Below are positions 1-62,020 of a DNA stretch of 62,020 bases, piece after piece (position 1 is the first letter of the stretch; each line of letters opens with the position of its first letter). The notes under the pieces were generated by a model. That model did no database searches. It saw nothing but the letters and a program-made list of their open reading frames with translations, and was not told the DNA's origin. The stretch covers positions 1 to 62,020 of the forward strand of contig JAPLNF010000297.1 in assembly GCA_026692965.1 (NCBI GenBank). The letters are read 5' to 3'. The position numbers and the translations under genes are program-made. Origin of the DNA: Planctomycetota bacterium. GTDB lineage: Bacteria; Planctomycetota; Planctomycetia; Gemmatales; Gemmataceae.

Positions 1-936
1 CAGCGAAAAGAAGATGATCTACCAGAAATTCTCTCGGGGGTTTTTGAAGGTGTCACGGATGGTACTTCCATTGGCATTTTATTCCGCAACAACGATCAGC
101 GAAGCCATGATTATGGCGATATCAAGGATAAATACAGACCAGGCCATGCAGATTACACTTTTGATGCCAAGTATGGGTTAAAAGATTATCGAGGCGGCGG
201 CCGTTCGAGCGCGCGAGAAACTATTTGCAGGGTGGCTGCTGGTTCGATTGCTAGGAAATTACTTGCGACCCAAGGTATTAGGGTTTTAGGTTATGTAACT
301 CAGGTTGGTGATATTCGTTTTGAAGCTACAGACCCCACTGCAATTACTTTAGAACAAGTTGAAAGCAATGCGGTGCGATGCCCAGATCCTGTCATTGCAG
401 AAAAAATGTATGCCCTGATTGATCAGGTGCGATTGGAAAGAGATTCGATTGGTGGAATATGTGAGATGGTAGCAACTGGGGTTCCAGCAGGCTTGGGCGA
501 ACCGGTATTTGACAAACTAAAGGCTGATATTGCCAAGGGATTATTGTCTCTGCCTGCTGTGTTGGGTTTCGAATATGGTGCGGGGTTTAAAGTGGCTAGC
601 ATGCGTGGCAGCGAGTGCAATGATCATTTTATTGCGGATGAAAAACTTCCGAGCAAAGTTGGAACCAAAACCAATAATCATGGCGGAATGCTGGGCGGTA
701 TTTCGAGTGGTCAGCCGATTGTTTGCAGGGTTGCGATCAAGCCAACTAGCAGCTTGCCCCAAAAACAACCAACGGTAGATAAGCATGGCGTTGAAACAGA
801 GATACTAACCAAAGGCAGGCATGATCCATGTTTGTTGCCTAGGTTTGTACCGATGGGTGAGGCGATGATTTGCCTGGTGCTTGCAGATCATTGGATGCGC
901 TGGAAAGCCCAGTGTGGCTCGATGATGAAAAGCTAA
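1..936 (+). CDS. aroC: chorismate synthase (5' end outside window)
   Basis: Frame 1 is open from nt 1 and reads ...DKYRPGHADYTFDAKYGLKDYRGGGRSSARETICRVAAG..., running into the listed 232..936 ORF (GGMLGGISSGQPI, KPTSS, GRHDPCLLPR motifs). Stop TAA at 934-936. Confidence 0.9.
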   Translation, partial: QRKEDDLPEILSGVFEGVTDGTSIGILFRNNDQRSHDYGDIKDKYRPGHADYTFDAKYGLKDYRGGGRSSARETICRVAAGSIARKLLATQGIRVLGYVTQVGDIRFEATDPTAITLEQVESNAVRCPDPVIAEKMYALIDQVRLERDSIGGICEMVATGVPAGLGEPVFDKLKADIAKGLLSLPAVLGFEYGAGFKVASMRGSECNDHFIADEKLPSKVGTKTNNHGGMLGGISSGQPIVCRVAIKPTSSLPQKQPTVDKHGVETEILTKGRHDPCLLPRFVPMGEAMICLVLADHWMRWKAQCGSMMKS

Positions 937-2094
937 TCAATCAATTTTTACAGCAAAAGCGTAAATCCAAGTGGGTTCTTCGGGTTTAAAGTCGTTATCT
1001 GTGGTGATGATCAGCAACTTTCGGCCATCGGGAAGATCGGGGCCAAAAGCTAGGCCTTCAATCTTTGCGGGAAAGTCTTTTCCCTTTAGTCCAAATTTTG
1101 GATCGAGTAAATCAAGATATAAGTTCTTGCTTACGGGCACGATCCCCTCTGGGAGTTTTGATGATGGAAGTTCGAGGATCTTTGAAACATCAGTTACGTT
1201 TTTTGTGCTAATGCGAAAGATCTTTTTGAACCCTGCAGATTCACCCGCATCGCTATCCCTCTCTAATACCAAATAATCTTCTTCGCCGATTGCCAGAATT
1301 TCATTTACCCCATTCTTTGCACTTTCCATTTTGTAAACAATTTCGCGAAGGTGTTTTCCTTCGATGGAAGTTTCTAAAAAGCGGAGGTTTTCGCCATTGG
1401 TTTTCAGGTCGGAATTACTGGGGTTACGATCTTGAATGAGAGAGCCTTGTAAAGCTGCGATCCATTTTTTTTGGTCTGATGAAATAGCGATGCCTTCAAA
1501 CCCTTTGTTGGTAACCCTACCTTTTTTATTAAAGGGTGGGAATTCTTTTTCAGCATCATCTGATTTGTTTTGAATGAGGAACTTTTCTGGAATAAGGAAC
1601 TTGTGCTTTAGTTTTCCGGTGGAATCAAAGAGCCAAACGGAAGGGCCATATTCATCACTAATGAGAATAGATCCGTTTTTTAAGACCCTAATCCCTTCAG
1701 GGTCAAACCTATTACCCAAAGGGCCAAAACCCTTGGATAATCCGGTTAATGGGTTGCCTTCAGGCGTTTTGAGAAGGGTCGTTTTTAATAGTTTGAAATC
1801 GATTTTTCCCTGAGTTAAAACAGTTATTTCAGCTAAATGAAATCTGCATGAATAGGAGTTGGCCCCATCGCCTGGGCCTCGATCGGGTAATAAAAGATAC
1901 TTGTTTCCTTGACCGGTGTAGGCGATTGCAGAACCAAAGCCCCCGAGTCTGTTATTGGGGGATTTGTCTTCCAGCAGATTTTTCATGTTCGAAAGATCGG
2001 AGGCGGTTCCAGGAATAGACGTTTTTCCTAATAATTGAACTTCGAATTGCTGGGTCGAATTCCATAGAGTTGCAAGGATCAAGAAGATAGACAT
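937..2094 (-). CDS. secreted protein, possibly phytase-like (esterase-like activity of phytase) family
   Basis: 385-aa ORF with a hydrophobic N-terminus (MSIFLILATLW). Motifs DRGPGDG, ISDEYGP and KGFEGIAIS resemble that family. The assignment is from remembered family motifs only. Confidence 0.45.
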   Translation of the reverse strand: MSIFLILATLWNSTQQFEVQLLGKTSIPGTASDLSNMKNLLEDKSPNNRLGGFGSAIAYTGQGNKYLLLPDRGPGDGANSYSCRFHLAEITVLTQGKIDFKLLKTTLLKTPEGNPLTGLSKGFGPLGNRFDPEGIRVLKNGSILISDEYGPSVWLFDSTGKLKHKFLIPEKFLIQNKSDDAEKEFPPFNKKGRVTNKGFEGIAISSDQKKWIAALQGSLIQDRNPSNSDLKTNGENLRFLETSIEGKHLREIVYKMESAKNGVNEILAIGEEDYLVLERDSDAGESAGFKKIFRISTKNVTDVSKILELPSSKLPEGIVPVSKNLYLDLLDPKFGLKGKDFPAKIEGLAFGPDLPDGRKLLIITTDNDFKPEEPTWIYAFAVKID

Positions 2095-2341
2095 TGGATT
2101 GCCTTTATAGTTTGCGTTATGTAAATCGCTAAAGAAAATTACTATAATCTTTGAAGTCTGTTTTGGTCTTTAATTATCCAAGAATCGGTATAATTCACTG
2201 AATTCTCATGAAACTTCCAATGGATCGTGTCTTTGTAAGGAAATGGAATCCAAGAAATTGAATTGATTGTTAGACAAACGCACTCATTACACCTAAGATT
2301 TTACACAATAAGGCTTTTGCTTTAATTACGGAGATATTCCA

Positions 2342-4162
2342 TTGAGTCTGGTAGTACAGAAATTTGGTGGTTCGAGTGTTGCCAATGCCCAAAGAGTGAT
2401 GGCTGCAGCACGCAAAGCCATACGAGCAAAACATGCAGGCAATCAAGTTATCGTTGTCGTTAGCGCTAGGGGTGATACCACCGATGAGCTGATTGCGCTT
2501 GCCAAAGAAATTACTGAAACCCCGCCCGCCCGCGAAATGGATATGCTTTTATCCACAGGCGAGCAGATTTCAATTTCATTAATGGCGATGGCGATCCAAT
2601 CTTTAGGTGAGCGAGCAATAAGCCTTACTGGGGCCCAAGTCGGAATCGTTACTGATAGCACCCATACCAAGGCGAGAATTAAAAGTATATCTACTGCCAG
2701 AATGCGCAAAGCCTTGGATGATGGATATATAGTTATCGTCGCTGGTTTTCAGGGTATTGATGAAGATGATAATATTACAACCCTAGGTCGAGGCGGGTCT
2801 GATACTACTGCAGTGGCACTTGCTGCGGTGATGAAGCATGATCCCTCGGGCCCAAAATTGGAAGTTGCCTGCGATATATTTACCGATGTGGATGGGGTTT
2901 ATACAACCGATCCAAGAGTTGTCCCTGATGCCCGAAAGATTGAAGCCATCAGCTATGATGAAATGTTGGAGCTTGCAAGCGCAGGTGCGGGGGTGATGCA
3001 TTCGCGAAGTATAGAATTTGCAAGAAAGTTTGATGTGCCATTGCAGGTGCGATCTTCTTTCAGTGATAGCGAAGGCACTTGGATTGTTCCCGAAACCGAT
3101 TGGATGACAAAAATTCCTGTATGTGGTGCCGCTTTGGTGCGGGATGAAGCTCGAATATCATTGGAAGGTGTGCCTGATCAGCCTGGAATAAGCCACCGAA
3201 TATTCGAAGCCGTTTCTGACCGAAATATTGTTGTTGATATGATTGCCCAAAGCGTTGGCAGTAATGGGAAAGCGAATGTTGGGTTTACAGTCCCATCCCA
3301 TGACTTGACAGCTACGCTTGATGTCTTGCAACCTTTGGTTCAGGAATTGGGTGCCAGATTGGTTCATGATGCCCAAGTGAGTAAGGTTTCGATTGTTGGT
3401 ACTGGAATGAAAACCAACACGGGTATCGCAGAAAAAATGTTTGCAGCACTAGCATCTGAAAACATCAGCATGAAGATGATCACCACGGGTGAAATCAAGA
3501 TTTCAGTGTTAGTAGATAAGGCGGATGCGGAGAAGGCCTTGCGGGCAGTACATAGCGCATTTTCGCTTGAAAAGCCAAGGTATGGTGCGGGCGCCTCAGT
3601 AGAAGATGTCAATCATTCTAAAATTGCGGCCAGACAAAGCAGTCAGAGTTCGGGCGATCTTGTTGAGATAACCCAACAACTTGCAAGTATGGAAGAAATT
3701 TTGGTTAGTGAAATTCATCAGGCGGTGGATCAGGGGAGGATCACGCTGTTTGGTCTGCCCGATAAACCAGAGAATAGCCTGGCAATTTTTCAGGCTGTTG
3801 CCAGCGGTGGCATTGTTGTTGATATGATTGTGCAGAATTTGTGTGGTGGAAAAGTTGATCTTTCATTTAGTGTCCCCCGGGAAAAGTTGCAACCTGCCCT
3901 AGCTCTTGCAATTGAAGCTGCCAAATCGATTGATGTCGATATTCAGGCTTCTGCCGATAGTGAAATTGCAACCCTTTATGTGCTTGGCGTGGGCATGCGA
4001 ACGCATACCGGTGTTGCGCGAAGAATTTTTGGTTCATTGGCATCTGCAGGGATCAACATTCTGATGATTAATACGAGTGAAACTTGTATTAGTGTGGTGG
4101 TGCAGAAAAATCAGGGTAAGCTTGCGGAAGAGAAACTAAAAAAGGTGTTCGATATAGATTAG
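2342..4162 (+). CDS. lysC: aspartate kinase, long form with two tandem ACT-domain pairs
   Basis: TTG start. VVQKFGGSSV, VVVVSARGDTTDEL and LGRGGSDTTAVALAA are kinase-core motifs. These are followed by two similar about-150-aa regulatory modules (ISLEGVPDQPGISHRIF... and ITLFGLPDKPENSLAIF...). Total 606 aa. Confidence 0.9.
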   Translation: MSLVVQKFGGSSVANAQRVMAAARKAIRAKHAGNQVIVVVSARGDTTDELIALAKEITETPPAREMDMLLSTGEQISISLMAMAIQSLGERAISLTGAQVGIVTDSTHTKARIKSISTARMRKALDDGYIVIVAGFQGIDEDDNITTLGRGGSDTTAVALAAVMKHDPSGPKLEVACDIFTDVDGVYTTDPRVVPDARKIEAISYDEMLELASAGAGVMHSRSIEFARKFDVPLQVRSSFSDSEGTWIVPETDWMTKIPVCGAALVRDEARISLEGVPDQPGISHRIFEAVSDRNIVVDMIAQSVGSNGKANVGFTVPSHDLTATLDVLQPLVQELGARLVHDAQVSKVSIVGTGMKTNTGIAEKMFAALASENISMKMITTGEIKISVLVDKADAEKALRAVHSAFSLEKPRYGAGASVEDVNHSKIAARQSSQSSGDLVEITQQLASMEEILVSEIHQAVDQGRITLFGLPDKPENSLAIFQAVASGGIVVDMIVQNLCGGKVDLSFSVPREKLQPALALAIEAAKSIDVDIQASADSEIATLYVLGVGMRTHTGVARRIFGSLASAGINILMINTSETCISVVVQKNQGKLAEEKLKKVFDID

Positions 4163-4195
4163 GGTTGGTAGAAAAAAAATTGATGTTTGCTAAAA

Positions 4196-4229
4196 GAAGA
4201 AAGCCAGACAAAAGTGTCTGGCTTTCTTC
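4196..4229. terminator. bidirectional intrinsic terminator hairpin between convergent lysC and the aldolase gene
   Basis: Perfect 14-bp stem GAAGAAAGCCAGAC (4196-4209) / GTCTGGCTTTCTTC (4216-4229) with loop AAAAGT, flanked by A-rich and T-rich sequence. Confidence 0.6.
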
Positions 4230-4249
4230 GTGGAAATGGGTGGAAGTTG

Positions 4250-5362
4250 TTAGTAAACTTCGCCAGGGGCACCTGCCTTGGAGTTGCCCGTGCTTTTAAG
4301 ATTGCCGCCGTAGCGGAAGTGCCAGCCTTCAGCAACCCGAATGCGATGAAGTTCATCCATCGTGAGGCCGTATCGTGCAAACCAAGGCTTACCTTTGGCT
4401 TTGACAATTTCGTGTATTTGAAGAACGCGATCATTGCAAACAGTATTGGCAAATTTCTTTCGTGCATCTTCGGTTTCTTCCAGGAAGTATTCTTTCCAGA
4501 ATGCTCTTCCGCCTAAAATTCCGCTTGCCCCAGCCTTCATTGCCATTTCAACTTGTTGCTTGTAAGCAGGGAAATCAACGCCTGCGCTAAGAAGAACCCA
4601 TGGCCTTTCGCTGACCGCATCAAGAGCCTTGAGGTTTTTCTCAAGCTGAGCATCGGATTCATTTCCGAGATGGCCTGGGAATTCAGCTTTGTAAATATCG
4701 CAGAATCTGCTGAGTTGATGAGCGCTTTCGATAACGGTTTCAGCCTTGCGATTGATGAAACTCTTGCTGTCTTTCTTTTCGTCGCCGAATGGGAAAGCAA
4801 CTGTTTCCAAAAGCAGAAGGATGTCATGTTTTTTACAGTCTTCGTAAACTTGTTGAATGAATTCGAATTGGTGCTCAGAGCTATTAGGTTCGGTGGGTTC
4901 ATATTGAGCAAGAAGCTTAACTGCATCAGCCCCGATACCCTTGATTTTTTCAACACTCCAACCTGGTTCAAAACCACCTAAAGGTGCATTGACCTTGTTT
5001 TTGCCGCCACCTGATTGCTCTACGCGAACCAAGATACCAACCGTTTTGGGGATGTTAAAAGAGGCAACGCTGTTCCAAACGCCGTAGTAACCATCAACAA
5101 GAACCCCACTGGCATTCTTGGAAAGAGATTCAGCAAGAATAATTTTTGCTTCGACAATTTCGTCGAAGGTTGGTTCGCGATCTTGGCCTTTTTTCTTGAG
5201 GCTATCGCGGATCATGGTGATCATGGAGCTGTTTTGGTCGGTAGCAACCATGGTCAGGGTGCCGTTGTCATTGCTAATTCGTTGAAGGCCGCGAAGTTTT
5301 CCTGGTGTTAAGCCTAAGCCAAGAAGCCGGGTAACAGAAATTGGGGAATTTGGGTTCGACAT
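4250..5362 (-). CDS. class I aldolase of the tagatose-1,6-bisphosphate aldolase (LacD/YihT-like) family, with about 70-aa C-terminal extension
   Basis: 370 aa. Collinear LacD-like motifs: MVATDQN, AVKLLAQYEP, LLLETV, IYKAEFPG, VLLSAGVDF, ILGGRAFWKEYF. Confidence 0.7.
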   Translation of the reverse strand: MSNPNSPISVTRLLGLGLTPGKLRGLQRISNDNGTLTMVATDQNSSMITMIRDSLKKKGQDREPTFDEIVEAKIILAESLSKNASGVLVDGYYGVWNSVASFNIPKTVGILVRVEQSGGGKNKVNAPLGGFEPGWSVEKIKGIGADAVKLLAQYEPTEPNSSEHQFEFIQQVYEDCKKHDILLLLETVAFPFGDEKKDSKSFINRKAETVIESAHQLSRFCDIYKAEFPGHLGNESDAQLEKNLKALDAVSERPWVLLSAGVDFPAYKQQVEMAMKAGASGILGGRAFWKEYFLEETEDARKKFANTVCNDRVLQIHEIVKAKGKPWFARYGLTMDELHRIRVAEGWHFRYGGNLKSTGNSKAGAPGEVY

Positions 5363-5591
5363 CTCTATAAATCCTCACTTTTAAAACGGGGTATAAAATC
5401 CAGCTCTGGAAATTCTATTTGTATTTGTTGTCAGTGCAAGCACTAATCATGCAAATATGATGCTAATTCATGACTTCTTCAAAACCCCTTAAAGATTTCA
5501 TTAATTATCTGTTTGCTTCCCCAAGGGATACTCTTTATATATACTCAGTGAGGTTGTTAATTGTCCTTTGTGAACAAATGGAGCTTTTATT

Positions 5592-6089
5592 ATGTCGATG
5601 TTTATTGGCGAATCTTTGGTAGGCGATGGTAATGAAATTGCACATATCGATCTGTTGATCGGCTCAAAAGATGGTCCAGTTGGCGTAGCTTTTGCCAATG
5701 CAATTGCAACTCAATCTGCAGGTCATAACAGTTTGCTTGCAGTTGTTGCACCAAACTTAATCTGCAAGCCTGCAACTGTGATGATTACTAAGGTCACCAT
5801 CAAAGGCTTGAAGCAAGCTGTTCAGATGTTTGGCCCCGCACAAGCTGCAGTTGCTCGTGCTGTTGCAGATAGCGTTGCTGAAGGCCTTATTAGCAATCAT
5901 GATGCCGAAAATTTGGTTTGCGTTTGTGGTGTATTCATTCATCCTAAAGCTGAAGATGATAACAAGATTTTTGAATACAACTATGCTGCTACCAAAGATG
6001 CTTTGAAAAAAGCCCTTAAGAGTGAGCCAAAAGTTGAAACAATTACCGCAACAAAAGATAAAGTAAAACACCCCTACTCCCCTAAGTAA
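5592..6089 (+). CDS. fae: formaldehyde-activating enzyme (5,6,7,8-tetrahydromethanopterin hydro-lyase)
   Basis: 165 aa. FIGESLVGDGNEIAHIDLLIGSKDGPVGVAFANA... and later KPATVMITKVTIKG are typical of Fae. GGAG ribosome-binding site a few nt upstream of the ATG. Confidence 0.9.
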   Translation: MSMFIGESLVGDGNEIAHIDLLIGSKDGPVGVAFANAIATQSAGHNSLLAVVAPNLICKPATVMITKVTIKGLKQAVQMFGPAQAAVARAVADSVAEGLISNHDAENLVCVCGVFIHPKAEDDNKIFEYNYAATKDALKKALKSEPKVETITATKDKVKHPYSPK

Positions 6090-6113
6090 TACTTTAGGTT
6101 GTAAGGTTTAAAA

Positions 6114-6136
6114 CATGGGGGCTAACTGCCCCCATG
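6114..6136 (+). terminator. GC-rich hairpin between fae and the downstream dehydrogenase gene (terminator or attenuator)
   Basis: CATGGGGGC (6114-6122), loop TAACT, GCCCCCATG (6128-6136). The trailing T-run is weak (ACTTATTTAT). Confidence 0.35.
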
Positions 6137-6171
6137 ACTTATTTATAGGCTTAAAATAAGGCGATTTTGTC

Positions 6172-7044
6172 ATGGAAAAGAAAACCATTCTAATCCAACT
6201 CGACCCTGATGCGCATGCTAGCGCCTTCGATCGGGTCGTTGCCATAGATTCCAATGTGGATGAACTATTCAGCTATGCGAATGTGCAACCCGATCAGGTA
6301 AGGGATCTTGTTCATGGGGCAATTTTTACCCGCGGTCCCAAAGATTTGAAAAATACTGCCATTTTTATCGGGGGCGGTAATGTTGAGAAAAGTGAAGCAT
6401 TGCTTGCCAAGGCTCTTGGTGCAATGGTGCCCGAATATGGCTTGCGGGTATCAGTGCTATTTGATGCCAATGGTTGCAATACGACCGCGGCAGCAGCGGT
6501 TCGAATAGCAGCAAAAACACTCGATCTAAAAGATAAAAAAGTATTGATTCTTGCAGGAACAGGCCCTGTCGGTCAAAGAGCAGCCTTGTTGTTAGCAAAG
6601 CTTGGCGCAAAAGTGTTTTTGTCATCCCGTACCATTGAAAAAGCCAAAGCAGCAGTTGATTCATTAGGAAAAAAAATAGGAGAGAGCCCTGCCCCGGTTG
6701 CAATTCAGGTTGCCAATGATGTTGAATTAAAAAGCGCATTAGAGGGGGTGGAGCTAGTAATCTCTACGGGGGCCGCTGGCGTTTGTCTTCTCCCTGAAAA
6801 AATTAGGCAGGCCGTTAGCAGCTTGAAAATGGTTGTTGATTTAAACGCTGTTCCGCCTATGGGTATCGAGGGAACAAGCGTGATGGATAAAGGCGCTATT
6901 CGGGAGGGTGTTATTTGCTACGGCGCAATTGGTGTGGGAGATTTGAAGATGAAAATTCATCGCGCAGCAATAGCAGCCTTGTTTACCCGAAATGATCAGG
7001 TCATGGATGCATTGGAAGTTTATGAAATCGCCCTGAATTTTTAA
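6172..7044 (+). CDS. NAD(P)-dependent methylene-tetrahydromethanopterin dehydrogenase (MtdA/MtdB/MtdC family)
   Basis: 290 aa. LDPDAHASAFD, IFIGGGNV and FDANGCNTTAAAAV are motifs of the Mtd family. A Rossmann-like LILAGTGPVGQRAA follows. Lies adjacent to fae. Confidence 0.8.
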   Translation: MEKKTILIQLDPDAHASAFDRVVAIDSNVDELFSYANVQPDQVRDLVHGAIFTRGPKDLKNTAIFIGGGNVEKSEALLAKALGAMVPEYGLRVSVLFDANGCNTTAAAAVRIAAKTLDLKDKKVLILAGTGPVGQRAALLLAKLGAKVFLSSRTIEKAKAAVDSLGKKIGESPAPVAIQVANDVELKSALEGVELVISTGAAGVCLLPEKIRQAVSSLKMVVDLNAVPPMGIEGTSVMDKGAIREGVICYGAIGVGDLKMKIHRAAIAALFTRNDQVMDALEVYEIALNF

Positions 7045-7406
7045 CGAAGGGCCTCCTCGATTCTTTCACGGATAATTGTCTCAAGCAAGGGGTGTGGCCC
7101 GAGGTGGCCTGCAAGTTTAAACTGCACTGCAGGGTGCTTTTTAGTTAATAGTTCGAGCGATTCGATAAGGTCTTTTCGAACATGAATTCCTGCTGAAAGA
7201 AAGTAGGGAACCATGATCACCAACTGCGCACCCTTTGCAACGCAGGTGTCTCCGCCAGTTTCGATTTCTGGTTCAGCAAGCTCTAAATACGATGGCTCAA
7301 CAATTTGAAGCTCGCTAGAAACTAGCCTTTTTGCAAGATGTATCAAATCCTCGTTAGCTTCCTTGTTTCTGCTGCCGTGCGCTATAAGCAAAAGAGCCTT
7401 AATCAT
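7041..7406 (-). CDS. cbiX: small CbiX-type sirohydrochlorin chelatase
   Basis: 121 aa. LLIAHGSRNKEAN and VPYFLSAGIHV motifs. The stop overlaps the mtd stop by 4 nt. Confidence 0.75.
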   Translation of the reverse strand: MIKALLLIAHGSRNKEANEDLIHLAKRLVSSELQIVEPSYLELAEPEIETGGDTCVAKGAQLVIMVPYFLSAGIHVRKDLIESLELLTKKHPAVQFKLAGHLGPHPLLETIIRERIEEALR

Positions 7407-7420
7407 AGTAAATCCCGTTG

Positions 7421-8242
7421 TTAGTTTCTGTTTGAAATATCTTTTCTAGCTTGTTTGATCCAAGCTTGAATATCATTGTCATCGATGGCTGAGGGTACAT
7501 ATTGAATATAAGATTCAAGGTTCAAGAGAGCTTTGCTGGGGTGGCCAGCTTGTAATAGGGCCACGCCTAAATCTCGCATTTGTGCAGGATCATTGGGCGC
7601 GATTTGTCTGAGCCTGTTTAAAATACGAATTGATCTTGGAACATCATTTTTTCGCAAATAAATTAATTTTAGGTTGGTCAGCATGCGGATGATGACTGAA
7701 GCCGTGGGCAACGGCGAAAAATGATTTTCAGAAAGGGCGATCTGCTCGCCTGTGGCTTTGAATGAAAGGCTTTCGCAATCGCTTTGAGAAAGGATTTTTC
7801 CATCATTAAAAACATCGAAATAAACAGAATGGTTTCCTTCGCAAGCCATAGTTACAAAGTGCCCCGGAAGTCCGACGCCAAAAAGCCTAAGGCCAAGTTT
7901 TTTTCCGATGCAAATTGCCAGAATTGAAAGAGAAATAGGGATGCCAATCCTGCGGTCGATGACAAGGTTTAGGTAGCTGTTTTGGGGGTCATAATAATCG
8001 TTTTTATTGCCGTGAAAACCAAGGTCATGTGATAAATACCGGGTAAAGGCTTGAACTCGAACTTCAAGGTCGGTGCCACCAGGAAGTTTACACCCATGTG
8101 AAAAAGCTGCAATTTCAGACTTGTAGGCTGAAATATCCAAGTTAGGATATTCATCCAAGGCAAGACTGAGGGCCAGTGTCTCTAAACAAATACTGGCATT
8201 TGGGTTTTCTGCCAGTAATAAAAGATCGCTATCTAGATTCAT
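7421..8242 (-). CDS. transglutaminase-like / TPR protein of the SirB1 (YchA, UPF0162) type
   Basis: 273 aa. The GVGLPGHFV core is typical of the transglutaminase-like SirB1 N-domain. The C-terminal helical repeat region is TPR-like. Confidence 0.5.
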   Translation of the reverse strand: MNLDSDLLLLAENPNASICLETLALSLALDEYPNLDISAYKSEIAAFSHGCKLPGGTDLEVRVQAFTRYLSHDLGFHGNKNDYYDPQNSYLNLVIDRRIGIPISLSILAICIGKKLGLRLFGVGLPGHFVTMACEGNHSVYFDVFNDGKILSQSDCESLSFKATGEQIALSENHFSPLPTASVIIRMLTNLKLIYLRKNDVPRSIRILNRLRQIAPNDPAQMRDLGVALLQAGHPSKALLNLESYIQYVPSAIDDNDIQAWIKQARKDISNRN

Positions 8243-8292
8243 GTAGGTATTATAGATGTTGGAGCAGTATAAAAAGTAATTTTTAGGTTATT

Positions 8293-9834
8293 ATGGAACT
8301 TACCGTCAATAATGTTTATGGGTTGATCTTGCGAAGCAAGCTGATGAAGCTTGATGAGGCGAAGATCGTATTGGATCGATGGAAAGAAGAATCCAAAACT
8401 GCACAATCCGATGTGATAAAGTTTGCTAACTGGCTTGTGAGCCGAAAGTATGTGACCGAATACCAAGCTAAGCTTTTGATCAAAGGCCATGCGGATGGGT
8501 ATTTTATTAATAGTTATAAGATTTCGGAAAAGCTGGGAACGGGCCGCATGGGCGGTGTTTACAAAGCAGAGCATGAAACCGGACAAGTTGTTGCTCTAAA
8601 AGTGCTGCCACCATCTAAGTCGCGTGAAAAAAATTTCCTGATGCGCTTCCACCGCGAAGCTCAGATGAATATGGAATTGATTCACCCGAATATTGTTCGA
8701 ACTTTTGAAACTGGAGTTTACAACGGTGTTCACTACATGGTTATGGATTACCTTGAGGGTGAAACACTCGATCAGTTTTTGAAGCGCTGTGGAAAAATTC
8801 CTCCTGATGAAGCCTGCCATATTGTTTATCAGGCCCTTCGGGGGCTTGATTGTATTTTTCAACATGGGCTTGTGCATCGAGATTTAAAGCCTGCAAACAT
8901 GATGCTTGCAGGCCCCATTCTTACTTCTAAGGTAATGGATAAAACTTTAAAAATTCTCGATATGGGTTTGGGAAAGCTCACCAAGAATAAAGAGCCCTTG
9001 CATCAGGTTGTGACCGCCTTGAACCTGACCGATGAAGGGGCGATTTTGGGCACCCCTGATTACATGGCCCCCGAGCAGGCTAGGGATGCTCGAAATATTG
9101 ATATTCGTGCTGATATTTACGGTCTAGGTTGTGTTCTATATCACTTGTTGACGGGTCAACCGCCTTTCCCTGATACCAACATTATAAACCAAATTATCAG
9201 GCATCAGACCGAAACGCCAAAGCCTGTGAACCAATTTAATTCCAAAGTTCCAGAGGGATTAAATAAGATCATAAATACAATGCTTGCGAAGGAGCCATCA
9301 GATCGCTATCAGACGCCCGAAAAATGTGCTCAAGCACTTGCGATTTTCTTGAATTCGGGGCCTTTTGTCGCACCTTCTGCCCCCGATTCCGAAAACAAAC
9401 TTAAAAAATACCTCACTTGGCTTGAAACTTCAAAAACTGCCCTCAAGGAAAAGAATAAAAAAGAAGAGGGCATTCTCTATGACCCTCCCTCAGAAAATAA
9501 TGCGGATCAAGATGTTGATAGTGATCCAGGTAATGAAGACGATTATTCAGTTACATTCGTATCAAGTATGCCCAAGGAAACTGATTCTTTCGCTTTTGAT
9601 AATCCAGAACCTGTGTATAAAAAAGCTATCAGAAAATCAAAGCCTGCCTCGGTTGGAGCTTTAAACTTATCTCGCTTCACTCGAAATGAATTATTATTGC
9701 TGGGCACAGGGATTGGGTTGGGCGCCCTCGCAACTTTAATAGGTTGTATCGTTGCTTTGGCCATCTTTTCATCTTCAAAAAAAGAGAATGAAACATCACC
9801 CTCACATCAAATGGGTGGAGATGGTAAAAAATGA
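8293..9834 (+). CDS. Ser/Thr protein kinase (Hanks type) with C-terminal transmembrane anchor
   Basis: GTGRMGGVYKA, VALKVL, HRDLKPANMML, DMGLG and DYMAPEQ motifs. TM segment LLLLGTGIGLGALATLIGCIVALAIF near the C-terminus. About 70-aa pre-kinase N-terminal region. Confidence 0.85.
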   Translation: MELTVNNVYGLILRSKLMKLDEAKIVLDRWKEESKTAQSDVIKFANWLVSRKYVTEYQAKLLIKGHADGYFINSYKISEKLGTGRMGGVYKAEHETGQVVALKVLPPSKSREKNFLMRFHREAQMNMELIHPNIVRTFETGVYNGVHYMVMDYLEGETLDQFLKRCGKIPPDEACHIVYQALRGLDCIFQHGLVHRDLKPANMMLAGPILTSKVMDKTLKILDMGLGKLTKNKEPLHQVVTALNLTDEGAILGTPDYMAPEQARDARNIDIRADIYGLGCVLYHLLTGQPPFPDTNIINQIIRHQTETPKPVNQFNSKVPEGLNKIINTMLAKEPSDRYQTPEKCAQALAIFLNSGPFVAPSAPDSENKLKKYLTWLETSKTALKEKNKKEEGILYDPPSENNADQDVDSDPGNEDDYSVTFVSSMPKETDSFAFDNPEPVYKKAIRKSKPASVGALNLSRFTRNELLLLGTGIGLGALATLIGCIVALAIFSSSKKENETSPSHQMGGDGKK

Positions 9835-10979
9835 TTTTTCGTGCCAAGCATTACCAAACCGAACAAATGGTTGATGTTTATTGTAATGATGGCAAAATTG
9901 TTTCTGTAGAAAAAGCAGGGAACTTTGTCCCGGATCATCAGGCAGCATACATTGCCCCTGCGTTTTTTGATTTGCAAATCAATGGTGCTATGGGTGTTGC
10001 TTTTAGTGATATCAACCTTGATGAAAGTGGAATCAGAAAGGTTCTTTCGGTTTGCATGTTGCACGGGATTTCAGGGATTTGCCCAACAATTATAACAAAT
10101 TCCCACGATGTTTTGCTTCATGGCTTTAACACCCTTCGAAAAGCTTGTGAAAGTGATCCTGTGATTGCCCGTGCCATGCCCTGCTTTCATCTGGAAGGCC
10201 CTTATATAAGTAACGAAGATGGCCCGAGGGGCGCCCACCAGAAGCATTATGTTCGCAACCCAATTTATGATGAATTTAAGGAGTATCAGGAGGCATCTGG
10301 AAATCGAATAAAATTGCTGACACTTGCGCCAGAGCTTCCGGGTGCAATTGATTTTATTCGGAAAATGAGCCTTGAAGGTGTTGTCGTTGCGATTGGTCAT
10401 ACTGCAGCAAGCCCCATGATTATTCGAGATGCAATTTCAGCGGGTGCCCGCCTTTCCACACATTTGGGGAATGGATCTCATGCCATGTGGCCTAGGCATG
10501 AAAATTATTTTTGGGAGCAACTCGGTTGTGATTCGTTATCTGCAAGTATTATTACAGATGGGCATCACCTACCTGAAGCTCTGATAAAAACTATCGTCCG
10601 AGTCAAGCCAATCGAAAAACAAATAATTACATGCGATGCCAGTGGGCTCGCTGGGCTTCCCCCTGGAAAGTATTCGATGTGGAATCAGGAGATAGAAATA
10701 TTATCAAATGGGAAGGTTGTGGTGCCTAGAACACCCTTTCTGGCGGGCTCAGGCTCTTTCACAGATGATTGTGTTGCTCATTTAATGTCTCTTGGGGTTG
10801 TTTTAATAGGCCAAGCAATCGAGATGGCAACAAATGCGCCCAGAAGATTGCTTCAATTGCCAGAGATTAAAATTGAGGCGGGCAGCGAGGCGAATCTGAT
10901 CCTGTTTGATTCCAACAACGATGTACCGTTCCGGATTAATCGTGTGATTATTGAAGGCGAAGTGCTTAACAAAAGTTAA
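9831..10979 (+). CDS. nagA: N-acetylglucosamine-6-phosphate deacetylase family amidohydrolase
   Basis: PAFFDLQINGAMGVAFSD, HLEGPYIS, TLAPE, GHTAAS, THLGNG and ITDGHH are collinear with NagA metal and substrate motifs. Its ATG overlaps the kinase stop (ATGA at 9831-9834). Confidence 0.75.
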   Translation: MIFRAKHYQTEQMVDVYCNDGKIVSVEKAGNFVPDHQAAYIAPAFFDLQINGAMGVAFSDINLDESGIRKVLSVCMLHGISGICPTIITNSHDVLLHGFNTLRKACESDPVIARAMPCFHLEGPYISNEDGPRGAHQKHYVRNPIYDEFKEYQEASGNRIKLLTLAPELPGAIDFIRKMSLEGVVVAIGHTAASPMIIRDAISAGARLSTHLGNGSHAMWPRHENYFWEQLGCDSLSASIITDGHHLPEALIKTIVRVKPIEKQIITCDASGLAGLPPGKYSMWNQEIEILSNGKVVVPRTPFLAGSGSFTDDCVAHLMSLGVVLIGQAIEMATNAPRRLLQLPEIKIEAGSEANLILFDSNNDVPFRINRVIIEGEVLNKS

Positions 10980-11279
10980 GTAAAATGGATTGATTTATCT
11001 TTAGAGATGGTCTTTGCCATGGGGAAACCCATTAAATTGCAAATTCAAATTCCCTGTGTATAAGAAAAGGTTTTGGACTAATTTGTATCACGCTGATGCT
11101 AGTTAGTAGAGAGTGAGATAAGTCCTTATTTGAGGGGTATGATGGCGGATTTGTTCCGCTCTTGAAAAACTGAAGAAATGAAGAAGTTTCTTTGTTGTAT
11201 TGGTTAAAGTGCTGGCATAGGATAAATCCAATGCATTACATTGTGGTTTAATCAGAATTTAATTAGGTTGAAGTTATCA

Positions 11280-12566
11280 ATGAGCCAAGCAATCTCCAAA
11301 GCTAAAATTCATGTCGAAAGAATGATGCACCGTAATAGTATCGCAGTTGCCGGTGAATCAATTGCGAGTTATGCACTATTGAAATTGATTCCAGCAGTTG
11401 GTGGCGGCGGGGCTTCAATCGGCATCAACATGGCCATGGTTTTGGATGTTTCAGGGTCAATGTATGAAGAAGATGGTACTGGTAAAAGCCGTATTAGTAG
11501 AGTTCAAGAAGCCGCTTGTTCTGCTTTGAATTTCTTAAGACCAAATGATTCGATTGCCATTGTTGCCTTTGCAAATAATGCTGAATTAGTATTGCCTACC
11601 ACTTTGGTTTCTCAAAAAGATAAAATTATTGATGTCATCATGCGCATTGATATGTTCAATGTTGATGCCGGCGGCACATCAATGGATCAAGGTATCGAAT
11701 TAGCCCTTGCTGAACTTCAGAAAAGTACGGGTACTGGAAATATCTCACATTTGGTTGTTCTTACCGATGGCGAAACTTCAGGCGAGCAGTTGTGCAAAGA
11801 ATACGCTAAAGCTTCTGCCGAGAAGAAAATTAATTTTAGTGTGATTGGTGTTGGCACCGAGTGGAATTCAGGTCTCATAAAAGATCTTGCATCATTATCA
11901 AATGGAAAATGGCATTACATTGATGTTAATCAGGTTGATTCTGCTCAGAAAGTTTTTGCTAGCGAGTTTCAAAGACTTGCAGCAGTAGGCTTTCGGGATG
12001 TGCAAATTCATTTTCGCCTAATGAAAGATATTAAAATCAGGCGAGTTCGCATGGTTGTGCCTGAAATTAAAGATTTGCCTTTGGTGGAAGTTGAAGATCG
12101 GCATTCTGTTGCGCAACTTGGCACCTTGGAAAAAGATAAGACCTCCCGTTATATTCTTGACCTTAGCCTTCCCAAACGGCCTGATGGAAAGTTTAAGCTT
12201 CTTGATGTTGAAATAACTTTTGATACGGGATCAGGTGTTAAAGAATCTAGTGGATTGATCCCCATTGAAATGGCATATACCGCTGCAGGTAATGGCTATA
12301 TTAATGCTGAAGTTGCAAAGCATATTGATGAAGTTCAGATTTTTGAATTAAACAAGAATCTGCAAAATGCCATTTCTACTGGTAATAATCAAGAAGCCGT
12401 TCGAGTTGCTCAAAGTATTGAGAAAAAAGGTGAAGTTATGGGTGCTAGGGCAGCAAAGAAAACAATGCTTGCCAAGCAGGTGCTTGCTGAAATTAATCAA
12501 GGCGGTAAAGTTTCTAAAAAGACTCAGTTGGCAGTTGATGATGCGGCACGTGCCGCTGATGAGTAA
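11280..12566 (+). CDS. cytoplasmic von Willebrand factor A (vWA) domain protein with intact MIDAS
   Basis: MVLDVSGSM (DxSxS), GGTSMDQG and VVLTDGETSG motifs. No signal peptide. K/A-rich helical tail. I prefer the ATG at 11280 (MSQAISK) over the TTG at 11241 in the ORF track. Confidence 0.8.
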   Translation: MSQAISKAKIHVERMMHRNSIAVAGESIASYALLKLIPAVGGGGASIGINMAMVLDVSGSMYEEDGTGKSRISRVQEAACSALNFLRPNDSIAIVAFANNAELVLPTTLVSQKDKIIDVIMRIDMFNVDAGGTSMDQGIELALAELQKSTGTGNISHLVVLTDGETSGEQLCKEYAKASAEKKINFSVIGVGTEWNSGLIKDLASLSNGKWHYIDVNQVDSAQKVFASEFQRLAAVGFRDVQIHFRLMKDIKIRRVRMVVPEIKDLPLVEVEDRHSVAQLGTLEKDKTSRYILDLSLPKRPDGKFKLLDVEITFDTGSGVKESSGLIPIEMAYTAAGNGYINAEVAKHIDEVQIFELNKNLQNAISTGNNQEAVRVAQSIEKKGEVMGARAAKKTMLAKQVLAEINQGGKVSKKTQLAVDDAARAADE

Positions 12567-12658
12567 TCTGTTTATCTGGCGTGATTAACAGGCAAGATGC
12601 CGCTATGGAATAGGAATTTAGTATTCAGTTTTAAGTCGAGTTTAAGAGAGGTGTTTCA

Positions 12659-13369
12659 ATGGTTGTATGTCCTTTTTGCCATTTTGAAAATGAAGACGGT
12701 GCCCTTTTTTGTGAGCAGTGCAAGTCTGATCTCACAGGTGTGGATTCTGCTCCGGTAGTACCTGTTGCTGCTGAGGCCCCGCCTCTTCCCGTTGCCGAAG
12801 CAATTGAGGAAGCTATACCTTTTGCCATGGCTGATGCGATTGAGGTCGTTGAAGAAGTTCCTTCTTTCCCAATGGCTGAGATGGCTGTAGAAGAGGTTCC
12901 ACCCTTGCCTGTTGCTGAAGCGATGCCGGAACCTGTTGTTGAAGAAGTTGCCCCTGCCCCAATTGCTGAAGAAGTTGCCCCCGCCCCAATCGCAGCGGTT
13001 CCTGTTGCCTCACCTGTTTCGGATGACCCTTATTTTGTGTCGGATTCTGCGAATCCCCGCTTGTATGTGGTGCGTGGCCAGAAACCTAAGGTCGAATTCC
13101 CAATTCTTGGCGGCCTTAACTTTGTCGGTAGAGCAGATGATAAACCTGTTGATATCGACCTTGAAGATCAAGAAAACCCCGAGCGAGTTTGGGCAAGTAG
13201 GCAGCATGCTGTTATTGAGTTCGAAGATAATAAAATAACTATCGAAGATCTTAATAGTTCAAACGGTACTTTCTTAAACCGAAATAAGATTTACCCCGGA
13301 CAGAAGATGCCACTCAAGGCTAACGATATGGTGCAAATTGGTAATATTCAAATGAAGGTTATGCTTTAA
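12659..13369 (+). CDS. zinc-ribbon / disordered P-A-E-V linker / FHA domain protein
   Basis: N-terminal CPFC...CEQC ribbon. About 110 aa of EEVPxxPxAE-like repeats. C-terminal FHA with FVGR, ASRQHA and SSNGTF motifs. Confidence 0.85.
   Translation: MVVCPFCHFENEDGALFCEQCKSDLTGVDSAPVVPVAAEAPPLPVAEAIEEAIPFAMADAIEVVEEVPSFPMAEMAVEEVPPLPVAEAMPEPVVEEVAPAPIAEEVAPAPIAAVPVASPVSDDPYFVSDSANPRLYVVRGQKPKVEFPILGGLNFVGRADDKPVDIDLEDQENPERVWASRQHAVIEFEDNKITIEDLNSSNGTFLNRNKIYPGQKMPLKANDMVQIGNIQMKVML
12941..12994 (+). repeat. 27-nt tandem duplication inside the FHA-protein linker
   Basis: GAAGAAGTTGCCCCTGCCCCAATTGCT (12941-12967) is followed directly by GAAGAAGTTGCCCCCGCCCCAATCGCA (12968-12994). It encodes EEVAPAPIA twice. 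Confidence 0.8.
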
Positions 13370-13396
13370 TAGTGCGCCTTCGAAGTTGATGTTTTG

Positions 13397-13432
13397 GCGC
13401 AGTTCGATAAACAACGGCTGCGCTTTTTTTTT
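13397..13432 (+). terminator. weak hairpin plus T9 run after the FHA gene (possible partial terminator inside the cluster)
   Basis: GCGCAG (13397-13402) ... CTGCGC (13418-13423) followed by TTTTTTTTT. The stem is short and the loop long. Confidence 0.35.
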
Positions 13433-13468
13433 GAATCTCTAACTTGGATTGTGTGAGTAATAGTAATC

Positions 13469-16138
13469 ATGATGATGACTTGCCCCAAGTGTTCCAGAGC
13501 TAATCCACAAGAAGCTGTTTATTGCTATTTCGATGGCTTTGTTTTAGGCGGTGCCGCTGCTGGAACGGGCCCCCTTGCAATCAATAGCCTTAGATTCCCA
13601 AGTCCATTTGTTTTTATGAGTGGCCGCTCCTGCCTTAATTTTGACGACCTTGCCATTGCCTGTCATGAAGAATCCAAGCCCGCTGCTGACATGTTAAAAC
13701 AAGGTTTCCTTGAATCTTTTCTTGCAAGTATTGGTCGAATCGATTTGTCGATGGCTGCGAAGGAAGCTGCGAAATTCCCTGATTCCTCTCGTGGTTTGGA
13801 CGAACTCTTGGGGAAGTTTCCTTCTTCTGTGTTGTCTGAAGCAAGGCTTAATCTTTCTTCTCAAGAAATCAATCTTGGGGTTCTAAGCAGAACAGCCAAG
13901 CGAGAAATTAAAATTACGATTGAAAATGGGGGTATGCGCCTTCTTTTTGGTTCCATCACTTCGGATAGTACTTGGCTTGCCATCGGGGAAACTGGGAATG
14001 CTTCGGTTAAGAATTTTCAAACCACTGGTGAATTAACGGTCCCGCTTCGGATTGTTCCTGAAAAATTACGCGCATCTGATAAGCCACTTGTTGCCAAATT
14101 AAAAATTGATTCTTCTGGTGGAAGTTCGGTGGTGCTAATTCGGGCCGAAGTCCCTGTCACGCCATTCCAACTTATGCCGCTTTCTGGGGCTCTCAACCCC
14201 AGGCAAATAGCTTCTAAAGCTAAAGCCAATGCTAAAGAATCTGCCATTCTTTTTGAAAACGGCTCTGTTGCCAAGTGGTACGAAAGCAATGGCTGGTCTT
14301 ATCCTGTGCAAGGGCCTAGCGCAACAGGAATGGGGGCAATTCAGCAGTTTTTTGAAGCGTTGGGTCTTACACCCCCGCCCAAAACTTTTATTAATCAAAC
14401 GGTGATCAATCTTGAAGGTGCTCCAGGGCAGGAACTTGTATTTGAGTTGACTGTTGGTACCGAAGATAAGAGGCCTGTTTTCGCTCATGGTTTTGCAGAT
14501 CAATCTTGGATTACTGCGAAAAACCCCAAGTTGACAGGTAGCAGTGCGGTTCTTGGATTTGTTATTCCTCAAATTCCTGATAGACCCGGTGAATTGTTGG
14601 TTTCAAAAATAGCAGTCACTTCTAATGGGAATCAGAAGTTTCTAGTGCAGGTAAATGTTCAAGTATCTGGAAAGTATGTGGCTCCAAAGGTTGAGCCATC
14701 GCCTGAGTTGGTTTTTACTAAGCAGCCAGTTTTTGTTCCTGGTGCCCCGCCCCCAACCGATATTCCAGAAGCTGAAGATACCATTAAAGTTGATTCAACT
14801 TTAAGAAAGAAAGCCAAAGGGCCTAATTCTTCGATCCCCTTGATTCATTTTGTGCCCTTTGCGGGTTTGGTTTCTTTGATGGTTATATTGTTGATAGCGG
14901 ATGCAGGTGTTGGGGTGGGTGGCAAAACTGAAGGGGGAGCAGCGGTAGCGAAAAATGAAAGCGCACAAAGTTCCTTTGGTTATTCCTTCGACATTGACAA
15001 AAAGTCTGAATTAAAGCTCGATTTTAGTCATAAGCCAAAGTCTAGGAATTATCGTTTTGGTCTTTTTGCTGCTGATAAAAAGGATCCTAAAGATGAGTCG
15101 AAAAATCTTAGGCTCACCTATGATCAGGAGGGTGATTCAAATAACACACGAGTTCGTATTGATGATTCAGACTTCTTGTTTGCCCAATTAAAAAGCACAA
15201 GTATTACTGAAGATAAAGAGGACTTTGAAAAGCGTGTATGGCGTGTTTCGTGTGATTATCGGTTAAAGGGTGAAAGAATTAAAGTTTCACAGTTTGTTCA
15301 AATTGTTCCCGGCAGTCAATCAGGCAACTTGGATACTTGTATTATTCGTTATACCGTTGAAAACAAAGGGAAAAACAGTCATAAAATTGGTCTTAGAATG
15401 ATGCTTGATACCTTCATTGGTAGCGAAGATGGGGTTCCGTTTGTTGTTCCAGGTATGGATGGGTTTGTCACGAAGTTTACTGAGTTTACTCAGAAAGATA
15501 TGCCAGATTTTATTGAGGCAATGCAGTTTCAAAATCTTGATACTCCTGGTGTTATTGCCCACCTTGGTTTAAAGGGCTTTCAGCTCCCCGATTGTGAACC
15601 AGAACCTTTATATAAACTCTATTTGGGTGAAAACCCAGGAAGTAAAGAGTTTGGCTACGATGCAGATGCTTCAGATCTAGCCATTAAAAAAGGCAAGGAT
15701 GGTTCTCGCTTTACTGATTCCGTTGCCTTCCTTTATTGGAATGAAAGAGACACCAACCCAGGTGAAGTCAGAGAATTTGTTTTTAGTTATGGTTTAGGGG
15801 AAATATCAAAACCGGATGGCAGCTCGGGCGGCAAACTTTCTGTAACCACCGGTGGTAACACTAACGCAGGTAAAACCTTCACCCTTACCGCTTTGGTTAA
15901 AGATGCCACGAAGGGTCAGGCTGTTATAATTGCTTTGCCTGAGGGCGTTAACCTTGCATCGGGTGAAACAAAAGAAAAAACAATTGTTGAGGTAGATAGG
16001 TCAACCCAGATGTCGCAGGTTTCGTGGAAGGTTAGTGCATCAAAGGCTGGGGTTTATTCGTTAAAGGTTGCAAGTGGGCAGTTTAGTTCGCAAACAAAAG
16101 TTCAGGTTCGTGAAGCTTCCAGTAGTTTGTTTAGGTAA
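13469..16138 (+). CDS. zinc-ribbon, single-pass membrane protein of unknown function (889 aa)
   Basis: N-terminal CPKC...YC ribbon-like motif (only 3 Cys). About 450 aa with two beta-rich, Ig-like-looking segments. One TM (IPLIHFVPFAGLVSLMVILLIADAGVGV). About 400 aa follow with no motif I recognise, ending in another Ig-like segment. Confidence 0.7.
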   Translation: MMMTCPKCSRANPQEAVYCYFDGFVLGGAAAGTGPLAINSLRFPSPFVFMSGRSCLNFDDLAIACHEESKPAADMLKQGFLESFLASIGRIDLSMAAKEAAKFPDSSRGLDELLGKFPSSVLSEARLNLSSQEINLGVLSRTAKREIKITIENGGMRLLFGSITSDSTWLAIGETGNASVKNFQTTGELTVPLRIVPEKLRASDKPLVAKLKIDSSGGSSVVLIRAEVPVTPFQLMPLSGALNPRQIASKAKANAKESAILFENGSVAKWYESNGWSYPVQGPSATGMGAIQQFFEALGLTPPPKTFINQTVINLEGAPGQELVFELTVGTEDKRPVFAHGFADQSWITAKNPKLTGSSAVLGFVIPQIPDRPGELLVSKIAVTSNGNQKFLVQVNVQVSGKYVAPKVEPSPELVFTKQPVFVPGAPPPTDIPEAEDTIKVDSTLRKKAKGPNSSIPLIHFVPFAGLVSLMVILLIADAGVGVGGKTEGGAAVAKNESAQSSFGYSFDIDKKSELKLDFSHKPKSRNYRFGLFAADKKDPKDESKNLRLTYDQEGDSNNTRVRIDDSDFLFAQLKSTSITEDKEDFEKRVWRVSCDYRLKGERIKVSQFVQIVPGSQSGNLDTCIIRYTVENKGKNSHKIGLRMMLDTFIGSEDGVPFVVPGMDGFVTKFTEFTQKDMPDFIEAMQFQNLDTPGVIAHLGLKGFQLPDCEPEPLYKLYLGENPGSKEFGYDADASDLAIKKGKDGSRFTDSVAFLYWNERDTNPGEVREFVFSYGLGEISKPDGSSGGKLSVTTGGNTNAGKTFTLTALVKDATKGQAVIIALPEGVNLASGETKEKTIVEVDRSTQMSQVSWKVSASKAGVYSLKVASGQFSSQTKVQVREASSSLFR

Positions 16139-16152
16139 CGGAATTTAGCCAT

Positions 16153-17070
16153 ATGAGTTTTAATCTTTTTCTTTACTATTGTGCGATATTTGGTGCCTAT
16201 GCGGCCTTAAGTGCTGCATTTATATCCAGATTGGTAACCAAAAATATATCTTCTGAAATATGGCAATCCGTGATTGATGGTGCTTTAGTAGGCGCGTTTA
16301 TTTCTTTTGCTGTTGGTGTTCTTGATACGGTTTGGAGTACCGGGAAGTCTGACGTTAAAAAGCTTGTAATTCGCTCCTTGGGCGCTGGCTTTGTTGGCCT
16401 TTTTGGTGGCATTTTGGGAGGTGTTACGGGTTCGTTTATTGTTCGCATTACTGGAGTCCAATTTTTTGTTCTAATCGGTTGGACGATTTCTGGCCTACTT
16501 ATTGGCTTGTCACTTGGGCTTTTTGATTTGGTATTTGCACTTGCAACAAAGTCCCCTGCCCCTCATGACAACAAAATTAAAAATGGGCTTATGGGTGGTG
16601 CACTGGGTGGTTTTCTTGGTGGTGCATTCTTTTTGTTCTTCAAATTAAGCCTTGGGGCCATTTTTGACAGAGAGAATCTTCTTAGTGCTAGTGGTCTTGG
16701 GTTTGTTGCCTTGGGTGGTGCTGTTGGTTTCTTTATTGGTTTGGCGCAAGTGGTGTTAAAGGAAGCTTGGGTGCGTGTTGAAGCGGGTAAAAGAATTGGG
16801 AAAGAACTTATTCTTTCTAAGCCTGAAACCTTTTTTGGAAGGGCCGAAACCTGTGACATAGGCCTGTTCGGTGATAATTCGATTGAAAAGATTCATGCGA
16901 AATTGTTAATGCAAAAAAATCGGTACTTGATTGCAGATGCTGGTAGTGCTTCGGGAACTTTTCTGAATGATCAGAAAGTTACCAAACCCACCGAACTAAA
17001 GGCGGGGGATCTTATTCGCTTGGGAAGTTATCTTTTAAGGTTTAACGAGAAGCCTGGGAAAAAGAAATGA
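16153..17070 (+). CDS. glycine-zipper multi-pass membrane protein with C-terminal FHA domain
   Basis: Several TM segments rich in GxxxG (GAGFVGLFGGILGGVTGSF, GGALGGFLGGAFFLFF, GLGFVALGGAVGFFIGLA). Then FFGRAE...GSASGTFLN...GDLIRLG, an FHA-like domain. Starts 14 nt after the preceding gene. Confidence 0.8.
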   Translation: MSFNLFLYYCAIFGAYAALSAAFISRLVTKNISSEIWQSVIDGALVGAFISFAVGVLDTVWSTGKSDVKKLVIRSLGAGFVGLFGGILGGVTGSFIVRITGVQFFVLIGWTISGLLIGLSLGLFDLVFALATKSPAPHDNKIKNGLMGGALGGFLGGAFFLFFKLSLGAIFDRENLLSASGLGFVALGGAVGFFIGLAQVVLKEAWVRVEAGKRIGKELILSKPETFFGRAETCDIGLFGDNSIEKIHAKLLMQKNRYLIADAGSASGTFLNDQKVTKPTELKAGDLIRLGSYLLRFNEKPGKKK

Positions 17071-17111
17071 TCTTTATTCTTTTACAGGTTCATAAATTAA
17101 GGTCTTAAGCT

Positions 17112-18590
17112 ATGCCGATAGTCTTTGGTTGCCCGAAATGTAACATGAAAATGCAACTCCCCGATAATTCGGTGGGTAAGACCTTTGCGTGCCCAACCTG
17201 CAAAGTTCCGTTTACAGTTCCAGCTTCTGCGTCTCCAGTAGCTCCTTCAGCGCTTTCAGTAAATATACCGGCTCCGGTTGTAAATAAGCCCGCTGTTTCG
17301 CCCGGGTCTGCGCCAGTTGCTGCAACGCCTAAAGTTGTGAAAGCTGCAGATTCCAGTCAGGCTGCCTCCAAGCCAAGTACTCCTGTGATTGGGCCTATTA
17401 ACTGCCCTGCTTGTACAGCGCAACTTCTGTCTGGAGCGATTTCTTGTATGGATTGTGGTTACCTTTTGCAGGCTGAAAGTACCTTGGCAGAAGGTGACGG
17501 TGTAAGTCCTGCCATTTGTACTAATCCTGTTTGCGGATCTGCCAACCCTCCTGGGGAACGAAACTGTCAGCGTTGCGGTCAAGTTCTTCCATTTGCCGCA
17601 GGGCATTTAATTAATAATCGATATCGAATTGAAAAGCAGTTGGCGATAGGTGGTTTTGGTGCTGTTTATCTTGCAACGGATATTAAAGAAGCGAACAGGC
17701 CTGTAGCAATCAAGGATATGATTTGCGAAGATCCTGGGGAATTTGATATTCGATTGAACTTTTTCAGGCGTGAAGCAGACATTCTGAAATCATTGGATTC
17801 TGTTTCCATCGTGCCAAAAGTTTATGATTTGATTGAACAAGGTGAGCGGGCTTATCTTGTTCTTGAATTTATCAAGGGTAAGGATTTGATGAAAATCCTT
17901 GAATCGAATGGACATACTCCATTCCCGATCGAAAGTGTGATTGAGTGGGGGCGAAGTATTTGCGATGTGCTTCAGCATATGCATTCTCAGGTTCCTCCTT
18001 TGGTTCATCGCGATTTGAAGCCTGAAAATGTTATGCTTCTTGAAGATAAAAAATCCATCAAAATGATCGACTTTGGTACAGCCAGGGATTTGGGTAAAAA
18101 TCAAAAAGACAGGCATGCCGCGAAGACTAAAGTTTATACAGAAGGTTACGCGCCCTTAGAGCAAATTGCAGGTAAGCCTGAACCTCGTAGCGATCTTTTT
18201 GCACTCGCTTGCACCCTCTACCAATTAGCTACAGGTAAGGTTCCAGAAGGTTCGATCACTGTTCATGAAATTGATCTTTTACTGAAAGATACCACCAACC
18301 CGATTCCCCCGCAGTCGCAATGGCTCTTCGAAATGATCAAAGTTAATTTAAGTGAAGATCCTAACGAACGCTATTATAGCGCTCGGGAAATCAAGGCTGA
18401 TCTAGAAAAAAAACAGGTTACCAAAGAAGTGCCTTGTTCAAAATGTGCTTCAATGAACAAAGTTCGTCAGCCTTTTTGTGGTAAATGTGCCGAGCCTTTA
18501 ACCGACTCCACCCCTCCTTGTTATTACTGTGGTAAGAATAACAGGATGGGTAGTCGATGTTGTATTCATTGTGGCAACAGGCTTCGATAA
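17112..18590 (+). CDS. Ser/Thr protein kinase flanked by five zinc ribbons
   Basis: Three N-terminal ribbons: CPKC..CPTC, CPAC..CMDC, CTNPVC..CQRC. Kinase core: IGGFGAVYLA, VAIKDM, HRDLKPENVML, DFGTARDL, GYAPLEQ. Two C-terminal ribbons: CSKC..CGKC and CYYC..CIHC. Confidence 0.88.
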   Translation: MPIVFGCPKCNMKMQLPDNSVGKTFACPTCKVPFTVPASASPVAPSALSVNIPAPVVNKPAVSPGSAPVAATPKVVKAADSSQAASKPSTPVIGPINCPACTAQLLSGAISCMDCGYLLQAESTLAEGDGVSPAICTNPVCGSANPPGERNCQRCGQVLPFAAGHLINNRYRIEKQLAIGGFGAVYLATDIKEANRPVAIKDMICEDPGEFDIRLNFFRREADILKSLDSVSIVPKVYDLIEQGERAYLVLEFIKGKDLMKILESNGHTPFPIESVIEWGRSICDVLQHMHSQVPPLVHRDLKPENVMLLEDKKSIKMIDFGTARDLGKNQKDRHAAKTKVYTEGYAPLEQIAGKPEPRSDLFALACTLYQLATGKVPEGSITVHEIDLLLKDTTNPIPPQSQWLFEMIKVNLSEDPNERYYSAREIKADLEKKQVTKEVPCSKCASMNKVRQPFCGKCAEPLTDSTPPCYYCGKNNRMGSRCCIHCGNRLR

Positions 18591-18637
18591 GCCAATGTTC
18601 CTAAAATTATTTGATAATGCTTTAGAGGTGATTTTCG

Positions 18638-20818
18638 ATGCATACTGATCCTTCTTCCTCCAATAACCATGAACCCCAAGCGGAGATGCAAGGGGATATT
18701 CCTCTGGCAATGCCCGTTGAAACCGATGATCAGTTAGCTGAGGGTTTTGTACCCATGGCCTTGCCTATTGAGATAGAAGATGGCGCATCGAATGTTGTTG
18801 TTTCCCAGAGTGAACTGAATGATTCTTCACCAACGGTTTTGCCTGAAGTGGTTGTTCCGCAGAATGATTCCAAGCCTGAAGCAGTAGTAATTCTATGCAA
18901 GGTGTGTGGGTCTCGAAGAGAGCAAGATAATAGTTCATGTCAGGATTGCGGTTATTATTTCACTGAACTTGATCTGGCAGGGGCGGTAGTAGTTGCAGAT
19001 GGTGTAGGTGCATCAGTTGGTTCCGATTTCGTAATTGCAGGCAGATATAAGTCTACAAAAGTACTACGGGAATTCGCAGGTGTAAAAATTCAAGCTGGAG
19101 TTGATATTGAAGCTCTAGGCGGCCCGGTTGATGTTTTGATTTATTCACAAGCAGATGCTGGCGAGCAAATCATCGAGACCGCTAAAGAGGTCGCACCCGA
19201 AACTGATGAGTCCGATGATTTTTTACCAAGCTTTGATGATGCTTTGCTTTCTGGTTCAGGCGGAATTGAAGTGACGAGTGAAATGCCAAAGTTGTTGGTA
19301 TGGCCTAATTTGGGTTGGTTAAGATCGACCTTGGATGCTGCGGATACAGTTGGCTTGCCTAAAGTTCTTTTTGGTGGCACTGAAAATTCCACCAACTATC
19401 TTGTTCTTGAAATTCCCACTGGAAAAGACCTATGGGAAGTTTGGGACGATGAAAGTCAAAACGCCAGCATCAGATTTTCGTATCTGCAGGATCTTGCTCG
19501 CATATTGGTATCGCTACACAAAGTCGGTGGATTTCTTGAATTTGTGCGCCCTGAAAGTGTTGTGTTGACCAGTGAAGGTAAATTAAAGTTAAAAGATGTT
19601 TTGGAAATTCTGCCTCTTCCTTTTCCCCCGGGCAGTCCTGTGCGCGGAACCTTATATACTCCCCCAGAGTTGTTGTCGGGCAAGGGTTGCACCTCACCTA
19701 GGCCTTCTCTTTATAGCTTTGGTGCGTTGATTTATTCGCTGGAAATACTGCATCGTGAATTAAGTGAAAATGATTTTGAAAAACCAGGGGTACCCAAGCC
19801 TTTCATACCTAGATTCCCTGATATTCATCCCGCGTTTGGCAGGTTGATTTCAAAAACGTTTCGTACCGAAATTCATGCAAGATTCCCTACTGATGAAGCG
19901 GGCCGTGATGATAAAAGTGGGTTTACAGAACTTATCGCAACGCTAGCTTCAGTAGGCCGCAGTTTAGATAGGTGCAGGCTTGAAATTGCTAGTTGGACAA
20001 CCACGGGTATGGTTCGTACGGGCAATGAAGATGCTTTTGCTCTTATGCATGCCACCGAATCGCGCCAGGATGATTTAACGGATACTGCTCTGGTGTTTTT
20101 GGCGGATGGTATGGGCGGTTATGAGGCTGGAGAAATTGCTGCTGCGATGACTATGCAGATTCTTCGGCAAAACCTTACCATGAATAAAATGTTTGCTCAA
20201 TTTGCTGGGGGCTCGGCCTTCGCTAATGATGCAGCAAGCCCGCCGCCTAAAGGCGAAACCCATGCCCCCGCAGAGCTTGATGTGGAAGCTTGCAAGATGT
20301 TGTTTAAAGGTGCTCTTAAAGATGCAAATCGCCAAATCTTTACTGCTTCCAGAGCTCCGGGCAGCAAAAGGCGTGGTATGGGTTGCACTGCTGAAGCCGC
20401 TTATATTGATGGCAAAAATCTGGTTGTTGGTCATGTCGGCGATAGCAGGGTTTATCATCTTTCCCAGGGTGAGTTAATACAAGTTACGAGAGATCAAACT
20501 TTGGTAAATCGACTTGTGGAGCTTGGAAGCATTACTGCTGAAGAGGCCGAGGATCACCCACGAAAAAATGAACTTCAGCAAGCTATTGGTGGCCAACCGG
20601 ATGTAGAAGTAGGTATTTATCATGCACGAGTTCTTCCAGGGGACTGGGTGTTTGTTTGTTCGGATGGCTTAACCAATCACATTTCAAATAAAGATCTTAA
20701 AACCATGCTTGCCAATGAGGCGCAATCTGCGCAAATGGCAGCCCGAAGGCTGGTCAACCTTGCAAATATTGAGGGTGCAACAGATAATGCAACCGTGGTT
20801 GTTATCCGTTGTACCTAA
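18638..20818 (+). CDS. zinc-ribbon / pseudokinase / PP2C Ser/Thr phosphatase fusion
   Basis: Acidic N-terminus, then a CKVC..CQDC ribbon. Kinase-like fold lacking HRD and DFG (LEFVRPESVVL, KLKDVLE, YTPPE). C-terminal PP2C with RTGNEDAF, LADGMGGYEAG, HVGDSRVY, VCSDGL and TDNATVVV. AGAGGTG ribosome-binding site upstream. Confidence 0.88.
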   Translation: MHTDPSSSNNHEPQAEMQGDIPLAMPVETDDQLAEGFVPMALPIEIEDGASNVVVSQSELNDSSPTVLPEVVVPQNDSKPEAVVILCKVCGSRREQDNSSCQDCGYYFTELDLAGAVVVADGVGASVGSDFVIAGRYKSTKVLREFAGVKIQAGVDIEALGGPVDVLIYSQADAGEQIIETAKEVAPETDESDDFLPSFDDALLSGSGGIEVTSEMPKLLVWPNLGWLRSTLDAADTVGLPKVLFGGTENSTNYLVLEIPTGKDLWEVWDDESQNASIRFSYLQDLARILVSLHKVGGFLEFVRPESVVLTSEGKLKLKDVLEILPLPFPPGSPVRGTLYTPPELLSGKGCTSPRPSLYSFGALIYSLEILHRELSENDFEKPGVPKPFIPRFPDIHPAFGRLISKTFRTEIHARFPTDEAGRDDKSGFTELIATLASVGRSLDRCRLEIASWTTTGMVRTGNEDAFALMHATESRQDDLTDTALVFLADGMGGYEAGEIAAAMTMQILRQNLTMNKMFAQFAGGSAFANDAASPPPKGETHAPAELDVEACKMLFKGALKDANRQIFTASRAPGSKRRGMGCTAEAAYIDGKNLVVGHVGDSRVYHLSQGELIQVTRDQTLVNRLVELGSITAEEAEDHPRKNELQQAIGGQPDVEVGIYHARVLPGDWVFVCSDGLTNHISNKDLKTMLANEAQSAQMAARRLVNLANIEGATDNATVVVIRCT

Positions 20819-20849
20819 TCAAGGTGCTTGGTTAAATTTGGAAGAATCC

Positions 20850-20879
20850 TTGACAGGGCTAAACTGGTTGGACTATAAA
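20850..20879 (+). promoter_or_regulatory. sigma-70-like promoter upstream of the TetR/efflux operon
   Basis: TTGACA at 20850-20855, an 18-nt spacer, then TATAAA at 20874-20879. Lies 39 nt upstream of the tetR ATG. Confidence 0.4.
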
Positions 20880-20895
20880 TAGACTGTTCGGTCTA
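20880..20895. promoter_or_regulatory. inverted repeat TAGAC-N6-GTCTA abutting the -10 box (candidate TetR operator)
   Basis: TAGAC (20880-20884) and GTCTA (20891-20895). Its position immediately downstream of the -10 box fits autorepression. Confidence 0.3.
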
Positions 20896-20917
20896 ATTGT
20901 GGTTTGAGCTTTAACTC

Positions 20918-21592
20918 ATGAATCAAAGTCGCATTGATATTTCATTCATTCGCAAAGAGCAGATTGTGGATGCTGCTGTTTGTGTGATTGCGCAGCAAGG
21001 GTTGCAGAATTTTTCGCTTTCTGAAATTGAAAAGAAAGCGCATATGAGTCGAGGTCAGCTTACTTATTATTTTCCTGCAAAGGAAGATATTTTGCTGGCT
21101 GTTTTTGATCGGTTTCTTTTCTTGATGCAGATTGATTGTCAAGTTCAGGATAAAAATACAGGAAAGCCTTCTGCAGATCAACTTGAAGGGTGGGAGCGCA
21201 TTTCAAGAATTATTGAAAATGTGTTAGCAAGGCCCGTCGAGGGGGATGGTTTTCATGCTCTTCAATACACTTTTCTTTCGCAAATCTCCCATAGGTCCGA
21301 CTTTCGCTTAAGGCTTAGTGCTTTGTATGAGGAATGGCGCATCAGGATCACCGCTGATTTAAAACACGAGTTTACAGCAGTTACCAACGATTTGGATTTG
21401 CGTAGCCTTGCAACCTTAATCGAGGCTATTTTGCATGGCTTATCGATGCAGCGGGCCGCTGATCCTGAGGCATTTGATCCTAAAACCATGTCTGAGCTGG
21501 TTTTAAACATTCTATTTACTTACATGAAATCCAAGCTTGGTTTAAATAAACAAGTCATTAAAAAGAAAAGATCTGAAGGAGTTCGACGATGA
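20918..21592 (+). CDS. TetR/AcrR family transcriptional regulator
   Basis: N-terminal HTH FSLSEIEKKAHMSRGQLTYYFPAKEDIL. 224 aa. Its stop overlaps the next start (ATGA). Confidence 0.85.
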   Translation: MNQSRIDISFIRKEQIVDAAVCVIAQQGLQNFSLSEIEKKAHMSRGQLTYYFPAKEDILLAVFDRFLFLMQIDCQVQDKNTGKPSADQLEGWERISRIIENVLARPVEGDGFHALQYTFLSQISHRSDFRLRLSALYEEWRIRITADLKHEFTAVTNDLDLRSLATLIEAILHGLSMQRAADPEAFDPKTMSELVLNILFTYMKSKLGLNKQVIKKKRSEGVRR

Positions 21593-22836
21593 ACATTCTC
21601 AATAGTTCGCAACCAGTTTCAAAAAACCAAGCCAGTTTGGAAGAACGAGTTAAATCGCTCAAAATTAGTTCTGCCCCAGAAACCCAATCGATGCCTAAAT
21701 CGACAATTTTCGCTTGGGGACTTTGCCTGATCATGATGATCGTTGCAGGTCTGATGGCTTGGAGGAGTTATAAAATGACACCTACAGGAACCGATTCAGT
21801 TCAGCAAAAGCTTCCTGGCCAAATAAACAAATCGTCCGGGACAGATACGGTGAAAACAGGTTCCGAAAAATCCTCTCCAGCACCTTCGGTCCCCGGAAAA
21901 GAGAATATTGTTCTTGAGGCCAAAGGTTACATTATCCCAATGCATCAGATTCAAGTCAGTCCGAAAGTTCCGGGGATGATCGAAAAGCTTTATGTTGAAG
22001 AAGGTAAAAGAGTAAAAAAAGGAGATGTTCTTGCGGTGCTTGAATCCATCGATTACAAGGCTGATTTTGATAAGGCTAAAGCTGTTTTGCAAGCTGCAAC
22101 TCAAAGAAAGCTGGAGATTAAAAATGGTAATAGGCCTGAAGAAATCGAGCAATCAAAACAAGAGTATCTTGAATGCCTTTCAAACCTTGAGCAATTACGG
22201 TCCGATTTAGTTCGAAATCGCAGGCTCACGGGTTCTGCTTCACTTTCACAGCGGGAAATGGATGTTGCTTCTTTTAGCTTTGAAGGTGTGGAACGTAAGT
22301 GTAGCAAGCTGAAATCTGCTTATGATTTAATGGTCAAGGGGCCAAGGGAAGAGAAGCTCAAAGCAGCAGAAGCAGAGGTCGATCAAGCGGTTGCAGATTT
22401 GGCAAAGGCTCAATGGCGGCTTAATAATTGCGTGATAGTTGCTCCCGTTTCAGGTGTTATTCTGACTAAAAAAGCTGAAGAAGGAAATATTATCAACCCT
22501 GCTGCTTTTAATATTTCTGCTTCGCTTTGTGAAATGGCCGATCTCACCGATCTTGAAGTTGATCTTTCCATTCAAGAGCGGGATGTAGCTTCGGTTTTTA
22601 AAGGTCAAAAATGCCTTGTCATGCCAGAGGCTTTTCAAAATTATGCACCCTTCTTGAAGGTTCATCCTAAAGGTTATGAGGGTACGATTTCGAGATTAAT
22701 GCCAATCGCTGATCGCGGTAAAGGTGCGATACCTGTTCGTGTTAAAATTAAAGTTTCTCCTGAAGAAGAGGGCGTTTATTTAAAGCCCGATATGGGTGTG
22801 ATTGTTTCTTTTATGAAAGATCAATCTTCCAAGTAA
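21589..22836 (+). CDS. HlyD/MacA-type periplasmic adaptor (membrane fusion protein)
   Basis: N-terminal TM (IFAWGLCLIMMIVAGLMAW), a lipoyl-like VEEGKRVKKGDVLAVLE, a coiled-coil hairpin, and a beta-barrel C-terminus. Confidence 0.8.
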   Translation: MNILNSSQPVSKNQASLEERVKSLKISSAPETQSMPKSTIFAWGLCLIMMIVAGLMAWRSYKMTPTGTDSVQQKLPGQINKSSGTDTVKTGSEKSSPAPSVPGKENIVLEAKGYIIPMHQIQVSPKVPGMIEKLYVEEGKRVKKGDVLAVLESIDYKADFDKAKAVLQAATQRKLEIKNGNRPEEIEQSKQEYLECLSNLEQLRSDLVRNRRLTGSASLSQREMDVASFSFEGVERKCSKLKSAYDLMVKGPREEKLKAAEAEVDQAVADLAKAQWRLNNCVIVAPVSGVILTKKAEEGNIINPAAFNISASLCEMADLTDLEVDLSIQERDVASVFKGQKCLVMPEAFQNYAPFLKVHPKGYEGTISRLMPIADRGKGAIPVRVKIKVSPEEEGVYLKPDMGVIVSFMKDQSSK

Positions 22837-22851
22837 AGAATTTTAAAAAGG

Positions 22852-23580
22852 ATGATCATGGCTGAAAATATTGTTGTTCGAGTCGAAAACCTTACCAAAA
22901 GTTTTAGCAGGGGCAGTGAAAAAATTGATGTCCTTGAAGAATTGACACTCGAGGTTGATTCGGGAGAATTCTTGGCTCTTATGGGCCCTAGTGGTTCTGG
23001 TAAAACTACTCTGCTTAATATCATTGCTGGACTTGATACGCCTACGAGTGGAACTGTTACCGTTGGAAAAAATCTGATTAGCAAGATGAGTGAATCCATG
23101 CTTGCATCATGGCGAACCCGGCATGTGGGTTTTGTTTTTCAGTTCTATCATCTCTTGCCAGTTTTAACTGCATACGAGAATGTTGAATTGCCCCTGCTTC
23201 TTTTGCCTATGACCCGGGCTCAGCGAAAAGTCCAAGTGATGAATGTTCTTGATCTTGTTGGTTTGTCTGGGCGAATAAATCATATTCCTGGTCAACTTTC
23301 TGGTGGGCAACAACAGCGTGTTGGTATTGCTCGTGCAATTGTAACCGATCCTGAATTAATCGTTGCGGATGAACCCACTGGGGATTTGGATTCAAAGTCT
23401 GCGGATGAGATTCTTGATTTAATGGGGGTACTGCAGAAAACTTTGGGTAAAACCATCATTATGGTTACTCATGATCCAAGGTCTGCGGCTCGAGCCCAGC
23501 GGGTGTTGCAACTTGAAAAAGGCAAGCTCGTCAAGGATTCCAGAAACTTTTCTTATGTCACCGGCAATGCTGGCAATTAG
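22852..23580 (+). CDS. ABC transporter ATP-binding protein (MacB/LolD type)
   Basis: [12 protein letters not shown] (Walker A), [14 protein letters not shown] (signature), [11 protein letters not shown] (Walker B), VTHD (H-loop). Confidence 0.9.
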
Positions 23581-23591
23581 GGATTAGATTC

Positions 23592-24962
23592 ATGAATAAT
23601 GTTGAAAAGTATCTTTTGGAATTACTTGATAGCCCACTGCAGTTGGGGGCTTTGATTCTTGCAATGATCGCATTCCTAGCAGTCATAATATTTGCTAATA
23701 GCTACCTGTTTTACTTTCGTCTTATGTTTCTAAATCTTAGACGTAATATTATTCGAACTAGCCTTACTGCAATTGCCTCGATTGTTTTGGTGTTTGTAGT
23801 CACATTGGTTTGGACTGTTCTTTGGTTTTTAAATCTTGTCACTTCTGAAAAAGCAAAAGATTTCAAGGCGATAATTACCGAGAAGTGGCAGATCCCCAGC
23901 CAGATGCCTTATGCGTATGAAGCTAGCCTTTCAGAAGGTGCGCCAGGCCAAGAGGGGGATTACAAGATTGATAAAACTATTGATGCGATGACTTGGCAGT
24001 TCTATGGTGCGACCATTGATCCTGAGAAAAAAACGCGTGATAACATTATCTTTTTCTTCAGCATGGAACCCATGAAGATGACCAAGATGATGGACGGGAT
24101 GGAAGAATATAGCGCCTCGCAATTGGATCAACTCAACAAGCTTTGCGAAGAAATGGTAAAGGACAAGCGCAAAATCATCGTAGGAACAGAAAGATTGGCG
24201 GCAATCAATAAAAAAGTCGGAGAGCGAATCAAGCTAACCAGTTTTAATTATAAAGGTATCGATCTTGAAGTTGAAATCATAGGTTCATTCCCGGAAGGTC
24301 GTTACAACCAAAGTGCCATTTTAAATCGTGATTATTTAAACGACTCCTTAGATGACTACAACAGAAAAAATCCGAATTCGAAACATCCCATGACCAATCG
24401 GAATTTAAATCTGGTTTGGATCAGGGTTCCCGACAAGGATGTTTTTCAAAAAGTTGAGCGACAGATTACTGATTCGCCCTCTTTTACAAGCCCTGCGGTG
24501 AAGGTGGAAACTGCTTCCTCGGGTATATCTACATTTCTAGATGCTTATCGCGATTTACTTTGGGGACTTCGATGGATTTTGGCTCCATTTATTCTTGCAA
24601 CGATGGCGCTGATTATTGCTGTTGCAATCAGCATTAGTGTGCGTGAACGAAGGAAAGAAATCGCGGTTATGAAAGTCATTGGGTTTACGCCAATGCAAAT
24701 TCTTTTTCTGGTGCTTGGCGAAGCGGTTATGGTAGGTGGATTTAGCGGTTTGGTTAGTTCGATTGCGACAACGATGGTTATCAATAATGTGTTTGGTGGC
24801 ATTAAATTCCCGATCGCGTTCTTTCCGATTTTTATGATTCCCATTGATGCAATCTGGTGGGGACCTGCAATTGGAATTAGCACCGCACTGGGGGGCAGTT
24901 TGCTTCCTTCTCTTTCTGCTTGCAGGGTAAAGGTTTCTGAAGTATTTGCAAGAACCTCTTAA
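23592..24962 (+). CDS. ABC transporter permease, FtsX/MacB-like, with large periplasmic domain
   Basis: TM1, then an about-270-aa extracytoplasmic region, then three C-terminal TMs with an FtsX-like RERRKEIAVMKVIGF motif. Confidence 0.8.
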   Translation: MNNVEKYLLELLDSPLQLGALILAMIAFLAVIIFANSYLFYFRLMFLNLRRNIIRTSLTAIASIVLVFVVTLVWTVLWFLNLVTSEKAKDFKAIITEKWQIPSQMPYAYEASLSEGAPGQEGDYKIDKTIDAMTWQFYGATIDPEKKTRDNIIFFFSMEPMKMTKMMDGMEEYSASQLDQLNKLCEEMVKDKRKIIVGTERLAAINKKVGERIKLTSFNYKGIDLEVEIIGSFPEGRYNQSAILNRDYLNDSLDDYNRKNPNSKHPMTNRNLNLVWIRVPDKDVFQKVERQITDSPSFTSPAVKVETASSGISTFLDAYRDLLWGLRWILAPFILATMALIIAVAISISVRERRKEIAVMKVIGFTPMQILFLVLGEAVMVGGFSGLVSSIATTMVINNVFGGIKFPIAFFPIFMIPIDAIWWGPAIGISTALGGSLLPSLSACRVKVSEVFARTS

Positions 24963-24981
24963 GTAATATCGGAGCCTTTAT

Positions 24982-26325
24982 ATGAGTCTTTTTTCTATGC
25001 TGGCGATTTCGCTTATTTCTATTGTCGGCATTACTATTTTGCTGGCTTTGGTGGGCAAGGTTCCTATTAATTACAGCATTCGAAATCTCATTGTTCGTTG
25101 GCCCATTTCTCTTATGACCGCACTCGCCTTCACCATGGTGATTGGCGTTCTCATTGTGATGCTTGCTTTTGTTAATGGAATGTACAAATTGACAGAGAGT
25201 AGCGGCCACCCTGAAAATATCATTGTGCTTTCTGATGGCGCCACCGATGAAATTTTCAGCAACTTGGGCTATAGCGATGTTAGTGAGATTGAATTCAATC
25301 CGGGTGTAAGCCGTGATGAATTGGGGAAACCCCTTACCAGTTGGGAAACTTATGTGATTGTTAATCAGCCTATTCCCTTGCATGCTCGTAAAGGCGATAG
25401 GCGCAGGAGATTTATTCAGGTCCGGGGCATTCTAGATCCTGCAAGATCCGGGAAAGTGCATCACCTGGTTTTGAAGTCTGGAGACTGGTTTTCCACTGGG
25501 GATGCAGGCGGTGGTGTTAGGGAAGTTACTGTTTCAGAACCTGGTAAGGAGCCCCGAAAAGTTAATGCTACAGAAGCTGTTTTAGGCCAGGGTATTGCCA
25601 AGGAAATCGGGCCGGATTACATGAAGCCCAGCCTTGAGGTTGGTGATGTTTTTAATATGGGTGATAAGTATTGGGTTGTTGCAGGAATCATGGATTCAGG
25701 TGGCTCGACTTTTGATTCGGAAATCTGTGCCAAATGGAAAACTGTTGCAGAAAGGTTTGGCAAAGTTACATACACCACTCTTGTTATCAAAACCGATAGC
25801 AAAGAAGTTGCGTATGCCACTGCTACAGATATTGTCAAAAATTTTAAAAAAGCTGCTTTGCAGGCGTTTGTAGAGACAGATTACTATGACAAACTAAACA
25901 ACACCAATAAACAATTTCTTGTTGCGATCTTATTTGTTGCAGCCGTGGTTGCCATCGGTGGTGTTTTTGGCATTATGAACACGATGTTTGCTGCGATTAG
26001 CCAGCGAAGCAAAGATATTGGCGTGTTGCGGATCGTTGGGTTTGCCCCTTGGCAAATACTGGTTTCCTTTTTTCTTGAAGCCATTCTGCTTTCATTTTTT
26101 GGCGGTGTATTGGGTTGTATTGTCGGAAGTTTTGCTGATGGTTTTACTGCAAGTAGTATTATGAGTAGTGGTGCAGGCGGTGGTAAAAACATCCTCCTTC
26201 GACTTACCGTAGATATGAAGCTTATCTTTAGTGGAATTCTTTTTGCGGTAGCGATGGGTATGGTAGGTGGATTTTTACCTGCAATATCTGCAATGAGAAT
26301 CAAACCGCTTGAGTCTCTCCGTTAA
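24982..26325 (+). CDS. second FtsX/MacB-like ABC permease
   Basis: Same topology as the preceding gene. QRSKDIGVLRIVGF motif. Confidence 0.8.
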   Translation: MSLFSMLAISLISIVGITILLALVGKVPINYSIRNLIVRWPISLMTALAFTMVIGVLIVMLAFVNGMYKLTESSGHPENIIVLSDGATDEIFSNLGYSDVSEIEFNPGVSRDELGKPLTSWETYVIVNQPIPLHARKGDRRRRFIQVRGILDPARSGKVHHLVLKSGDWFSTGDAGGGVREVTVSEPGKEPRKVNATEAVLGQGIAKEIGPDYMKPSLEVGDVFNMGDKYWVVAGIMDSGGSTFDSEICAKWKTVAERFGKVTYTTLVIKTDSKEVAYATATDIVKNFKKAALQAFVETDYYDKLNNTNKQFLVAILFVAAVVAIGGVFGIMNTMFAAISQRSKDIGVLRIVGFAPWQILVSFFLEAILLSFFGGVLGCIVGSFADGFTASSIMSSGAGGGKNILLRLTVDMKLIFSGILFAVAMGMVGGFLPAISAMRIKPLESLR

Positions 26326-28423
26326 ACGGGGTTTTAATTTCCCTGCAGGCTAAGACTAGCGATTCCAGATTCACTTTTGAATTAATTTCTTTGCCAAAAT
26401 TAACATATACGAGTTTGTTTGCCTTGGTGGTTGGATTTAGCTCGCGTGAGATGAGTACAGGAACCACAGGGATATTCAATTCGTTAATCATTTCGAGTAT
26501 GCCATTAATCCAAGGCCCGTTTAACGAAAGTGAAATGGCGTGCTGTTTTGCAATGTTTTTCCGGGATCTTGCAAGTATCTTGGTTAATTCCTCTGGGGAG
26601 TATTCGTTAGAATTCAACCAGGCCAGACTGTGTTTTTTTGCCAACCGATTAATTAAGGCGGGGATGTTTTCTGAAGAGAAATTTGCATGGAAAAGATTCC
26701 TTGGGGTTCGGTCGGTTGCTGACAGGATCAAATATGAATCTTCAAGGTTGTTTCCCTCATGAACAATTAAAACTGGGCCATGGCTTTTTAAATTGTGTAA
26801 ACCATGGGCTCTTAAAATGTATTTTGAAAAGAAGAACCCCCAAAGGATTGTTCTTAGAAATAGATCAGGCATGCGGATTCTTATAATGATAAGAGTGGCT
26901 AATGTGAAAAAAGCAGCGACAAGAAAAAGGTACCTCGGAAGAAAATGATTGTCGAAAATTGCAGGCTGACGTTCGTTTTTTTCGTAAAGCTTTCGGTGTT
27001 CCATACCCCCTAAGCGATATGATTTTTCTACGATTGCTGCACCTACCACCACGTCTTCTGAAAAATTATCAATGGCGGTTGTTGGAGAGGTTTTGAAGGA
27101 TGCTTCGGTTTTGTTACCATCAATATTAGTAATGCTAAGTTCGTAACTTACGGGCCTGCCATGGTCGAATTTAATTGCCTCAAGTTTGGCATCAGCTATT
27201 TTTAAAAGTTGAATTTCTGGGCAAACACCAGACAAATGCGCCATTTTTACAATGATAAAGAATAAAAAAGAAGCAAGGATCGCCCCCGTGACATTGATGA
27301 GGTTGCTTGTGGCGATGACATCGCCTTTGCTCGATTTTGGAGCGCGATCTTGTAAAAGGGTAAAAAGCGGAACAACATAAAACCCCGTAAAGAAGCCTGT
27401 TGTTATGATAAAGGATATAAGAAATCCAAGGTGATCAAGAAACAACGCTTCGCTAATTAAACCAAAAACCATTCCTATGATGCCAATCGGAATAAGGCCC
27501 ATTTCAATTTTTCCACCCGAAAGATATCCCACTAGAGGACTGCCAAATCCTATTCCAAGTGCAACCATCCCAACTATTACACTTGTTTCTTGTTCGCTCC
27601 ATCTGGGAAGTTGAGACTCGCCATGCATGTAAATAGTGGCTCTGCTAAATGCGACAATAAACGTGAAAAAGGCAATGCCTATTACTGCTATAGCTAATGG
27701 TCTCGAGCGGAACATTTCTTTAAGATTGGCGTAAACAGGTTGATAAAGATAGGGAGGGAACTTTCGATCGGGATTTGCAGCGGGGATTTTTTCGATCCAA
27801 AGGCTAGCGATGGCGCCAATTGCTGCAAGAATGAAAAGAATGATGCCTATCCAATATTCCTGCCCTTTGAAGTGATAAGATAATACTCCGCCAAAAACTG
27901 TGCCCAAGATCACCGCAAGAAACGATAGGGATTCCAGCAAGCCGTTGCCCTTTGAAAGCAGGTGCGATTTTAGGATTTCTGGCATGATGCCATATTTAGC
28001 AGGTACAAAAAAAGCACTATGCAATCCCATGAGAAATACTGTTGAAAGTACAATCCATGGGCCTTCATCGTAGTCTTGATTACCAAGCCAGAACCCAAGT
28101 AATGCGATTGCGGTGATTAGCAGTTCAGCCATTTTCCAAAATATTAATGAGCTTTGCTTGCTGTAACGATCCGCAAGGTATCCTGCTAAAGTGCAAAAGA
28201 TCGCCCACGGTGCATAAAAAAGAATGGGCATAAGGGAGATAGCTTGGGCTTCATTCAAAATCGATTTATTGATTGCAAAAAACATTGCGGAAGCATGAAT
28301 TGCTTGATCATTGAAAGCAGCAAGAAACTGTGCAATCAATAGCGCAATGAAAGTCCGTGAATAAAGAGTGTTAGCGGGTTGGTATACCTGATCGTTATTG
28401 CTCTTCTCGATGCCATTTGCCAT
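26300..28423 (-). CDS. MFS transporter (lysophospholipid transporter LplT-like) fused to a divergent acyltransferase-like C-terminal domain
   Basis: The N-terminal about 390 aa form 12 TMs with FIALLIAQFLAAFNDQ and LAGYLADRYSK motifs. A soluble insert and an extra TM follow. Then a PlsC-like segment GPVLIVHEGNNLEDSYLIL in which the HX4D motif is not intact. Confidence 0.55.
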   Translation of the reverse strand: MANGIEKSNNDQVYQPANTLYSRTFIALLIAQFLAAFNDQAIHASAMFFAINKSILNEAQAISLMPILFYAPWAIFCTLAGYLADRYSKQSSLIFWKMAELLITAIALLGFWLGNQDYDEGPWIVLSTVFLMGLHSAFFVPAKYGIMPEILKSHLLSKGNGLLESLSFLAVILGTVFGGVLSYHFKGQEYWIGIILFILAAIGAIASLWIEKIPAANPDRKFPPYLYQPVYANLKEMFRSRPLAIAVIGIAFFTFIVAFSRATIYMHGESQLPRWSEQETSVIVGMVALGIGFGSPLVGYLSGGKIEMGLIPIGIIGMVFGLISEALFLDHLGFLISFIITTGFFTGFYVVPLFTLLQDRAPKSSKGDVIATSNLINVTGAILASFLFFIIVKMAHLSGVCPEIQLLKIADAKLEAIKFDHGRPVSYELSITNIDGNKTEASFKTSPTTAIDNFSEDVVVGAAIVEKSYRLGGMEHRKLYEKNERQPAIFDNHFLPRYLFLVAAFFTLATLIIIRIRMPDLFLRTILWGFFFSKYILRAHGLHNLKSHGPVLIVHEGNNLEDSYLILSATDRTPRNLFHANFSSENIPALINRLAKKHSLAWLNSNEYSPEELTKILARSRKNIAKQHAISLSLNGPWINGILEMINELNIPVVPVLISRELNPTTKANKLVYVNFGKEINSKVNLESLVLACREIKTPFNGETQAV

Positions 28424-28522
28424 TTTAATTGCCGTTTAAAAATTACTGTAATTCATCAAATTCAATTGAGTAGTTATACCAAGACTGGAGATTGAATAAG
28501 ATAAAATTTTAGATGCTTTTTG

Positions 28523-29509
28523 CTACTTGGTTGAAAGTGCCAAATACCGTTCTTTAAGATTTGATGTAATACTTTGGGTATCTGGTAGAGATTTTCGTGC
28601 CAAGTCGGGGTTTGCAATCCCATCTACAGCGATTTTAATACCTACTTCCTTACCCCATGCCATGATTTCAGCATATTTTGCCTTGCGGTAGCTTGCATTG
28701 AGTAACTTTCGGAAACCTAGGCCAGCAAATTCGAAGTCAACTCCAGTCGACCACATGGAAAACATTTGAGGCTTTTGTTTGTTTAGGTTAGAACGAAACC
28801 CTATGGGAAGGTGCATGTATGAAACGGTGGTTCTTTTTACGCCTTTTTCTGCGAGAGATTCAAGTAATGGGAAAAGGTTGGCTTTGGTGTCGTTTAAGCC
28901 AGGAATAAGCGAATCTATACATATTTCAAATGGAATCCCTAAGTTCTTTAGCGTTTCTACCTGTTTAAGCCTAGTGTTTGGAGCTGGGGAAAAAGGCTCG
29001 ATTAATTTTGCGATCCGATCGTTTAAGGTGTGAAATGGTAATAGGAGTTGCACACTTTCTTCTAAATAAAGCAAGGTTTCAAAGAGTTCGAGATCCAGGG
29101 TTGCTCGGGTTTGATACCAAATCTTGAATCCTTGATTTGCCAAGAACTTCCCCATCGCAATTGCAAGTGTTCGTGTTTTTTCAAAGGAGCTAAAGGGTTC
29201 GTAGTTTTGGCCTATTAAAATTGCATCTGGTACTGTTTTGCTCAATTTTATTTCCCAATCCGTTTTTTGTTCTGCATCCCGAGGCAAACTGTAATCAAGC
29301 ATTTGAAAGTTGGTGTTTAAGCCTGGGTGGGAAGGCTGAAAGGGGCAGTTTTTAGCTAAGTTAATGCCAAATATACTTTCTTTTGATGTGTCGAAAAGAT
29401 GATATAAACTCCGGTCTGAATTATCATGGATACGAATTTCAGGGAGTTTTGGAAAATTCGACTTTAATTCATAAAGGTTTGATGAACTGTATTTGTTAGC
29501 TTGGACCAT
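28523..29509 (-). CDS. hypothetical protein (distant resemblance to SplB/COG1533 radical-SAM-fold proteins, Cys triad absent)
   Basis: 328-aa ORF. The central and C-terminal regions look TIM-barrel-like (LLLPFHTLND, PFEICIDSLIPGLND, VSYMHLP). Only one Cys sits where CxxxCxxC would be expected. Confidence 0.45.
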   Translation of the reverse strand: MVQANKYSSSNLYELKSNFPKLPEIRIHDNSDRSLYHLFDTSKESIFGINLAKNCPFQPSHPGLNTNFQMLDYSLPRDAEQKTDWEIKLSKTVPDAILIGQNYEPFSSFEKTRTLAIAMGKFLANQGFKIWYQTRATLDLELFETLLYLEESVQLLLPFHTLNDRIAKLIEPFSPAPNTRLKQVETLKNLGIPFEICIDSLIPGLNDTKANLFPLLESLAEKGVKRTTVSYMHLPIGFRSNLNKQKPQMFSMWSTGVDFEFAGLGFRKLLNASYRKAKYAEIMAWGKEVGIKIAVDGIANPDLARKSLPDTQSITSNLKERYLALSTK

Positions 29510-29875
29510 CCTGGCCTCCTAAGTGGAAATCAATAATTCTTGATGTAAGGTAATCCTAAAAAGTAGATTGAGAAGCTTAGCAGCGAAAAAAAATACCTTT
29601 TGGGGATTCTTCAGCTGACAAATGTTATGCTTAATTGACTAAATATTTTGTCAAAGCATAGAAATAAGGTTTTTATTTTGCTGCTAAAACGAATGAAAAC
29701 ATGGGGCATTCAGTTAAAATCGGCATATTTAGTACAAAGCGGTTAAATTGCCAGTATTCCCTATATTTATGATTGTGGTCTTATGCTACGCTGTTAAACA
29801 GTTGCAAATTGCTTTTATATTCCGAATCGTCGGCGGTTGATTTGTGACAGGTGATTTTGCTGAATTGAAAAGTTC

Positions 29876-30241
29876 ATGGATTCTATTGATCAATTTTTGT
29901 TAGAAGTAAAAACTAAATCTCTCCATCTAGGAAGATTTTTAGGGTTGCTTAACTTATTGGTTGCATACCGTATTACGGATGAAAGTGGCCAAGTAGTGTC
30001 CAACGGATTAACTTTTAAGCAAGTTTCCGAAAAATTAAAAAAGAGCCGTTGGAATCCCGATGATGTTGAAACCCTTGGTTTGAAATCTACAGAATTGCCT
30101 CAGAGGGATAGGTTGCGCTTTTGGTATGTTGCCCTTGTTCGGGCAGGTGTAGGCGGTTCCAAGGCAATGATGGAAGCAGACACTCTCGCAAAAGCAGTTA
30201 AAAAAGTTGGTTATGAAGCTCAGTTACCTGAAAAGAATTAA
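29876..30241 (+). CDS. hypothetical protein
   Basis: 121-aa ORF after a 366-nt intergenic gap. No recognisable motif. Confidence 0.45.
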   Translation: MDSIDQFLLEVKTKSLHLGRFLGLLNLLVAYRITDESGQVVSNGLTFKQVSEKLKKSRWNPDDVETLGLKSTELPQRDRLRFWYVALVRAGVGGSKAMMEADTLAKAVKKVGYEAQLPEKN

Positions 30242-30359
30242 CCTATTCTGCATTGCTTGCGATTGACCCTTCATTAAATCCCCTTTATATTTTCCATATA
30301 ACAACTTTATTGTAATTAGGCATTAGAACTTTAATCAGTTCAAATTGTTTGGAGAAGGA

Positions 30360-30980
30360 ATGACTACACAAGAGCAACCCCATCAGCAGTTAGTTGAACA
30401 TCATTCCATGAGGATGTCCTTTGCGGATTTTGCAGAAATCCATGGAAAGAAAATCATTGTTGCTGCTATTTCTATTATTTTGCTTTGCGCAGTTTATTTT
30501 ACCGTAAGCACGGTTTCAAATAATGCTTTAGAAGAAGAATCGAAGCGTTGGGCAGGTCTGGGGTTCAGTCAGCAATCTGCAGTGCTTCAAGAGTTTGCTC
30601 AAAAAAATTCAGGTACAAGCCAAGCTTTAATCGCACAAGTGGAAGCTGCTAGAGTTTTGCTTGCACAAGGGATGACTCTTTTTGCAAGCACCAACCTCGA
30701 GATTAAAAAAGAAGCAACGAACAATATTGAAAAAGCTATCGAACTTTATGAAAAGGTTGTTAAGGACCCCCTGTTGATTCCTGAATTAAAGGCGCAATCT
30801 CTTCTTAATGCTGGAAAAGGCCACGAGGCCCTCAGGCACTTTGATAAAGCTAAAGATTACTACACTGAAGCTAGTTTGTTGGGCGACAAAACTGGTGCTG
30901 GCACCCTTGCGGTTAAATACCTGAAAAATCTTCAAGATAGCCAAGTTGATTTGGCGACTTTCTACAAGAATTTTGATTAA
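30360..30980 (+). CDS. membrane-anchored TPR-like protein (YfgM/TPR_21-like)
   Basis: ATG at 30360 preceded by GGAGAAGG. One TM (IIVAAISIILLCAVYFTV), then a helical repeat region. Confidence 0.5.
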   Translation: MTTQEQPHQQLVEHHSMRMSFADFAEIHGKKIIVAAISIILLCAVYFTVSTVSNNALEEESKRWAGLGFSQQSAVLQEFAQKNSGTSQALIAQVEAARVLLAQGMTLFASTNLEIKKEATNNIEKAIELYEKVVKDPLLIPELKAQSLLNAGKGHEALRHFDKAKDYYTEASLLGDKTGAGTLAVKYLKNLQDSQVDLATFYKNFD

Positions 30981-30985
30981 TTATA

Positions 30986-32059
30986 ATGGATGAATTTGAA
31001 CCAATTGATGACGTTGATACGGATGAAACTGAATTTGCAGAAATCGAAACTCCTGATGCTGAAGCTCTGCCTCCTGCCCCGCGCGAAATCGATGTTCATG
31101 CCAAAATAAGGCTTGAAAATTTTAGACTAGATCAATTTCTTGTCATGCAATTCCCCGACTATAGCCGGGCTGTTGTTCAACGGGTGATAGAAGGCGGCGG
31201 GGTTACTGTTAATCAGAAAATAGCCAAGTCGAGCTATCGAGTCAAGCATGGCGACTTCATCAAAATAATACCTCCTGTCGCGACGCGTTCAGCACCTCAG
31301 GCCGAAAATATCCCCTTAGATGTTGTTTACGAAGATGAATACCTTGCAGTAATTAATAAGCCCCCAAATATGGTTGTACATCCAGCTAAAGGCCATTGGA
31401 GTGGGACTCTTGTAAATGCTTTGCGATATCATTTTGAGACATTAAGTACAATCAATGGAGATTATAGGCCTGGGATTGTTCATAGGCTTGATCGGGATAC
31501 GAGCGGCGTTATTCTTGTTGCTAAGCATGAGCAAACGCATCGCGAATTATCAATGTTGTTTGAGCAGCGGAAAGTTTTTAAGGAATATATAGCAATTACT
31601 TCGGGTGTTATAGAAAGAGATACCGATTACATCGAGGCGAAAATTGCACATCACCCGAGCGATCGGGTGAAAATGATCGTAACTAATGACGTGGGAAATG
31701 AAGACGCCAAAGATGCCTGTAGTTATTATGAGGTGATCGAGCGATTCAAAGGTTATACCTATGTGCGAGTGCAACCCAGAACCGGGCGGACTCATCAGAT
31801 TCGGGTGCATTTGGGAAGTATCGGACACCCAGTTTTAGCCGATAAAATCTATAGTGGGCGCGATAGTATTCACTTGAAAAGCTTCCTTCCGAATCTGCCA
31901 GATGAAGAAGATTCCTTGCTTCTTGGGCGTCAGGCGTTGCATGCATTTCGATTGCGTTTTAAGCATCCGCGCACGAATCAACTATTGGAAATAAAGGCCC
32001 CTGTGCCTGCAGACATCGAGCAGACGCTAGATGCCTTAAGGTTACACAAAAAGCCCTAG
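30986..32059 (+). CDS. rluD: RluA-family 23S rRNA pseudouridine synthase (RluD-like) with S4 domain
   Basis: Acidic N-terminal tail, an S4-like RLDQFL region, the catalytic HRLDRDTSGVILVAK, and GRTHQIRVH. Confidence 0.85.
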   Translation: MDEFEPIDDVDTDETEFAEIETPDAEALPPAPREIDVHAKIRLENFRLDQFLVMQFPDYSRAVVQRVIEGGGVTVNQKIAKSSYRVKHGDFIKIIPPVATRSAPQAENIPLDVVYEDEYLAVINKPPNMVVHPAKGHWSGTLVNALRYHFETLSTINGDYRPGIVHRLDRDTSGVILVAKHEQTHRELSMLFEQRKVFKEYIAITSGVIERDTDYIEAKIAHHPSDRVKMIVTNDVGNEDAKDACSYYEVIERFKGYTYVRVQPRTGRTHQIRVHLGSIGHPVLADKIYSGRDSIHLKSFLPNLPDEEDSLLLGRQALHAFRLRFKHPRTNQLLEIKAPVPADIEQTLDALRLHKKP

Positions 32060-32062
32060 AAC

Positions 32063-33658
32063 CTAAGATTTCAATAAGTTTCGCAACTCATCCTTCAGGC
32101 CTTGGATGGGAATGCGTTTCTGTTGGAGAGTATCCCGGTCTCGCCAGGTAACCGTATCGTCCTGGTTGGTTTGGCCATCGACGGTGATGCAAATCGGGGT
32201 GCCAATTTCGTCTTGCCTACGGTACCTTCTGCCAATAGCTCCACCATCATCAAAATATACAGCAAATTCTTTTTTAAGATCGCCATAGATAGCCTTCGCT
32301 TTTTCAGGCATACCATCCTTGTTGACGAGCGGGAAAATAGCTGCTTTGACAGGGGCGATTCTAGGGTTTAAACGCAAGACAACTCTGGTTTCGCCTTCGA
32401 TTTCCTCTTCGAAGTAGGCTTCGCAAAGGAAAGCCAAAGTGCCTCGGTCTGCGCCAGCGGAAGGTTCGATCACATGGGGGATAAATCGTTCACGAGTTTG
32501 GTCATTAAAGTATCGCAGGTCTTTGCCAGAACCACGGTGTTTTGGTTTTCCGTCTTCACCTAGCTCGACTACTAGTTCGTCACCAGAACGAACTAATTTG
32601 CCTTCCATATGGCTCTTAAGATCAAAATCGCCACGATGGGCAATGCCTTCAAGTTCGCCAAATTCGCCTGGGGGTAAAAAGGGGAATGCGTATTCAATAT
32701 CAGCGGTCCCGCAGGAATAATGGCTTAATTCGTCTTTGTCGTGGTCGCGTAATTGTAATCTGGAAGAAGATAAGCCAAGATCGGTATACCATTTGTATCT
32801 GCGGTCGCGCCAATATTTATACCATTCGGGTGATTGGCTTGGGTGACAGAAAAACTCGATTTCCATTTGTTCGAATTCACGGGATCTAAATGTGAAGTTG
32901 CGAGGAGTAATTTCGTTTCGGAAGCTTTTACCAATCTGGGCAATGCCAAATGGGATTTTAACTCTGGTTGAATCGACGACATTTTTAAAGTTTACGAAAA
33001 TTCCCTGAGCAGTTTCGGGCCTTAGAAACGCGGAGCTTTCTTCGCCTCCCATAGCCCCAACAATGGTCTTGAACATTAGGTTAAATTCGCGTGGTGGGGT
33101 AAGTGTGCCGATAGCCTTTGCATCCGGCCCCAGAACTTTGTCGAAATCGGTAATAGTAATGAGTGAAACCAAAGGCCCATCCCAAGATATTTCCTCTAAT
33201 GATTTTGCGCGCAGATTAAAGAACTTTAAGGCCTTTTGTTCCGTTTCTTGAAGCCCTTCCTCCCCGCCAGATTGAGTTGCAATAAATACTCGCTGTTCTT
33301 TGGCAAGAGCCCATCGACCCCTGACCTGATCATGCCTATAGCGTTTTTTTGATTCCTTGCAATCGACCATGAAGTCATGAAATAAATCATAATGGCCCGA
33401 ACATTTCCAAACCTGAGGATGCATGATGATGCTGCAATCAATACCAACCATTTGGTGTTCACAGGGGGCCCCGTTGCTGATAAGAAGTTCATTGTGGCCT
33501 GAAATCATATCCTGCCACCAAGCTTCCTTGATGTTTCGTTTTAATTCGACTCCTAAGGGGCCATAGTCCCAAAATCCATTAAGGCCGCCGTAAATTTCAC
33601 TCGACTGGAAAAGGAAGCCTCTTCTTTTGCAAAGCGAAACAAGTTTGTCCATATCCAT
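32063..33658 (-). CDS. glyQS: glycine--tRNA ligase (homodimeric GlyQS type)
   Basis: LCKRRGFLFQSSEIYGGLNGFWDYGPLGVELKRNI, FRNEITPRNFTFRSREFEQMEIEFF and PSAGADRG class II motifs. 531 aa. Confidence 0.92.
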   Translation of the reverse strand: MDMDKLVSLCKRRGFLFQSSEIYGGLNGFWDYGPLGVELKRNIKEAWWQDMISGHNELLISNGAPCEHQMVGIDCSIIMHPQVWKCSGHYDLFHDFMVDCKESKKRYRHDQVRGRWALAKEQRVFIATQSGGEEGLQETEQKALKFFNLRAKSLEEISWDGPLVSLITITDFDKVLGPDAKAIGTLTPPREFNLMFKTIVGAMGGEESSAFLRPETAQGIFVNFKNVVDSTRVKIPFGIAQIGKSFRNEITPRNFTFRSREFEQMEIEFFCHPSQSPEWYKYWRDRRYKWYTDLGLSSSRLQLRDHDKDELSHYSCGTADIEYAFPFLPPGEFGELEGIAHRGDFDLKSHMEGKLVRSGDELVVELGEDGKPKHRGSGKDLRYFNDQTRERFIPHVIEPSAGADRGTLAFLCEAYFEEEIEGETRVVLRLNPRIAPVKAAIFPLVNKDGMPEKAKAIYGDLKKEFAVYFDDGGAIGRRYRRQDEIGTPICITVDGQTNQDDTVTWRDRDTLQQKRIPIQGLKDELRNLLKS

Positions 33659-33896
33659 TGATGTTTTCCTTTAAATGGAGCCCGATATAATTTTTAAAAT
33701 ATAGCACTTATAATTGCCTGCTATTTTAAATCGCTTGCATTAATACCACAAATGTTTCCTCTTATTCTAATGGAATAGGAATTAAGAGGGAAAAATCATG
33801 TGAAAGAATAAATTTGAAGTGGGCTAAAAATATCGATTAATCCGGTCTTTTCAAATATACAGTGCCCCGGTTTGTGCATGACGATCATTAATTTTG

Positions 33897-35933
33897 TCAT
33901 TTTGTTTGTTCTGTTAAACTCCAAAACTCATCAAAAATCCCTGATTCTTGTAATTCGGTTTTAATGGGCATTGCAGGTGAGATTTTCAAAATCGCATAAT
34001 CTCCCCAACGCGGAAATAAAAGCGCATTAGTTCCTTTTAAATCTTCTGTGCGAAAAGTATGTCCGCTGTTGATGACCACATAGTTTTTACTGGAAAATGG
34101 GCTTGGGAAGATGAATGCGGGCACATGTTCCGCACTATTAAAGGATTTGTTTTTTAAAAGTATTGAAGATTTATTCCATTGGATTGGTGCCAATGGCAGA
34201 ACCTTTGCAATTAATGAATTTGAGCCCCCATCTCCAAAAAGAATGATGTTTTTTGATTCAAGATCATTGGTGGTTACCATGGAATCTTTTTTAATGGGAA
34301 GTTCCGCTCTGAAAAACAATTCCCAATCTTTTTTGAATCGTTCAAGTTCTTGAAGTGATGCTTTGTGCGCAACCTCATTCCATGGAGTGCCACTCCCAGT
34401 CACGCACAAAAACCCCTTGGTAAAAGCATCGTCGATCGGCCCCTGTAAGCCTGGAACTTTAGCCTTATTTGCCACTGGTTTTGGAGCAGCCATTGACCAG
34501 ATGTTCTTGTCATCTTTTTCCAGAATTATTTTCATTGCACCATCCACTAATATTGGCGTAGCGGAGATTTTTTGCCCATCAAAAACCATAGCAATGGATT
34601 TGCTTAGTAGGCTGGATTTACTTTTGTCGGATGGTAAACTGATCGCTACTTTTGTAATGTTTTCGCTTTGCAACTGGTAGCTTTGTCCGTTAAATGACCC
34701 TTCAACTCTGGATCGAATGTAGTGCTTTTTTAATCCTAAAATCTCAATCCAATCACATTTCGCATATTTGAGGGTATAGGTTACGAATTTGATTTTTTCC
34801 GGATAAGGTGCCCTGCCCTTAGCAATATGTGGCGCATAAGCAGCAAATGCTTTTTGTTGCCATTCAGGTGGAAATTTATGTTCCAACCCCGGAGCGATTA
34901 AGTGCTCCATCGGCAAGCCAAAACTTTTGATGTGTTTTTCCATGAGGTCTGCAGCTTGTTTTTGTTTGTCGATCTCGCCTGAATAGGCAACCACCGGAAT
35001 ATTGAATGCATTTTCAGCATAAAGATAGGCATCGTAAATACTCAAGCAAGCTTCTTGTTGATCAGGAAGTTTGGTAGGCAAATTTGGAGCATAACCATGC
35101 GTCGTTGTAAAGCCTGCCCCCGGCCCCATCACGCACCAGCGATCCGGTTGATGCAAACCCAGATGCCAAGTTCCAGCTCCCCCCATAGAAAAACCTCGAA
35201 CAACAAAACGGGCACTATCAATTAAGTGGTCCCTTCCTAGGCGTTTTTCTTGTTCTGTAAAGTTTTGTATGGCTTCATTAAGATCAGATTCCCCTGCCCA
35301 GCGGTATGCATTATTTCCCCTTCCATATATCGAAATCTGGATAAAATCCTGATCAACTGAAAGCGGTTTCTCACCCCTGTTTTCATAAAGAAAATTCACT
35401 TCATTTAACTTTTCGTTCTTGCCATGTAGTACTAGGTGTAAAGGGTATTTCTTTGTTTTAATTGAACCAAAATCTTTTGGATAAATGATTGCATACGCTT
35501 GCAGTGAATTATCAATGGCGGAGCGATAAGCCCTAGCTTGAGGTGTATTAAAAGTTGATAACCAAGGTTTTTGATTGTTTTGAAGTTTTAAAGCCCGGGC
35601 GATTCCTTGGTCTGCGATAAAATTCGCTTTTTTGAATGTGTCTTTTTGATCAAAATCTTTGGTTCTAACAAGCCAATCAATCGCTTTGATATAAATTTCT
35701 ATATCAGGTAAATCGTTCTCATATCCTTTGCTTTTTTTAATGGATTCCAGTTCTTTTGTTAGAAGGGTTCTTTTTGTCAAAAGATTAGAAATCTCTTCTT
35801 TGAAATTTATTTCTTTTCCTTGTTTTGTTGCGATATCTTGTTGAGAAAAGGATTGAGTCGGAAATAATGCGATTCCGGCTGGCAATGCTAGAAAAAATAC
35901 AAGCTTTGCAATGTTAATTACTTGCATGAACAA
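33897..35933 (-). CDS. secreted alpha/beta-hydrolase family protein (esterase/peptidase-like)
   Basis: Signal-like N-terminus (LVFFLALPAGIALFP). Nucleophile elbow VVRGFSMGGAGTW. 678 aa with additional C-terminal domains. Confidence 0.55.
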   Translation of the reverse strand: MFMQVINIAKLVFFLALPAGIALFPTQSFSQQDIATKQGKEINFKEEISNLLTKRTLLTKELESIKKSKGYENDLPDIEIYIKAIDWLVRTKDFDQKDTFKKANFIADQGIARALKLQNNQKPWLSTFNTPQARAYRSAIDNSLQAYAIIYPKDFGSIKTKKYPLHLVLHGKNEKLNEVNFLYENRGEKPLSVDQDFIQISIYGRGNNAYRWAGESDLNEAIQNFTEQEKRLGRDHLIDSARFVVRGFSMGGAGTWHLGLHQPDRWCVMGPGAGFTTTHGYAPNLPTKLPDQQEACLSIYDAYLYAENAFNIPVVAYSGEIDKQKQAADLMEKHIKSFGLPMEHLIAPGLEHKFPPEWQQKAFAAYAPHIAKGRAPYPEKIKFVTYTLKYAKCDWIEILGLKKHYIRSRVEGSFNGQSYQLQSENITKVAISLPSDKSKSSLLSKSIAMVFDGQKISATPILVDGAMKIILEKDDKNIWSMAAPKPVANKAKVPGLQGPIDDAFTKGFLCVTGSGTPWNEVAHKASLQELERFKKDWELFFRAELPIKKDSMVTTNDLESKNIILFGDGGSNSLIAKVLPLAPIQWNKSSILLKNKSFNSAEHVPAFIFPSPFSSKNYVVINSGHTFRTEDLKGTNALLFPRWGDYAILKISPAMPIKTELQESGIFDEFWSLTEQTK

Positions 35934-35972
35934 TTCTCGTTTTTTAAGGGGGATAAGTCTAAGGAGGGATTC

Positions 35973-36227
35973 TTAGTCTCGCATCGAGTTGCGTAGCAAA
36001 TCAATCGCTTCTTGGGGGCAAGTGTCTTCGAGTCTTTTGCCTTTTTTTTCTAATGATTCAGAAAAACGAATGGCAGTATCTTGCATTCTTTCGTGGGTTT
36101 CTTCAGATCCACCCACCAAATAGAAATGCTCACAATTGGTTATTCTCTGGTGGTCGTCCTTGTTATCTAGGCCCAATCCAACAAACCCTAAAACTTTTGC
36201 TTCATCTTTTTTTGATTTTTTCTTCAT
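35973..36227 (-). CDS. small hypothetical protein
   Basis: 84-aa ORF (K-rich N-terminus, LVGGSEETHERM). No assignment. Confidence 0.45.
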   Translation of the reverse strand: MKKKSKKDEAKVLGFVGLGLDNKDDHQRITNCEHFYLVGGSEETHERMQDTAIRFSESLEKKGKRLEDTCPQEAIDLLRNSMRD

Positions 36228-36527
36228 CGTAATTCAATCCTAAGAAATAAAGCTACAAACCAAGTTTCGCATGGTTTTTTGTAAAATCAATGCCGCATAC
36301 TCAATTTTTATCAATATTTTAACGTTTTTTGCATTTATACTCATGCAGGACATTTTCCCTTATGGAGCAGAAGTGTTCCAAGATTTACAATATTGTCGGG
36401 TTTTAAATAAAAGGTAGCAATTTCTTCGTTTTTGCTATTTAATATAATTTAGTTAATAACGTTTTTGTTTAAACCATGATGCGGAGTGTTATTCCGCAAG
36501 TGGTAATTATTTGTATGTGGTGAAGAA

Positions 36528-37007
36528 ATGACAATAGAACGCGTCCCGATGACCCGAGAGGGTTATGAAAATTTGTTGGTCCAGTTAAACCGAATGCAGA
36601 ATTCGGAAATGATCGAAATTGCTACGCGTATTGCCGATGCGCGTGCTTTGGGCGATCTCAGCGAAAATGCCGAATACCATGCTGCCCGAGAAGATCAGGG
36701 TATGCTGCAGGCCAGAGTTGATGCACTCAAAGATAAACTAGCCCGTGCACTTATTGTGGACATGAGCAGTCTGCCTTCGGATAAAGTTGTGTTTGGCGCC
36801 CGAGTTGTTATCAAAGATTTAGACTCTGGTGAGCATGAAACATATGAGCTTGTAGGTCCCGGGGATGAAGATTACGACAATAATAAAATATTGTCCTCTA
36901 GTCCACGCGGTCAGGCCTTGTTGGGTAAGAAGTGTGGTGACATGGTTTCGTTCAAGGTTCCTAAAGGTACGCTTCGTTACGAAGTGAAAGAAATTTCGTT
37001 TCCATAA
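36528..37007 (+). CDS. greA: transcription elongation factor GreA
   Basis: GDLSENAEYHAAREDQ acidic finger tip. C-terminal FKBP-like domain. 159 aa. Confidence 0.92.
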   Translation: MTIERVPMTREGYENLLVQLNRMQNSEMIEIATRIADARALGDLSENAEYHAAREDQGMLQARVDALKDKLARALIVDMSSLPSDKVVFGARVVIKDLDSGEHETYELVGPGDEDYDNNKILSSSPRGQALLGKKCGDMVSFKVPKGTLRYEVKEISFP

Positions 37008-37055
37008 ATCGTTTTTTATTTGTTTTAATAGCTGATTTTTTCTGGAGTAATATAA

Positions 37056-38111
37056 ATGGTTTCCCCTTCGCATAACAAGTTATGGATTAAAACCGGTTTG
37101 GTTTTTTGTACCGGTATAGTGCTTATCGCGGCATATATATCCAATGCGGATACCAATCTGCAAACTGCGGGTGCAATGGCTAAAGCTGTTGATGAGTTTT
37201 CTGCAACCCTTTCTGCGGAACAGAAAAAGAAGGCATTGTTTACTTTTGAGGACTCGGAGAGAACTAATTGGAACTTTGTGCCACTACAAGATAAAGCTAA
37301 AAACCCTACGCGAAAAGGCTTGCGTATGGAAGAAATGTCCGGCGAGCAAAAGCAACTTGCTCTGAGTATGGTGCAAGCTGGTACCAGCAAAGAGGGTTAT
37401 TCCCGAGTTCGTGGGATCATGGGCCTTGAGCAAGTGTTAAAGGAAAACGAGAAAAATGGTACCAATGTTCGAAGTTCTGAGTGGTACTTTGTCTCTGTTT
37501 TTGGAACCCCTGGTGCAGGGAAAAAATGGGGATGGCGTTTTGAAGGCCACCATCTTTCCTTGAACTTTGTGATCGAAGGCAATAAAGTGGTTAGCGCGAC
37601 CCCATCTTTTTTTGGTGCCAATCCAGCTTTAGTATTAAATGGTGATAAAAAAGGACTCCGCACCCTTCCCGAAACCGAAGATTTTGCAAAGAAACTGATT
37701 GCATCCCTTTCTGATGAACAAAAAAAAGTTGCATTTACTGAAAAGTTGTTTGCAGAAATTGAACAAGGGAAATCAGTGGCTCCTACTTTTTCGAAAGGGT
37801 TGGAATCTGGCGCACTAAATCCTGAACAGAAGAAAATCGTTCAAGAAATGATCCGTGCTTATTCTAATCGCTTCCCGAAAGATTTTGCTGAAAAAGAAGC
37901 AGCAAGACTCGTTTGCTCTGATTTTGCAAAAATTGATTTTAGCTATGCTTTGGACAAATCAAAACCAGGTGACCCCTACACCTATAGGCTTCAAGGCCCT
38001 GATTTTTTAATTGAGTTTATAAATATGCAAGCTGATGCTAGTGGAAACCCAGCAAACCATATTCATAGTGCCTGGAGGGCTTCTAAGGGGGATTTTGGAA
38101 ATCAAAACTAG
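37056..38111 (+). CDS. DUF3500-family protein (secreted/anchored)
   Basis: Hydrophobic N-terminus. WRFEGHHLSLNF and HIHSAWR motifs are characteristic of DUF3500. Confidence 0.7.
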   Translation: MVSPSHNKLWIKTGLVFCTGIVLIAAYISNADTNLQTAGAMAKAVDEFSATLSAEQKKKALFTFEDSERTNWNFVPLQDKAKNPTRKGLRMEEMSGEQKQLALSMVQAGTSKEGYSRVRGIMGLEQVLKENEKNGTNVRSSEWYFVSVFGTPGAGKKWGWRFEGHHLSLNFVIEGNKVVSATPSFFGANPALVLNGDKKGLRTLPETEDFAKKLIASLSDEQKKVAFTEKLFAEIEQGKSVAPTFSKGLESGALNPEQKKIVQEMIRAYSNRFPKDFAEKEAARLVCSDFAKIDFSYALDKSKPGDPYTYRLQGPDFLIEFINMQADASGNPANHIHSAWRASKGDFGNQN

Positions 38112-38138
38112 CCTATCACTTAGTAGTCGGTTTTTTCG

Positions 38139-38176
38139 ACACCAGTCGGGTTTTCCGGCTGGTGTTTTGTTTTTTG
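38139..38176 (+). terminator. intrinsic terminator after the DUF3500 gene
   Basis: ACACCAGTCGG (38139-38149), loop GTTTT, CCGGCTGGTGT (38155-38165, one G-U pair), followed by TTTGTTTTTT. Confidence 0.6.
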
Positions 38177-38365
38177 GCTTACTACAACAATCTATAATGC
38201 TTACAAATTGCCTCTAATACTCATATTTGATTTTTCTTATTTGTTGGCATGGCGTTTGCTTAACAAGTATATAGCAATGGAAGTTTAATTGCTAAGACTA
38301 AGTGAAGGCTTTTTGCCCAGGAGCCGTTACTTTTTTTACATTTAAGAGTTCTATGCTAAATCGGT

Positions 38366-38388
38366 AGGGGTTTTCGCCCAAAACCCCT
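38366..38388 (-). terminator. hairpin downstream of aguB (weak terminator candidate)
   Basis: AGGGGTTTT (38366-38374), loop CGCCC, AAAACCCCT (38380-38388). No clear U-run on the minus strand. Confidence 0.25.
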
Positions 38389-38459
38389 GCTATATTTAAA
38401 CATCCACTTCGACATCAAAAATTTTGACTGATTAGTAATACTTCTAAGAAAAAACGAAC

Positions 38460-39359
38460 TCATAGCGTGGTTTTGCTATTCCAGCGGTTTGATATTCCTT
38501 TATAAAAATCAACCCTTCGATCCCGAAAAAAGGGCCAATTCCTGCGCGTTTCCTCGATCATCTTCCTAGAACAGCTTGTAACTATTACTTCGTCTTTCTG
38601 CTCAATTGAAAGATGCAGATAGCCTCCGTAAGTGTTTAATACATGTGAATTTCCCCAAAACTCTAAACTCCCGCCAGAACTGTTTTTTTCTAAACCTACC
38701 CGGTTTACTGCTGCAACATATACCCCGTTTGCGATCGAGTGGGATCGGTGCATTGTAAGCCAAGCCTCTGCTTGTGCTTTACCGTAGATTTCTTTCTCAT
38801 GAGAATGCCAGCCAATAGCGGTGGGATAAAAAATAATTTCTGCGCCTTCAAGAGCGGTAAGCCTTGCAGCCTCTGGGTACCATTGGTCCCAGCAAACAAG
38901 AACCCCTACTTCGGCAAAAGGGGTTTTAAAGGATTTAAAACCAAGATCTCCTGGTGTGAAATAATATTTTTCGTAAAAAAGAGGGTCATCAGGAATATGC
39001 ATTTTGCGATAAATACCAATGATGTTTCCATCTGGGCCAATAACTACAGCAGTGTTGTGATAAAGGCCTGGGGCCCGTTTTTCAAAAACCGACCCAATAA
39101 CAACGCAACGGTTTTTCTTTGCACAAAGCGCCAGAGCATCCGTGGTAGGCCCCGGAATAGGTTCTGCTAGTTCGAATAAAGCGGGATCTTGGACTTGGCA
39201 AAAATAAGGTGTGAGGAAAAGTTCTTGCAGACAAATAATCTGCGCCCCTTTAGATGCAGCTTCATCAATACCAGCAAGAGCCCTTTCAAGATTCGAATTA
39301 GAATCTTGCTGGCATACCATCTGGATTAATCCGATATTGAAAATATCATCTTTTTGCAT
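38460..39359 (-). CDS. aguB: N-carbamoylputrescine amidase (carbon-nitrogen hydrolase family)
   Basis: ICLQELF, catalytic-Cys context VLVCWDQWYPEAAR, and FYPTAIGW. I prefer the ATG at 39359 (MQKDDIFNIGLIQM) over the upstream start at 39413. Confidence 0.8.
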   Translation of the reverse strand: MQKDDIFNIGLIQMVCQQDSNSNLERALAGIDEAASKGAQIICLQELFLTPYFCQVQDPALFELAEPIPGPTTDALALCAKKNRCVVIGSVFEKRAPGLYHNTAVVIGPDGNIIGIYRKMHIPDDPLFYEKYYFTPGDLGFKSFKTPFAEVGVLVCWDQWYPEAARLTALEGAEIIFYPTAIGWHSHEKEIYGKAQAEAWLTMHRSHSIANGVYVAAVNRVGLEKNSSGGSLEFWGNSHVLNTYGGYLHLSIEQKDEVIVTSCSRKMIEETRRNWPFFRDRRVDFYKGISNRWNSKTTL

Positions 39360-39469
39360 AATGTTTTTCCAGAAATTCAGGCCCAAGCCGTTGCTAAAAT
39401 ATAAAATAAACAATGAACTATTATTTAATAGGCTATTAAAAAGCTGTTGCTAAGTCTTGGAGTGGATGC

Positions 39470-40264
39470 GTGCAGAATATTTCTTTAAGTGAGTTACATA
39501 AACAAATTAAAACGCATCTGGAATGCCTAAAGGTTTCGGGTATTGAGTGGCTCGAAAACAGTAATAATTCTAATTTTCAAGCTAGGGTGCCCATAGTTCA
39601 TGAGCAGTTACCTTTGGAAAGTATGGCAGTAACTCAGAATGTTGTTGTAACCTCCCCTGCCCCAGTAATTCCATCGCAGCACTCACTGGAAAAGAAAACA
39701 TTATTATTGCAGCAGCTTAAAGATGAAGTTGCATCTTGTGTAAAATGCCCGCAACTTGCCCAAACAAGAAAAAACACAGTCTTTGGCATTGGTAAAATAG
39801 AACCCGATATTTGTTTTGTTGGTGAAGCACCTGGGATTACTGAAGATGAAAAAGGAATTCCATTTGTTGGTGAAGATGGCTTATTGTTAGATAAAATTCT
39901 TAAGGCTTGTGGCTTATCTCGGGATGAGGTTTATTTTCTAAATATTATTAGTTGCAAACCGCCTGATAAACGATTGCCATTGCTAACAGAAATTTCCAAC
40001 TGTCGCGGGTTTCTTGAAAAACATTTGGCATTGGTAAAACCAAAAGTGATTTGTTGTCTTGGGTCTTGTGCCGCAGAAAATCTACTTGATACTAAAATAC
40101 CAACCAACAAATTAAGAGGCAAATTTTACGATTGGAAAGGGATCCAAGTTTTATGTACTTATCATCCGTTATATTTAATACGGAATCCTGAAAAGAAAAA
40201 AGAAGTTTGGGAAGATATGAAGTTCTTAATTTCGCACCTTGGACGATCGCTTCCAGTTCTCTGA
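39470..40264 (+). CDS. family-4 uracil-DNA glycosylase with about 90-aa N-terminal extension
   Basis: GEAPGITEDEKGIPFVGEDG (motif A) and TYHPLYLIRNP (motif B). GTG start. Confidence 0.8.
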   Translation: MQNISLSELHKQIKTHLECLKVSGIEWLENSNNSNFQARVPIVHEQLPLESMAVTQNVVVTSPAPVIPSQHSLEKKTLLLQQLKDEVASCVKCPQLAQTRKNTVFGIGKIEPDICFVGEAPGITEDEKGIPFVGEDGLLLDKILKACGLSRDEVYFLNIISCKPPDKRLPLLTEISNCRGFLEKHLALVKPKVICCLGSCAAENLLDTKIPTNKLRGKFYDWKGIQVLCTYHPLYLIRNPEKKKEVWEDMKFLISHLGRSLPVL

Positions 40265-40265
40265 T

Positions 40266-41672
40266 TCATGTTTTTTCATGAAGCATTATTTTTTCCATGA
40301 CCAATGAAAAATCAATGGGAGTTTCGATGAAGGTGTTTCCATGCCTTGCAGGAATATGCATTAGTTTTTTTTTGCCCATTAAGAAAACAGTATGAAGGAA
40401 TCGCCTGCGTAACTCTGATTCAGTGATCATTTTTGCAAAAGTTTCTTTGATAGAAAGATAGTTGTCTAATTCAATAATAAGGTGCCTGAAAGATTCACGA
40501 CTGTAAACGTTAAGGGCCTGTTCAAGGTTGTTTGCCTGCAAAATTCTAAATCCCCTGTTTTGCATATATGCTTTAATCAATTGTCTTTTTTTATCGCTGC
40601 GGATCACCAAAAATATTGTGGAACCGTCCATTGCTGGATTAACACCATATTCTGATTGGATTTTTTTTCGAATGGACTGAATTGCGATTTGAACTTGTAG
40701 GAAATCCTTATAACGCATTTTTGGATCGATTGAAATCATGTTCTTGATGATAGGCAAAGTTTCCGATGGTAATGTTTTTTCAAATTCCGTGTTGAATAGA
40801 AGCTTGAATTTATTGCTGTTATACATTTCTTTTCTTTTTTGAAATGATCCTGGAAGCAGAGTTTTTCCTGTAAGAAGGTGATAGAAAAGACAACCTGCAA
40901 AAAATATATCTGATTGCGTAGGGGATGAAGATGAGCTTGAATGTTTTTCTAATCCCGCATAATCAAAGGACAAAGAATTTTGGTTTTTAATCTGGCCTGA
41001 TGTGGGATCAAAAATTGAAGCAAAACGAAAATTGTTGATTTTAGGATGTGATGTATTATCAAGTAGAACTTTTGCTCCTGAGAAATTTCCGTGTGATATA
41101 CCTATTTTTTGTAAATATAAAAAAGCCTTAATAACATCTTCCATAATTAAACATGCTTCAGGGAGACTTAGAAATGTTTTGATTTCTAGCCAGTCGTAAA
41201 CGGATCCTCCTTTGACCCATTCCAGTGCAAGATAAGGTGGTATGTTTTTAGTTCCGGGAAATAAATCCAAAGTTTTTACAATATTGGGGTGGTTGATGTC
41301 TTTAAGAATTTCTCCTTGTCGCAGAAATTTTAAAGTTTCACCATTATTGCTAGAGTGTCTTTTCCGTAGTACTTTTAATGCAACAATTTCACCAGTATCT
41401 ATGTTCTTTGCTTTGTAAGTACGGCCCAAATTGCCTAGTCCAACGGGCGAAAGAAGTTGGTAACCGTTAAACAAAAGCATGGTTCCATCGCCTGCAATTA
41501 TTTTTCTAATCTGCCAATCGGTTAGGTGGTTATTTTGGGTGAGAATTTTTGGATCAATAAAATTACTATTCACCGACCTAATATGTGCCAGCACTTCTTC
41601 TGCAATAGGAGGAGTGATAAGGCCAAGTCTTTGGGTTAAATGAACCAAGCCAGTAAATTCATCGATTTCCAT
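40266..41672 (-). CDS. pseudokinase (Hanks fold, catalytic motifs degenerate) with C-terminal degenerate receiver-like domain
   Basis: GLGNLGRTYKA and VALKVL are retained. HRD is replaced by ISHGNFSGAKVLL and DFG by NNFRFA. The C-terminal IFLVIRSDKK...LIIELD...FIETPIDF resembles a REC domain lacking the acidic pocket pair. Confidence 0.6.
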   Translation of the reverse strand: MEIDEFTGLVHLTQRLGLITPPIAEEVLAHIRSVNSNFIDPKILTQNNHLTDWQIRKIIAGDGTMLLFNGYQLLSPVGLGNLGRTYKAKNIDTGEIVALKVLRKRHSSNNGETLKFLRQGEILKDINHPNIVKTLDLFPGTKNIPPYLALEWVKGGSVYDWLEIKTFLSLPEACLIMEDVIKAFLYLQKIGISHGNFSGAKVLLDNTSHPKINNFRFASIFDPTSGQIKNQNSLSFDYAGLEKHSSSSSSPTQSDIFFAGCLFYHLLTGKTLLPGSFQKRKEMYNSNKFKLLFNTEFEKTLPSETLPIIKNMISIDPKMRYKDFLQVQIAIQSIRKKIQSEYGVNPAMDGSTIFLVIRSDKKRQLIKAYMQNRGFRILQANNLEQALNVYSRESFRHLIIELDNYLSIKETFAKMITESELRRRFLHTVFLMGKKKLMHIPARHGNTFIETPIDFSLVMEKIMLHEKT

Positions 41673-41952
41673 AATAATTATTATTGCATGTATTTACGGG
41701 GATTTCGATGGAAGGCGTTAAATTTTGATTAAATGATCAAATTTTGTTAGTTCCGGTATTTTAGGGGAAAGGTGTCAAGTAGGTTGAGAATGATTTTGCT
41801 AAGAAAGCTATAAACTCGTATTGAAGAAAAATGTTATCAAGGCTATTTGGTTCGCTTGTAGTTGGGGATTTTTACATTGTGGGTGAAATAACATAATAAG
41901 TTGGTAAACAAACATGGTTTTTTATCAAAAACGAGTATGCAAGAGAATTATA

Positions 41953-42717
41953 ATGCGATCCATGTTGATTGGGTTGTTAATTGCTGCTCCGGGTTGTGCT
42001 TCATTGTGGGATTCCGTTACCAGTAGAGAATTTCGAATTAAGAATTTATTCATGCCCTCTGATCCTCCTTTGGTGGTTTTAGAAAAGAGTGTAGATGGGG
42101 ATAAACGATCTGTTGCTCTTGCTTCCCTTAAAGAACCATTGGCAAATAATGGAACTGCAGAAGAGCAAGAAAAGGTATTTAAAATACTTTCAGATGCAGC
42201 ATTAATCGACCGACAAGCAATATGCAGGCTTCAAGCAATATCAACACTTCGCACATTCAAGGATTCGCGAACCTCGGAAGTATTGAAAGATGCTTACTAT
42301 CGAGCTTCAAATTTTAATCCCGAGACAGCCACGGTCATTAAATGCCAAGTTCTGAATTCATTAGGCGATGTACGAACGCCATCCGGTTTAGAGTTACTGG
42401 TTAAAGTGTTAAAAGAACCAGCAGTTGTTGGTTCTGAACAGGATCGCCAACAAAAAGTTGATGAAAGAATTATTGCTGCCAAGGCGTTAGGAAAATATAA
42501 GGAATATCAAGCTTCAGAATGCTTGTTATCAGTGCTACAAAGTGAACAAGATGTCGCATTGGTGAATTGTTGCAGAGATTCATTACAAACGATAACAGGT
42601 AAGAATTTACCTGCGAATTATGAGGTGTGGGCAAAATATTTGCATAACTCATCAGATAAAGATCAAAACCAAGGGTTCTTTCAAAAGATATTTCAAACTT
42701 CTGGAACCAGCAAGTAA
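41953..42717 (+). CDS. HEAT-repeat protein, possible lipoprotein
   Basis: MRSMLIGLLIAAPGCAS signal with Cys. Repeated ...A..ALG......A...L...L... HEAT/PBS-lyase-like units. I prefer the ATG at 41953. Confidence 0.55.
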   Translation: MRSMLIGLLIAAPGCASLWDSVTSREFRIKNLFMPSDPPLVVLEKSVDGDKRSVALASLKEPLANNGTAEEQEKVFKILSDAALIDRQAICRLQAISTLRTFKDSRTSEVLKDAYYRASNFNPETATVIKCQVLNSLGDVRTPSGLELLVKVLKEPAVVGSEQDRQQKVDERIIAAKALGKYKEYQASECLLSVLQSEQDVALVNCCRDSLQTITGKNLPANYEVWAKYLHNSSDKDQNQGFFQKIFQTSGTSK

Positions 42718-43692
42718 TTATTTATCTTTCATTGGTTTAGCTGCGGGAAACAAAAGAATAGTGTCTTCAACCGGTTGGTAAGTAATTCCTATAGGATCTA
42801 AAATTCCAGTTAGCCATACTGCAAAAGGAATATTATCAGCGGCTGAAGCTTTTACAGGTTTTTTGTCAGCATCGTCAATCATCATAGCTGCGAATGCTTT
42901 TTTGTTGATTTCAAATTTAACATTGTATTTTTTTGTTAATTCGTCAAGCAATTCTTGAAGAGGTTTTTCTACCCCTTCATCTTCTTTTATTTTGGTCTCG
43001 AGTATTTTTTTGATGTTGTCATTTGGGGCTGGTGCATCAATCGTAGGCACCGAATCTGAACTTTTTTCAATAGATTTTTTAACATGCAGCACGGGTTTAA
43101 CAAAATCTCTGTCACGCATGGAGATTAATAACCCATTGTTTGCAGCAAGAAAAAGCCTGTCGTTAGTTCGATTTACAACTGGAAATACAAAATCGTGAAT
43201 ATCCCAGGTAGTTAAATATGCACCATTGTTTCGATCGATGATCACCATTCTGCCGCTTCGATCAAGGGTGTAAAGAAACTTGGAATTTGCCGCAATTAGG
43301 CGATCAGATTTTTCTTGTGATGGTGTAAATCGGTTTCCATTACTGATGTTCCACATAGGTAAACCAGTTTCACGAGATAATTTCACCAATCCGTTTCTTT
43401 CACCGGTTACAAATATTTCGCTATCAGTAATAAATGGGCGATGATGAACCGTGCTTCCAATTGTGTAGCGCCAAAGAAGTTTTCCTGATTGCAAATCAAA
43501 AGAATGTAAACATGCATCCATCGAACCGATATAGGCAATAGATTCATAGAGGGAAGGTGGAACAATAACAGGTTTGTCGGCAGAGTAACCTTGGTTTGAT
43601 TCAAGGGTAGTGTGGCTTAAATCTGAATGCTTATTGAGGGCTACCAAGTCGCCTTTAATACCAACAGCAGAAACAATTTCATCAGTGACCAA
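42718..43692 (-). CDS. PQQ-like beta-propeller repeat protein, C-terminal fragment (frame open upstream to 43857)
   Basis: GKLLWRYTIGS, GLPMWNIS and similar propeller blades. The C-terminal about 90 aa (PLQELLDELTKKYNVKFEI...ILLFPA) is STN-like. See the frameshift finding. Confidence 0.6.
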   Translation of the reverse strand: MVTDEIVSAVGIKGDLVALNKHSDLSHTTLESNQGYSADKPVIVPPSLYESIAYIGSMDACLHSFDLQSGKLLWRYTIGSTVHHRPFITDSEIFVTGERNGLVKLSRETGLPMWNISNGNRFTPSQEKSDRLIAANSKFLYTLDRSGRMVIIDRNNGAYLTTWDIHDFVFPVVNRTNDRLFLAANNGLLISMRDRDFVKPVLHVKKSIEKSSDSVPTIDAPAPNDNIKKILETKIKEDEGVEKPLQELLDELTKKYNVKFEINKKAFAAMMIDDADKKPVKASAADNIPFAVWLTGILDPIGITYQPVEDTILLFPAAKPMKDK

Positions 43693-43787
43693 TAGTGGGT
43701 AATTTAAAATCAGTCGGGTTTGAAATTCCCAAATGATTTTTGGTTGAGGGCCTCTCGATCGAGATGTGCTTGAACCAAATGCGGGAG

Positions 43788-44297
43788 CTAAAGCATCAGC
43801 TTCAGCATCGTTATCGGGGACATCAACAATTTTGATCCTGATAGATATAAATGGTGCTTATCTACTGTTGGTGGGGCAGAAATTGATATTCCAAAGCTTG
43901 ATTGCCATACAATGTTGCCGTTTCTTCTATCAAGAGCGTAAAGATCATTTTCGTTCACAGCAAAAACAAATTTATCATTGAAAGCAATGTTGTAAAATAC
44001 TTGATAAGGTTTCCCAAAATGAGATTTCCAAACCACTTCGCCTGTTTCTGAATTAAAAACAATAACGGTGCCACTTCGAGTTTGGGCTATAACTTGGTTT
44101 TCTGAAATTTGAATATCGTGATAACCATCCCGCTTTCCTTCCATGGGTGAGAATGCCCGCCACATCATTTTAAGGTTAAGCCTATCAAGAACTTCTTGGG
44201 AAGGGATTTCGGGTTGGGAAAAAACCCGGAGATTGTCTGCCGCTTCTGCAGTATACCCGCAGATGAACAAGATTAAGGTAAGGTAGAAAGTTCGCAT
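43788..44297 (-). CDS. PQQ-like beta-propeller repeat protein, N-terminal fragment with signal peptide
   Basis: MRTFYLTLILFICGYTAEA signal. GEVVWKSHFG and NGNIVWQSSFG blades. The ORF ends in nonsense-looking sequence after ...DKHHLYLSGSK. Confidence 0.6.
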   Translation of the reverse strand: MRTFYLTLILFICGYTAEAADNLRVFSQPEIPSQEVLDRLNLKMMWRAFSPMEGKRDGYHDIQISENQVIAQTRSGTVIVFNSETGEVVWKSHFGKPYQVFYNIAFNDKFVFAVNENDLYALDRRNGNIVWQSSFGISISAPPTVDKHHLYLSGSKLLMSPITMLKLML

Positions 44298-44398
44298 TTA
44301 CAAAATCCCTTTTAAAAATGGTAACAAATGAAATCTACCACAGGATTAAAAATGCGTAATAAGTTTGATAATTTAAAATTTAAAATATCTTGCGATTA

Positions 44399-44920
44399 TC
44401 ACAATTTGGGAAAACCTTTACGGTTATGCCTTTTTTTCTGGAAAAATTCAGAAAGAATGCTGGAGCATTCATTTTCAAGCACGCCGGTAACAACCCTACT
44501 TCGATGGTTTAGCCTAGGATCATTTAAAAGATTAAAAAGGGAATGGCAGGCTCCCGCCTTGGGATCCATGCAGCCATATACAACCCAAGGTATACGCGAT
44601 TGGACAATAGCCCCAGCGCACATGGGGCAAGGTTCGAGGGTAACATATAAAATGCAGTTTTCTAGTCGCCAGGATTGTAAAAATTGCGCTGCTTGAGTGA
44701 TTGCAATCATCTCCGCATGCGCAGTTGGATCTTTAAGGAGTTCTCTTTGGTTGTGTGCCCGGGCGATAATTCCTTCTTTGGCAGACACAATCAGAGCCCC
44801 AACGGGGACTTCATCTTCTTGTTCGGCAAGACGAGCTTCTTCGAGTGCAATTTCCATGTGCATTATGTGGAATTGATGGCTTGGGTCTGAAAGTTCAAGA
44901 TTGAATTGATCCATATCCAT
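44399..44920 (-). CDS. tadA: tRNA adenosine(34) deaminase
   Basis: [15 protein letters not shown] and [15 protein letters not shown] zinc-binding motifs. Confidence 0.88.
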
Positions 44921-45032
44921 GATAATCTAATTTCAATATTTAAAATTAAGGGTTAAATCAAACAATTACTTTAGATTATAACCTATGTTGATCGTGTTCT
45001 AAATTTTACTTCTAAAAGATTGCAGGTGTGTA

Positions 45033-46223
45033 ATGTTTTCGCTTGAAAAGATACAGGAAAAATTGAAAGAATTCAATTTTGATGGGTGGTTGCTTTATGA
45101 TTTTCGTTTTTGCAATCCTTTGGCAAGGCGGGTGCTTGGGCTATCCGAAAAGCTTTTTCTCTCAAGACGCTGGTTTTATTTTATTCCTGCAAGCGGTGAT
45201 CCAGTAAAAATTAATCATAAGATCGAACCTACCGCACTTGCTTCTTACCCAGGCATTTCAAAAATTTATCTTCGATGGCAGGAATTAGAGTCATCCTTAA
45301 AAACAGTTTTGGCGGGCAAAAAAAGAATTGCAATGGAATATTCTCCGAATAATGCCATTCCGTATCTTTCGAGAGTTGATGCTGGGACTATTGAATTCAT
45401 AAAATCTCTTGGAGTTGATGTCGTTTCTTCCGGTGATTTGATTCAAGTTTTTGAATCATGCTTAAACCAAAAACAATTTCAAAACCATCTTGATGCAGCA
45501 ATTCATACACGGGAGGCGTATGAAGTTGTTTTTCGTTTTATTGCGGAATCAATTCGGGAAAAAATAGAAATTAAAGAAAGTGATGTAATCCGGATTATTA
45601 TGGAACATTTTTCCAGAAATAATTTGTTTACGGATCATGCACCGATTGTTGGGGTTAATTCCCATAGCGGGGACCCGCATTATTCTACTTCCAGCGAAAC
45701 AGATCGAAAGATCCAAGAAGGAGACTTTATCCTTGTTGATTTGTGGGCCAAGTTAAACGACCCTGAAGGTATTTATAGCGACCTTACTCGGACGGGATTT
45801 GTTGGAACTGTTGTGCCTGAAAAATACACAAAAATCTTTGATATTGTATCCCGGGCGCGTGATGCTGCGATTGAAAAAGTAACAAAAGTCTTTGCGGATG
45901 GCACACCAATCGAAGGTTGGGAGATTGATAATGTAACTCGAGAAGTGATAGTTAAGGCTGGTTATGGAGAATATTTTTGCCACCGTACCGGTCACTCGAT
46001 TGGCAAAGAAACCCATGGAAATGGTGCAAATATTGACGGATTAGAGACCTTGGATACGAGAAAGATTCTTCCCGGAAGTTTGTTTTCCATTGAACCAGGG
46101 ATTTATCTTGAAGAGTTTGGCGTTCGAAGTGAGGTGAATGTTTTTGTGGGTTGGGACAAGAAAGTTCAAGTTACAGGTGGGGAACCACAGAAATTTATAG
46201 TGCCGATTCTTAAAGATTATTGA
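45033..46223 (+). CDS. M24-family metallopeptidase (Xaa-Pro aminopeptidase-like)
   Basis: FILVDLWA, HRTGHSIG and SIEPGIYLEEFGVRSE are metal-ligand motifs of the pita-bread fold. Confidence 0.8.
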   Translation: MFSLEKIQEKLKEFNFDGWLLYDFRFCNPLARRVLGLSEKLFLSRRWFYFIPASGDPVKINHKIEPTALASYPGISKIYLRWQELESSLKTVLAGKKRIAMEYSPNNAIPYLSRVDAGTIEFIKSLGVDVVSSGDLIQVFESCLNQKQFQNHLDAAIHTREAYEVVFRFIAESIREKIEIKESDVIRIIMEHFSRNNLFTDHAPIVGVNSHSGDPHYSTSSETDRKIQEGDFILVDLWAKLNDPEGIYSDLTRTGFVGTVVPEKYTKIFDIVSRARDAAIEKVTKVFADGTPIEGWEIDNVTREVIVKAGYGEYFCHRTGHSIGKETHGNGANIDGLETLDTRKILPGSLFSIEPGIYLEEFGVRSEVNVFVGWDKKVQVTGGEPQKFIVPILKDY

Positions 46224-48033
46224 TTAAATGGTACCCGGGGTAATCTTGTGAAAGGGTTTTATGAGTACCCGAAGCGATTACCCTTTTGTTTTGAAAAAAG
46301 TAAACTTTATCACAAATAGACAGAGTTGATTCGCTTCCTTGGAGAAAAATAACAGTTTTTCCTCCAAGTGTTTTTTCGTAAACAGCAGTGATAATATCTT
46401 GGTTTTGGGTTGGATCAAGGTTGTGAGGTTCTTCCAAGATAAGTGTTTTTGCGTCTAGGTAAACGGATCGAGTTAAGCCAAGAAGAAATTGAAAAACAGA
46501 ATCAAAAGTATTGTTTTCGGGATCGTAAAAAAAATTGTAACTATCAGGCTGGGTAAGAATGGTTGCATGAATATTAGTGGTTTTTGCTGCCTCAAGCATC
46601 CTTGGCCAGTCAGGATTTTGTGAGTAATTACATATGATGTTTTGAAAAGTGTCAGGCATGATTTTAAAGAGTTCTGGGACGAAAGTGATTTCCTTAGGGA
46701 TTAAATTAATATTTAAATTTCTTACGTTGATGTTATCGAAGCGTATTTCCCCCATGTCCGGGGTAAGAGCGCAGGATAAGAGCAGGCCAAGTGCTATTCG
46801 CTGTTCTTTTTGAAGGCCAGCAAAACCAATGTAGTTGTTTTTATCGATATGAAGAGTAAGGTCGTTGATTAAGGGATTATTGAATCGGTTTTTAATAGAA
46901 ATTGCATCTAAATGAATTGTTTTAAAGCTTGGGAAAGCAAGAGAGCCTTCATGATGTTGGGTAAATCCAGATTTGTCTTCTAGTTTTTTAAATAGTTCTG
47001 TCGTTACTGGAAAATTTTCGCTCATTATGTTTTTGCAGTTAATCAAAAGCTTTGAATAAAAGGCAGTAAAGAAAGCAATCGAACCTGAGATAAATAAATC
47101 GGGCGTGCTTGTGATTTTAAGGGTGATGAATATTTCGGATAACAGAAGGTAAACTCCTAGGCATAGAATAAAGCAAAAATATCCGAGGTGTTGTTCAAGG
47201 TTGATATATAGGTTGATTTTTAATTTTGTGTTTAGGTGTTTGTTTGATACAAGGGAAAGTTTTTCGAGCCATATGTGTGAAAGTCCGAAAGCTTTAGAGA
47301 AAGACATGACATTGTAAAGTTTAAGAAACCAAGCGGATTCAATAGCAGAGTGTTGTTTTTGTTCCTGAAGGAAGAGATTGATTTTGTTTGCAAGAATTGT
47401 CTGAATTGCAAGAATTAGAAAGAATAGTCCAGAGAATATGAGGAAAAGGGCGGTATTTGCAATTAGTCCTGCGGTGGTAAAAAGAATTATTGCAATAACA
47501 GTTGGTTGTATTTTTGAGGTGTAAAGGATAAATAGTTCACCAGTTTTTTCGATGAGTTTATCTACATCCGAAATTTTTCCTGTGTGGTTTAGTAGTGATT
47601 GTTGAGACTTAAAAAAATCATTCTGATAGAAAACTTTTTGTAATATAGAGAGTTGTTTTTCTTTGCCGTAGAAGCAGATTGATTGCTCCAACAAGCGGAT
47701 TACAAGAAAAGAAAAGCTGAAAGAAGGGATGAGTATTGAAATTGCAATTTGTGGGTTTGGGCCCCAACCGTGGAGCGAGATCCAGGTCCAAAAGTGATTG
47801 ACAAATGCAGATGAAGTTTTAGGCCCTAGGGGTAAAGCGGTTTCATTATTTATGAATGGGAGTGCTTCTGAAAAAAGAAAAAAGCAGGTGCACCAGCAAA
47901 GAAATAAGACAAATAAAATTGCTGAGTATTTGAGGAACGATAGTAAAAAAGCAACATAGCCCAACCAACGGTGGGTTGATTGGTAGTTGATAAGTTTGAA
48001 AAAAAACAGTTTATGGTCAATAATTTCGGGCAT
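46210..48033 (-). CDS. ABC half-transporter-like protein (6-TM domain + degenerate nucleotide-binding domain)
   Basis: The N-terminal about 330 aa are multi-TM. The C-terminal NBD-like region has Walker A replaced by GFAGLQKEQRIA and no LSGGQ. Walker-B-like TLILEEPHNLD is retained. Noticeably AT-rich. Confidence 0.5.
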   Translation of the reverse strand: MPEIIDHKLFFFKLINYQSTHRWLGYVAFLLSFLKYSAILFVLFLCWCTCFFLFSEALPFINNETALPLGPKTSSAFVNHFWTWISLHGWGPNPQIAISILIPSFSFSFLVIRLLEQSICFYGKEKQLSILQKVFYQNDFFKSQQSLLNHTGKISDVDKLIEKTGELFILYTSKIQPTVIAIILFTTAGLIANTALFLIFSGLFFLILAIQTILANKINLFLQEQKQHSAIESAWFLKLYNVMSFSKAFGLSHIWLEKLSLVSNKHLNTKLKINLYINLEQHLGYFCFILCLGVYLLLSEIFITLKITSTPDLFISGSIAFFTAFYSKLLINCKNIMSENFPVTTELFKKLEDKSGFTQHHEGSLAFPSFKTIHLDAISIKNRFNNPLINDLTLHIDKNNYIGFAGLQKEQRIALGLLLSCALTPDMGEIRFDNINVRNLNINLIPKEITFVPELFKIMPDTFQNIICNYSQNPDWPRMLEAAKTTNIHATILTQPDSYNFFYDPENNTFDSVFQFLLGLTRSVYLDAKTLILEEPHNLDPTQNQDIITAVYEKTLGGKTVIFLQGSESTLSICDKVYFFQNKRVIASGTHKTLSQDYPGYHLINNL

Positions 48034-48074
48034 ATCCCACCCGTGTAAGTGCCAAATCCATGGCGAAAAACAAA

Positions 48075-49307
48075 CTAAGCCAGATCTCGATCTTCAAACA
48101 AAATCAGGCCGACAATAAGTGCAACGGTAGTGTAAATTAATCCGTAGAAGCTGACCGATAAAACATAAATAGCAAAGGGTATAAAATCTGGAGGCGTATC
48201 GCCAACGATGGCTGGTCCCACCCGGAAAAACTCCAAGCCGGGAAGAAATAAGTCGAAGACTCCCGCCATAAATCCAAGAAGTCGGGAGACAGGCGAATCA
48301 GGGTCAGTGGCTTTGGATTTCTCACCAATAGCTACCAAAACAGGTGTTAGGTGTGCAAGGAAGTAGATTACGAGAACAGTGCTAAGATTTACAACCATGG
48401 GCAAGCGGGTTGCAAGAGATACGGAAATTGAAACCAAAACGCTGACTTGGCAAAAACTAAGGATAAGGCCTGGGAAGGTTTCAAGCGTATGTTGTATCCA
48501 GAAGGCCAAGCCGTTGATAAGATCTTTGGTTTCTGATGGTAATGTTGAATTTGAAAGAAAGAGTTTGATCCATTCTGGGTTAGATACAGGATCCATTCTG
48601 TCGAGCCAATGTTTGTATAGAAGAATGGATTGAAATATTACAAACAAAATCGAAGACATGAGAAAAGCAGAAAGAAGGATACCGACAAATTTGCCGAGTA
48701 GGAATTGCCTGCGTGAAATCGGTTTGCTCATGAGTGTGACAGCGGTACGGCCTTCGATTTCTTCACTTACGGAAATACTTGCTGCCAAGGTTCCGAAGAC
48801 CACTGCTGCTAGCATAATGGTGTCGTAGCCTAACTCTTTAACCATAATGAGATCTTCGCCGAAGGTGAAATAAGGTATGAAAGGGGAAACAAGCAGAGCA
48901 AATAGTGCGAGGCTAGAAAGGAGCCAAAACATAGGTTGCCTAATGCCTTCACGAAAAGCGGCTTGGGCAACAGCGCCACCTTTAGGCCAGATTTTGAGTA
49001 GTACAAAAAAAGTAAAAACAAAGGTATCAAGTATTAGCTGTGTTTGAAAGATGCCCCCATAAACTCTGCCTGCAGTTTCGATGCTATTGGTTTCCTGAAG
49101 GAAGGTGTGAAAAATCGGTGGGAAAATTGCACCAAGAATAAACATGGTCGCCAAGGTGCTTAATAACGCGATAGTTTTGGGTTTGGCGTTGGAGTAATTT
49201 TCTGAGAAGAAAAGCGTGATCATCCAAGGAATGGCAATTAAAAATTGTGCCCAAATAAATCCTGATTCGATAAGCCATTGTTGAAACGATAAGTTCATAA
49301 GATCCAA
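48075..49307 (-). CDS. ABC-2-type permease-like multi-pass membrane protein
   Basis: EEIEGRTAVTLMSKPISRRQFLLGKFVG is the typical ABC-2 permease loop motif. About 10 TM segments. Confidence 0.5.
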   Translation of the reverse strand: MDLMNLSFQQWLIESGFIWAQFLIAIPWMITLFFSENYSNAKPKTIALLSTLATMFILGAIFPPIFHTFLQETNSIETAGRVYGGIFQTQLILDTFVFTFFVLLKIWPKGGAVAQAAFREGIRQPMFWLLSSLALFALLVSPFIPYFTFGEDLIMVKELGYDTIMLAAVVFGTLAASISVSEEIEGRTAVTLMSKPISRRQFLLGKFVGILLSAFLMSSILFVIFQSILLYKHWLDRMDPVSNPEWIKLFLSNSTLPSETKDLINGLAFWIQHTLETFPGLILSFCQVSVLVSISVSLATRLPMVVNLSTVLVIYFLAHLTPVLVAIGEKSKATDPDSPVSRLLGFMAGVFDLFLPGLEFFRVGPAIVGDTPPDFIPFAIYVLSVSFYGLIYTTVALIVGLILFEDRDLA

Positions 49308-49369
49308 GCCTCGGGAAAAACCAACATATTGATAAGCAAAACACCATGCAAATAAGGAAAAACAGTACT

Positions 49370-49669
49370 TTAATAATCTATGTTATAGTCGACATAGCCA
49401 AGAGAAGGAATAATATTTACCTTTATATCTGTGATGTTATCGTGAAATCTATCTTGTACCAATATCAAGAACGAGTCAACCTTTTCCTTATCTCCTTCGG
49501 CGGAGAATTCAACGGTTCCATTAGGGAGGTTTTTCACCCGCCCGTATAGTTCGAAACGCTGGGCGATTTGAATGACGGTTTGCCTAAATCCAACACCTTG
49601 GACTAATCCGGAAACTACTGCTTTAATGCAGTATAAGTTGTTATCCTGCATAGGTTTAGTTGGTTTCAA
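49370..49669 (-). CDS. acyP: acylphosphatase
   Basis: VSGLVQGVGFRQ and GRVKNLPNGTVE motifs. 99 aa. Overlaps the nadK end by 14 nt. Confidence 0.8.
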   Translation of the reverse strand: MKPTKPMQDNNLYCIKAVVSGLVQGVGFRQTVIQIAQRFELYGRVKNLPNGTVEFSAEGDKEKVDSFLILVQDRFHDNITDIKVNIIPSLGYVDYNIDY

Positions 49670-50501
49670 TGCGGTAGTTTGGGTGTACGCCCCAATTCAA
49701 TTTTTCACGTAGAGTTCGATAAAAGTTCTTATTAGCAACCTTGGCTAATTGGAATTTGACAGGTGCTTTTTTGAATGTAATTCGGGAGCCTTTAATGAGG
49801 GGGATTTTTTCCTGCCCATCGATAACTAGGCTTGTCCCTTTAGTTACCCGGTTCATGACCAAATTGTAAATTTTTGCAGAGGAATCTACCACGCAGCGAC
49901 TTGTAAGCACATGTGGGCAAATGGGGTTGATTACAAACGCTTCGATTTCTTGATTTAAAATAGGCCCGCCTGCAGAAAGGTTGTAGGCCGTTGATCCGAT
50001 CGGGGTACTCATGATCAATCCGTCTGCCATGTAGGTGCACACGGTTTCTTCATCTACAATTAAATCAATTTCAACCATATGGAAGGGCGCGCCCGCATGG
50101 ATTGAGATTTCATTAAGGCCCAGAAAGGGGCCGGCTTTATCTTTTACATTGGTAAGACATTCAAACATAAGGTGGTTTGTAATCCTAAAATTGCTTTTGG
50201 CGATCTCAGGAACGCACTCTTCCAGTTCCGCAATATTCAAATCTGCCAGAAAGCCCAAGCGCCCAAGGTTTATGCCAAGTACTGGGATTTGGTTGTAGCC
50301 CATTTGTCTGGCAGCGCGAAGGATCGCACCATCTCCTCCCAAGACAAAAGTTAGATCAGCTTTGTATTTGGAAAGATCTTCTTTTTGCTCAAGATCAACA
50401 AGTACAACTTCGAAGTGCTTTTTAAGCAGGGGAAGCAGTTTTTCTGACTGGGTGGTTACGCCAGGGCGTTGTGCATTTCCGAGGATGAAAATTTTCATCA
50501 A
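49656..50501 (-). CDS. nadK: NAD(+) kinase
   Basis: VLGGDGAILRAARQ, GINLGRLGFL, and TPIGSTAYNLSAGGPI. Confidence 0.9.
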   Translation of the reverse strand: MMKIFILGNAQRPGVTTQSEKLLPLLKKHFEVVLVDLEQKEDLSKYKADLTFVLGGDGAILRAARQMGYNQIPVLGINLGRLGFLADLNIAELEECVPEIAKSNFRITNHLMFECLTNVKDKAGPFLGLNEISIHAGAPFHMVEIDLIVDEETVCTYMADGLIMSTPIGSTAYNLSAGGPILNQEIEAFVINPICPHVLTSRCVVDSSAKIYNLVMNRVTKGTSLVIDGQEKIPLIKGSRITFKKAPVKFQLAKVANKNFYRTLREKLNWGVHPNYRIETN

Positions 50502-50517
50502 GTGAAAGGTCCGTTAG

Positions 50518-51033
50518 TTATTTTCCAAGGGTTTGTCTGGAGGCGCTTACATCCTTGGCAAACCATTGCTTTGCAGCGTTGGCTATACCGATGGCATCAA
50601 GCCCCAAGTCATGAAGAAGTTCAGTTCTTTCGCCATGTTCGACAAAACTATCGGGCAATCCAAGACGAATCAACTTGCGGGTTTCAATACCAGAAGAATT
50701 GGCTGCCTCAAGAAGCGCACTGCCAAACCCGCCTTCTAAAGATCCTTCCTCGACGGTAACAACCAAATTGGATTCTTCCATGGCTTTAAACAAGGTGTTT
50801 TTATCTAATGGTTTTAAGAATCGGGCATTGATGACGCCAACTTGGAAGCCTTCTTCACGCAAAATTTCAGCAGCTTTACAGCATTCGTCAAGCAGGGTTC
50901 CATAGGCAATAAGGGCGATGTCTTCCCCCCATTCAAGAACTTCCGCTTGCCCTATTTCAAGGGGAACAAAATCGCGTAAGCTCCATGATGGGTAGGGCCA
51001 TCGGGGCCGGTAATCCCAGCGCGATCCAAGCAA
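50518..51033 (-). pseudogene. dxs: 1-deoxy-D-xylulose-5-phosphate synthase, C-terminal fragment in a shifted frame (real homology begins near nt 50970)
   Basis: From ...FVPLEIGQAEVLEWGEDIALIAYGTLL...INARFLKPLD...VTVEEGSLEGGFGS... it matches the Dxs C-terminal domain. The first about 20 codons of the listed ORF are an out-of-frame reading of the N-fragment. Confidence 0.7.
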
Positions 51034-52283
51034 AAGAGTACAGGTAGATTTTGTAAAGATACTTCTTGGAAAACCTGATCAAAAGATCGCTGTAAGAAAG
51101 TTGAATAAATATCAACGATAGGACGATTGCCGGTTTTGGCGAGGCCCGCTGCAAAAGCGACTGCATGGGATTCGCAAATGCCCACATCAAAGAATCGCTC
51201 GGGAAATACCTCTCGGATCTTCTCTAGTTTATTTCCTTGGCACATGGCTGCAGTGATCACGCAAACCTTTTTGTTTTCTTGCATGATTTTAAAAATGCTA
51301 GAGCTAACAGCATCGGTATAGCCTTTGCTGCCACCGCGTTTCATAGAAATAAGAGTTCGTTCGGGACCAACTTTTTCGAAAACCGGTGGCGTATGGAATG
51401 TAACAGGATCTTCACTTGCCTGAGGCACACCACAGCCTTTTTGGGTAAGCACATGAAGAAGGATTGGACCTTTTTGTTCTTTGATATCCGCAAACCATTT
51501 AAGCATTCCGGGTAAGTCATGGCCATCAATTGGGCCAAAATAGCGGAACCCAAACTCTTCAAACAATCTTCCGCCCATTAAAGATGCTTTGAGCCCGTCT
51601 TTTAATTGTTCGAGGGCTTGTTTGGCGACGCTGCCAAACGGGATCTTTTCTAGAAGATCTTTTATTTGTCGTTTTGAATCTTGGTAAAGCGAGGTTAATC
51701 TTGCTTGATCAAGACATTTTGCAAGCGATCCCACTCTTGGGCAAATCGACATTTCGTTGTCATTGAGAATAACGAGGAGGTTTTTATCAAGGCCACCTGC
51801 GTTATTAAGTGCTTCAAAAACAATCCCAGAAGGAAGGGCTCCATCACCTATAACTGCGATACTGTGCCTGTCGGTGTTGCCGTTGAGGTCGTCGCCAACT
51901 TTTAATCCAAGTGCAGTAGAAAGGCTGCAGCCTGCATGGCCTGTCATAAAAAGATCGAAATTGCTTTCAGCGGGATTAGGATATCCCATCAGGCCGCCCT
52001 TGGTGCGGATGGTATCGAAATTTCGGTATCGGCCCGTAATTAATTTGTGGGGATAAATCTGATGCCCAGTGTCCCAGATAATGCGATCTTTGGTGAAATC
52101 ATAGCTTAAGTGAAGGGCAACACATAATTCAACCACACCCAAATTGCTGGCAAAATGCGCAGGCCTTAAACTTAGTACTCGGACTAATTCGTCCCGCATT
52201 TCCTGACATAGGATTTCAAGTTCCTGATGGTCAAGAAGTTTAAGATCTTCGGGCCCTTCAATTTTCGGCAGAATTCTATGCAT
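50952..52283 (-). pseudogene. dxs: 1-deoxy-D-xylulose-5-phosphate synthase, N-terminal fragment ending prematurely
   Basis: WDTGHQIYPHKLITGR, GHAGCSLSTALG, VIGDGALPSG, ILNDNEMSI, DVGICESHAV and DRAGITGPDGPTHHGAY. Nine aberrant codons and a TAG stop at 50952 follow. Confidence 0.75.
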
Positions 52284-52345
52284 TGCAACTATCCTTTGTG
52301 CATCCTAAAACCCGGCGTCGATTGCCAGATGTGTTTTCATTATAC

Positions 52346-53317
52346 CTAATGATCGCGTGAAACAAGATAATCCGCCAAATCAATTAAAGGCGCAGCATTG
52401 GGGCCAAGTTGGCTTGCCAGATTTTGCGCATTTTTACAAAGGTCTACGGCTAAAAGCTTACTCTGTTCAATCCCCAATAACCCAGGATAAGTTAGTTTAC
52501 CCTTTTGCGCATCTTTTCCAACTCGTTTTCCTGCAGATTCGCATTTTCCTAGAACATCGAGAAGATCGTCAGTTACTTGAAAGGCAAGCCCTATGTTTTG
52601 ACCGTAGTTATCAAGTATCTGCAACAAATCTTCGGGAGGTGTTCTGTTTTGGCTAGCAAATGAAACAATGGCACCTAATTTCAGACTTGTGCGAATCAAA
52701 GCCCCTGTTTTTCGATCATGCAAATTCTTTAAGTGCTGAGTAGTTGGTTCTTTAGGGTGATCTTCGCCTCGCACTCCGGGTTTTCCTTCCCAAGCTAAAT
52801 CTTCTACTTGGCCTCCAACCATGCCACAGGCCCCTGCCCCTTTTGCCAATTCTAAACAGCATTCTGCACCGGCTAGGGCTGGATAACTTTTTGCTAGCAC
52901 TTCGAACGCTTTTGTAAGAAGCGCGTCGCCCGCAAGAATTGCCAAGGCCTCACCATAGACTTTATGGCAAGTGGGTCTGCCACGCCTAAGGTCATCATCA
53001 TCCATAGCAGGAAGATCGTCGTGAATCAAAGAGTAAGCATGAATAAATTCTACAGCACAGGCTGCGGGCCATGGGTTTGTGTTTTCAAAACCAAAAGCGT
53101 TTGATGCCAGTAATACAAGAACAGGCCTTAGCCTTTTCCCGGGGGCAAGCACGCTATAGCGCATTGCCTCTAACAAACGAACAGGCATACCTTCTTGCAG
53201 TTGAAGGCAATTGCTTAAATGAGTATCAACTTTGGATGCTAGGGTTTTCCAAACACTGAGGAAATTATCCTGATCCTTGGATATCTTTTGCAGCACTCTT
53301 ATTTCCTTAAATACCAA
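52346..53317 (-). CDS. ispA: (2E,6E)-farnesyl/geranylgeranyl diphosphate synthase (polyprenyl synthetase family)
   Basis: First DDxxD region LIHDDLPAMDDDDLRRGRPTCH. Second region FQVTDDLLD. Confidence 0.85.
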   Translation of the reverse strand: MVFKEIRVLQKISKDQDNFLSVWKTLASKVDTHLSNCLQLQEGMPVRLLEAMRYSVLAPGKRLRPVLVLLASNAFGFENTNPWPAACAVEFIHAYSLIHDDLPAMDDDDLRRGRPTCHKVYGEALAILAGDALLTKAFEVLAKSYPALAGAECCLELAKGAGACGMVGGQVEDLAWEGKPGVRGEDHPKEPTTQHLKNLHDRKTGALIRTSLKLGAIVSFASQNRTPPEDLLQILDNYGQNIGLAFQVTDDLLDVLGKCESAGKRVGKDAQKGKLTYPGLLGIEQSKLLAVDLCKNAQNLASQLGPNAAPLIDLADYLVSRDH

Positions 53318-53444
53318 CAGCTAATTTCAAGGGTCCATCCTAGCATTAATTCCTAGGGCACCGCCAACAGGTATACTAAACCTTTGCAAGCTTCGCCCAA
53401 GCAATTGTGAAATAATAGCGATCAGGCAAGCTTTATCGATCAAG

Positions 53445-53747
53445 TTAACTGGGGAGATTGTCTTTTTCCACAGAAAACAATCCTTGTTGCTCTTTTCCTT
53501 CAGTGGATTCGTGGTTGAATTTTTGCAAAAGGGGTTGCCCTGAAGCATCAACTCCACTTAATAGTTGGATTTTCTGTTCAGCTTCTTTGAGGCTAAGTTG
53601 GCAACTTTGAATTAGGCGAATGCCTTTTTCGTAAAGCTTAAGGTGGTCATCAAGATCGATCTGACTATTTTCGAGTTCTCTGACAATTTCTTCAAGATCT
53701 TTGAGTGAGGTTTCGAATTTTTGGGCTGTATTCTTTTTGATTGCCAT
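53445..53747 (-). CDS. xseB: exodeoxyribonuclease VII small subunit
   Basis: FETSLKDLEEIVRELENSQIDLDDHLKLYEKGIRL is the typical XseB helical hairpin. 100 aa. Confidence 0.88.
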   Translation of the reverse strand: MAIKKNTAQKFETSLKDLEEIVRELENSQIDLDDHLKLYEKGIRLIQSCQLSLKEAEQKIQLLSGVDASGQPLLQKFNHESTEGKEQQGLFSVEKDNLPS

Positions 53748-53772
53748 GGTGCTTTAACTCTCCAAATGGTGA

Positions 53773-55023
53773 TTAGTTTTCGATGTTTTTAACTTCGCTG
53801 ATAACAGTTCCATTGTGCAGCCTAGTACAAAGCAAGTCGCCTGGGGCCAAAGATTCTGCAGAAGCAATGACTGATGCTTTATCAGATTCAAATTGTTTTG
53901 CCCTCATCGTGATGCTGTAGCCCCGGGTAAGGATATTAAGCGGGCTAAGTGATTGCAGCTTTTCAATGAAAAATGCAATTTTCTCTGTTTTTTGGCGCAT
54001 AAAGGTGCTTGAAGTACGATTGAACTTTTCGATCGTGTCGTCAAAGCGTTGCGACTTTTGATTCAAATAATCCAATGGTTTTTGCAAACATCTTCGTGTC
54101 GAGAGCAATTTTAAATGCTGGTGAAACTTCTGGATTTTTAGATCAATGGACTGATGCATGTATTCTGCTGAAGCTTCTAGATGACCAGCAATTTCGTGTT
54201 GGTTAGGTGATATTCTGGTGGCAGCTTCGGTAGGGGTGACTGCTCTTAAATCTGCAATAAGATCTGCGAGTGTAAAATCATCTTCGTGGCCCACCGCACT
54301 TACGGTTGGGATTAAAGATTCGAAAAGTGCATCTGCAACAATTTCGGAATTAAAGGCATACAAATCTTCAGAACTACCCCCTCCCCTACCAACCACCATT
54401 ACATCTATTTTGAAATCTTCCATCAGGCTGGAGCGGTTAAGTAGTTTTATTGCATTGGCTATTTCGGAGGGTGCCGAGTCGCCTTGAACTCTTGCAGGAG
54501 AAAGCCAAATTTCTGCCATCGGCCATCGTTTTCCAAGCACTTCAAGCATGTCGCGTACAGCTGAACCCGTTGCGCTTGTGACTAGTCCGATCCTATTCGG
54601 AAATGGAGGAATCGCCCTTTTTCTTTCCTGATTGAAGTACCCTTTGGCTTTCAATTTTTCTTTAAGCTGCCTTAAAAGAAGTTCTTGCTCGCCAACTCCC
54701 ATAAGTTTTACATCTTCGCCTATGACTTGAAACTCACCTCGCGCAGCGTAAAGGCTGGGCTTACCCCGAAGAATGATTTTTTTTCCTTCTTGCAGGTTGC
54801 GGCCATGCCTTATTGCATGCCCTTTGAATATCACAGCCCTTACGCTGCTTTGTTCGTCTTTAAGCGAAAAATAGACATGCCCAGATGCAGGTTTAGAGAG
54901 ATTTGATATTTCTCCAGCTATCCAGAGGGGTGGGAATTGCCCTTCGAGCAAGTCTTTTGCCAAGGTATTTAGCTGACTTACGGAAATATAAAAGTTGTCT
55001 TCTTTGGGAGCATCAATCGGCAT
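53773..55023 (-). CDS. xseA: exodeoxyribonuclease VII large subunit
   Basis: OB-fold N-terminus VSQLNTLAKDLLEGQFPPLWIAGEISN...GHVYFSLKD. Then VVGRGGGSSEDL and SAVGHEDD. Confidence 0.9.
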   Translation of the reverse strand: MPIDAPKEDNFYISVSQLNTLAKDLLEGQFPPLWIAGEISNLSKPASGHVYFSLKDEQSSVRAVIFKGHAIRHGRNLQEGKKIILRGKPSLYAARGEFQVIGEDVKLMGVGEQELLLRQLKEKLKAKGYFNQERKRAIPPFPNRIGLVTSATGSAVRDMLEVLGKRWPMAEIWLSPARVQGDSAPSEIANAIKLLNRSSLMEDFKIDVMVVGRGGGSSEDLYAFNSEIVADALFESLIPTVSAVGHEDDFTLADLIADLRAVTPTEAATRISPNQHEIAGHLEASAEYMHQSIDLKIQKFHQHLKLLSTRRCLQKPLDYLNQKSQRFDDTIEKFNRTSSTFMRQKTEKIAFFIEKLQSLSPLNILTRGYSITMRAKQFESDKASVIASAESLAPGDLLCTRLHNGTVISEVKNIEN

Positions 55024-56150
55024 TAGTTTGATCCTGCAATCGGAGAGAAAGGCAAGCCAAAGGTTTGGGCGACGGCGCTGTTGGTTATTTTGCCCTCGAA
55101 AATATTAATGCCAGAGGCGATGGGGCGGCTTTTTTCAGCAGCACCTTCAATCCCCATCTTTGCAAGTTGAAGTACAAAAGGCAGTGTAACATTTGTCAGC
55201 GCAAAGGTGCTGGTTCTTCCTACGGCACCGGGCATGTTTGTTACGCAGTAGTGAACAATATCGTCAACAATAAATGTTGGTTGGTGGTGTGTAGTAGGCC
55301 TCGAAGTTTCGACACACCCACCTTGATCAATTGCAACATCGATAATCACCGCACGGGGAAGCATTATTTTAAGGTCTTCTCGTTTTACCAAATGTGGGGC
55401 TTTGGCACCGGGAATTAATATCGCACCGATTAAAAGATCCGCTGTCGCAAGGCTTTGCCTTAGGCTGTGTCTATCGCTAAATAGGGTAGTTACATTTTTT
55501 GGCATAACATCGTCCAGATATCTAAGGCGGTCTAGGTTGATGTCTAGCAAAGTGACATTTGCGCCAAGCCCTGCTGCAACTTTAGCCGCGTTTGCGCCAA
55601 CAACCCCTGCCCCTAAAATAACAACGTTTGCAGGTGCCACCCCGGGAACCCCTCCCAGCAGTATTCCCCTGCCTTCGAAAGGCCTTTCCAAATATTTTGC
55701 ACCTTCTTGAATGCTCATTCTTCCTGCGACTTCGCTCATAGGGGTTAGCAGCGGTAGGTGCCCGGATGAATCTTTGATGGTTTCATAAGCAACGGCGGTT
55801 GCCCCGCTTTTCATGACTGCTTGCGTGAGTTTCTCATCTGCAGCGAAATGGAAGTAAGTGAAAATAACCTGTGCTTTTCGCATCAACGGCCATTCTGCTT
55901 CCATAGGTTCTTTGACTTTTACGATTAGGTCTGCCCGTGACCAAATTTCTTCGCGTGTTGCAATTATAGTTGCACCATGCTTGAGGTAATCCTGATCTGA
56001 AATGCCGCTGCCCAATCCTGCGCCTGTTTGAATTAATATTTGGTGCCCTGCCCTGCAAAGTTCATCCACCCCGACTGGAGTTAGAGCGACCCTGTACTCG
56101 TGGTTTTTTATTTCTGCGGGTACACCGACAATAAGTTTTTTCTCGGTCAT
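55023..56150 (-). CDS. ald: alanine dehydrogenase
   Basis: VPAEIKNHEYRVALTP, VVILGAGVVGANAA and DVAIDQGGC motifs. 375 aa. Confidence 0.92.
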   Translation of the reverse strand: MTEKKLIVGVPAEIKNHEYRVALTPVGVDELCRAGHQILIQTGAGLGSGISDQDYLKHGATIIATREEIWSRADLIVKVKEPMEAEWPLMRKAQVIFTYFHFAADEKLTQAVMKSGATAVAYETIKDSSGHLPLLTPMSEVAGRMSIQEGAKYLERPFEGRGILLGGVPGVAPANVVILGAGVVGANAAKVAAGLGANVTLLDINLDRLRYLDDVMPKNVTTLFSDRHSLRQSLATADLLIGAILIPGAKAPHLVKREDLKIMLPRAVIIDVAIDQGGCVETSRPTTHHQPTFIVDDIVHYCVTNMPGAVGRTSTFALTNVTLPFVLQLAKMGIEGAAEKSRPIASGINIFEGKITNSAVAQTFGLPFSPIAGSN

Positions 56151-56298
56151 ATCGGGTTTCCTGCTTCCACGCTGTTTGCCTAAAAAGCTTGATTAATTAA
56201 GAACGAAGAAATTCTATGAGTAATCAACCTGTAAAGTGTTAGTTTCATCCTATAATAAAATTTACTCAGGAGTTATTTTTAACAAATAGGAACGATTC

Positions 56299-57204
56299 AT
56301 GCCACCAAGATTGATAAGTGTGATGATCGTTGCGCTATTTATCGTGGTTAATACATCACTTTTTTACGCTGAAATACTTCCCCGGATTCGTTCAGGTCAA
56401 CCACCCTCGTTTTATGTTGATTTGGCAGATGAAGCTGGAAACCTTCGGCCAGTTGTAAACTGGAAAGTGGTTGTGCGTGGTGAAGAGTTTTTGAAACTTC
56501 GCACGGGCATCAGTTTGGTGGATGGCCAAGAAGATGAATTCTGGTTATGGGCTGAATACACCCAGCCTACTAATATTGGGGTCAAACCAGCACGGGATTT
56601 TTTGAACCTAAAGTTGATGCGGAATGAATTTCGCATTCATAGGGATGGCGATATGCTTGGGTTGCAGGCCAAGGTGCAGATTGAATCGATCCGTGGTGTT
56701 GATTTTCCTTTAACACTCGAGATTAGTGGAAATGTATCCAACGGTTTTCTGAGCCCTGAGGTTAAGGTTGATAGCAACTTGGGTGAACGTAGCTTTAAGC
56801 TTGAAGCAATGCAGGTGCCAGTTTCTGGAGCAGTTTTTCAGCCGTTTTTGCCTGTGCATCGCATTCTGGGCCTATACCCCGGGCGTACATGGAAGCAGCC
56901 ATTTTTTGATCCATTATCGATGGCGTTTTCTGCAGGGCCTACTCAAGGTGGATTGGATCAGGGCACGGGGTCTGTGATTGCAACGGTCCGCAATCAGCCC
57001 GTTGATGTGATGTGGGGAGGCAGAAAAATTCCTTGCCTGGTGATTGATTATAATGGCAGTGACCTTGAGTCAACCGTATGGGTTGGCGCGCAAAACGGCA
57101 TGGTCATCAGGCAGAAAAACAGATTATCTGAACAATCGAAATCCTTGATGTTTGCAAGCAGTATGGCGACAAGCTTGCGGTCGACCATATGGATTTGGTT
57201 GTAA
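56299..57204 (+). CDS. membrane-anchored hypothetical protein
   Basis: N-terminal TM (LISVMIVALFIVVNTSLF). No known motif. The last about 25 codons overlap, in another frame, the conserved N-terminus of the downstream ABC ATPase. Confidence 0.5.
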   Translation: MPPRLISVMIVALFIVVNTSLFYAEILPRIRSGQPPSFYVDLADEAGNLRPVVNWKVVVRGEEFLKLRTGISLVDGQEDEFWLWAEYTQPTNIGVKPARDFLNLKLMRNEFRIHRDGDMLGLQAKVQIESIRGVDFPLTLEISGNVSNGFLSPEVKVDSNLGERSFKLEAMQVPVSGAVFQPFLPVHRILGLYPGRTWKQPFFDPLSMAFSAGPTQGGLDQGTGSVIATVRNQPVDVMWGGRKIPCLVIDYNGSDLESTVWVGAQNGMVIRQKNRLSEQSKSLMFASSMATSLRSTIWIWL

Positions 57205-57875
57205 AAAAAGGGGAGCTTTTTGCATTTCTTGGCCCTAATGGGGCTGGGAAAACCACGACCATCAAGATGTTGTGTGGTTTGCTTTTTCCAAGTTCTGGGT
57301 CGATTAAAATTTGCGGCTATGATCTTAAAACTCAGGGTGATCAAGCTAGGCGCCTAATCAGTTATGTCCCCGACCTTCCTTTTCTTTACGAAAAACTTAC
57401 GGGTAGAGAGTTTTTAGAATTCATCGGCGATGTCTACGGTATGCAGCGCGATCTGATTGCCCAAAAAATAGTTGAGGTTAACAAGTTGTTTGGCCTAGAA
57501 GATTTTATTGATGATTTAACCGAGCGATACTCGCATGGAATGAGGCAACGTATGGTGTTTGCTTCTGCTTTGCTTCATGAACCTGAGGTTCTTGTGGTTG
57601 ATGAACCTACTGTTGGGCTAGATCCCAAAAGTGTCCGGAAGCTTAAGGATGTGCTTAGGAATCAGGCAGATCAGGGCAAGGCTATTTTTCTTTCCTCACA
57701 TTCTCTGGATATCGTGGAGGAGGTTGCAGATCGTATCGGGATCATTTTTCAGGGGAGATTGGTTGCATGTGGTTCACTTGAATCGCTTAGAGAGCAATCC
57801 GAAACTGGGGGTTCGCTTGAAGAGGTCTTCTTGAAAATGACCCATGAGAAATTGGAGCAGGATGAAAATTTTTAA
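57189..57875 (+). CDS. ABC transporter ATP-binding protein (ABC-2/DrrA-like); homology extends upstream to about 57132
   Basis: GPNGAGKTTTIKML, YSHGMRQRMVFASAL, LVVDEPTVGLD and SSHSL. The in-frame upstream sequence TIEILDVCKQYGDKLAVDH is the expected N-terminal strand, but it follows a TGA at 57129-57131 and has no ATG, GTG or TTG. Confidence 0.85.
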   Translation: MDLVVKKGELFAFLGPNGAGKTTTIKMLCGLLFPSSGSIKICGYDLKTQGDQARRLISYVPDLPFLYEKLTGREFLEFIGDVYGMQRDLIAQKIVEVNKLFGLEDFIDDLTERYSHGMRQRMVFASALLHEPEVLVVDEPTVGLDPKSVRKLKDVLRNQADQGKAIFLSSHSLDIVEEVADRIGIIFQGRLVACGSLESLREQSETGGSLEEVFLKMTHEKLEQDENF

Positions 57876-59619
57876 CGAAGCTCCTAATTTGAACGACCTA
57901 TCTAAGCGCCCAGAACTGGGGGCTTACCCCGCATCAGGTTTAGCTTTATTTAAGATGCGAATGCGCACATTTTCGAATGTTTTTGCTGCTCTTAAGGGCG
58001 TGTTGCTTATTAGGCCTTTGGTTTTATTGTTTTGTAGTTTCATTATTTGGGGGTTGGTTTTTGGCACCAGCCTCGCAGGATTCAACTTTCTTAAGGATCA
58101 AAAACTTCCTCTGGGTGGTGGTATTATCGGCCTTTTGTTTGACTTGCTTTTTTTCTCTCTTGGCTCTTTGCTCGTGCTTTCTTCTGGAATGATTTTGTAT
58201 GGCGGGTTGTTTTCTTCTCCTGAAACTAATTTTTTGCTTACGAAGCCCATCAAGGCTGATCGCATATTTGCTTATCGATTTGCGGAAGCCATTGGTTTTA
58301 GCAGTTGGGCTTTTGTGATACTAGGCAGCCCGATCCTTATTGCTTTTGGGGTCGTTGCAGATTCACCAATGCTCTTTTATATCTATCTCCCTTTTTTCTT
58401 TTTTGGATATGTGCTGATCCCGGGTTCTATTGGGGCGGTACTATGCCTGTTGATTGCAGGGCTTTTGCCAAAAGGTAAAAAGCTGTTCTTCAGTATTTTG
58501 GTTGTGGTGTTTGTGTTTCTCGTGCTTTCGGGGATGGGAAGATTTTTTAGCTCAGTAAAAAAGGATGGTATTGATCGTGAGTTTGTTGACGCAACCTTAA
58601 GGCAGTTTGAGTTTTCAAGATGGTCGGGCCTTCCTTCTTATTGGATTTCGCGTGGACTTCGAGCTGCGGGCCGTGGCGATGTTTCCAAAGCCAACTTTAA
58701 TCTGCTGCTAATTTGGTCTAACGGTATGATGCTTTATCTTGGAGGAGCATTACTTTCAAAGGTGCTTTATCGAAGGGCATTCGACAGGATGATTGCTTTT
58801 GGATCAAGTTCTAAGAAATCGAGTAGGGCCTTTTTTCTGGATCGATTATTTGAAAAGTCTCTGGGGTTTCTTGGCTCTGCCAGAAGAGCGCTTATCCTAA
58901 AGGATTTTCGTGCGTTTCGCAGGGAACCTAGGCAATGGGTGCAGGTGTTAGTTTTTGGATTCCTGCTTTTTCTATATTTTGGAAGTGTTCGCAGATCCTT
59001 TCGTGGTGAGGTGACTTGGCCTTATCAAAACGGGGTTAGCATGCTCAATTTATTTGCTGTTTCGTTGCTTCAATGCACTTATGTTGGAAGATTTGTTTTC
59101 CCAATGATTAGTCTTGAGGGCAAAAACTTTTGGATACTTGGCTTAGTCCCTATGCCGCGGGAATCTATTCTCTGGGCTAAGTTTCATTTTGCATTCTGGA
59201 GTACCACGCCTATTGCAATTTTATTAGTTATCTTTAGTGATTTTATGTTGAAAATGCCTTTTGATTACCACCTTGTACATATTTGGACAACCTTGGTTGC
59301 AAGCCTTGGAATTTGTGCATTGGGTGTTGGTTTAGGTGCATGCCTTCCCAACTTTAAGGAAACCGACCCATCAAAAATTGCTGCAGGCTTCGGCGGCACC
59401 CTTAATCTGGTGATCTCGCTTTTTCTTCTCATCCTCTTAATGGGTTTGCTTTCAGGAATCTGGCATTTAAATCATACCGGCGAAAACTATGTCAATCCTT
59501 CGTTTACAGGCATTCTTTTTATTATTGCAGGCATTGCCAGCGGCTCGGTGTTTGGATTGATGGCTGCTCTAATCCCCATGGCGTTGGGTTCGCAAAATCT
59601 CCGGTCCAAGGAGTTTTAG
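57844..59619 (+). CDS. large multi-pass membrane protein, putative permease partner of the preceding ATPase
   Basis: 591 aa with more than 10 hydrophobic segments. Overlaps the ATPase end by 32 nt. Confidence 0.55.
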   Translation: MRNWSRMKIFNEAPNLNDLSKRPELGAYPASGLALFKMRMRTFSNVFAALKGVLLIRPLVLLFCSFIIWGLVFGTSLAGFNFLKDQKLPLGGGIIGLLFDLLFFSLGSLLVLSSGMILYGGLFSSPETNFLLTKPIKADRIFAYRFAEAIGFSSWAFVILGSPILIAFGVVADSPMLFYIYLPFFFFGYVLIPGSIGAVLCLLIAGLLPKGKKLFFSILVVVFVFLVLSGMGRFFSSVKKDGIDREFVDATLRQFEFSRWSGLPSYWISRGLRAAGRGDVSKANFNLLLIWSNGMMLYLGGALLSKVLYRRAFDRMIAFGSSSKKSSRAFFLDRLFEKSLGFLGSARRALILKDFRAFRREPRQWVQVLVFGFLLFLYFGSVRRSFRGEVTWPYQNGVSMLNLFAVSLLQCTYVGRFVFPMISLEGKNFWILGLVPMPRESILWAKFHFAFWSTTPIAILLVIFSDFMLKMPFDYHLVHIWTTLVASLGICALGVGLGACLPNFKETDPSKIAAGFGGTLNLVISLFLLILLMGLLSGIWHLNHTGENYVNPSFTGILFIIAGIASGSVFGLMAALIPMALGSQNLRSKEF

Positions 59620-59620
59620 T

Positions 59621-60784
59621 TTAAGTCATTAGTTTGCGTGCAGTTTTGCAAATGTAATCTGTTGCTCGTGCTACATCATCTGCAGTTGAATATCGCCCTA
59701 AGGTCAGGCGCAGCGCCCCTTCAGCTTGGTGCCGTGGGGTGAGCATTGCGCATAAAACAGCGGAATACAATACTTTACCTTCGTGGCATGCTGACCCCGT
59801 TGATGCCGCGATTTCGGGTGTTTGCTCTAATATTTCCCAGCCTTTGCAACCAAGGATACTAACATTGAGAGTATTCGGCAGGCGCAGCGTTGGGTGGCCA
59901 TTGAGCACAATTTTGTCGCCTAGTTCTTTTTTTAACCCTTGGTAAAGCTGATCTCTTAGGTTTGTTAAGCGCTTGGATTCCTCGGCCATATTTTCTGTTG
60001 CAATTACAGCGGCTTCGCCTAGGCCTGCAATGTAATGTACATTTTCGGTGCCTGCTCTTAGTCCGGATTCGTGTCCTGCGCCATGAATGTAAGGACCTAT
60101 TGCTGATCCTTTTCGGATATATAATGCACCAATTCCTTTTGGTGCATATAGCTTGTGGCCTGCAATGGTAAGAAAATCAATCCCTAGTTGCTTAACATCT
60201 AAGGGAACTTTTCCTGTGGATTGTGCTGCGTCTGAGTGAAATAAAATGTTTTTGGATCGGGCGATTTCTGCGATTTTCTCGATGGGCTGTAATGTGCCAA
60301 CTTCGTTGTTTGAATGCATGATGCTAATTAGTTTGGTGTTTTTGCGAATGTCTTTTTTGATTTCATCTGGGTCTACCAAGCCTTGCCGATCTACTCCCAC
60401 GGTGGTTATTTCAAAACCCAGCGATGCAAGATATGCTGCTGGCTTGTAGGTCGCTGGGTGCTCAATTGCACTTAGGATCATGTGGCCTTTTCTTGCGAAC
60501 AGCCTTTTTAAAAAACCTGTCAAATCTGACATCATTGTTGATAGGATTGCTTGGTTGCTAGCTTCGGTGCCGCCCCCTGTAAATATTATTTCTTCGGGTT
60601 CTGCGTTGATGGCTTTTGCAAGCTTTTGCCTAGCAGTTTCCACAATAGCTTTGGCTACTTTTCCGTACGCATGGGTGCTTGAAGGGTTCCCAAAATCGTC
60701 CCCATTAATGGAATCGCAGATTATCTTTGAAACCTTTGGGTCGATAGGGGTTGTAGCATTGTAATCAAGGTAAATTGGCTTCAT
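59621..60784 (-). CDS. cysteine desulfurase (NifS/IscS-like class V aminotransferase)
   Basis: IYLDYNATTP, SAIEHPA, HSDAAQ, PLP-lysine context IAGHKLYAPKGIG, and active-site STGSACHEG. Confidence 0.88.
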   Translation of the reverse strand: MKPIYLDYNATTPIDPKVSKIICDSINGDDFGNPSSTHAYGKVAKAIVETARQKLAKAINAEPEEIIFTGGGTEASNQAILSTMMSDLTGFLKRLFARKGHMILSAIEHPATYKPAAYLASLGFEITTVGVDRQGLVDPDEIKKDIRKNTKLISIMHSNNEVGTLQPIEKIAEIARSKNILFHSDAAQSTGKVPLDVKQLGIDFLTIAGHKLYAPKGIGALYIRKGSAIGPYIHGAGHESGLRAGTENVHYIAGLGEAAVIATENMAEESKRLTNLRDQLYQGLKKELGDKIVLNGHPTLRLPNTLNVSILGCKGWEILEQTPEIAASTGSACHEGKVLYSAVLCAMLTPRHQAEGALRLTLGRYSTADDVARATDYICKTARKLMT

Positions 60785-60947
60785 GAGTGTTCGTGGGTTG
60801 TTTAGTTGTTAACGATTATTGTGGTACTTCCTTAAATATAGTCATTATAAACGAAAGAGTTTGGTTATATTTTCTTGAATATCGTTAATTTTGGGTAACA
60901 TTTAAAGAATAGTGTGGGGAGAGGTTGTTTTTATATCGAGGTGTTTT

Positions 60948-61556
60948 ATGTACAGCGTAATTTTACTTGCTGCCCTTGCAGGCAATTCTGAAACCCCCGC
61001 TTGGCATTTAAAAAAAGCATATGCAGTTAATGCATATGGTGGTTATGTGTATCAGCATGGGGTATATGGTGGCGGTTATGGGGCATCATATAATTATGGT
61101 CCATACTACGAAACAGGATTTGGTTACTCATATCGGGGGACCGGTAATGGTGTATATTATGGGCCGTATTTGAAGAACCCAATGTATTCAACCCCTGCTA
61201 GCGTTATTCCAAGAAGCAAACCTATAGATCCTGTTGAAGAAGTATTGCCTGTGCCCAAAGTTGAAGAAAAGAACCAAACTTCCACTTCAAATAGAGCTAA
61301 ACTTTTTGTCGAAATACCTACGAACTCAAGCTTATTTATTGATGGTAAGCCTTTTGCTGTTTCTGATGGGTTTGGTACTTTCGTAACCCCAGAACTTGAA
61401 TCGGATAAAACTTATTCTTACTTACTGAAAATTGAGACGAATCTTAATGGTACTAAAGTTGTTGATACGAAAAAAGTGGTTCTTAAATCAGGTGATCGCG
61501 TTACCACAAGTTTTATCGATGGTGATAAACAAGGATCTACTGCCAAACTAAAGTAG
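60948..61556 (+). CDS. TIGR03000-like planctomycete domain protein with Gly/Tyr-rich N-terminal region
   Basis: Signal-like MYSVILLAALAG. Low-complexity YGGYVYQHGVYGGGYGASYNYGPYY. The C-terminal AKLFVEIPTNSSLFIDGKPF...TFVTPELESDKTYSYLLKIE...VVLKSGDRVTTSF matches my memory of the TIGR03000 pattern. Confidence 0.6.
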   Translation: MYSVILLAALAGNSETPAWHLKKAYAVNAYGGYVYQHGVYGGGYGASYNYGPYYETGFGYSYRGTGNGVYYGPYLKNPMYSTPASVIPRSKPIDPVEEVLPVPKVEEKNQTSTSNRAKLFVEIPTNSSLFIDGKPFAVSDGFGTFVTPELESDKTYSYLLKIETNLNGTKVVDTKKVVLKSGDRVTTSFIDGDKQGSTAKLK

Positions 61557-61588
61557 ATAATTCAGTTTTTGAAATTGGCGAGAGAATC

Positions 61589-61620
61589 AAGGATGGCTTT
61601 TATGCCATCCTTTTTTATTT
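61589..61620. terminator. intrinsic terminator between convergent genes
   Basis: AAGGATGGC (61589-61597), loop TTTTAT, GCCATCCTT (61604-61612), then TTTTTATTT. Confidence 0.55.
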
Positions 61621-61828
61621 AGGGCAGCAAAGTGACTATGTAAAGAAATAGCCCGATCATGCCAAGAAATGAAAGCATTCTTACACCCCAGCGATAGGCT
61701 TCAATGCTTATAATTTTCCAGTCATCATGACGGGTTGCGCTATAAACTAGGCTTATTACCAAAATCAAAAATGGTAGATGCCAGTAGTATCCTGCTGCAA
61801 TAATCGGGGGCATGGCGAGTTCCATCAA
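61619..61828 (-). CDS. small two-TM membrane protein (hypothetical)
   Basis: 69-aa ORF with two hydrophobic segments. Follows a co-directional partial ORF. Confidence 0.35.
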   Translation of the reverse strand: MMELAMPPIIAAGYYWHLPFLILVISLVYSATRHDDWKIISIEAYRWGVRMLSFLGMIGLFLYIVTLLP

Positions 61829-61842
61829 TCAAATTCCTGTAT

Positions 61843-62019
61843 CTATTTGGCTTTTGGTTTTTCTGGGATAAGTAATACCGGGCCCATAAGGGCATCATAG
61901 ATAACCATGATGTTTAATACTCCCGCAATGACGGTATACACCCAGCCCAGATCCCATGATCGGTCACTTCTGTTTTGTAATAAGTTAAGTTCGGTTTCGG
62001 GAGGAGTGCGTTGGTATTT
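61843..62019 (-). CDS. C-terminal fragment of a hypothetical membrane protein (5' end outside window)
   Basis: My translation of the minus strand gives ...RSDRSWDLGWVYTVIAGVLNIMVIYDALMGPVLLIPEKPKAK, with the stop at 61843-61845. Not in the ORF track because it is truncated. Confidence 0.3.
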   Translation of the reverse strand, partial: KYQRTPPETELNLLQNRSDRSWDLGWVYTVIAGVLNIMVIYDALMGPVLLIPEKPKAK

Positions 62020-62020
62020 A

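Follow-up and report, generated by a model that had tools for sequence, protein, structure and literature searches.

A six-gene locus in a freshwater Gemmataceae genome encodes a vWA protein, a zinc-finger FHA protein, two membrane proteins, a Ser/Thr kinase and a pseudokinase-PP2C fusion, and these six genes are a conserved functional unit, with the same order found repeatedly in genomes of Gemmataceae and of other Planctomycetota. With somewhat better than even confidence, we read the locus as a chromosomally inherited, receptor-coupled phosphothreonine switch of ArnAB/TerY-P-like type that is specific to Gemmatales/Planctomycetia. Soluble modules of this kind have been described before; in the searchable literature, only the coupling of this one to the membrane pair (g3 and g4) is undescribed. 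Within the window (i.e., the whole stretch of 62,020 nucleotides that was analyzed), the genes lie as follows:

g1, 11280-12566, + strand, vWA protein, 428 aa from the ATG at 11280
g2, 12659-13369, + strand, zinc ribbon plus FHA
g3, 13469-16138, + strand, 889-aa membrane protein
g4, 16153-17070, + strand, multi-TM protein plus FHA
g5, 17112-18590, + strand, kinase
g6, 18638-20818, + strand, pseudokinase plus PP2C

All six open reading frames given by the initial annotation of this DNA are real and lie on the + strand, and nearly all of the motifs that it listed were confirmed. The longest g1 reading frame begins at a TTG (11241), and orthologue alignments begin at ATG 11280. The intergenic gaps from g1 to g6 measure 92, 99, 14, 41, and 47 nt, matching the 14-100 nt given before, and the 300-nt gap 5′ of g1 was also found, but the downstream gap, initially called promoter-like, does not stand out: the 99 nt from g6 to a TetR gene are no larger than the internal gaps, and hence not distinctive. 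The locus has housekeeping flanks and a GC content similar to that of adjacent sequence, and mobile-element genes were absent from its flanks and from those of distant loci. The earlier description of a self-contained writer, eraser, reader, and vWA unit with two membrane proteins stands, as does its remark that no enzyme or DNA-binding output is recognizable; no effector or output component was recognized in any of the loci examined.

Lack of synteny among homologues in related genomes had been set as one point on which the initial annotation would fall, and synteny proved strong. The full order (vWA, Zn-FHA, 889-aa protein, TM-FHA, kinase, pseudokinase-PP2C; V-F-3-4-K-P) was found at 20 of the 61 g3-type genes with sufficient flanking sequence, and it is kept in genomes where g3 is 37-42% identical and the flanking genes are unrelated, which argues for a functional unit. 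The best-conserved gene of the cluster is g1, at 60-68% identity where g3 stands at ~40%, and inheritance of the locus looks vertical and chromosomal, with an order that is stable across the bacterial family. The six-gene form is not obligatory, since nine V-F-3 clusters have no nearby g4, kinase, or phosphatase. Such partial versions would fit the notion that adjacency is a by-product of kinase and FHA gene-family expansion, as would the great abundance of STKs in Gemmataceae (PMC11032199), which encode some 100-140 of these kinases along with numerous FHA proteins, and the two STK genes that the window encodes beyond the cluster. We consider this notion very improbable, as it is largely refuted by the synteny survey, and the short, co-directional spacing and the complementary functions encoded (writer, eraser, reader, and adaptor) also speak against it.

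Among the soluble components, g2 is ArnA-like, as judged from its full ArnA architecture and specific sequence similarity. From an N-terminal Cys4 zinc finger (aa 4-21), a low-complexity linker rich in P, A, E, and V leads to a canonical FHA domain (aa 135-234; Pfam, 2.7e-16), and the best PDB match of g2 is Sulfolobus ArnA (5a8i_A, 3.4e-8, aligned over aa 4-230), with 8s05_C also among the top matches. The zinc fingers of g2 and ArnA are identical at 11 of 20 positions and have the signature CxxCx(F/Y)EN(E/D)DxALFCxxC in common. Without exception, 32 sequences keep C4, C7, C18, C21, G157, R158, S180, R181, H183, N202, G203, and T204. The zinc ribbon, linker, and canonical FHA first described, with their GR, SRxH, and NGT motifs, all hold. 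Beside g2 is encoded g1, a cytoplasmic, MIDAS-competent vWA protein that matches Pfam VWA, VWA_2, and VWA_3 and has no TM helix or hydrophobic segment by hydropathy. Its vWA domain (aa 50-226) carries the complete MIDAS previously noted, with D56, S58, S60, T133, and D163 invariant in 24 orthologues, and is followed by a β-rich middle region (~aa 227-335) and then, at the C terminus, by a helical tail, both read from the sequence rather than predicted; the tail bears two KKT(M/Q)LA motifs (T395 and T415) invariant in the 24 orthologues. Chains of ArnB type (5a8j_A and 8s05_A) are among the PDB matches of g1, but BatB-type vWA domains outscore them, and no sequence similarity to ArnB is detectable in the C-terminal half; thus, homology of g1 and ArnB outside the vWA fold is unproven.

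In Sulfolobus acidocaldarius, ArnA and ArnB act together with the kinases ArnC and ArnD and the phosphatase PP2A by a published mechanism, in which a loose-to-tight transition has been described and phosphosites sit on the C-terminal helical domain of the vWA protein (PMC6509490, PMC12852372, PMC7472852). The planctomycete locus resembles this system in that a protein with zinc finger, low-complexity linker, and canonical FHA is encoded beside a cytoplasmic vWA protein (g1 occupying the position of ArnB), in that it encodes a Hanks-type kinase as well as a Ser/Thr phosphatase, the types that act on the Sulfolobus pair, and in the invariant threonine-bearing helical tail of g1. It differs in being bacterial, in holding kinase and phosphatase inside the cluster, in having a PP2C-pseudokinase fusion rather than PP2A, in the dissimilar C-terminal half of its vWA protein, and in integrating two membrane proteins, with no archaellum.

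The writer would be g5, predicted to be a soluble Hanks Ser/Thr kinase (Pfam Pkinase, 3.8e-38; no TM helix by hydropathy) with every active-kinase motif. Its kinase domain (aa 171-427) lies between Cys4 zinc ribbons (Pfam DZR), three N-terminal (aa 7-155) and two C-terminal (aa 442-487), and GxGxxG, VAIK, HRDLKPxN, DFG, APxE, the activation-loop threonines T339 and T343, and the cysteines of all five ribbons vary little or not at all across 28 sequences. By its motifs, g6 is the eraser, equipped with a kinase-like domain for docking. It comprises a zinc ribbon (C87/C90/C101/C104), a pseudokinase (~aa 125-440), and a PP2C domain (aa 454-725; Pfam PP2C_2 and PP2C; NCBIfam Stp1_PP2C_phos, 209 bits, below the cut-off of 230), and its orthologues carry Pkinase and PP2C annotation. 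In 25 sequences, G-loop, VAIK Lys, HRD Asp, and catalytic Asn are all missing from the pseudokinase, but the PP2C domain has its metal-binding set complete, with RxxNED, DGMGG, GDSR, SDG, and DNxT invariant. Both enzymes thereby retain their original assignments, i.e., an apparently active kinase and a pseudokinase fused to an apparently active PP2C.

For the membrane pair, the initial annotation needed revision. It had recognized g3 as a zinc-ribbon single-pass protein, correctly, but left the domain behind the TM helix unassigned, to which AF2 models and Foldseek PDB matches now give a fold. The cytoplasmic part consists of the zinc ribbon (aa 1-28) and a helical bundle plus ASH-type Ig domain that occurs twice (aa 40-400), followed by a disordered linker and a single TM helix (aa 458-476, by hydropathy), and the outer part of a galactose-mutarotase-like β-supersandwich (~aa 510-780) and a C-terminal Ig domain (~aa 790-885). 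Model pLDDT is 88.9 for the C half and 82.5 for the N half, and neither Pfam nor NCBIfam gave a match to g3. Foldseek matches of the ectodomain, fold-level only (TM-score 0.2-0.4), connect it with accessory domains of glycan-processing enzymes, OpgD/MdoD, and the P1 domain of YidC. The modelled fold is thus of a carbohydrate-binding type; ligand binding is our guess, and the role could be enzymatic or structural. A tight cluster of polar residues (D622, T623, R643, D647, T648, D654, G655, D750, and S751) is invariant.

The g3 family is large (2339 matching representative clusters), with several paralogues per genome, and in 108 of 116 long representatives one TM helix comes right behind the N-module. 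The cytoplasmic module is retained among relatives whose outer domains are WD40 plus HEAT, HEAT, PPC, or CBM35-like, and a constant cytoplasmic module with a swapped outer domain is receptor-like behaviour; a WD40/HEAT variant adjoins another kinase gene. Conservation is 78% in the zinc ribbon and 51-53% in the N-module versus 37-40% in the ectodomain, and among close relatives the ectodomain is 82-99% identical, near the N-module level, with the linkers alone varying. We propose that g3 is a receptor or scaffold. Almost always encoded beside a g3-type gene, g4 is glycine-rich, with ~6 TM helices within aa 1-205 (by hydropathy), a conserved juxtamembrane helix, and a C-terminal cytoplasmic non-canonical FHA of YscD_cpl type (aa 209-299; Pfam FHA 58.6 bits, Yop-YscD_cpl 57.9 bits). 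The multi-TM architecture ending in an FHA had been described correctly, but not its role as a second phosphothreonine reader: in 55 orthologues and paralogues, the canonical Ser is replaced by Glu (Glu245) in 44 and the canonical Asn in most by Ser, Gly, or Asp (position 267), and with the phosphate-binding Ser and the Asn lost, the g4 FHA is probably not a phosphothreonine reader, which leaves g2 as the one canonical reader.

From these components, we infer each interaction and the direction of signal flow in the switch that we favor. The products of g3 and g4 would form a membrane complex. YscD-type FHA domains bind partners independently of phosphorylation, and the degenerate g4 FHA may bind the cytoplasmic module of g3 in this way. 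The g3 ectodomain would bind a ligand in the periplasm or at the cell surface, with a glycan as the likeliest kind, and the state of this ligand would control the recruitment or activity of g5 at the complex. The kinase would then phosphorylate threonines in the g1 tail, with T395 and T415 as candidates; the FHA of g2 would clamp phospho-g1, which the g2 zinc finger may hold constitutively, in a loose-to-tight transition as in ArnA/ArnB; and g6, docking through its pseudokinase domain, would reset the switch. The output would be the assembly state of g1-g2, with the free MIDAS face open to a partner, and the g1-g2 target would be encoded outside the locus.

Closer analogues than those named initially (T6SS and FhaA/FhaB) are ArnA/ArnB, the TerY-P triad, and Deinococcus DRA0331-0334, all of which had been omitted. 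As summarized in PMC10542128, TerY-P (Anantharaman et al. 2012; Gao et al. 2020) is a predicted metal-dependent phosphorylation switch in which a vWA protein and a PP2C are encoded with a Ser/Thr kinase that ends in one or more zinc ribbons, a composition that the planctomycete locus shares. However, g1 is not TerY-like by profile (vWA-TerF-like, 21.9 bits, under the 29.4-bit Pfam threshold; no PADLOC match), and the planctomycete locus adds FHA proteins and a membrane pair, is unlinked to tellurite-resistance genes, restriction systems, or CoCoNuTs, and is vertically inherited and housekeeping-like. The DRA0331-DRA0334 operon of Deinococcus radiodurans encodes a vWA protein, an STPK, an FHA protein that tunes the kinase/phosphatase balance, and an FHA-PP2C, and has been linked to DNA-damage kinases (bioRxiv 10.64898/2026.01.23.701218). 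It has the same four soluble functions and a phosphatase with an extra docking domain, but this domain is KI-FHA rather than pseudokinase, membrane components are lacking, and gene order is not the same. In actinobacterial Esr threat sensing, a surface protein with variable sensor works with a vWA protein, a kinase and phosphatase, and an output protein of FHA (often ZnF-FHA) type that is under Thr-phosphorylation control (bioRxiv preprint, PMC13622651), a logic common to both, although Esr requires a filamentous β-propeller sensor and a MoxR AAA+ ATPase, which are both absent here, and the planctomycete locus has no Esx or T7SS linkage and a g3 ectodomain under ordinary purifying selection within the orthologue group.

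These likenesses allow a conflict reading, in which the exposed g3 detects phage or epibionts, the vWA/kinase/phosphatase/FHA core transduces, and either the glycine-zipper g4 permeabilizes the membrane or the ZnF-FHA protein sets off a defensive programme. TerY-P is restriction-associated and a reported stand-alone defence system (PMC10542128), g3 paralogues have variable ectodomains, and g5 matches PADLOC kinase models, though generic STK ones only. We nevertheless think this reading improbable: PADLOC gave no match for g1-g4 and for g6 four weak kinase-model matches (PD-T4-6, E 3e-4 to 8e-3), which all fall in the pseudokinase region and not on the PP2C; the locus has no MoxR ATPase, nuclease, or toxin; and the vertical-looking inheritance, family-wide stable order, housekeeping flanks free of mobile-element genes, well-conserved g1, and absence of ectodomain hypervariability among close relatives fit it poorly.

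A further reading, unlikely in our view, makes g3 and g4 not the input but the output under regulation, a glycan-handling complex or trans-envelope scaffold whose assembly Thr phosphorylation would license. The same licensing logic is seen in T6SS PpkA/PppA/Fha1, in YscD-type FHA ring proteins, and in mycobacterial control of wall synthesis by PknB/PstP/FhaA/FhaB. Like the T6SS and mycobacterial loci, the planctomycete one co-encodes a Hanks kinase, a PP2C, and FHA proteins, there controlling a membrane-associated process, and g4 is a membrane-anchored FHA protein, as is FhaB/FipA. The FHA domains of both g4 and g2 clear the Pfam Yop-YscD_cpl threshold, the top NCBIfam FHA match is FhaB/FipA, the enzymes best match PknB and Stp1 types, the g3 ectodomain shares its fold with accessory domains of glycan-processing enzymes, OpgD/MdoD, and the YidC P1 domain, and its invariant polar cluster could be an active site. 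However, the initially named analogues miss the family score cut-offs throughout (VI_FHA 32 vs 120, FhaB_Rv0019c 46-55 vs 125, PknB_PASTA 161 vs 450), and the g5 kinase is soluble, with any sensor domain on the separate protein g3. The scanned ORFs of the window include no T6SS, cell-wall, or division genes, as noted from the start, and no secretion ATPase, T6SS, PASTA, RodA/PBP, or division genes were found in the window or distant loci, while ectodomain swapping behind a constant cytoplasmic module suits sensors over machine parts.

The six open reading frames proposed by the initial annotation were all found on the plus strand, at exactly the positions it had given, and are referred to here as g1 to g6:

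11280-12566, plus strand, g1, vWA protein (428 aa)
12659-13369, plus strand, g2, Zn-ribbon FHA protein (236 aa)
13469-16138, plus strand, g3, long protein with one transmembrane (TM) helix (889 aa)
16153-17070, plus strand, g4, TM-FHA protein (305 aa)
17112-18590, plus strand, g5, kinase (492 aa)
18638-20818, plus strand, g6, pseudokinase-PP2C protein (726 aa)

For g1, the longest frame opens at a TTG at 11241, while the orthologue alignment begins at the ATG at 11280. Successive genes are separated by 92, 99, 14, 41, and 47 nt. The 300-nt gap described upstream of the cluster is present, as is the gap before the downstream TetR gene, but the latter measures 99 nt and is not larger than the internal gaps. 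Scans for promoter and terminator consensus sequences returned counts at or below shuffle expectation and are neutral on whether the cluster is an operon. GC content (0.42-0.44) is similar to that of the adjoining sequence, and the remainder of the window is of a housekeeping character (chorismate synthase, aspartokinase, an aminoacyl-tRNA synthetase, GreA, a pseudouridine synthase, Fae, and an H4MPT dehydrogenase). Among the scanned window ORFs we saw no mobile-element genes and, in agreement with the initial annotation, no T6SS, cell-wall, or division genes; neither Rfam nor tRNA scanning gave a match in the window. The nearest relatives are freshwater Gemmataceae/Planctomycetota MAGs, whose g3 is up to 97-98% identical.

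For the synteny survey, the window proteins were used as tblastn queries on the 80 best genome loci carrying a g3 relative (labelled L001 and so on), and related loci also supplied the orthologues for the functional-residue checks. The proposed grouping was upheld: the order g1 to g6 recurs in close relatives and at g3 identities of just 37-42%, and gene calls confirmed it in two distant loci with unrelated flanks, namely malic enzyme and DUF1501 genes in one and pyruvate-dehydrogenase genes and a rotamase in the other. Conserved order at such divergence and between unrelated flanks therefore rules out chance adjacency, and makes it very improbable that the six genes form no functional unit. 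Arrangements were counted for 61 g3-type genes having sufficient flanking sequence, of which 20 show the complete order, nine stop at vWA, FHA, and g3, 13 are short g3 paralogues preceded by a g4 paralogue, and nine form a bare g3-g4 pair; in the two vWA-FHA-g3 cases inspected (L044 and L046), opposite-strand genes come next and the cluster stops at g3. Distant clusters mostly hold eight genes, the six being preceded by paralogues of g4 and g3, while the window and its close relatives are without this extra pair, and several g3 paralogues occur per genome. The short g3 paralogue of the eight-gene clusters retains the N-module (the cytoplasmic part of g3, aa 1 to about 410) and has no matching ectodomain (the part outside the membrane). 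Throughout, g1 is the most conserved member, with 60-68% identity where g3 is at ~40%. The extra pair itself, a second TM-FHA protein (~320-360 aa) and the short g3 paralogue (~600 aa), lies at 4737-7509 in L081 and 4393-7288 in L083, and is also found in L016, L017, L025, L052-L054, L058, and L060.

The soluble proteins of the cluster have identifiable relatives. Pfam assigns an FHA domain and a Zn ribbon to g2, and its Cys4 finger and FHA residues G157, R158, S180, R181, H183, N202, G203, and T204 are invariant (n = 32), as expected of the Zn-ribbon protein with a canonical FHA domain that had been described. Its best solved relative is Sulfolobus ArnA (5a8i_A, E 3.4e-8), aligned over aa 4-230 so that zinc finger, low-complexity linker, and FHA are all spanned, with 11 of 20 zinc-finger residues identical; 8s05_C was also matched. 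By these features g2 fits the ArnA/ArnB-type module of a ZnF-FHA protein and a vWA protein. The linker of g2 (aa 28-130, window 12740-13050) is P/A/E/V-rich and of low complexity, contains repeated (E)EVxPxPxAEA-like units, and varies in length among orthologues; the linker in the corresponding place of ArnA is P/Q-rich and thus similar in composition.

The partner g1 matches Pfam VWA and has neither signal peptide nor TM helix, and its MIDAS, previously called complete, is invariant across orthologues (D56, S58, S60, T133, and D163). It matches the ArnB-type chains 5a8j_A and 8s05_A at 1e-5 to 4e-7, with generic BatB vWA domains scoring better, and a profile search of its C-terminal half against the PDB gave no significant match, leaving homology of that half to the ArnB C-domain unsupported. 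With g2 aligned from zinc finger to FHA and the g1 C-terminal half without a PDB match, the likeness of g2 to ArnA is well supported, while g1 is a putative equivalent of ArnB by its position, its cytoplasmic vWA domain with MIDAS, and a C-terminal layout, seen in the sequence only, that is first β-rich and then helical. The helical tail carries two invariant KKT(M/Q)LA motifs, at T395 and T415. A homologue search with g1 was uninformative on distribution, the best 120 matches listed all being close planctomycete orthologues.

Both enzymes have the motif state that the initial annotation ascribed to them. Pfam finds Pkinase and DZR ribbons in g5, in which every catalytic motif and two activation-loop threonines are invariant (n = 28), as would befit an active Hanks kinase; it has five Cys4 ribbons (three N-terminal and two C-terminal) with cysteines invariant or nearly so, and no PASTA domain or TM helix. 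For g6, Pfam reports PP2C, and precomputed annotation of orthologues gives Pkinase plus PP2C; the kinase part is without G-loop, VAIK Lys, HRD Asp, and catalytic Asn, and the PP2C metal-binding motifs are invariant, which points to a pseudokinase joined to a probably active phosphatase. [quoted passage not shown] Once ArnC has phosphorylated the ArnB C-domain, the ArnA FHA can bind as well, so that a loose complex becomes a tight one, and PP2A reverses this tightening (PMC6509490, PMC12852372, PMC7472852). A comparable FHA-vWA tightening, driven by a Hanks kinase and undone by a phosphatase, may operate here, the cluster itself encoding both enzymes with their catalytic motifs intact.

Other comparisons fit less closely. 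The initial annotation had named the T6SS pathway (TagH/Fha1-PpkA-PppA) and the actinobacterial FhaA/FhaB-PstP-PknA/B locus as analogues. For the former, TIGR03354 VI_FHA reaches 32 and 30 bits, far below its cut-off of 120, and no T6SS genes occur in the window or the distant loci. For the latter, PknB_PASTA_kin scores 161 bits against 450 and FhaB_Rv0019c 46-55 against 125, both likewise far too low, with Stp1_PP2C just under its cut-off (209 versus 230 bits), and no wall or division genes lie near the cluster in the window or the distant loci. Closer analogues are known, e.g., ArnA, the TerY-P triad, and a vWA-STPK-FHA-PP2C operon of Deinococcus (bioRxiv 10.64898/2026.01.23.701218). The TerY-P triad, which comprises vWA, PP2C, and Zn-ribbon kinase, is predicted to be a metal-sensing switch based on phosphorylation, and in some cases a defence module (PMC10542128). 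Its composition recurs in g1, g6, and g5, the last carrying two Cys4 ribbons on the C-terminal side and three more on the N-terminal side, but g1 is not TerY/TerF-like (Pfam vWA-TerF-like, 21.9 bits versus a cut-off of 29.4). In Actinobacteria, neighbourhoods of vWA, active kinase (often Zn-ribbon-fused), and PP2C have been described in a paper on vWA-centred conflict systems that contains no architecture like the six-gene cluster (PMC7159879). Unlike Esr/vWA-MoxR systems, neither the window cluster nor its orthologous clusters contain an AAA+ or MoxR gene.

An alternative reading is a conflict system resembling TerY-P or Esr, in which g4 would be the membrane effector; we consider it rather improbable: no effector was found, the context is housekeeping, the g3 ectodomain is under ordinary purifying selection, and PADLOC matches are limited to kinase models. 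PADLOC, with whichever TerY-P models the copy used contains, returned no family for g1-g4, generic STK models as the best 25 matches listed for g5 (PD-T4-6, mad6, MkoA, and C3a189), and four weak kinase-model matches (PD-T4-6) on the pseudokinase region of g6 with none on its PP2C; assignment to a defence system was rejected on these results.

Two membrane proteins distinguish the locus. In g4, Pfam finds FHA and Yop-YscD_cpl, the latter (57.9 bits versus a cut-off of 33.2) scoring as well as the FHA model. The phosphate-binding Ser of its FHA domain is Glu245 in 44 of 55 sequences, and the conserved Asn is Ser, Gly, or Asp. Given these residue losses and the YscD-type score, the cluster therefore has one canonical phosphothreonine reader (g2) rather than the two first counted, and g4 falls, at the domain level only, among YscD/EscD-type phospho-independent FHA proteins, with no T3SS genes present alongside. 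One could also read the locus as the regulator of an envelope machine, with g3 and g4 as its output, an alternative that we regard as unlikely.

The second membrane protein, g3, had no match in Pfam or NCBIfam, and some orthologues gave weak Ig-type Pfam matches only (DUF5717_N, BACON, and HYDIN-Ig). Hydropathy places its single TM helix at aa 458-476, and the basic residues on the N-terminal side of this helix put the N-terminal half in the cytoplasm. The post-TM domain that could not be assigned in the initial annotation now can be: an AlphaFold2 model of aa 480-889 with 73 homologues (pLDDT 88.9) shows a large β-supersandwich followed by an Ig domain, and Foldseek against the PDB returned galactose-mutarotase-like supersandwich domains from polysaccharide lyases, GH38, GH94, GH65, GH116, OpgD/MdoD, aldose epimerases, and the YidC P1 domain. 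These matches have E-values of 1e-7 to 5e-4 and TM-scores of 0.2-0.4, and the similarity is therefore at fold level only. Against viral structures the ectodomain had one generic FN3 or β-sandwich match only, and a relationship to receptor-binding proteins was rejected. Diversifying selection on the ectodomain was likewise rejected, since close relatives are about as conserved there as in the N-module. The N-terminal half (aa 1-455, pLDDT 82.5) was modelled as a Zn ribbon followed by two repeats of helical bundle plus Ig domain, the Ig domains matching ASH/MSP-type domains of ciliary central-pair proteins and CEP192, in agreement with the weak HYDIN-Ig, BACON, and DUF5717_N matches of orthologues. 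The Zn ribbon (aa 1-28, window 13469-13552) has three invariant cysteines only (C5, C8, and C19) and an invariant D22 at the fourth-ligand position, a CxxC...CxxD variant. No other part of g3 is as well conserved: mean identity to the window protein in the orthologue group is 78% here, compared with 51-53% for the N-module, 37-40% for the ectodomain, and 19% for the linker.

An exhaustive search of 1.84 billion representative proteins with g3 gave 2339 clusters (at 50% identity) at E <= 1e-3, many of which match the N-module only, and in the genomes examined the family is nearly all from Planctomycetota. The family is modular: a single TM helix directly follows the N-module in 108 of 116 long representatives, and the outer part is replaced among relatives by WD40 plus HEAT, HEAT, PPC, or CBM35-like regions, with one WD40/HEAT variant adjoining a different kinase gene and having no g4 neighbour. 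We hypothesize that these proteins are receptor-like: keeping the cytoplasmic module and the lone TM helix constant while exchanging the outer domain is the signature of a receptor family. More tentatively, g3 may define a large family of modular single-pass receptors that signal by recruiting a Zn-ribbon Hanks kinase onto a bacterial switch of the ArnA/ArnB vWA-FHA type, with the polytopic g4 as co-receptor; we see this as possible, with the odds somewhat against it.

The best-supported reading of the locus is a vertically inherited, receptor-coupled phosphothreonine switch. The initial interpretation as a switch holds in part, corrected to a single canonical phosphothreonine reader, an assigned g3 ectodomain, and closer analogues. 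The analysis establishes the conserved unit, which of its catalytic and binding motifs are intact and which degenerate, the relationship of g2 to ArnA, the domain map of g3, and the modular make-up of the g3 family; for the operation of the switch we infer seven steps. g3 and g4 would form a membrane complex, in which the g3 ectodomain, of a carbohydrate-binding-type fold, would sense a periplasmic or surface ligand; the Zn-ribbon kinase g5 would then be recruited or activated and would phosphorylate the g1 tail, onto which the g2 FHA would lock, and g6 would reset the switch. The assembly state of g1 and g2, with the MIDAS face free, might act on a target encoded elsewhere. The two invariant KKT(M/Q)LA threonines of the vWA tail are the predicted phosphosites, which the g2 FHA would read.

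As a switch, the soluble core is of a known kind; its coupling to the g3/g4 membrane pair, and the receptor-like g3 family, appear undescribed, and our literature searches turned up no account of the six-gene architecture, of the g3 family, or of the g4 family. To our knowledge, the ArnA/ArnB switch has so far been studied in Sulfolobales only, and the six-gene locus would extend it to bacteria. If the receptor proposal is true, g3 receptors would signal without a fused kinase or a histidine kinase, a third architecture for bacterial transmembrane signalling, and the archaeal Arn network, TerY-P triads, and Esr-type pathways would be joined as one ancient vWA-FHA phospho-switch. For the orphan g3 family, the domain map and the receptor hypothesis apply to thousands of metagenomic proteins. 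Ser/Thr kinases reach eukaryote-like numbers in Gemmataceae, whose envelopes and endomembranes are unusually complex, and we know of almost no phospho-signalling in these bacteria that is understood; a conserved, compact cluster whose parts have clear predicted roles offers a tractable entry.

Several further observations concern the surroundings of the cluster and its relatives. Directly upstream, at 8293-10979 on the plus strand, the gene for a Hanks kinase (513 aa) shares 4 nt with that for an amidohydrolase-like protein (382 aa). This pair holds its position in relatives down to ~59% g3 identity (L001-L012) and reappears in the distant L025, inverted and downstream of the cluster, with the amidohydrolase 55% identical; conserved only in near relatives and this once, it was rejected as part of the cluster, and could reflect a loose functional link or mere regional synteny. 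Downstream, 99 nt past the cluster, lies a MacAB-like efflux operon of TetR, HlyD-family, ABC ATPase, and two FtsX permease genes (20918-26325, plus strand). It stands 3' of the cluster in close relatives, and TetR and HlyD homologues (~50% and 32-46% identical) lie 0.8-2.5 kb past the cluster in the distant L023 and L071; absent from most distant clusters, the operon was also rejected as a cluster part. In each of the genomes closest to the window (L056, L057, L061, L062, and L064), another contig bears a further g3-g4 pair that has diverged (~31% and 33-35% identical), with neither vWA or FHA genes nor kinase or phosphatase genes next to it and, in four of the five loci, a distant amidohydrolase-like gene ~5 kb downstream. 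Records titled "uncultured Alcaligenaceae", "Candidatus Kuenenia", or similar (L005, L008, L037, L040, L046, L066, L070, and L075) hold a planctomycete-type cluster, and this gene content suggests that the taxonomic labels of these MAGs are wrong.

Elsewhere in the window, four ORFs of 211-678 aa had no Pfam match at E <= 1e-5 (28523-29509, minus strand; 30345-30980, plus strand; 33897-35933, minus strand; and 46210-48033, minus strand). Genes for Fae and a methylene-H4MPT dehydrogenase-like protein lie 82 nt apart at 5592-7044, both on the plus strand; these are H4MPT-linked C1-transfer genes typical of Planctomycetota. Finally, a third Ser/Thr kinase (468 aa, minus strand) adjoins a HEAT-repeat protein and a PQQ/BamB-like β-propeller protein at 40266-43692, which is another small signalling neighbourhood.
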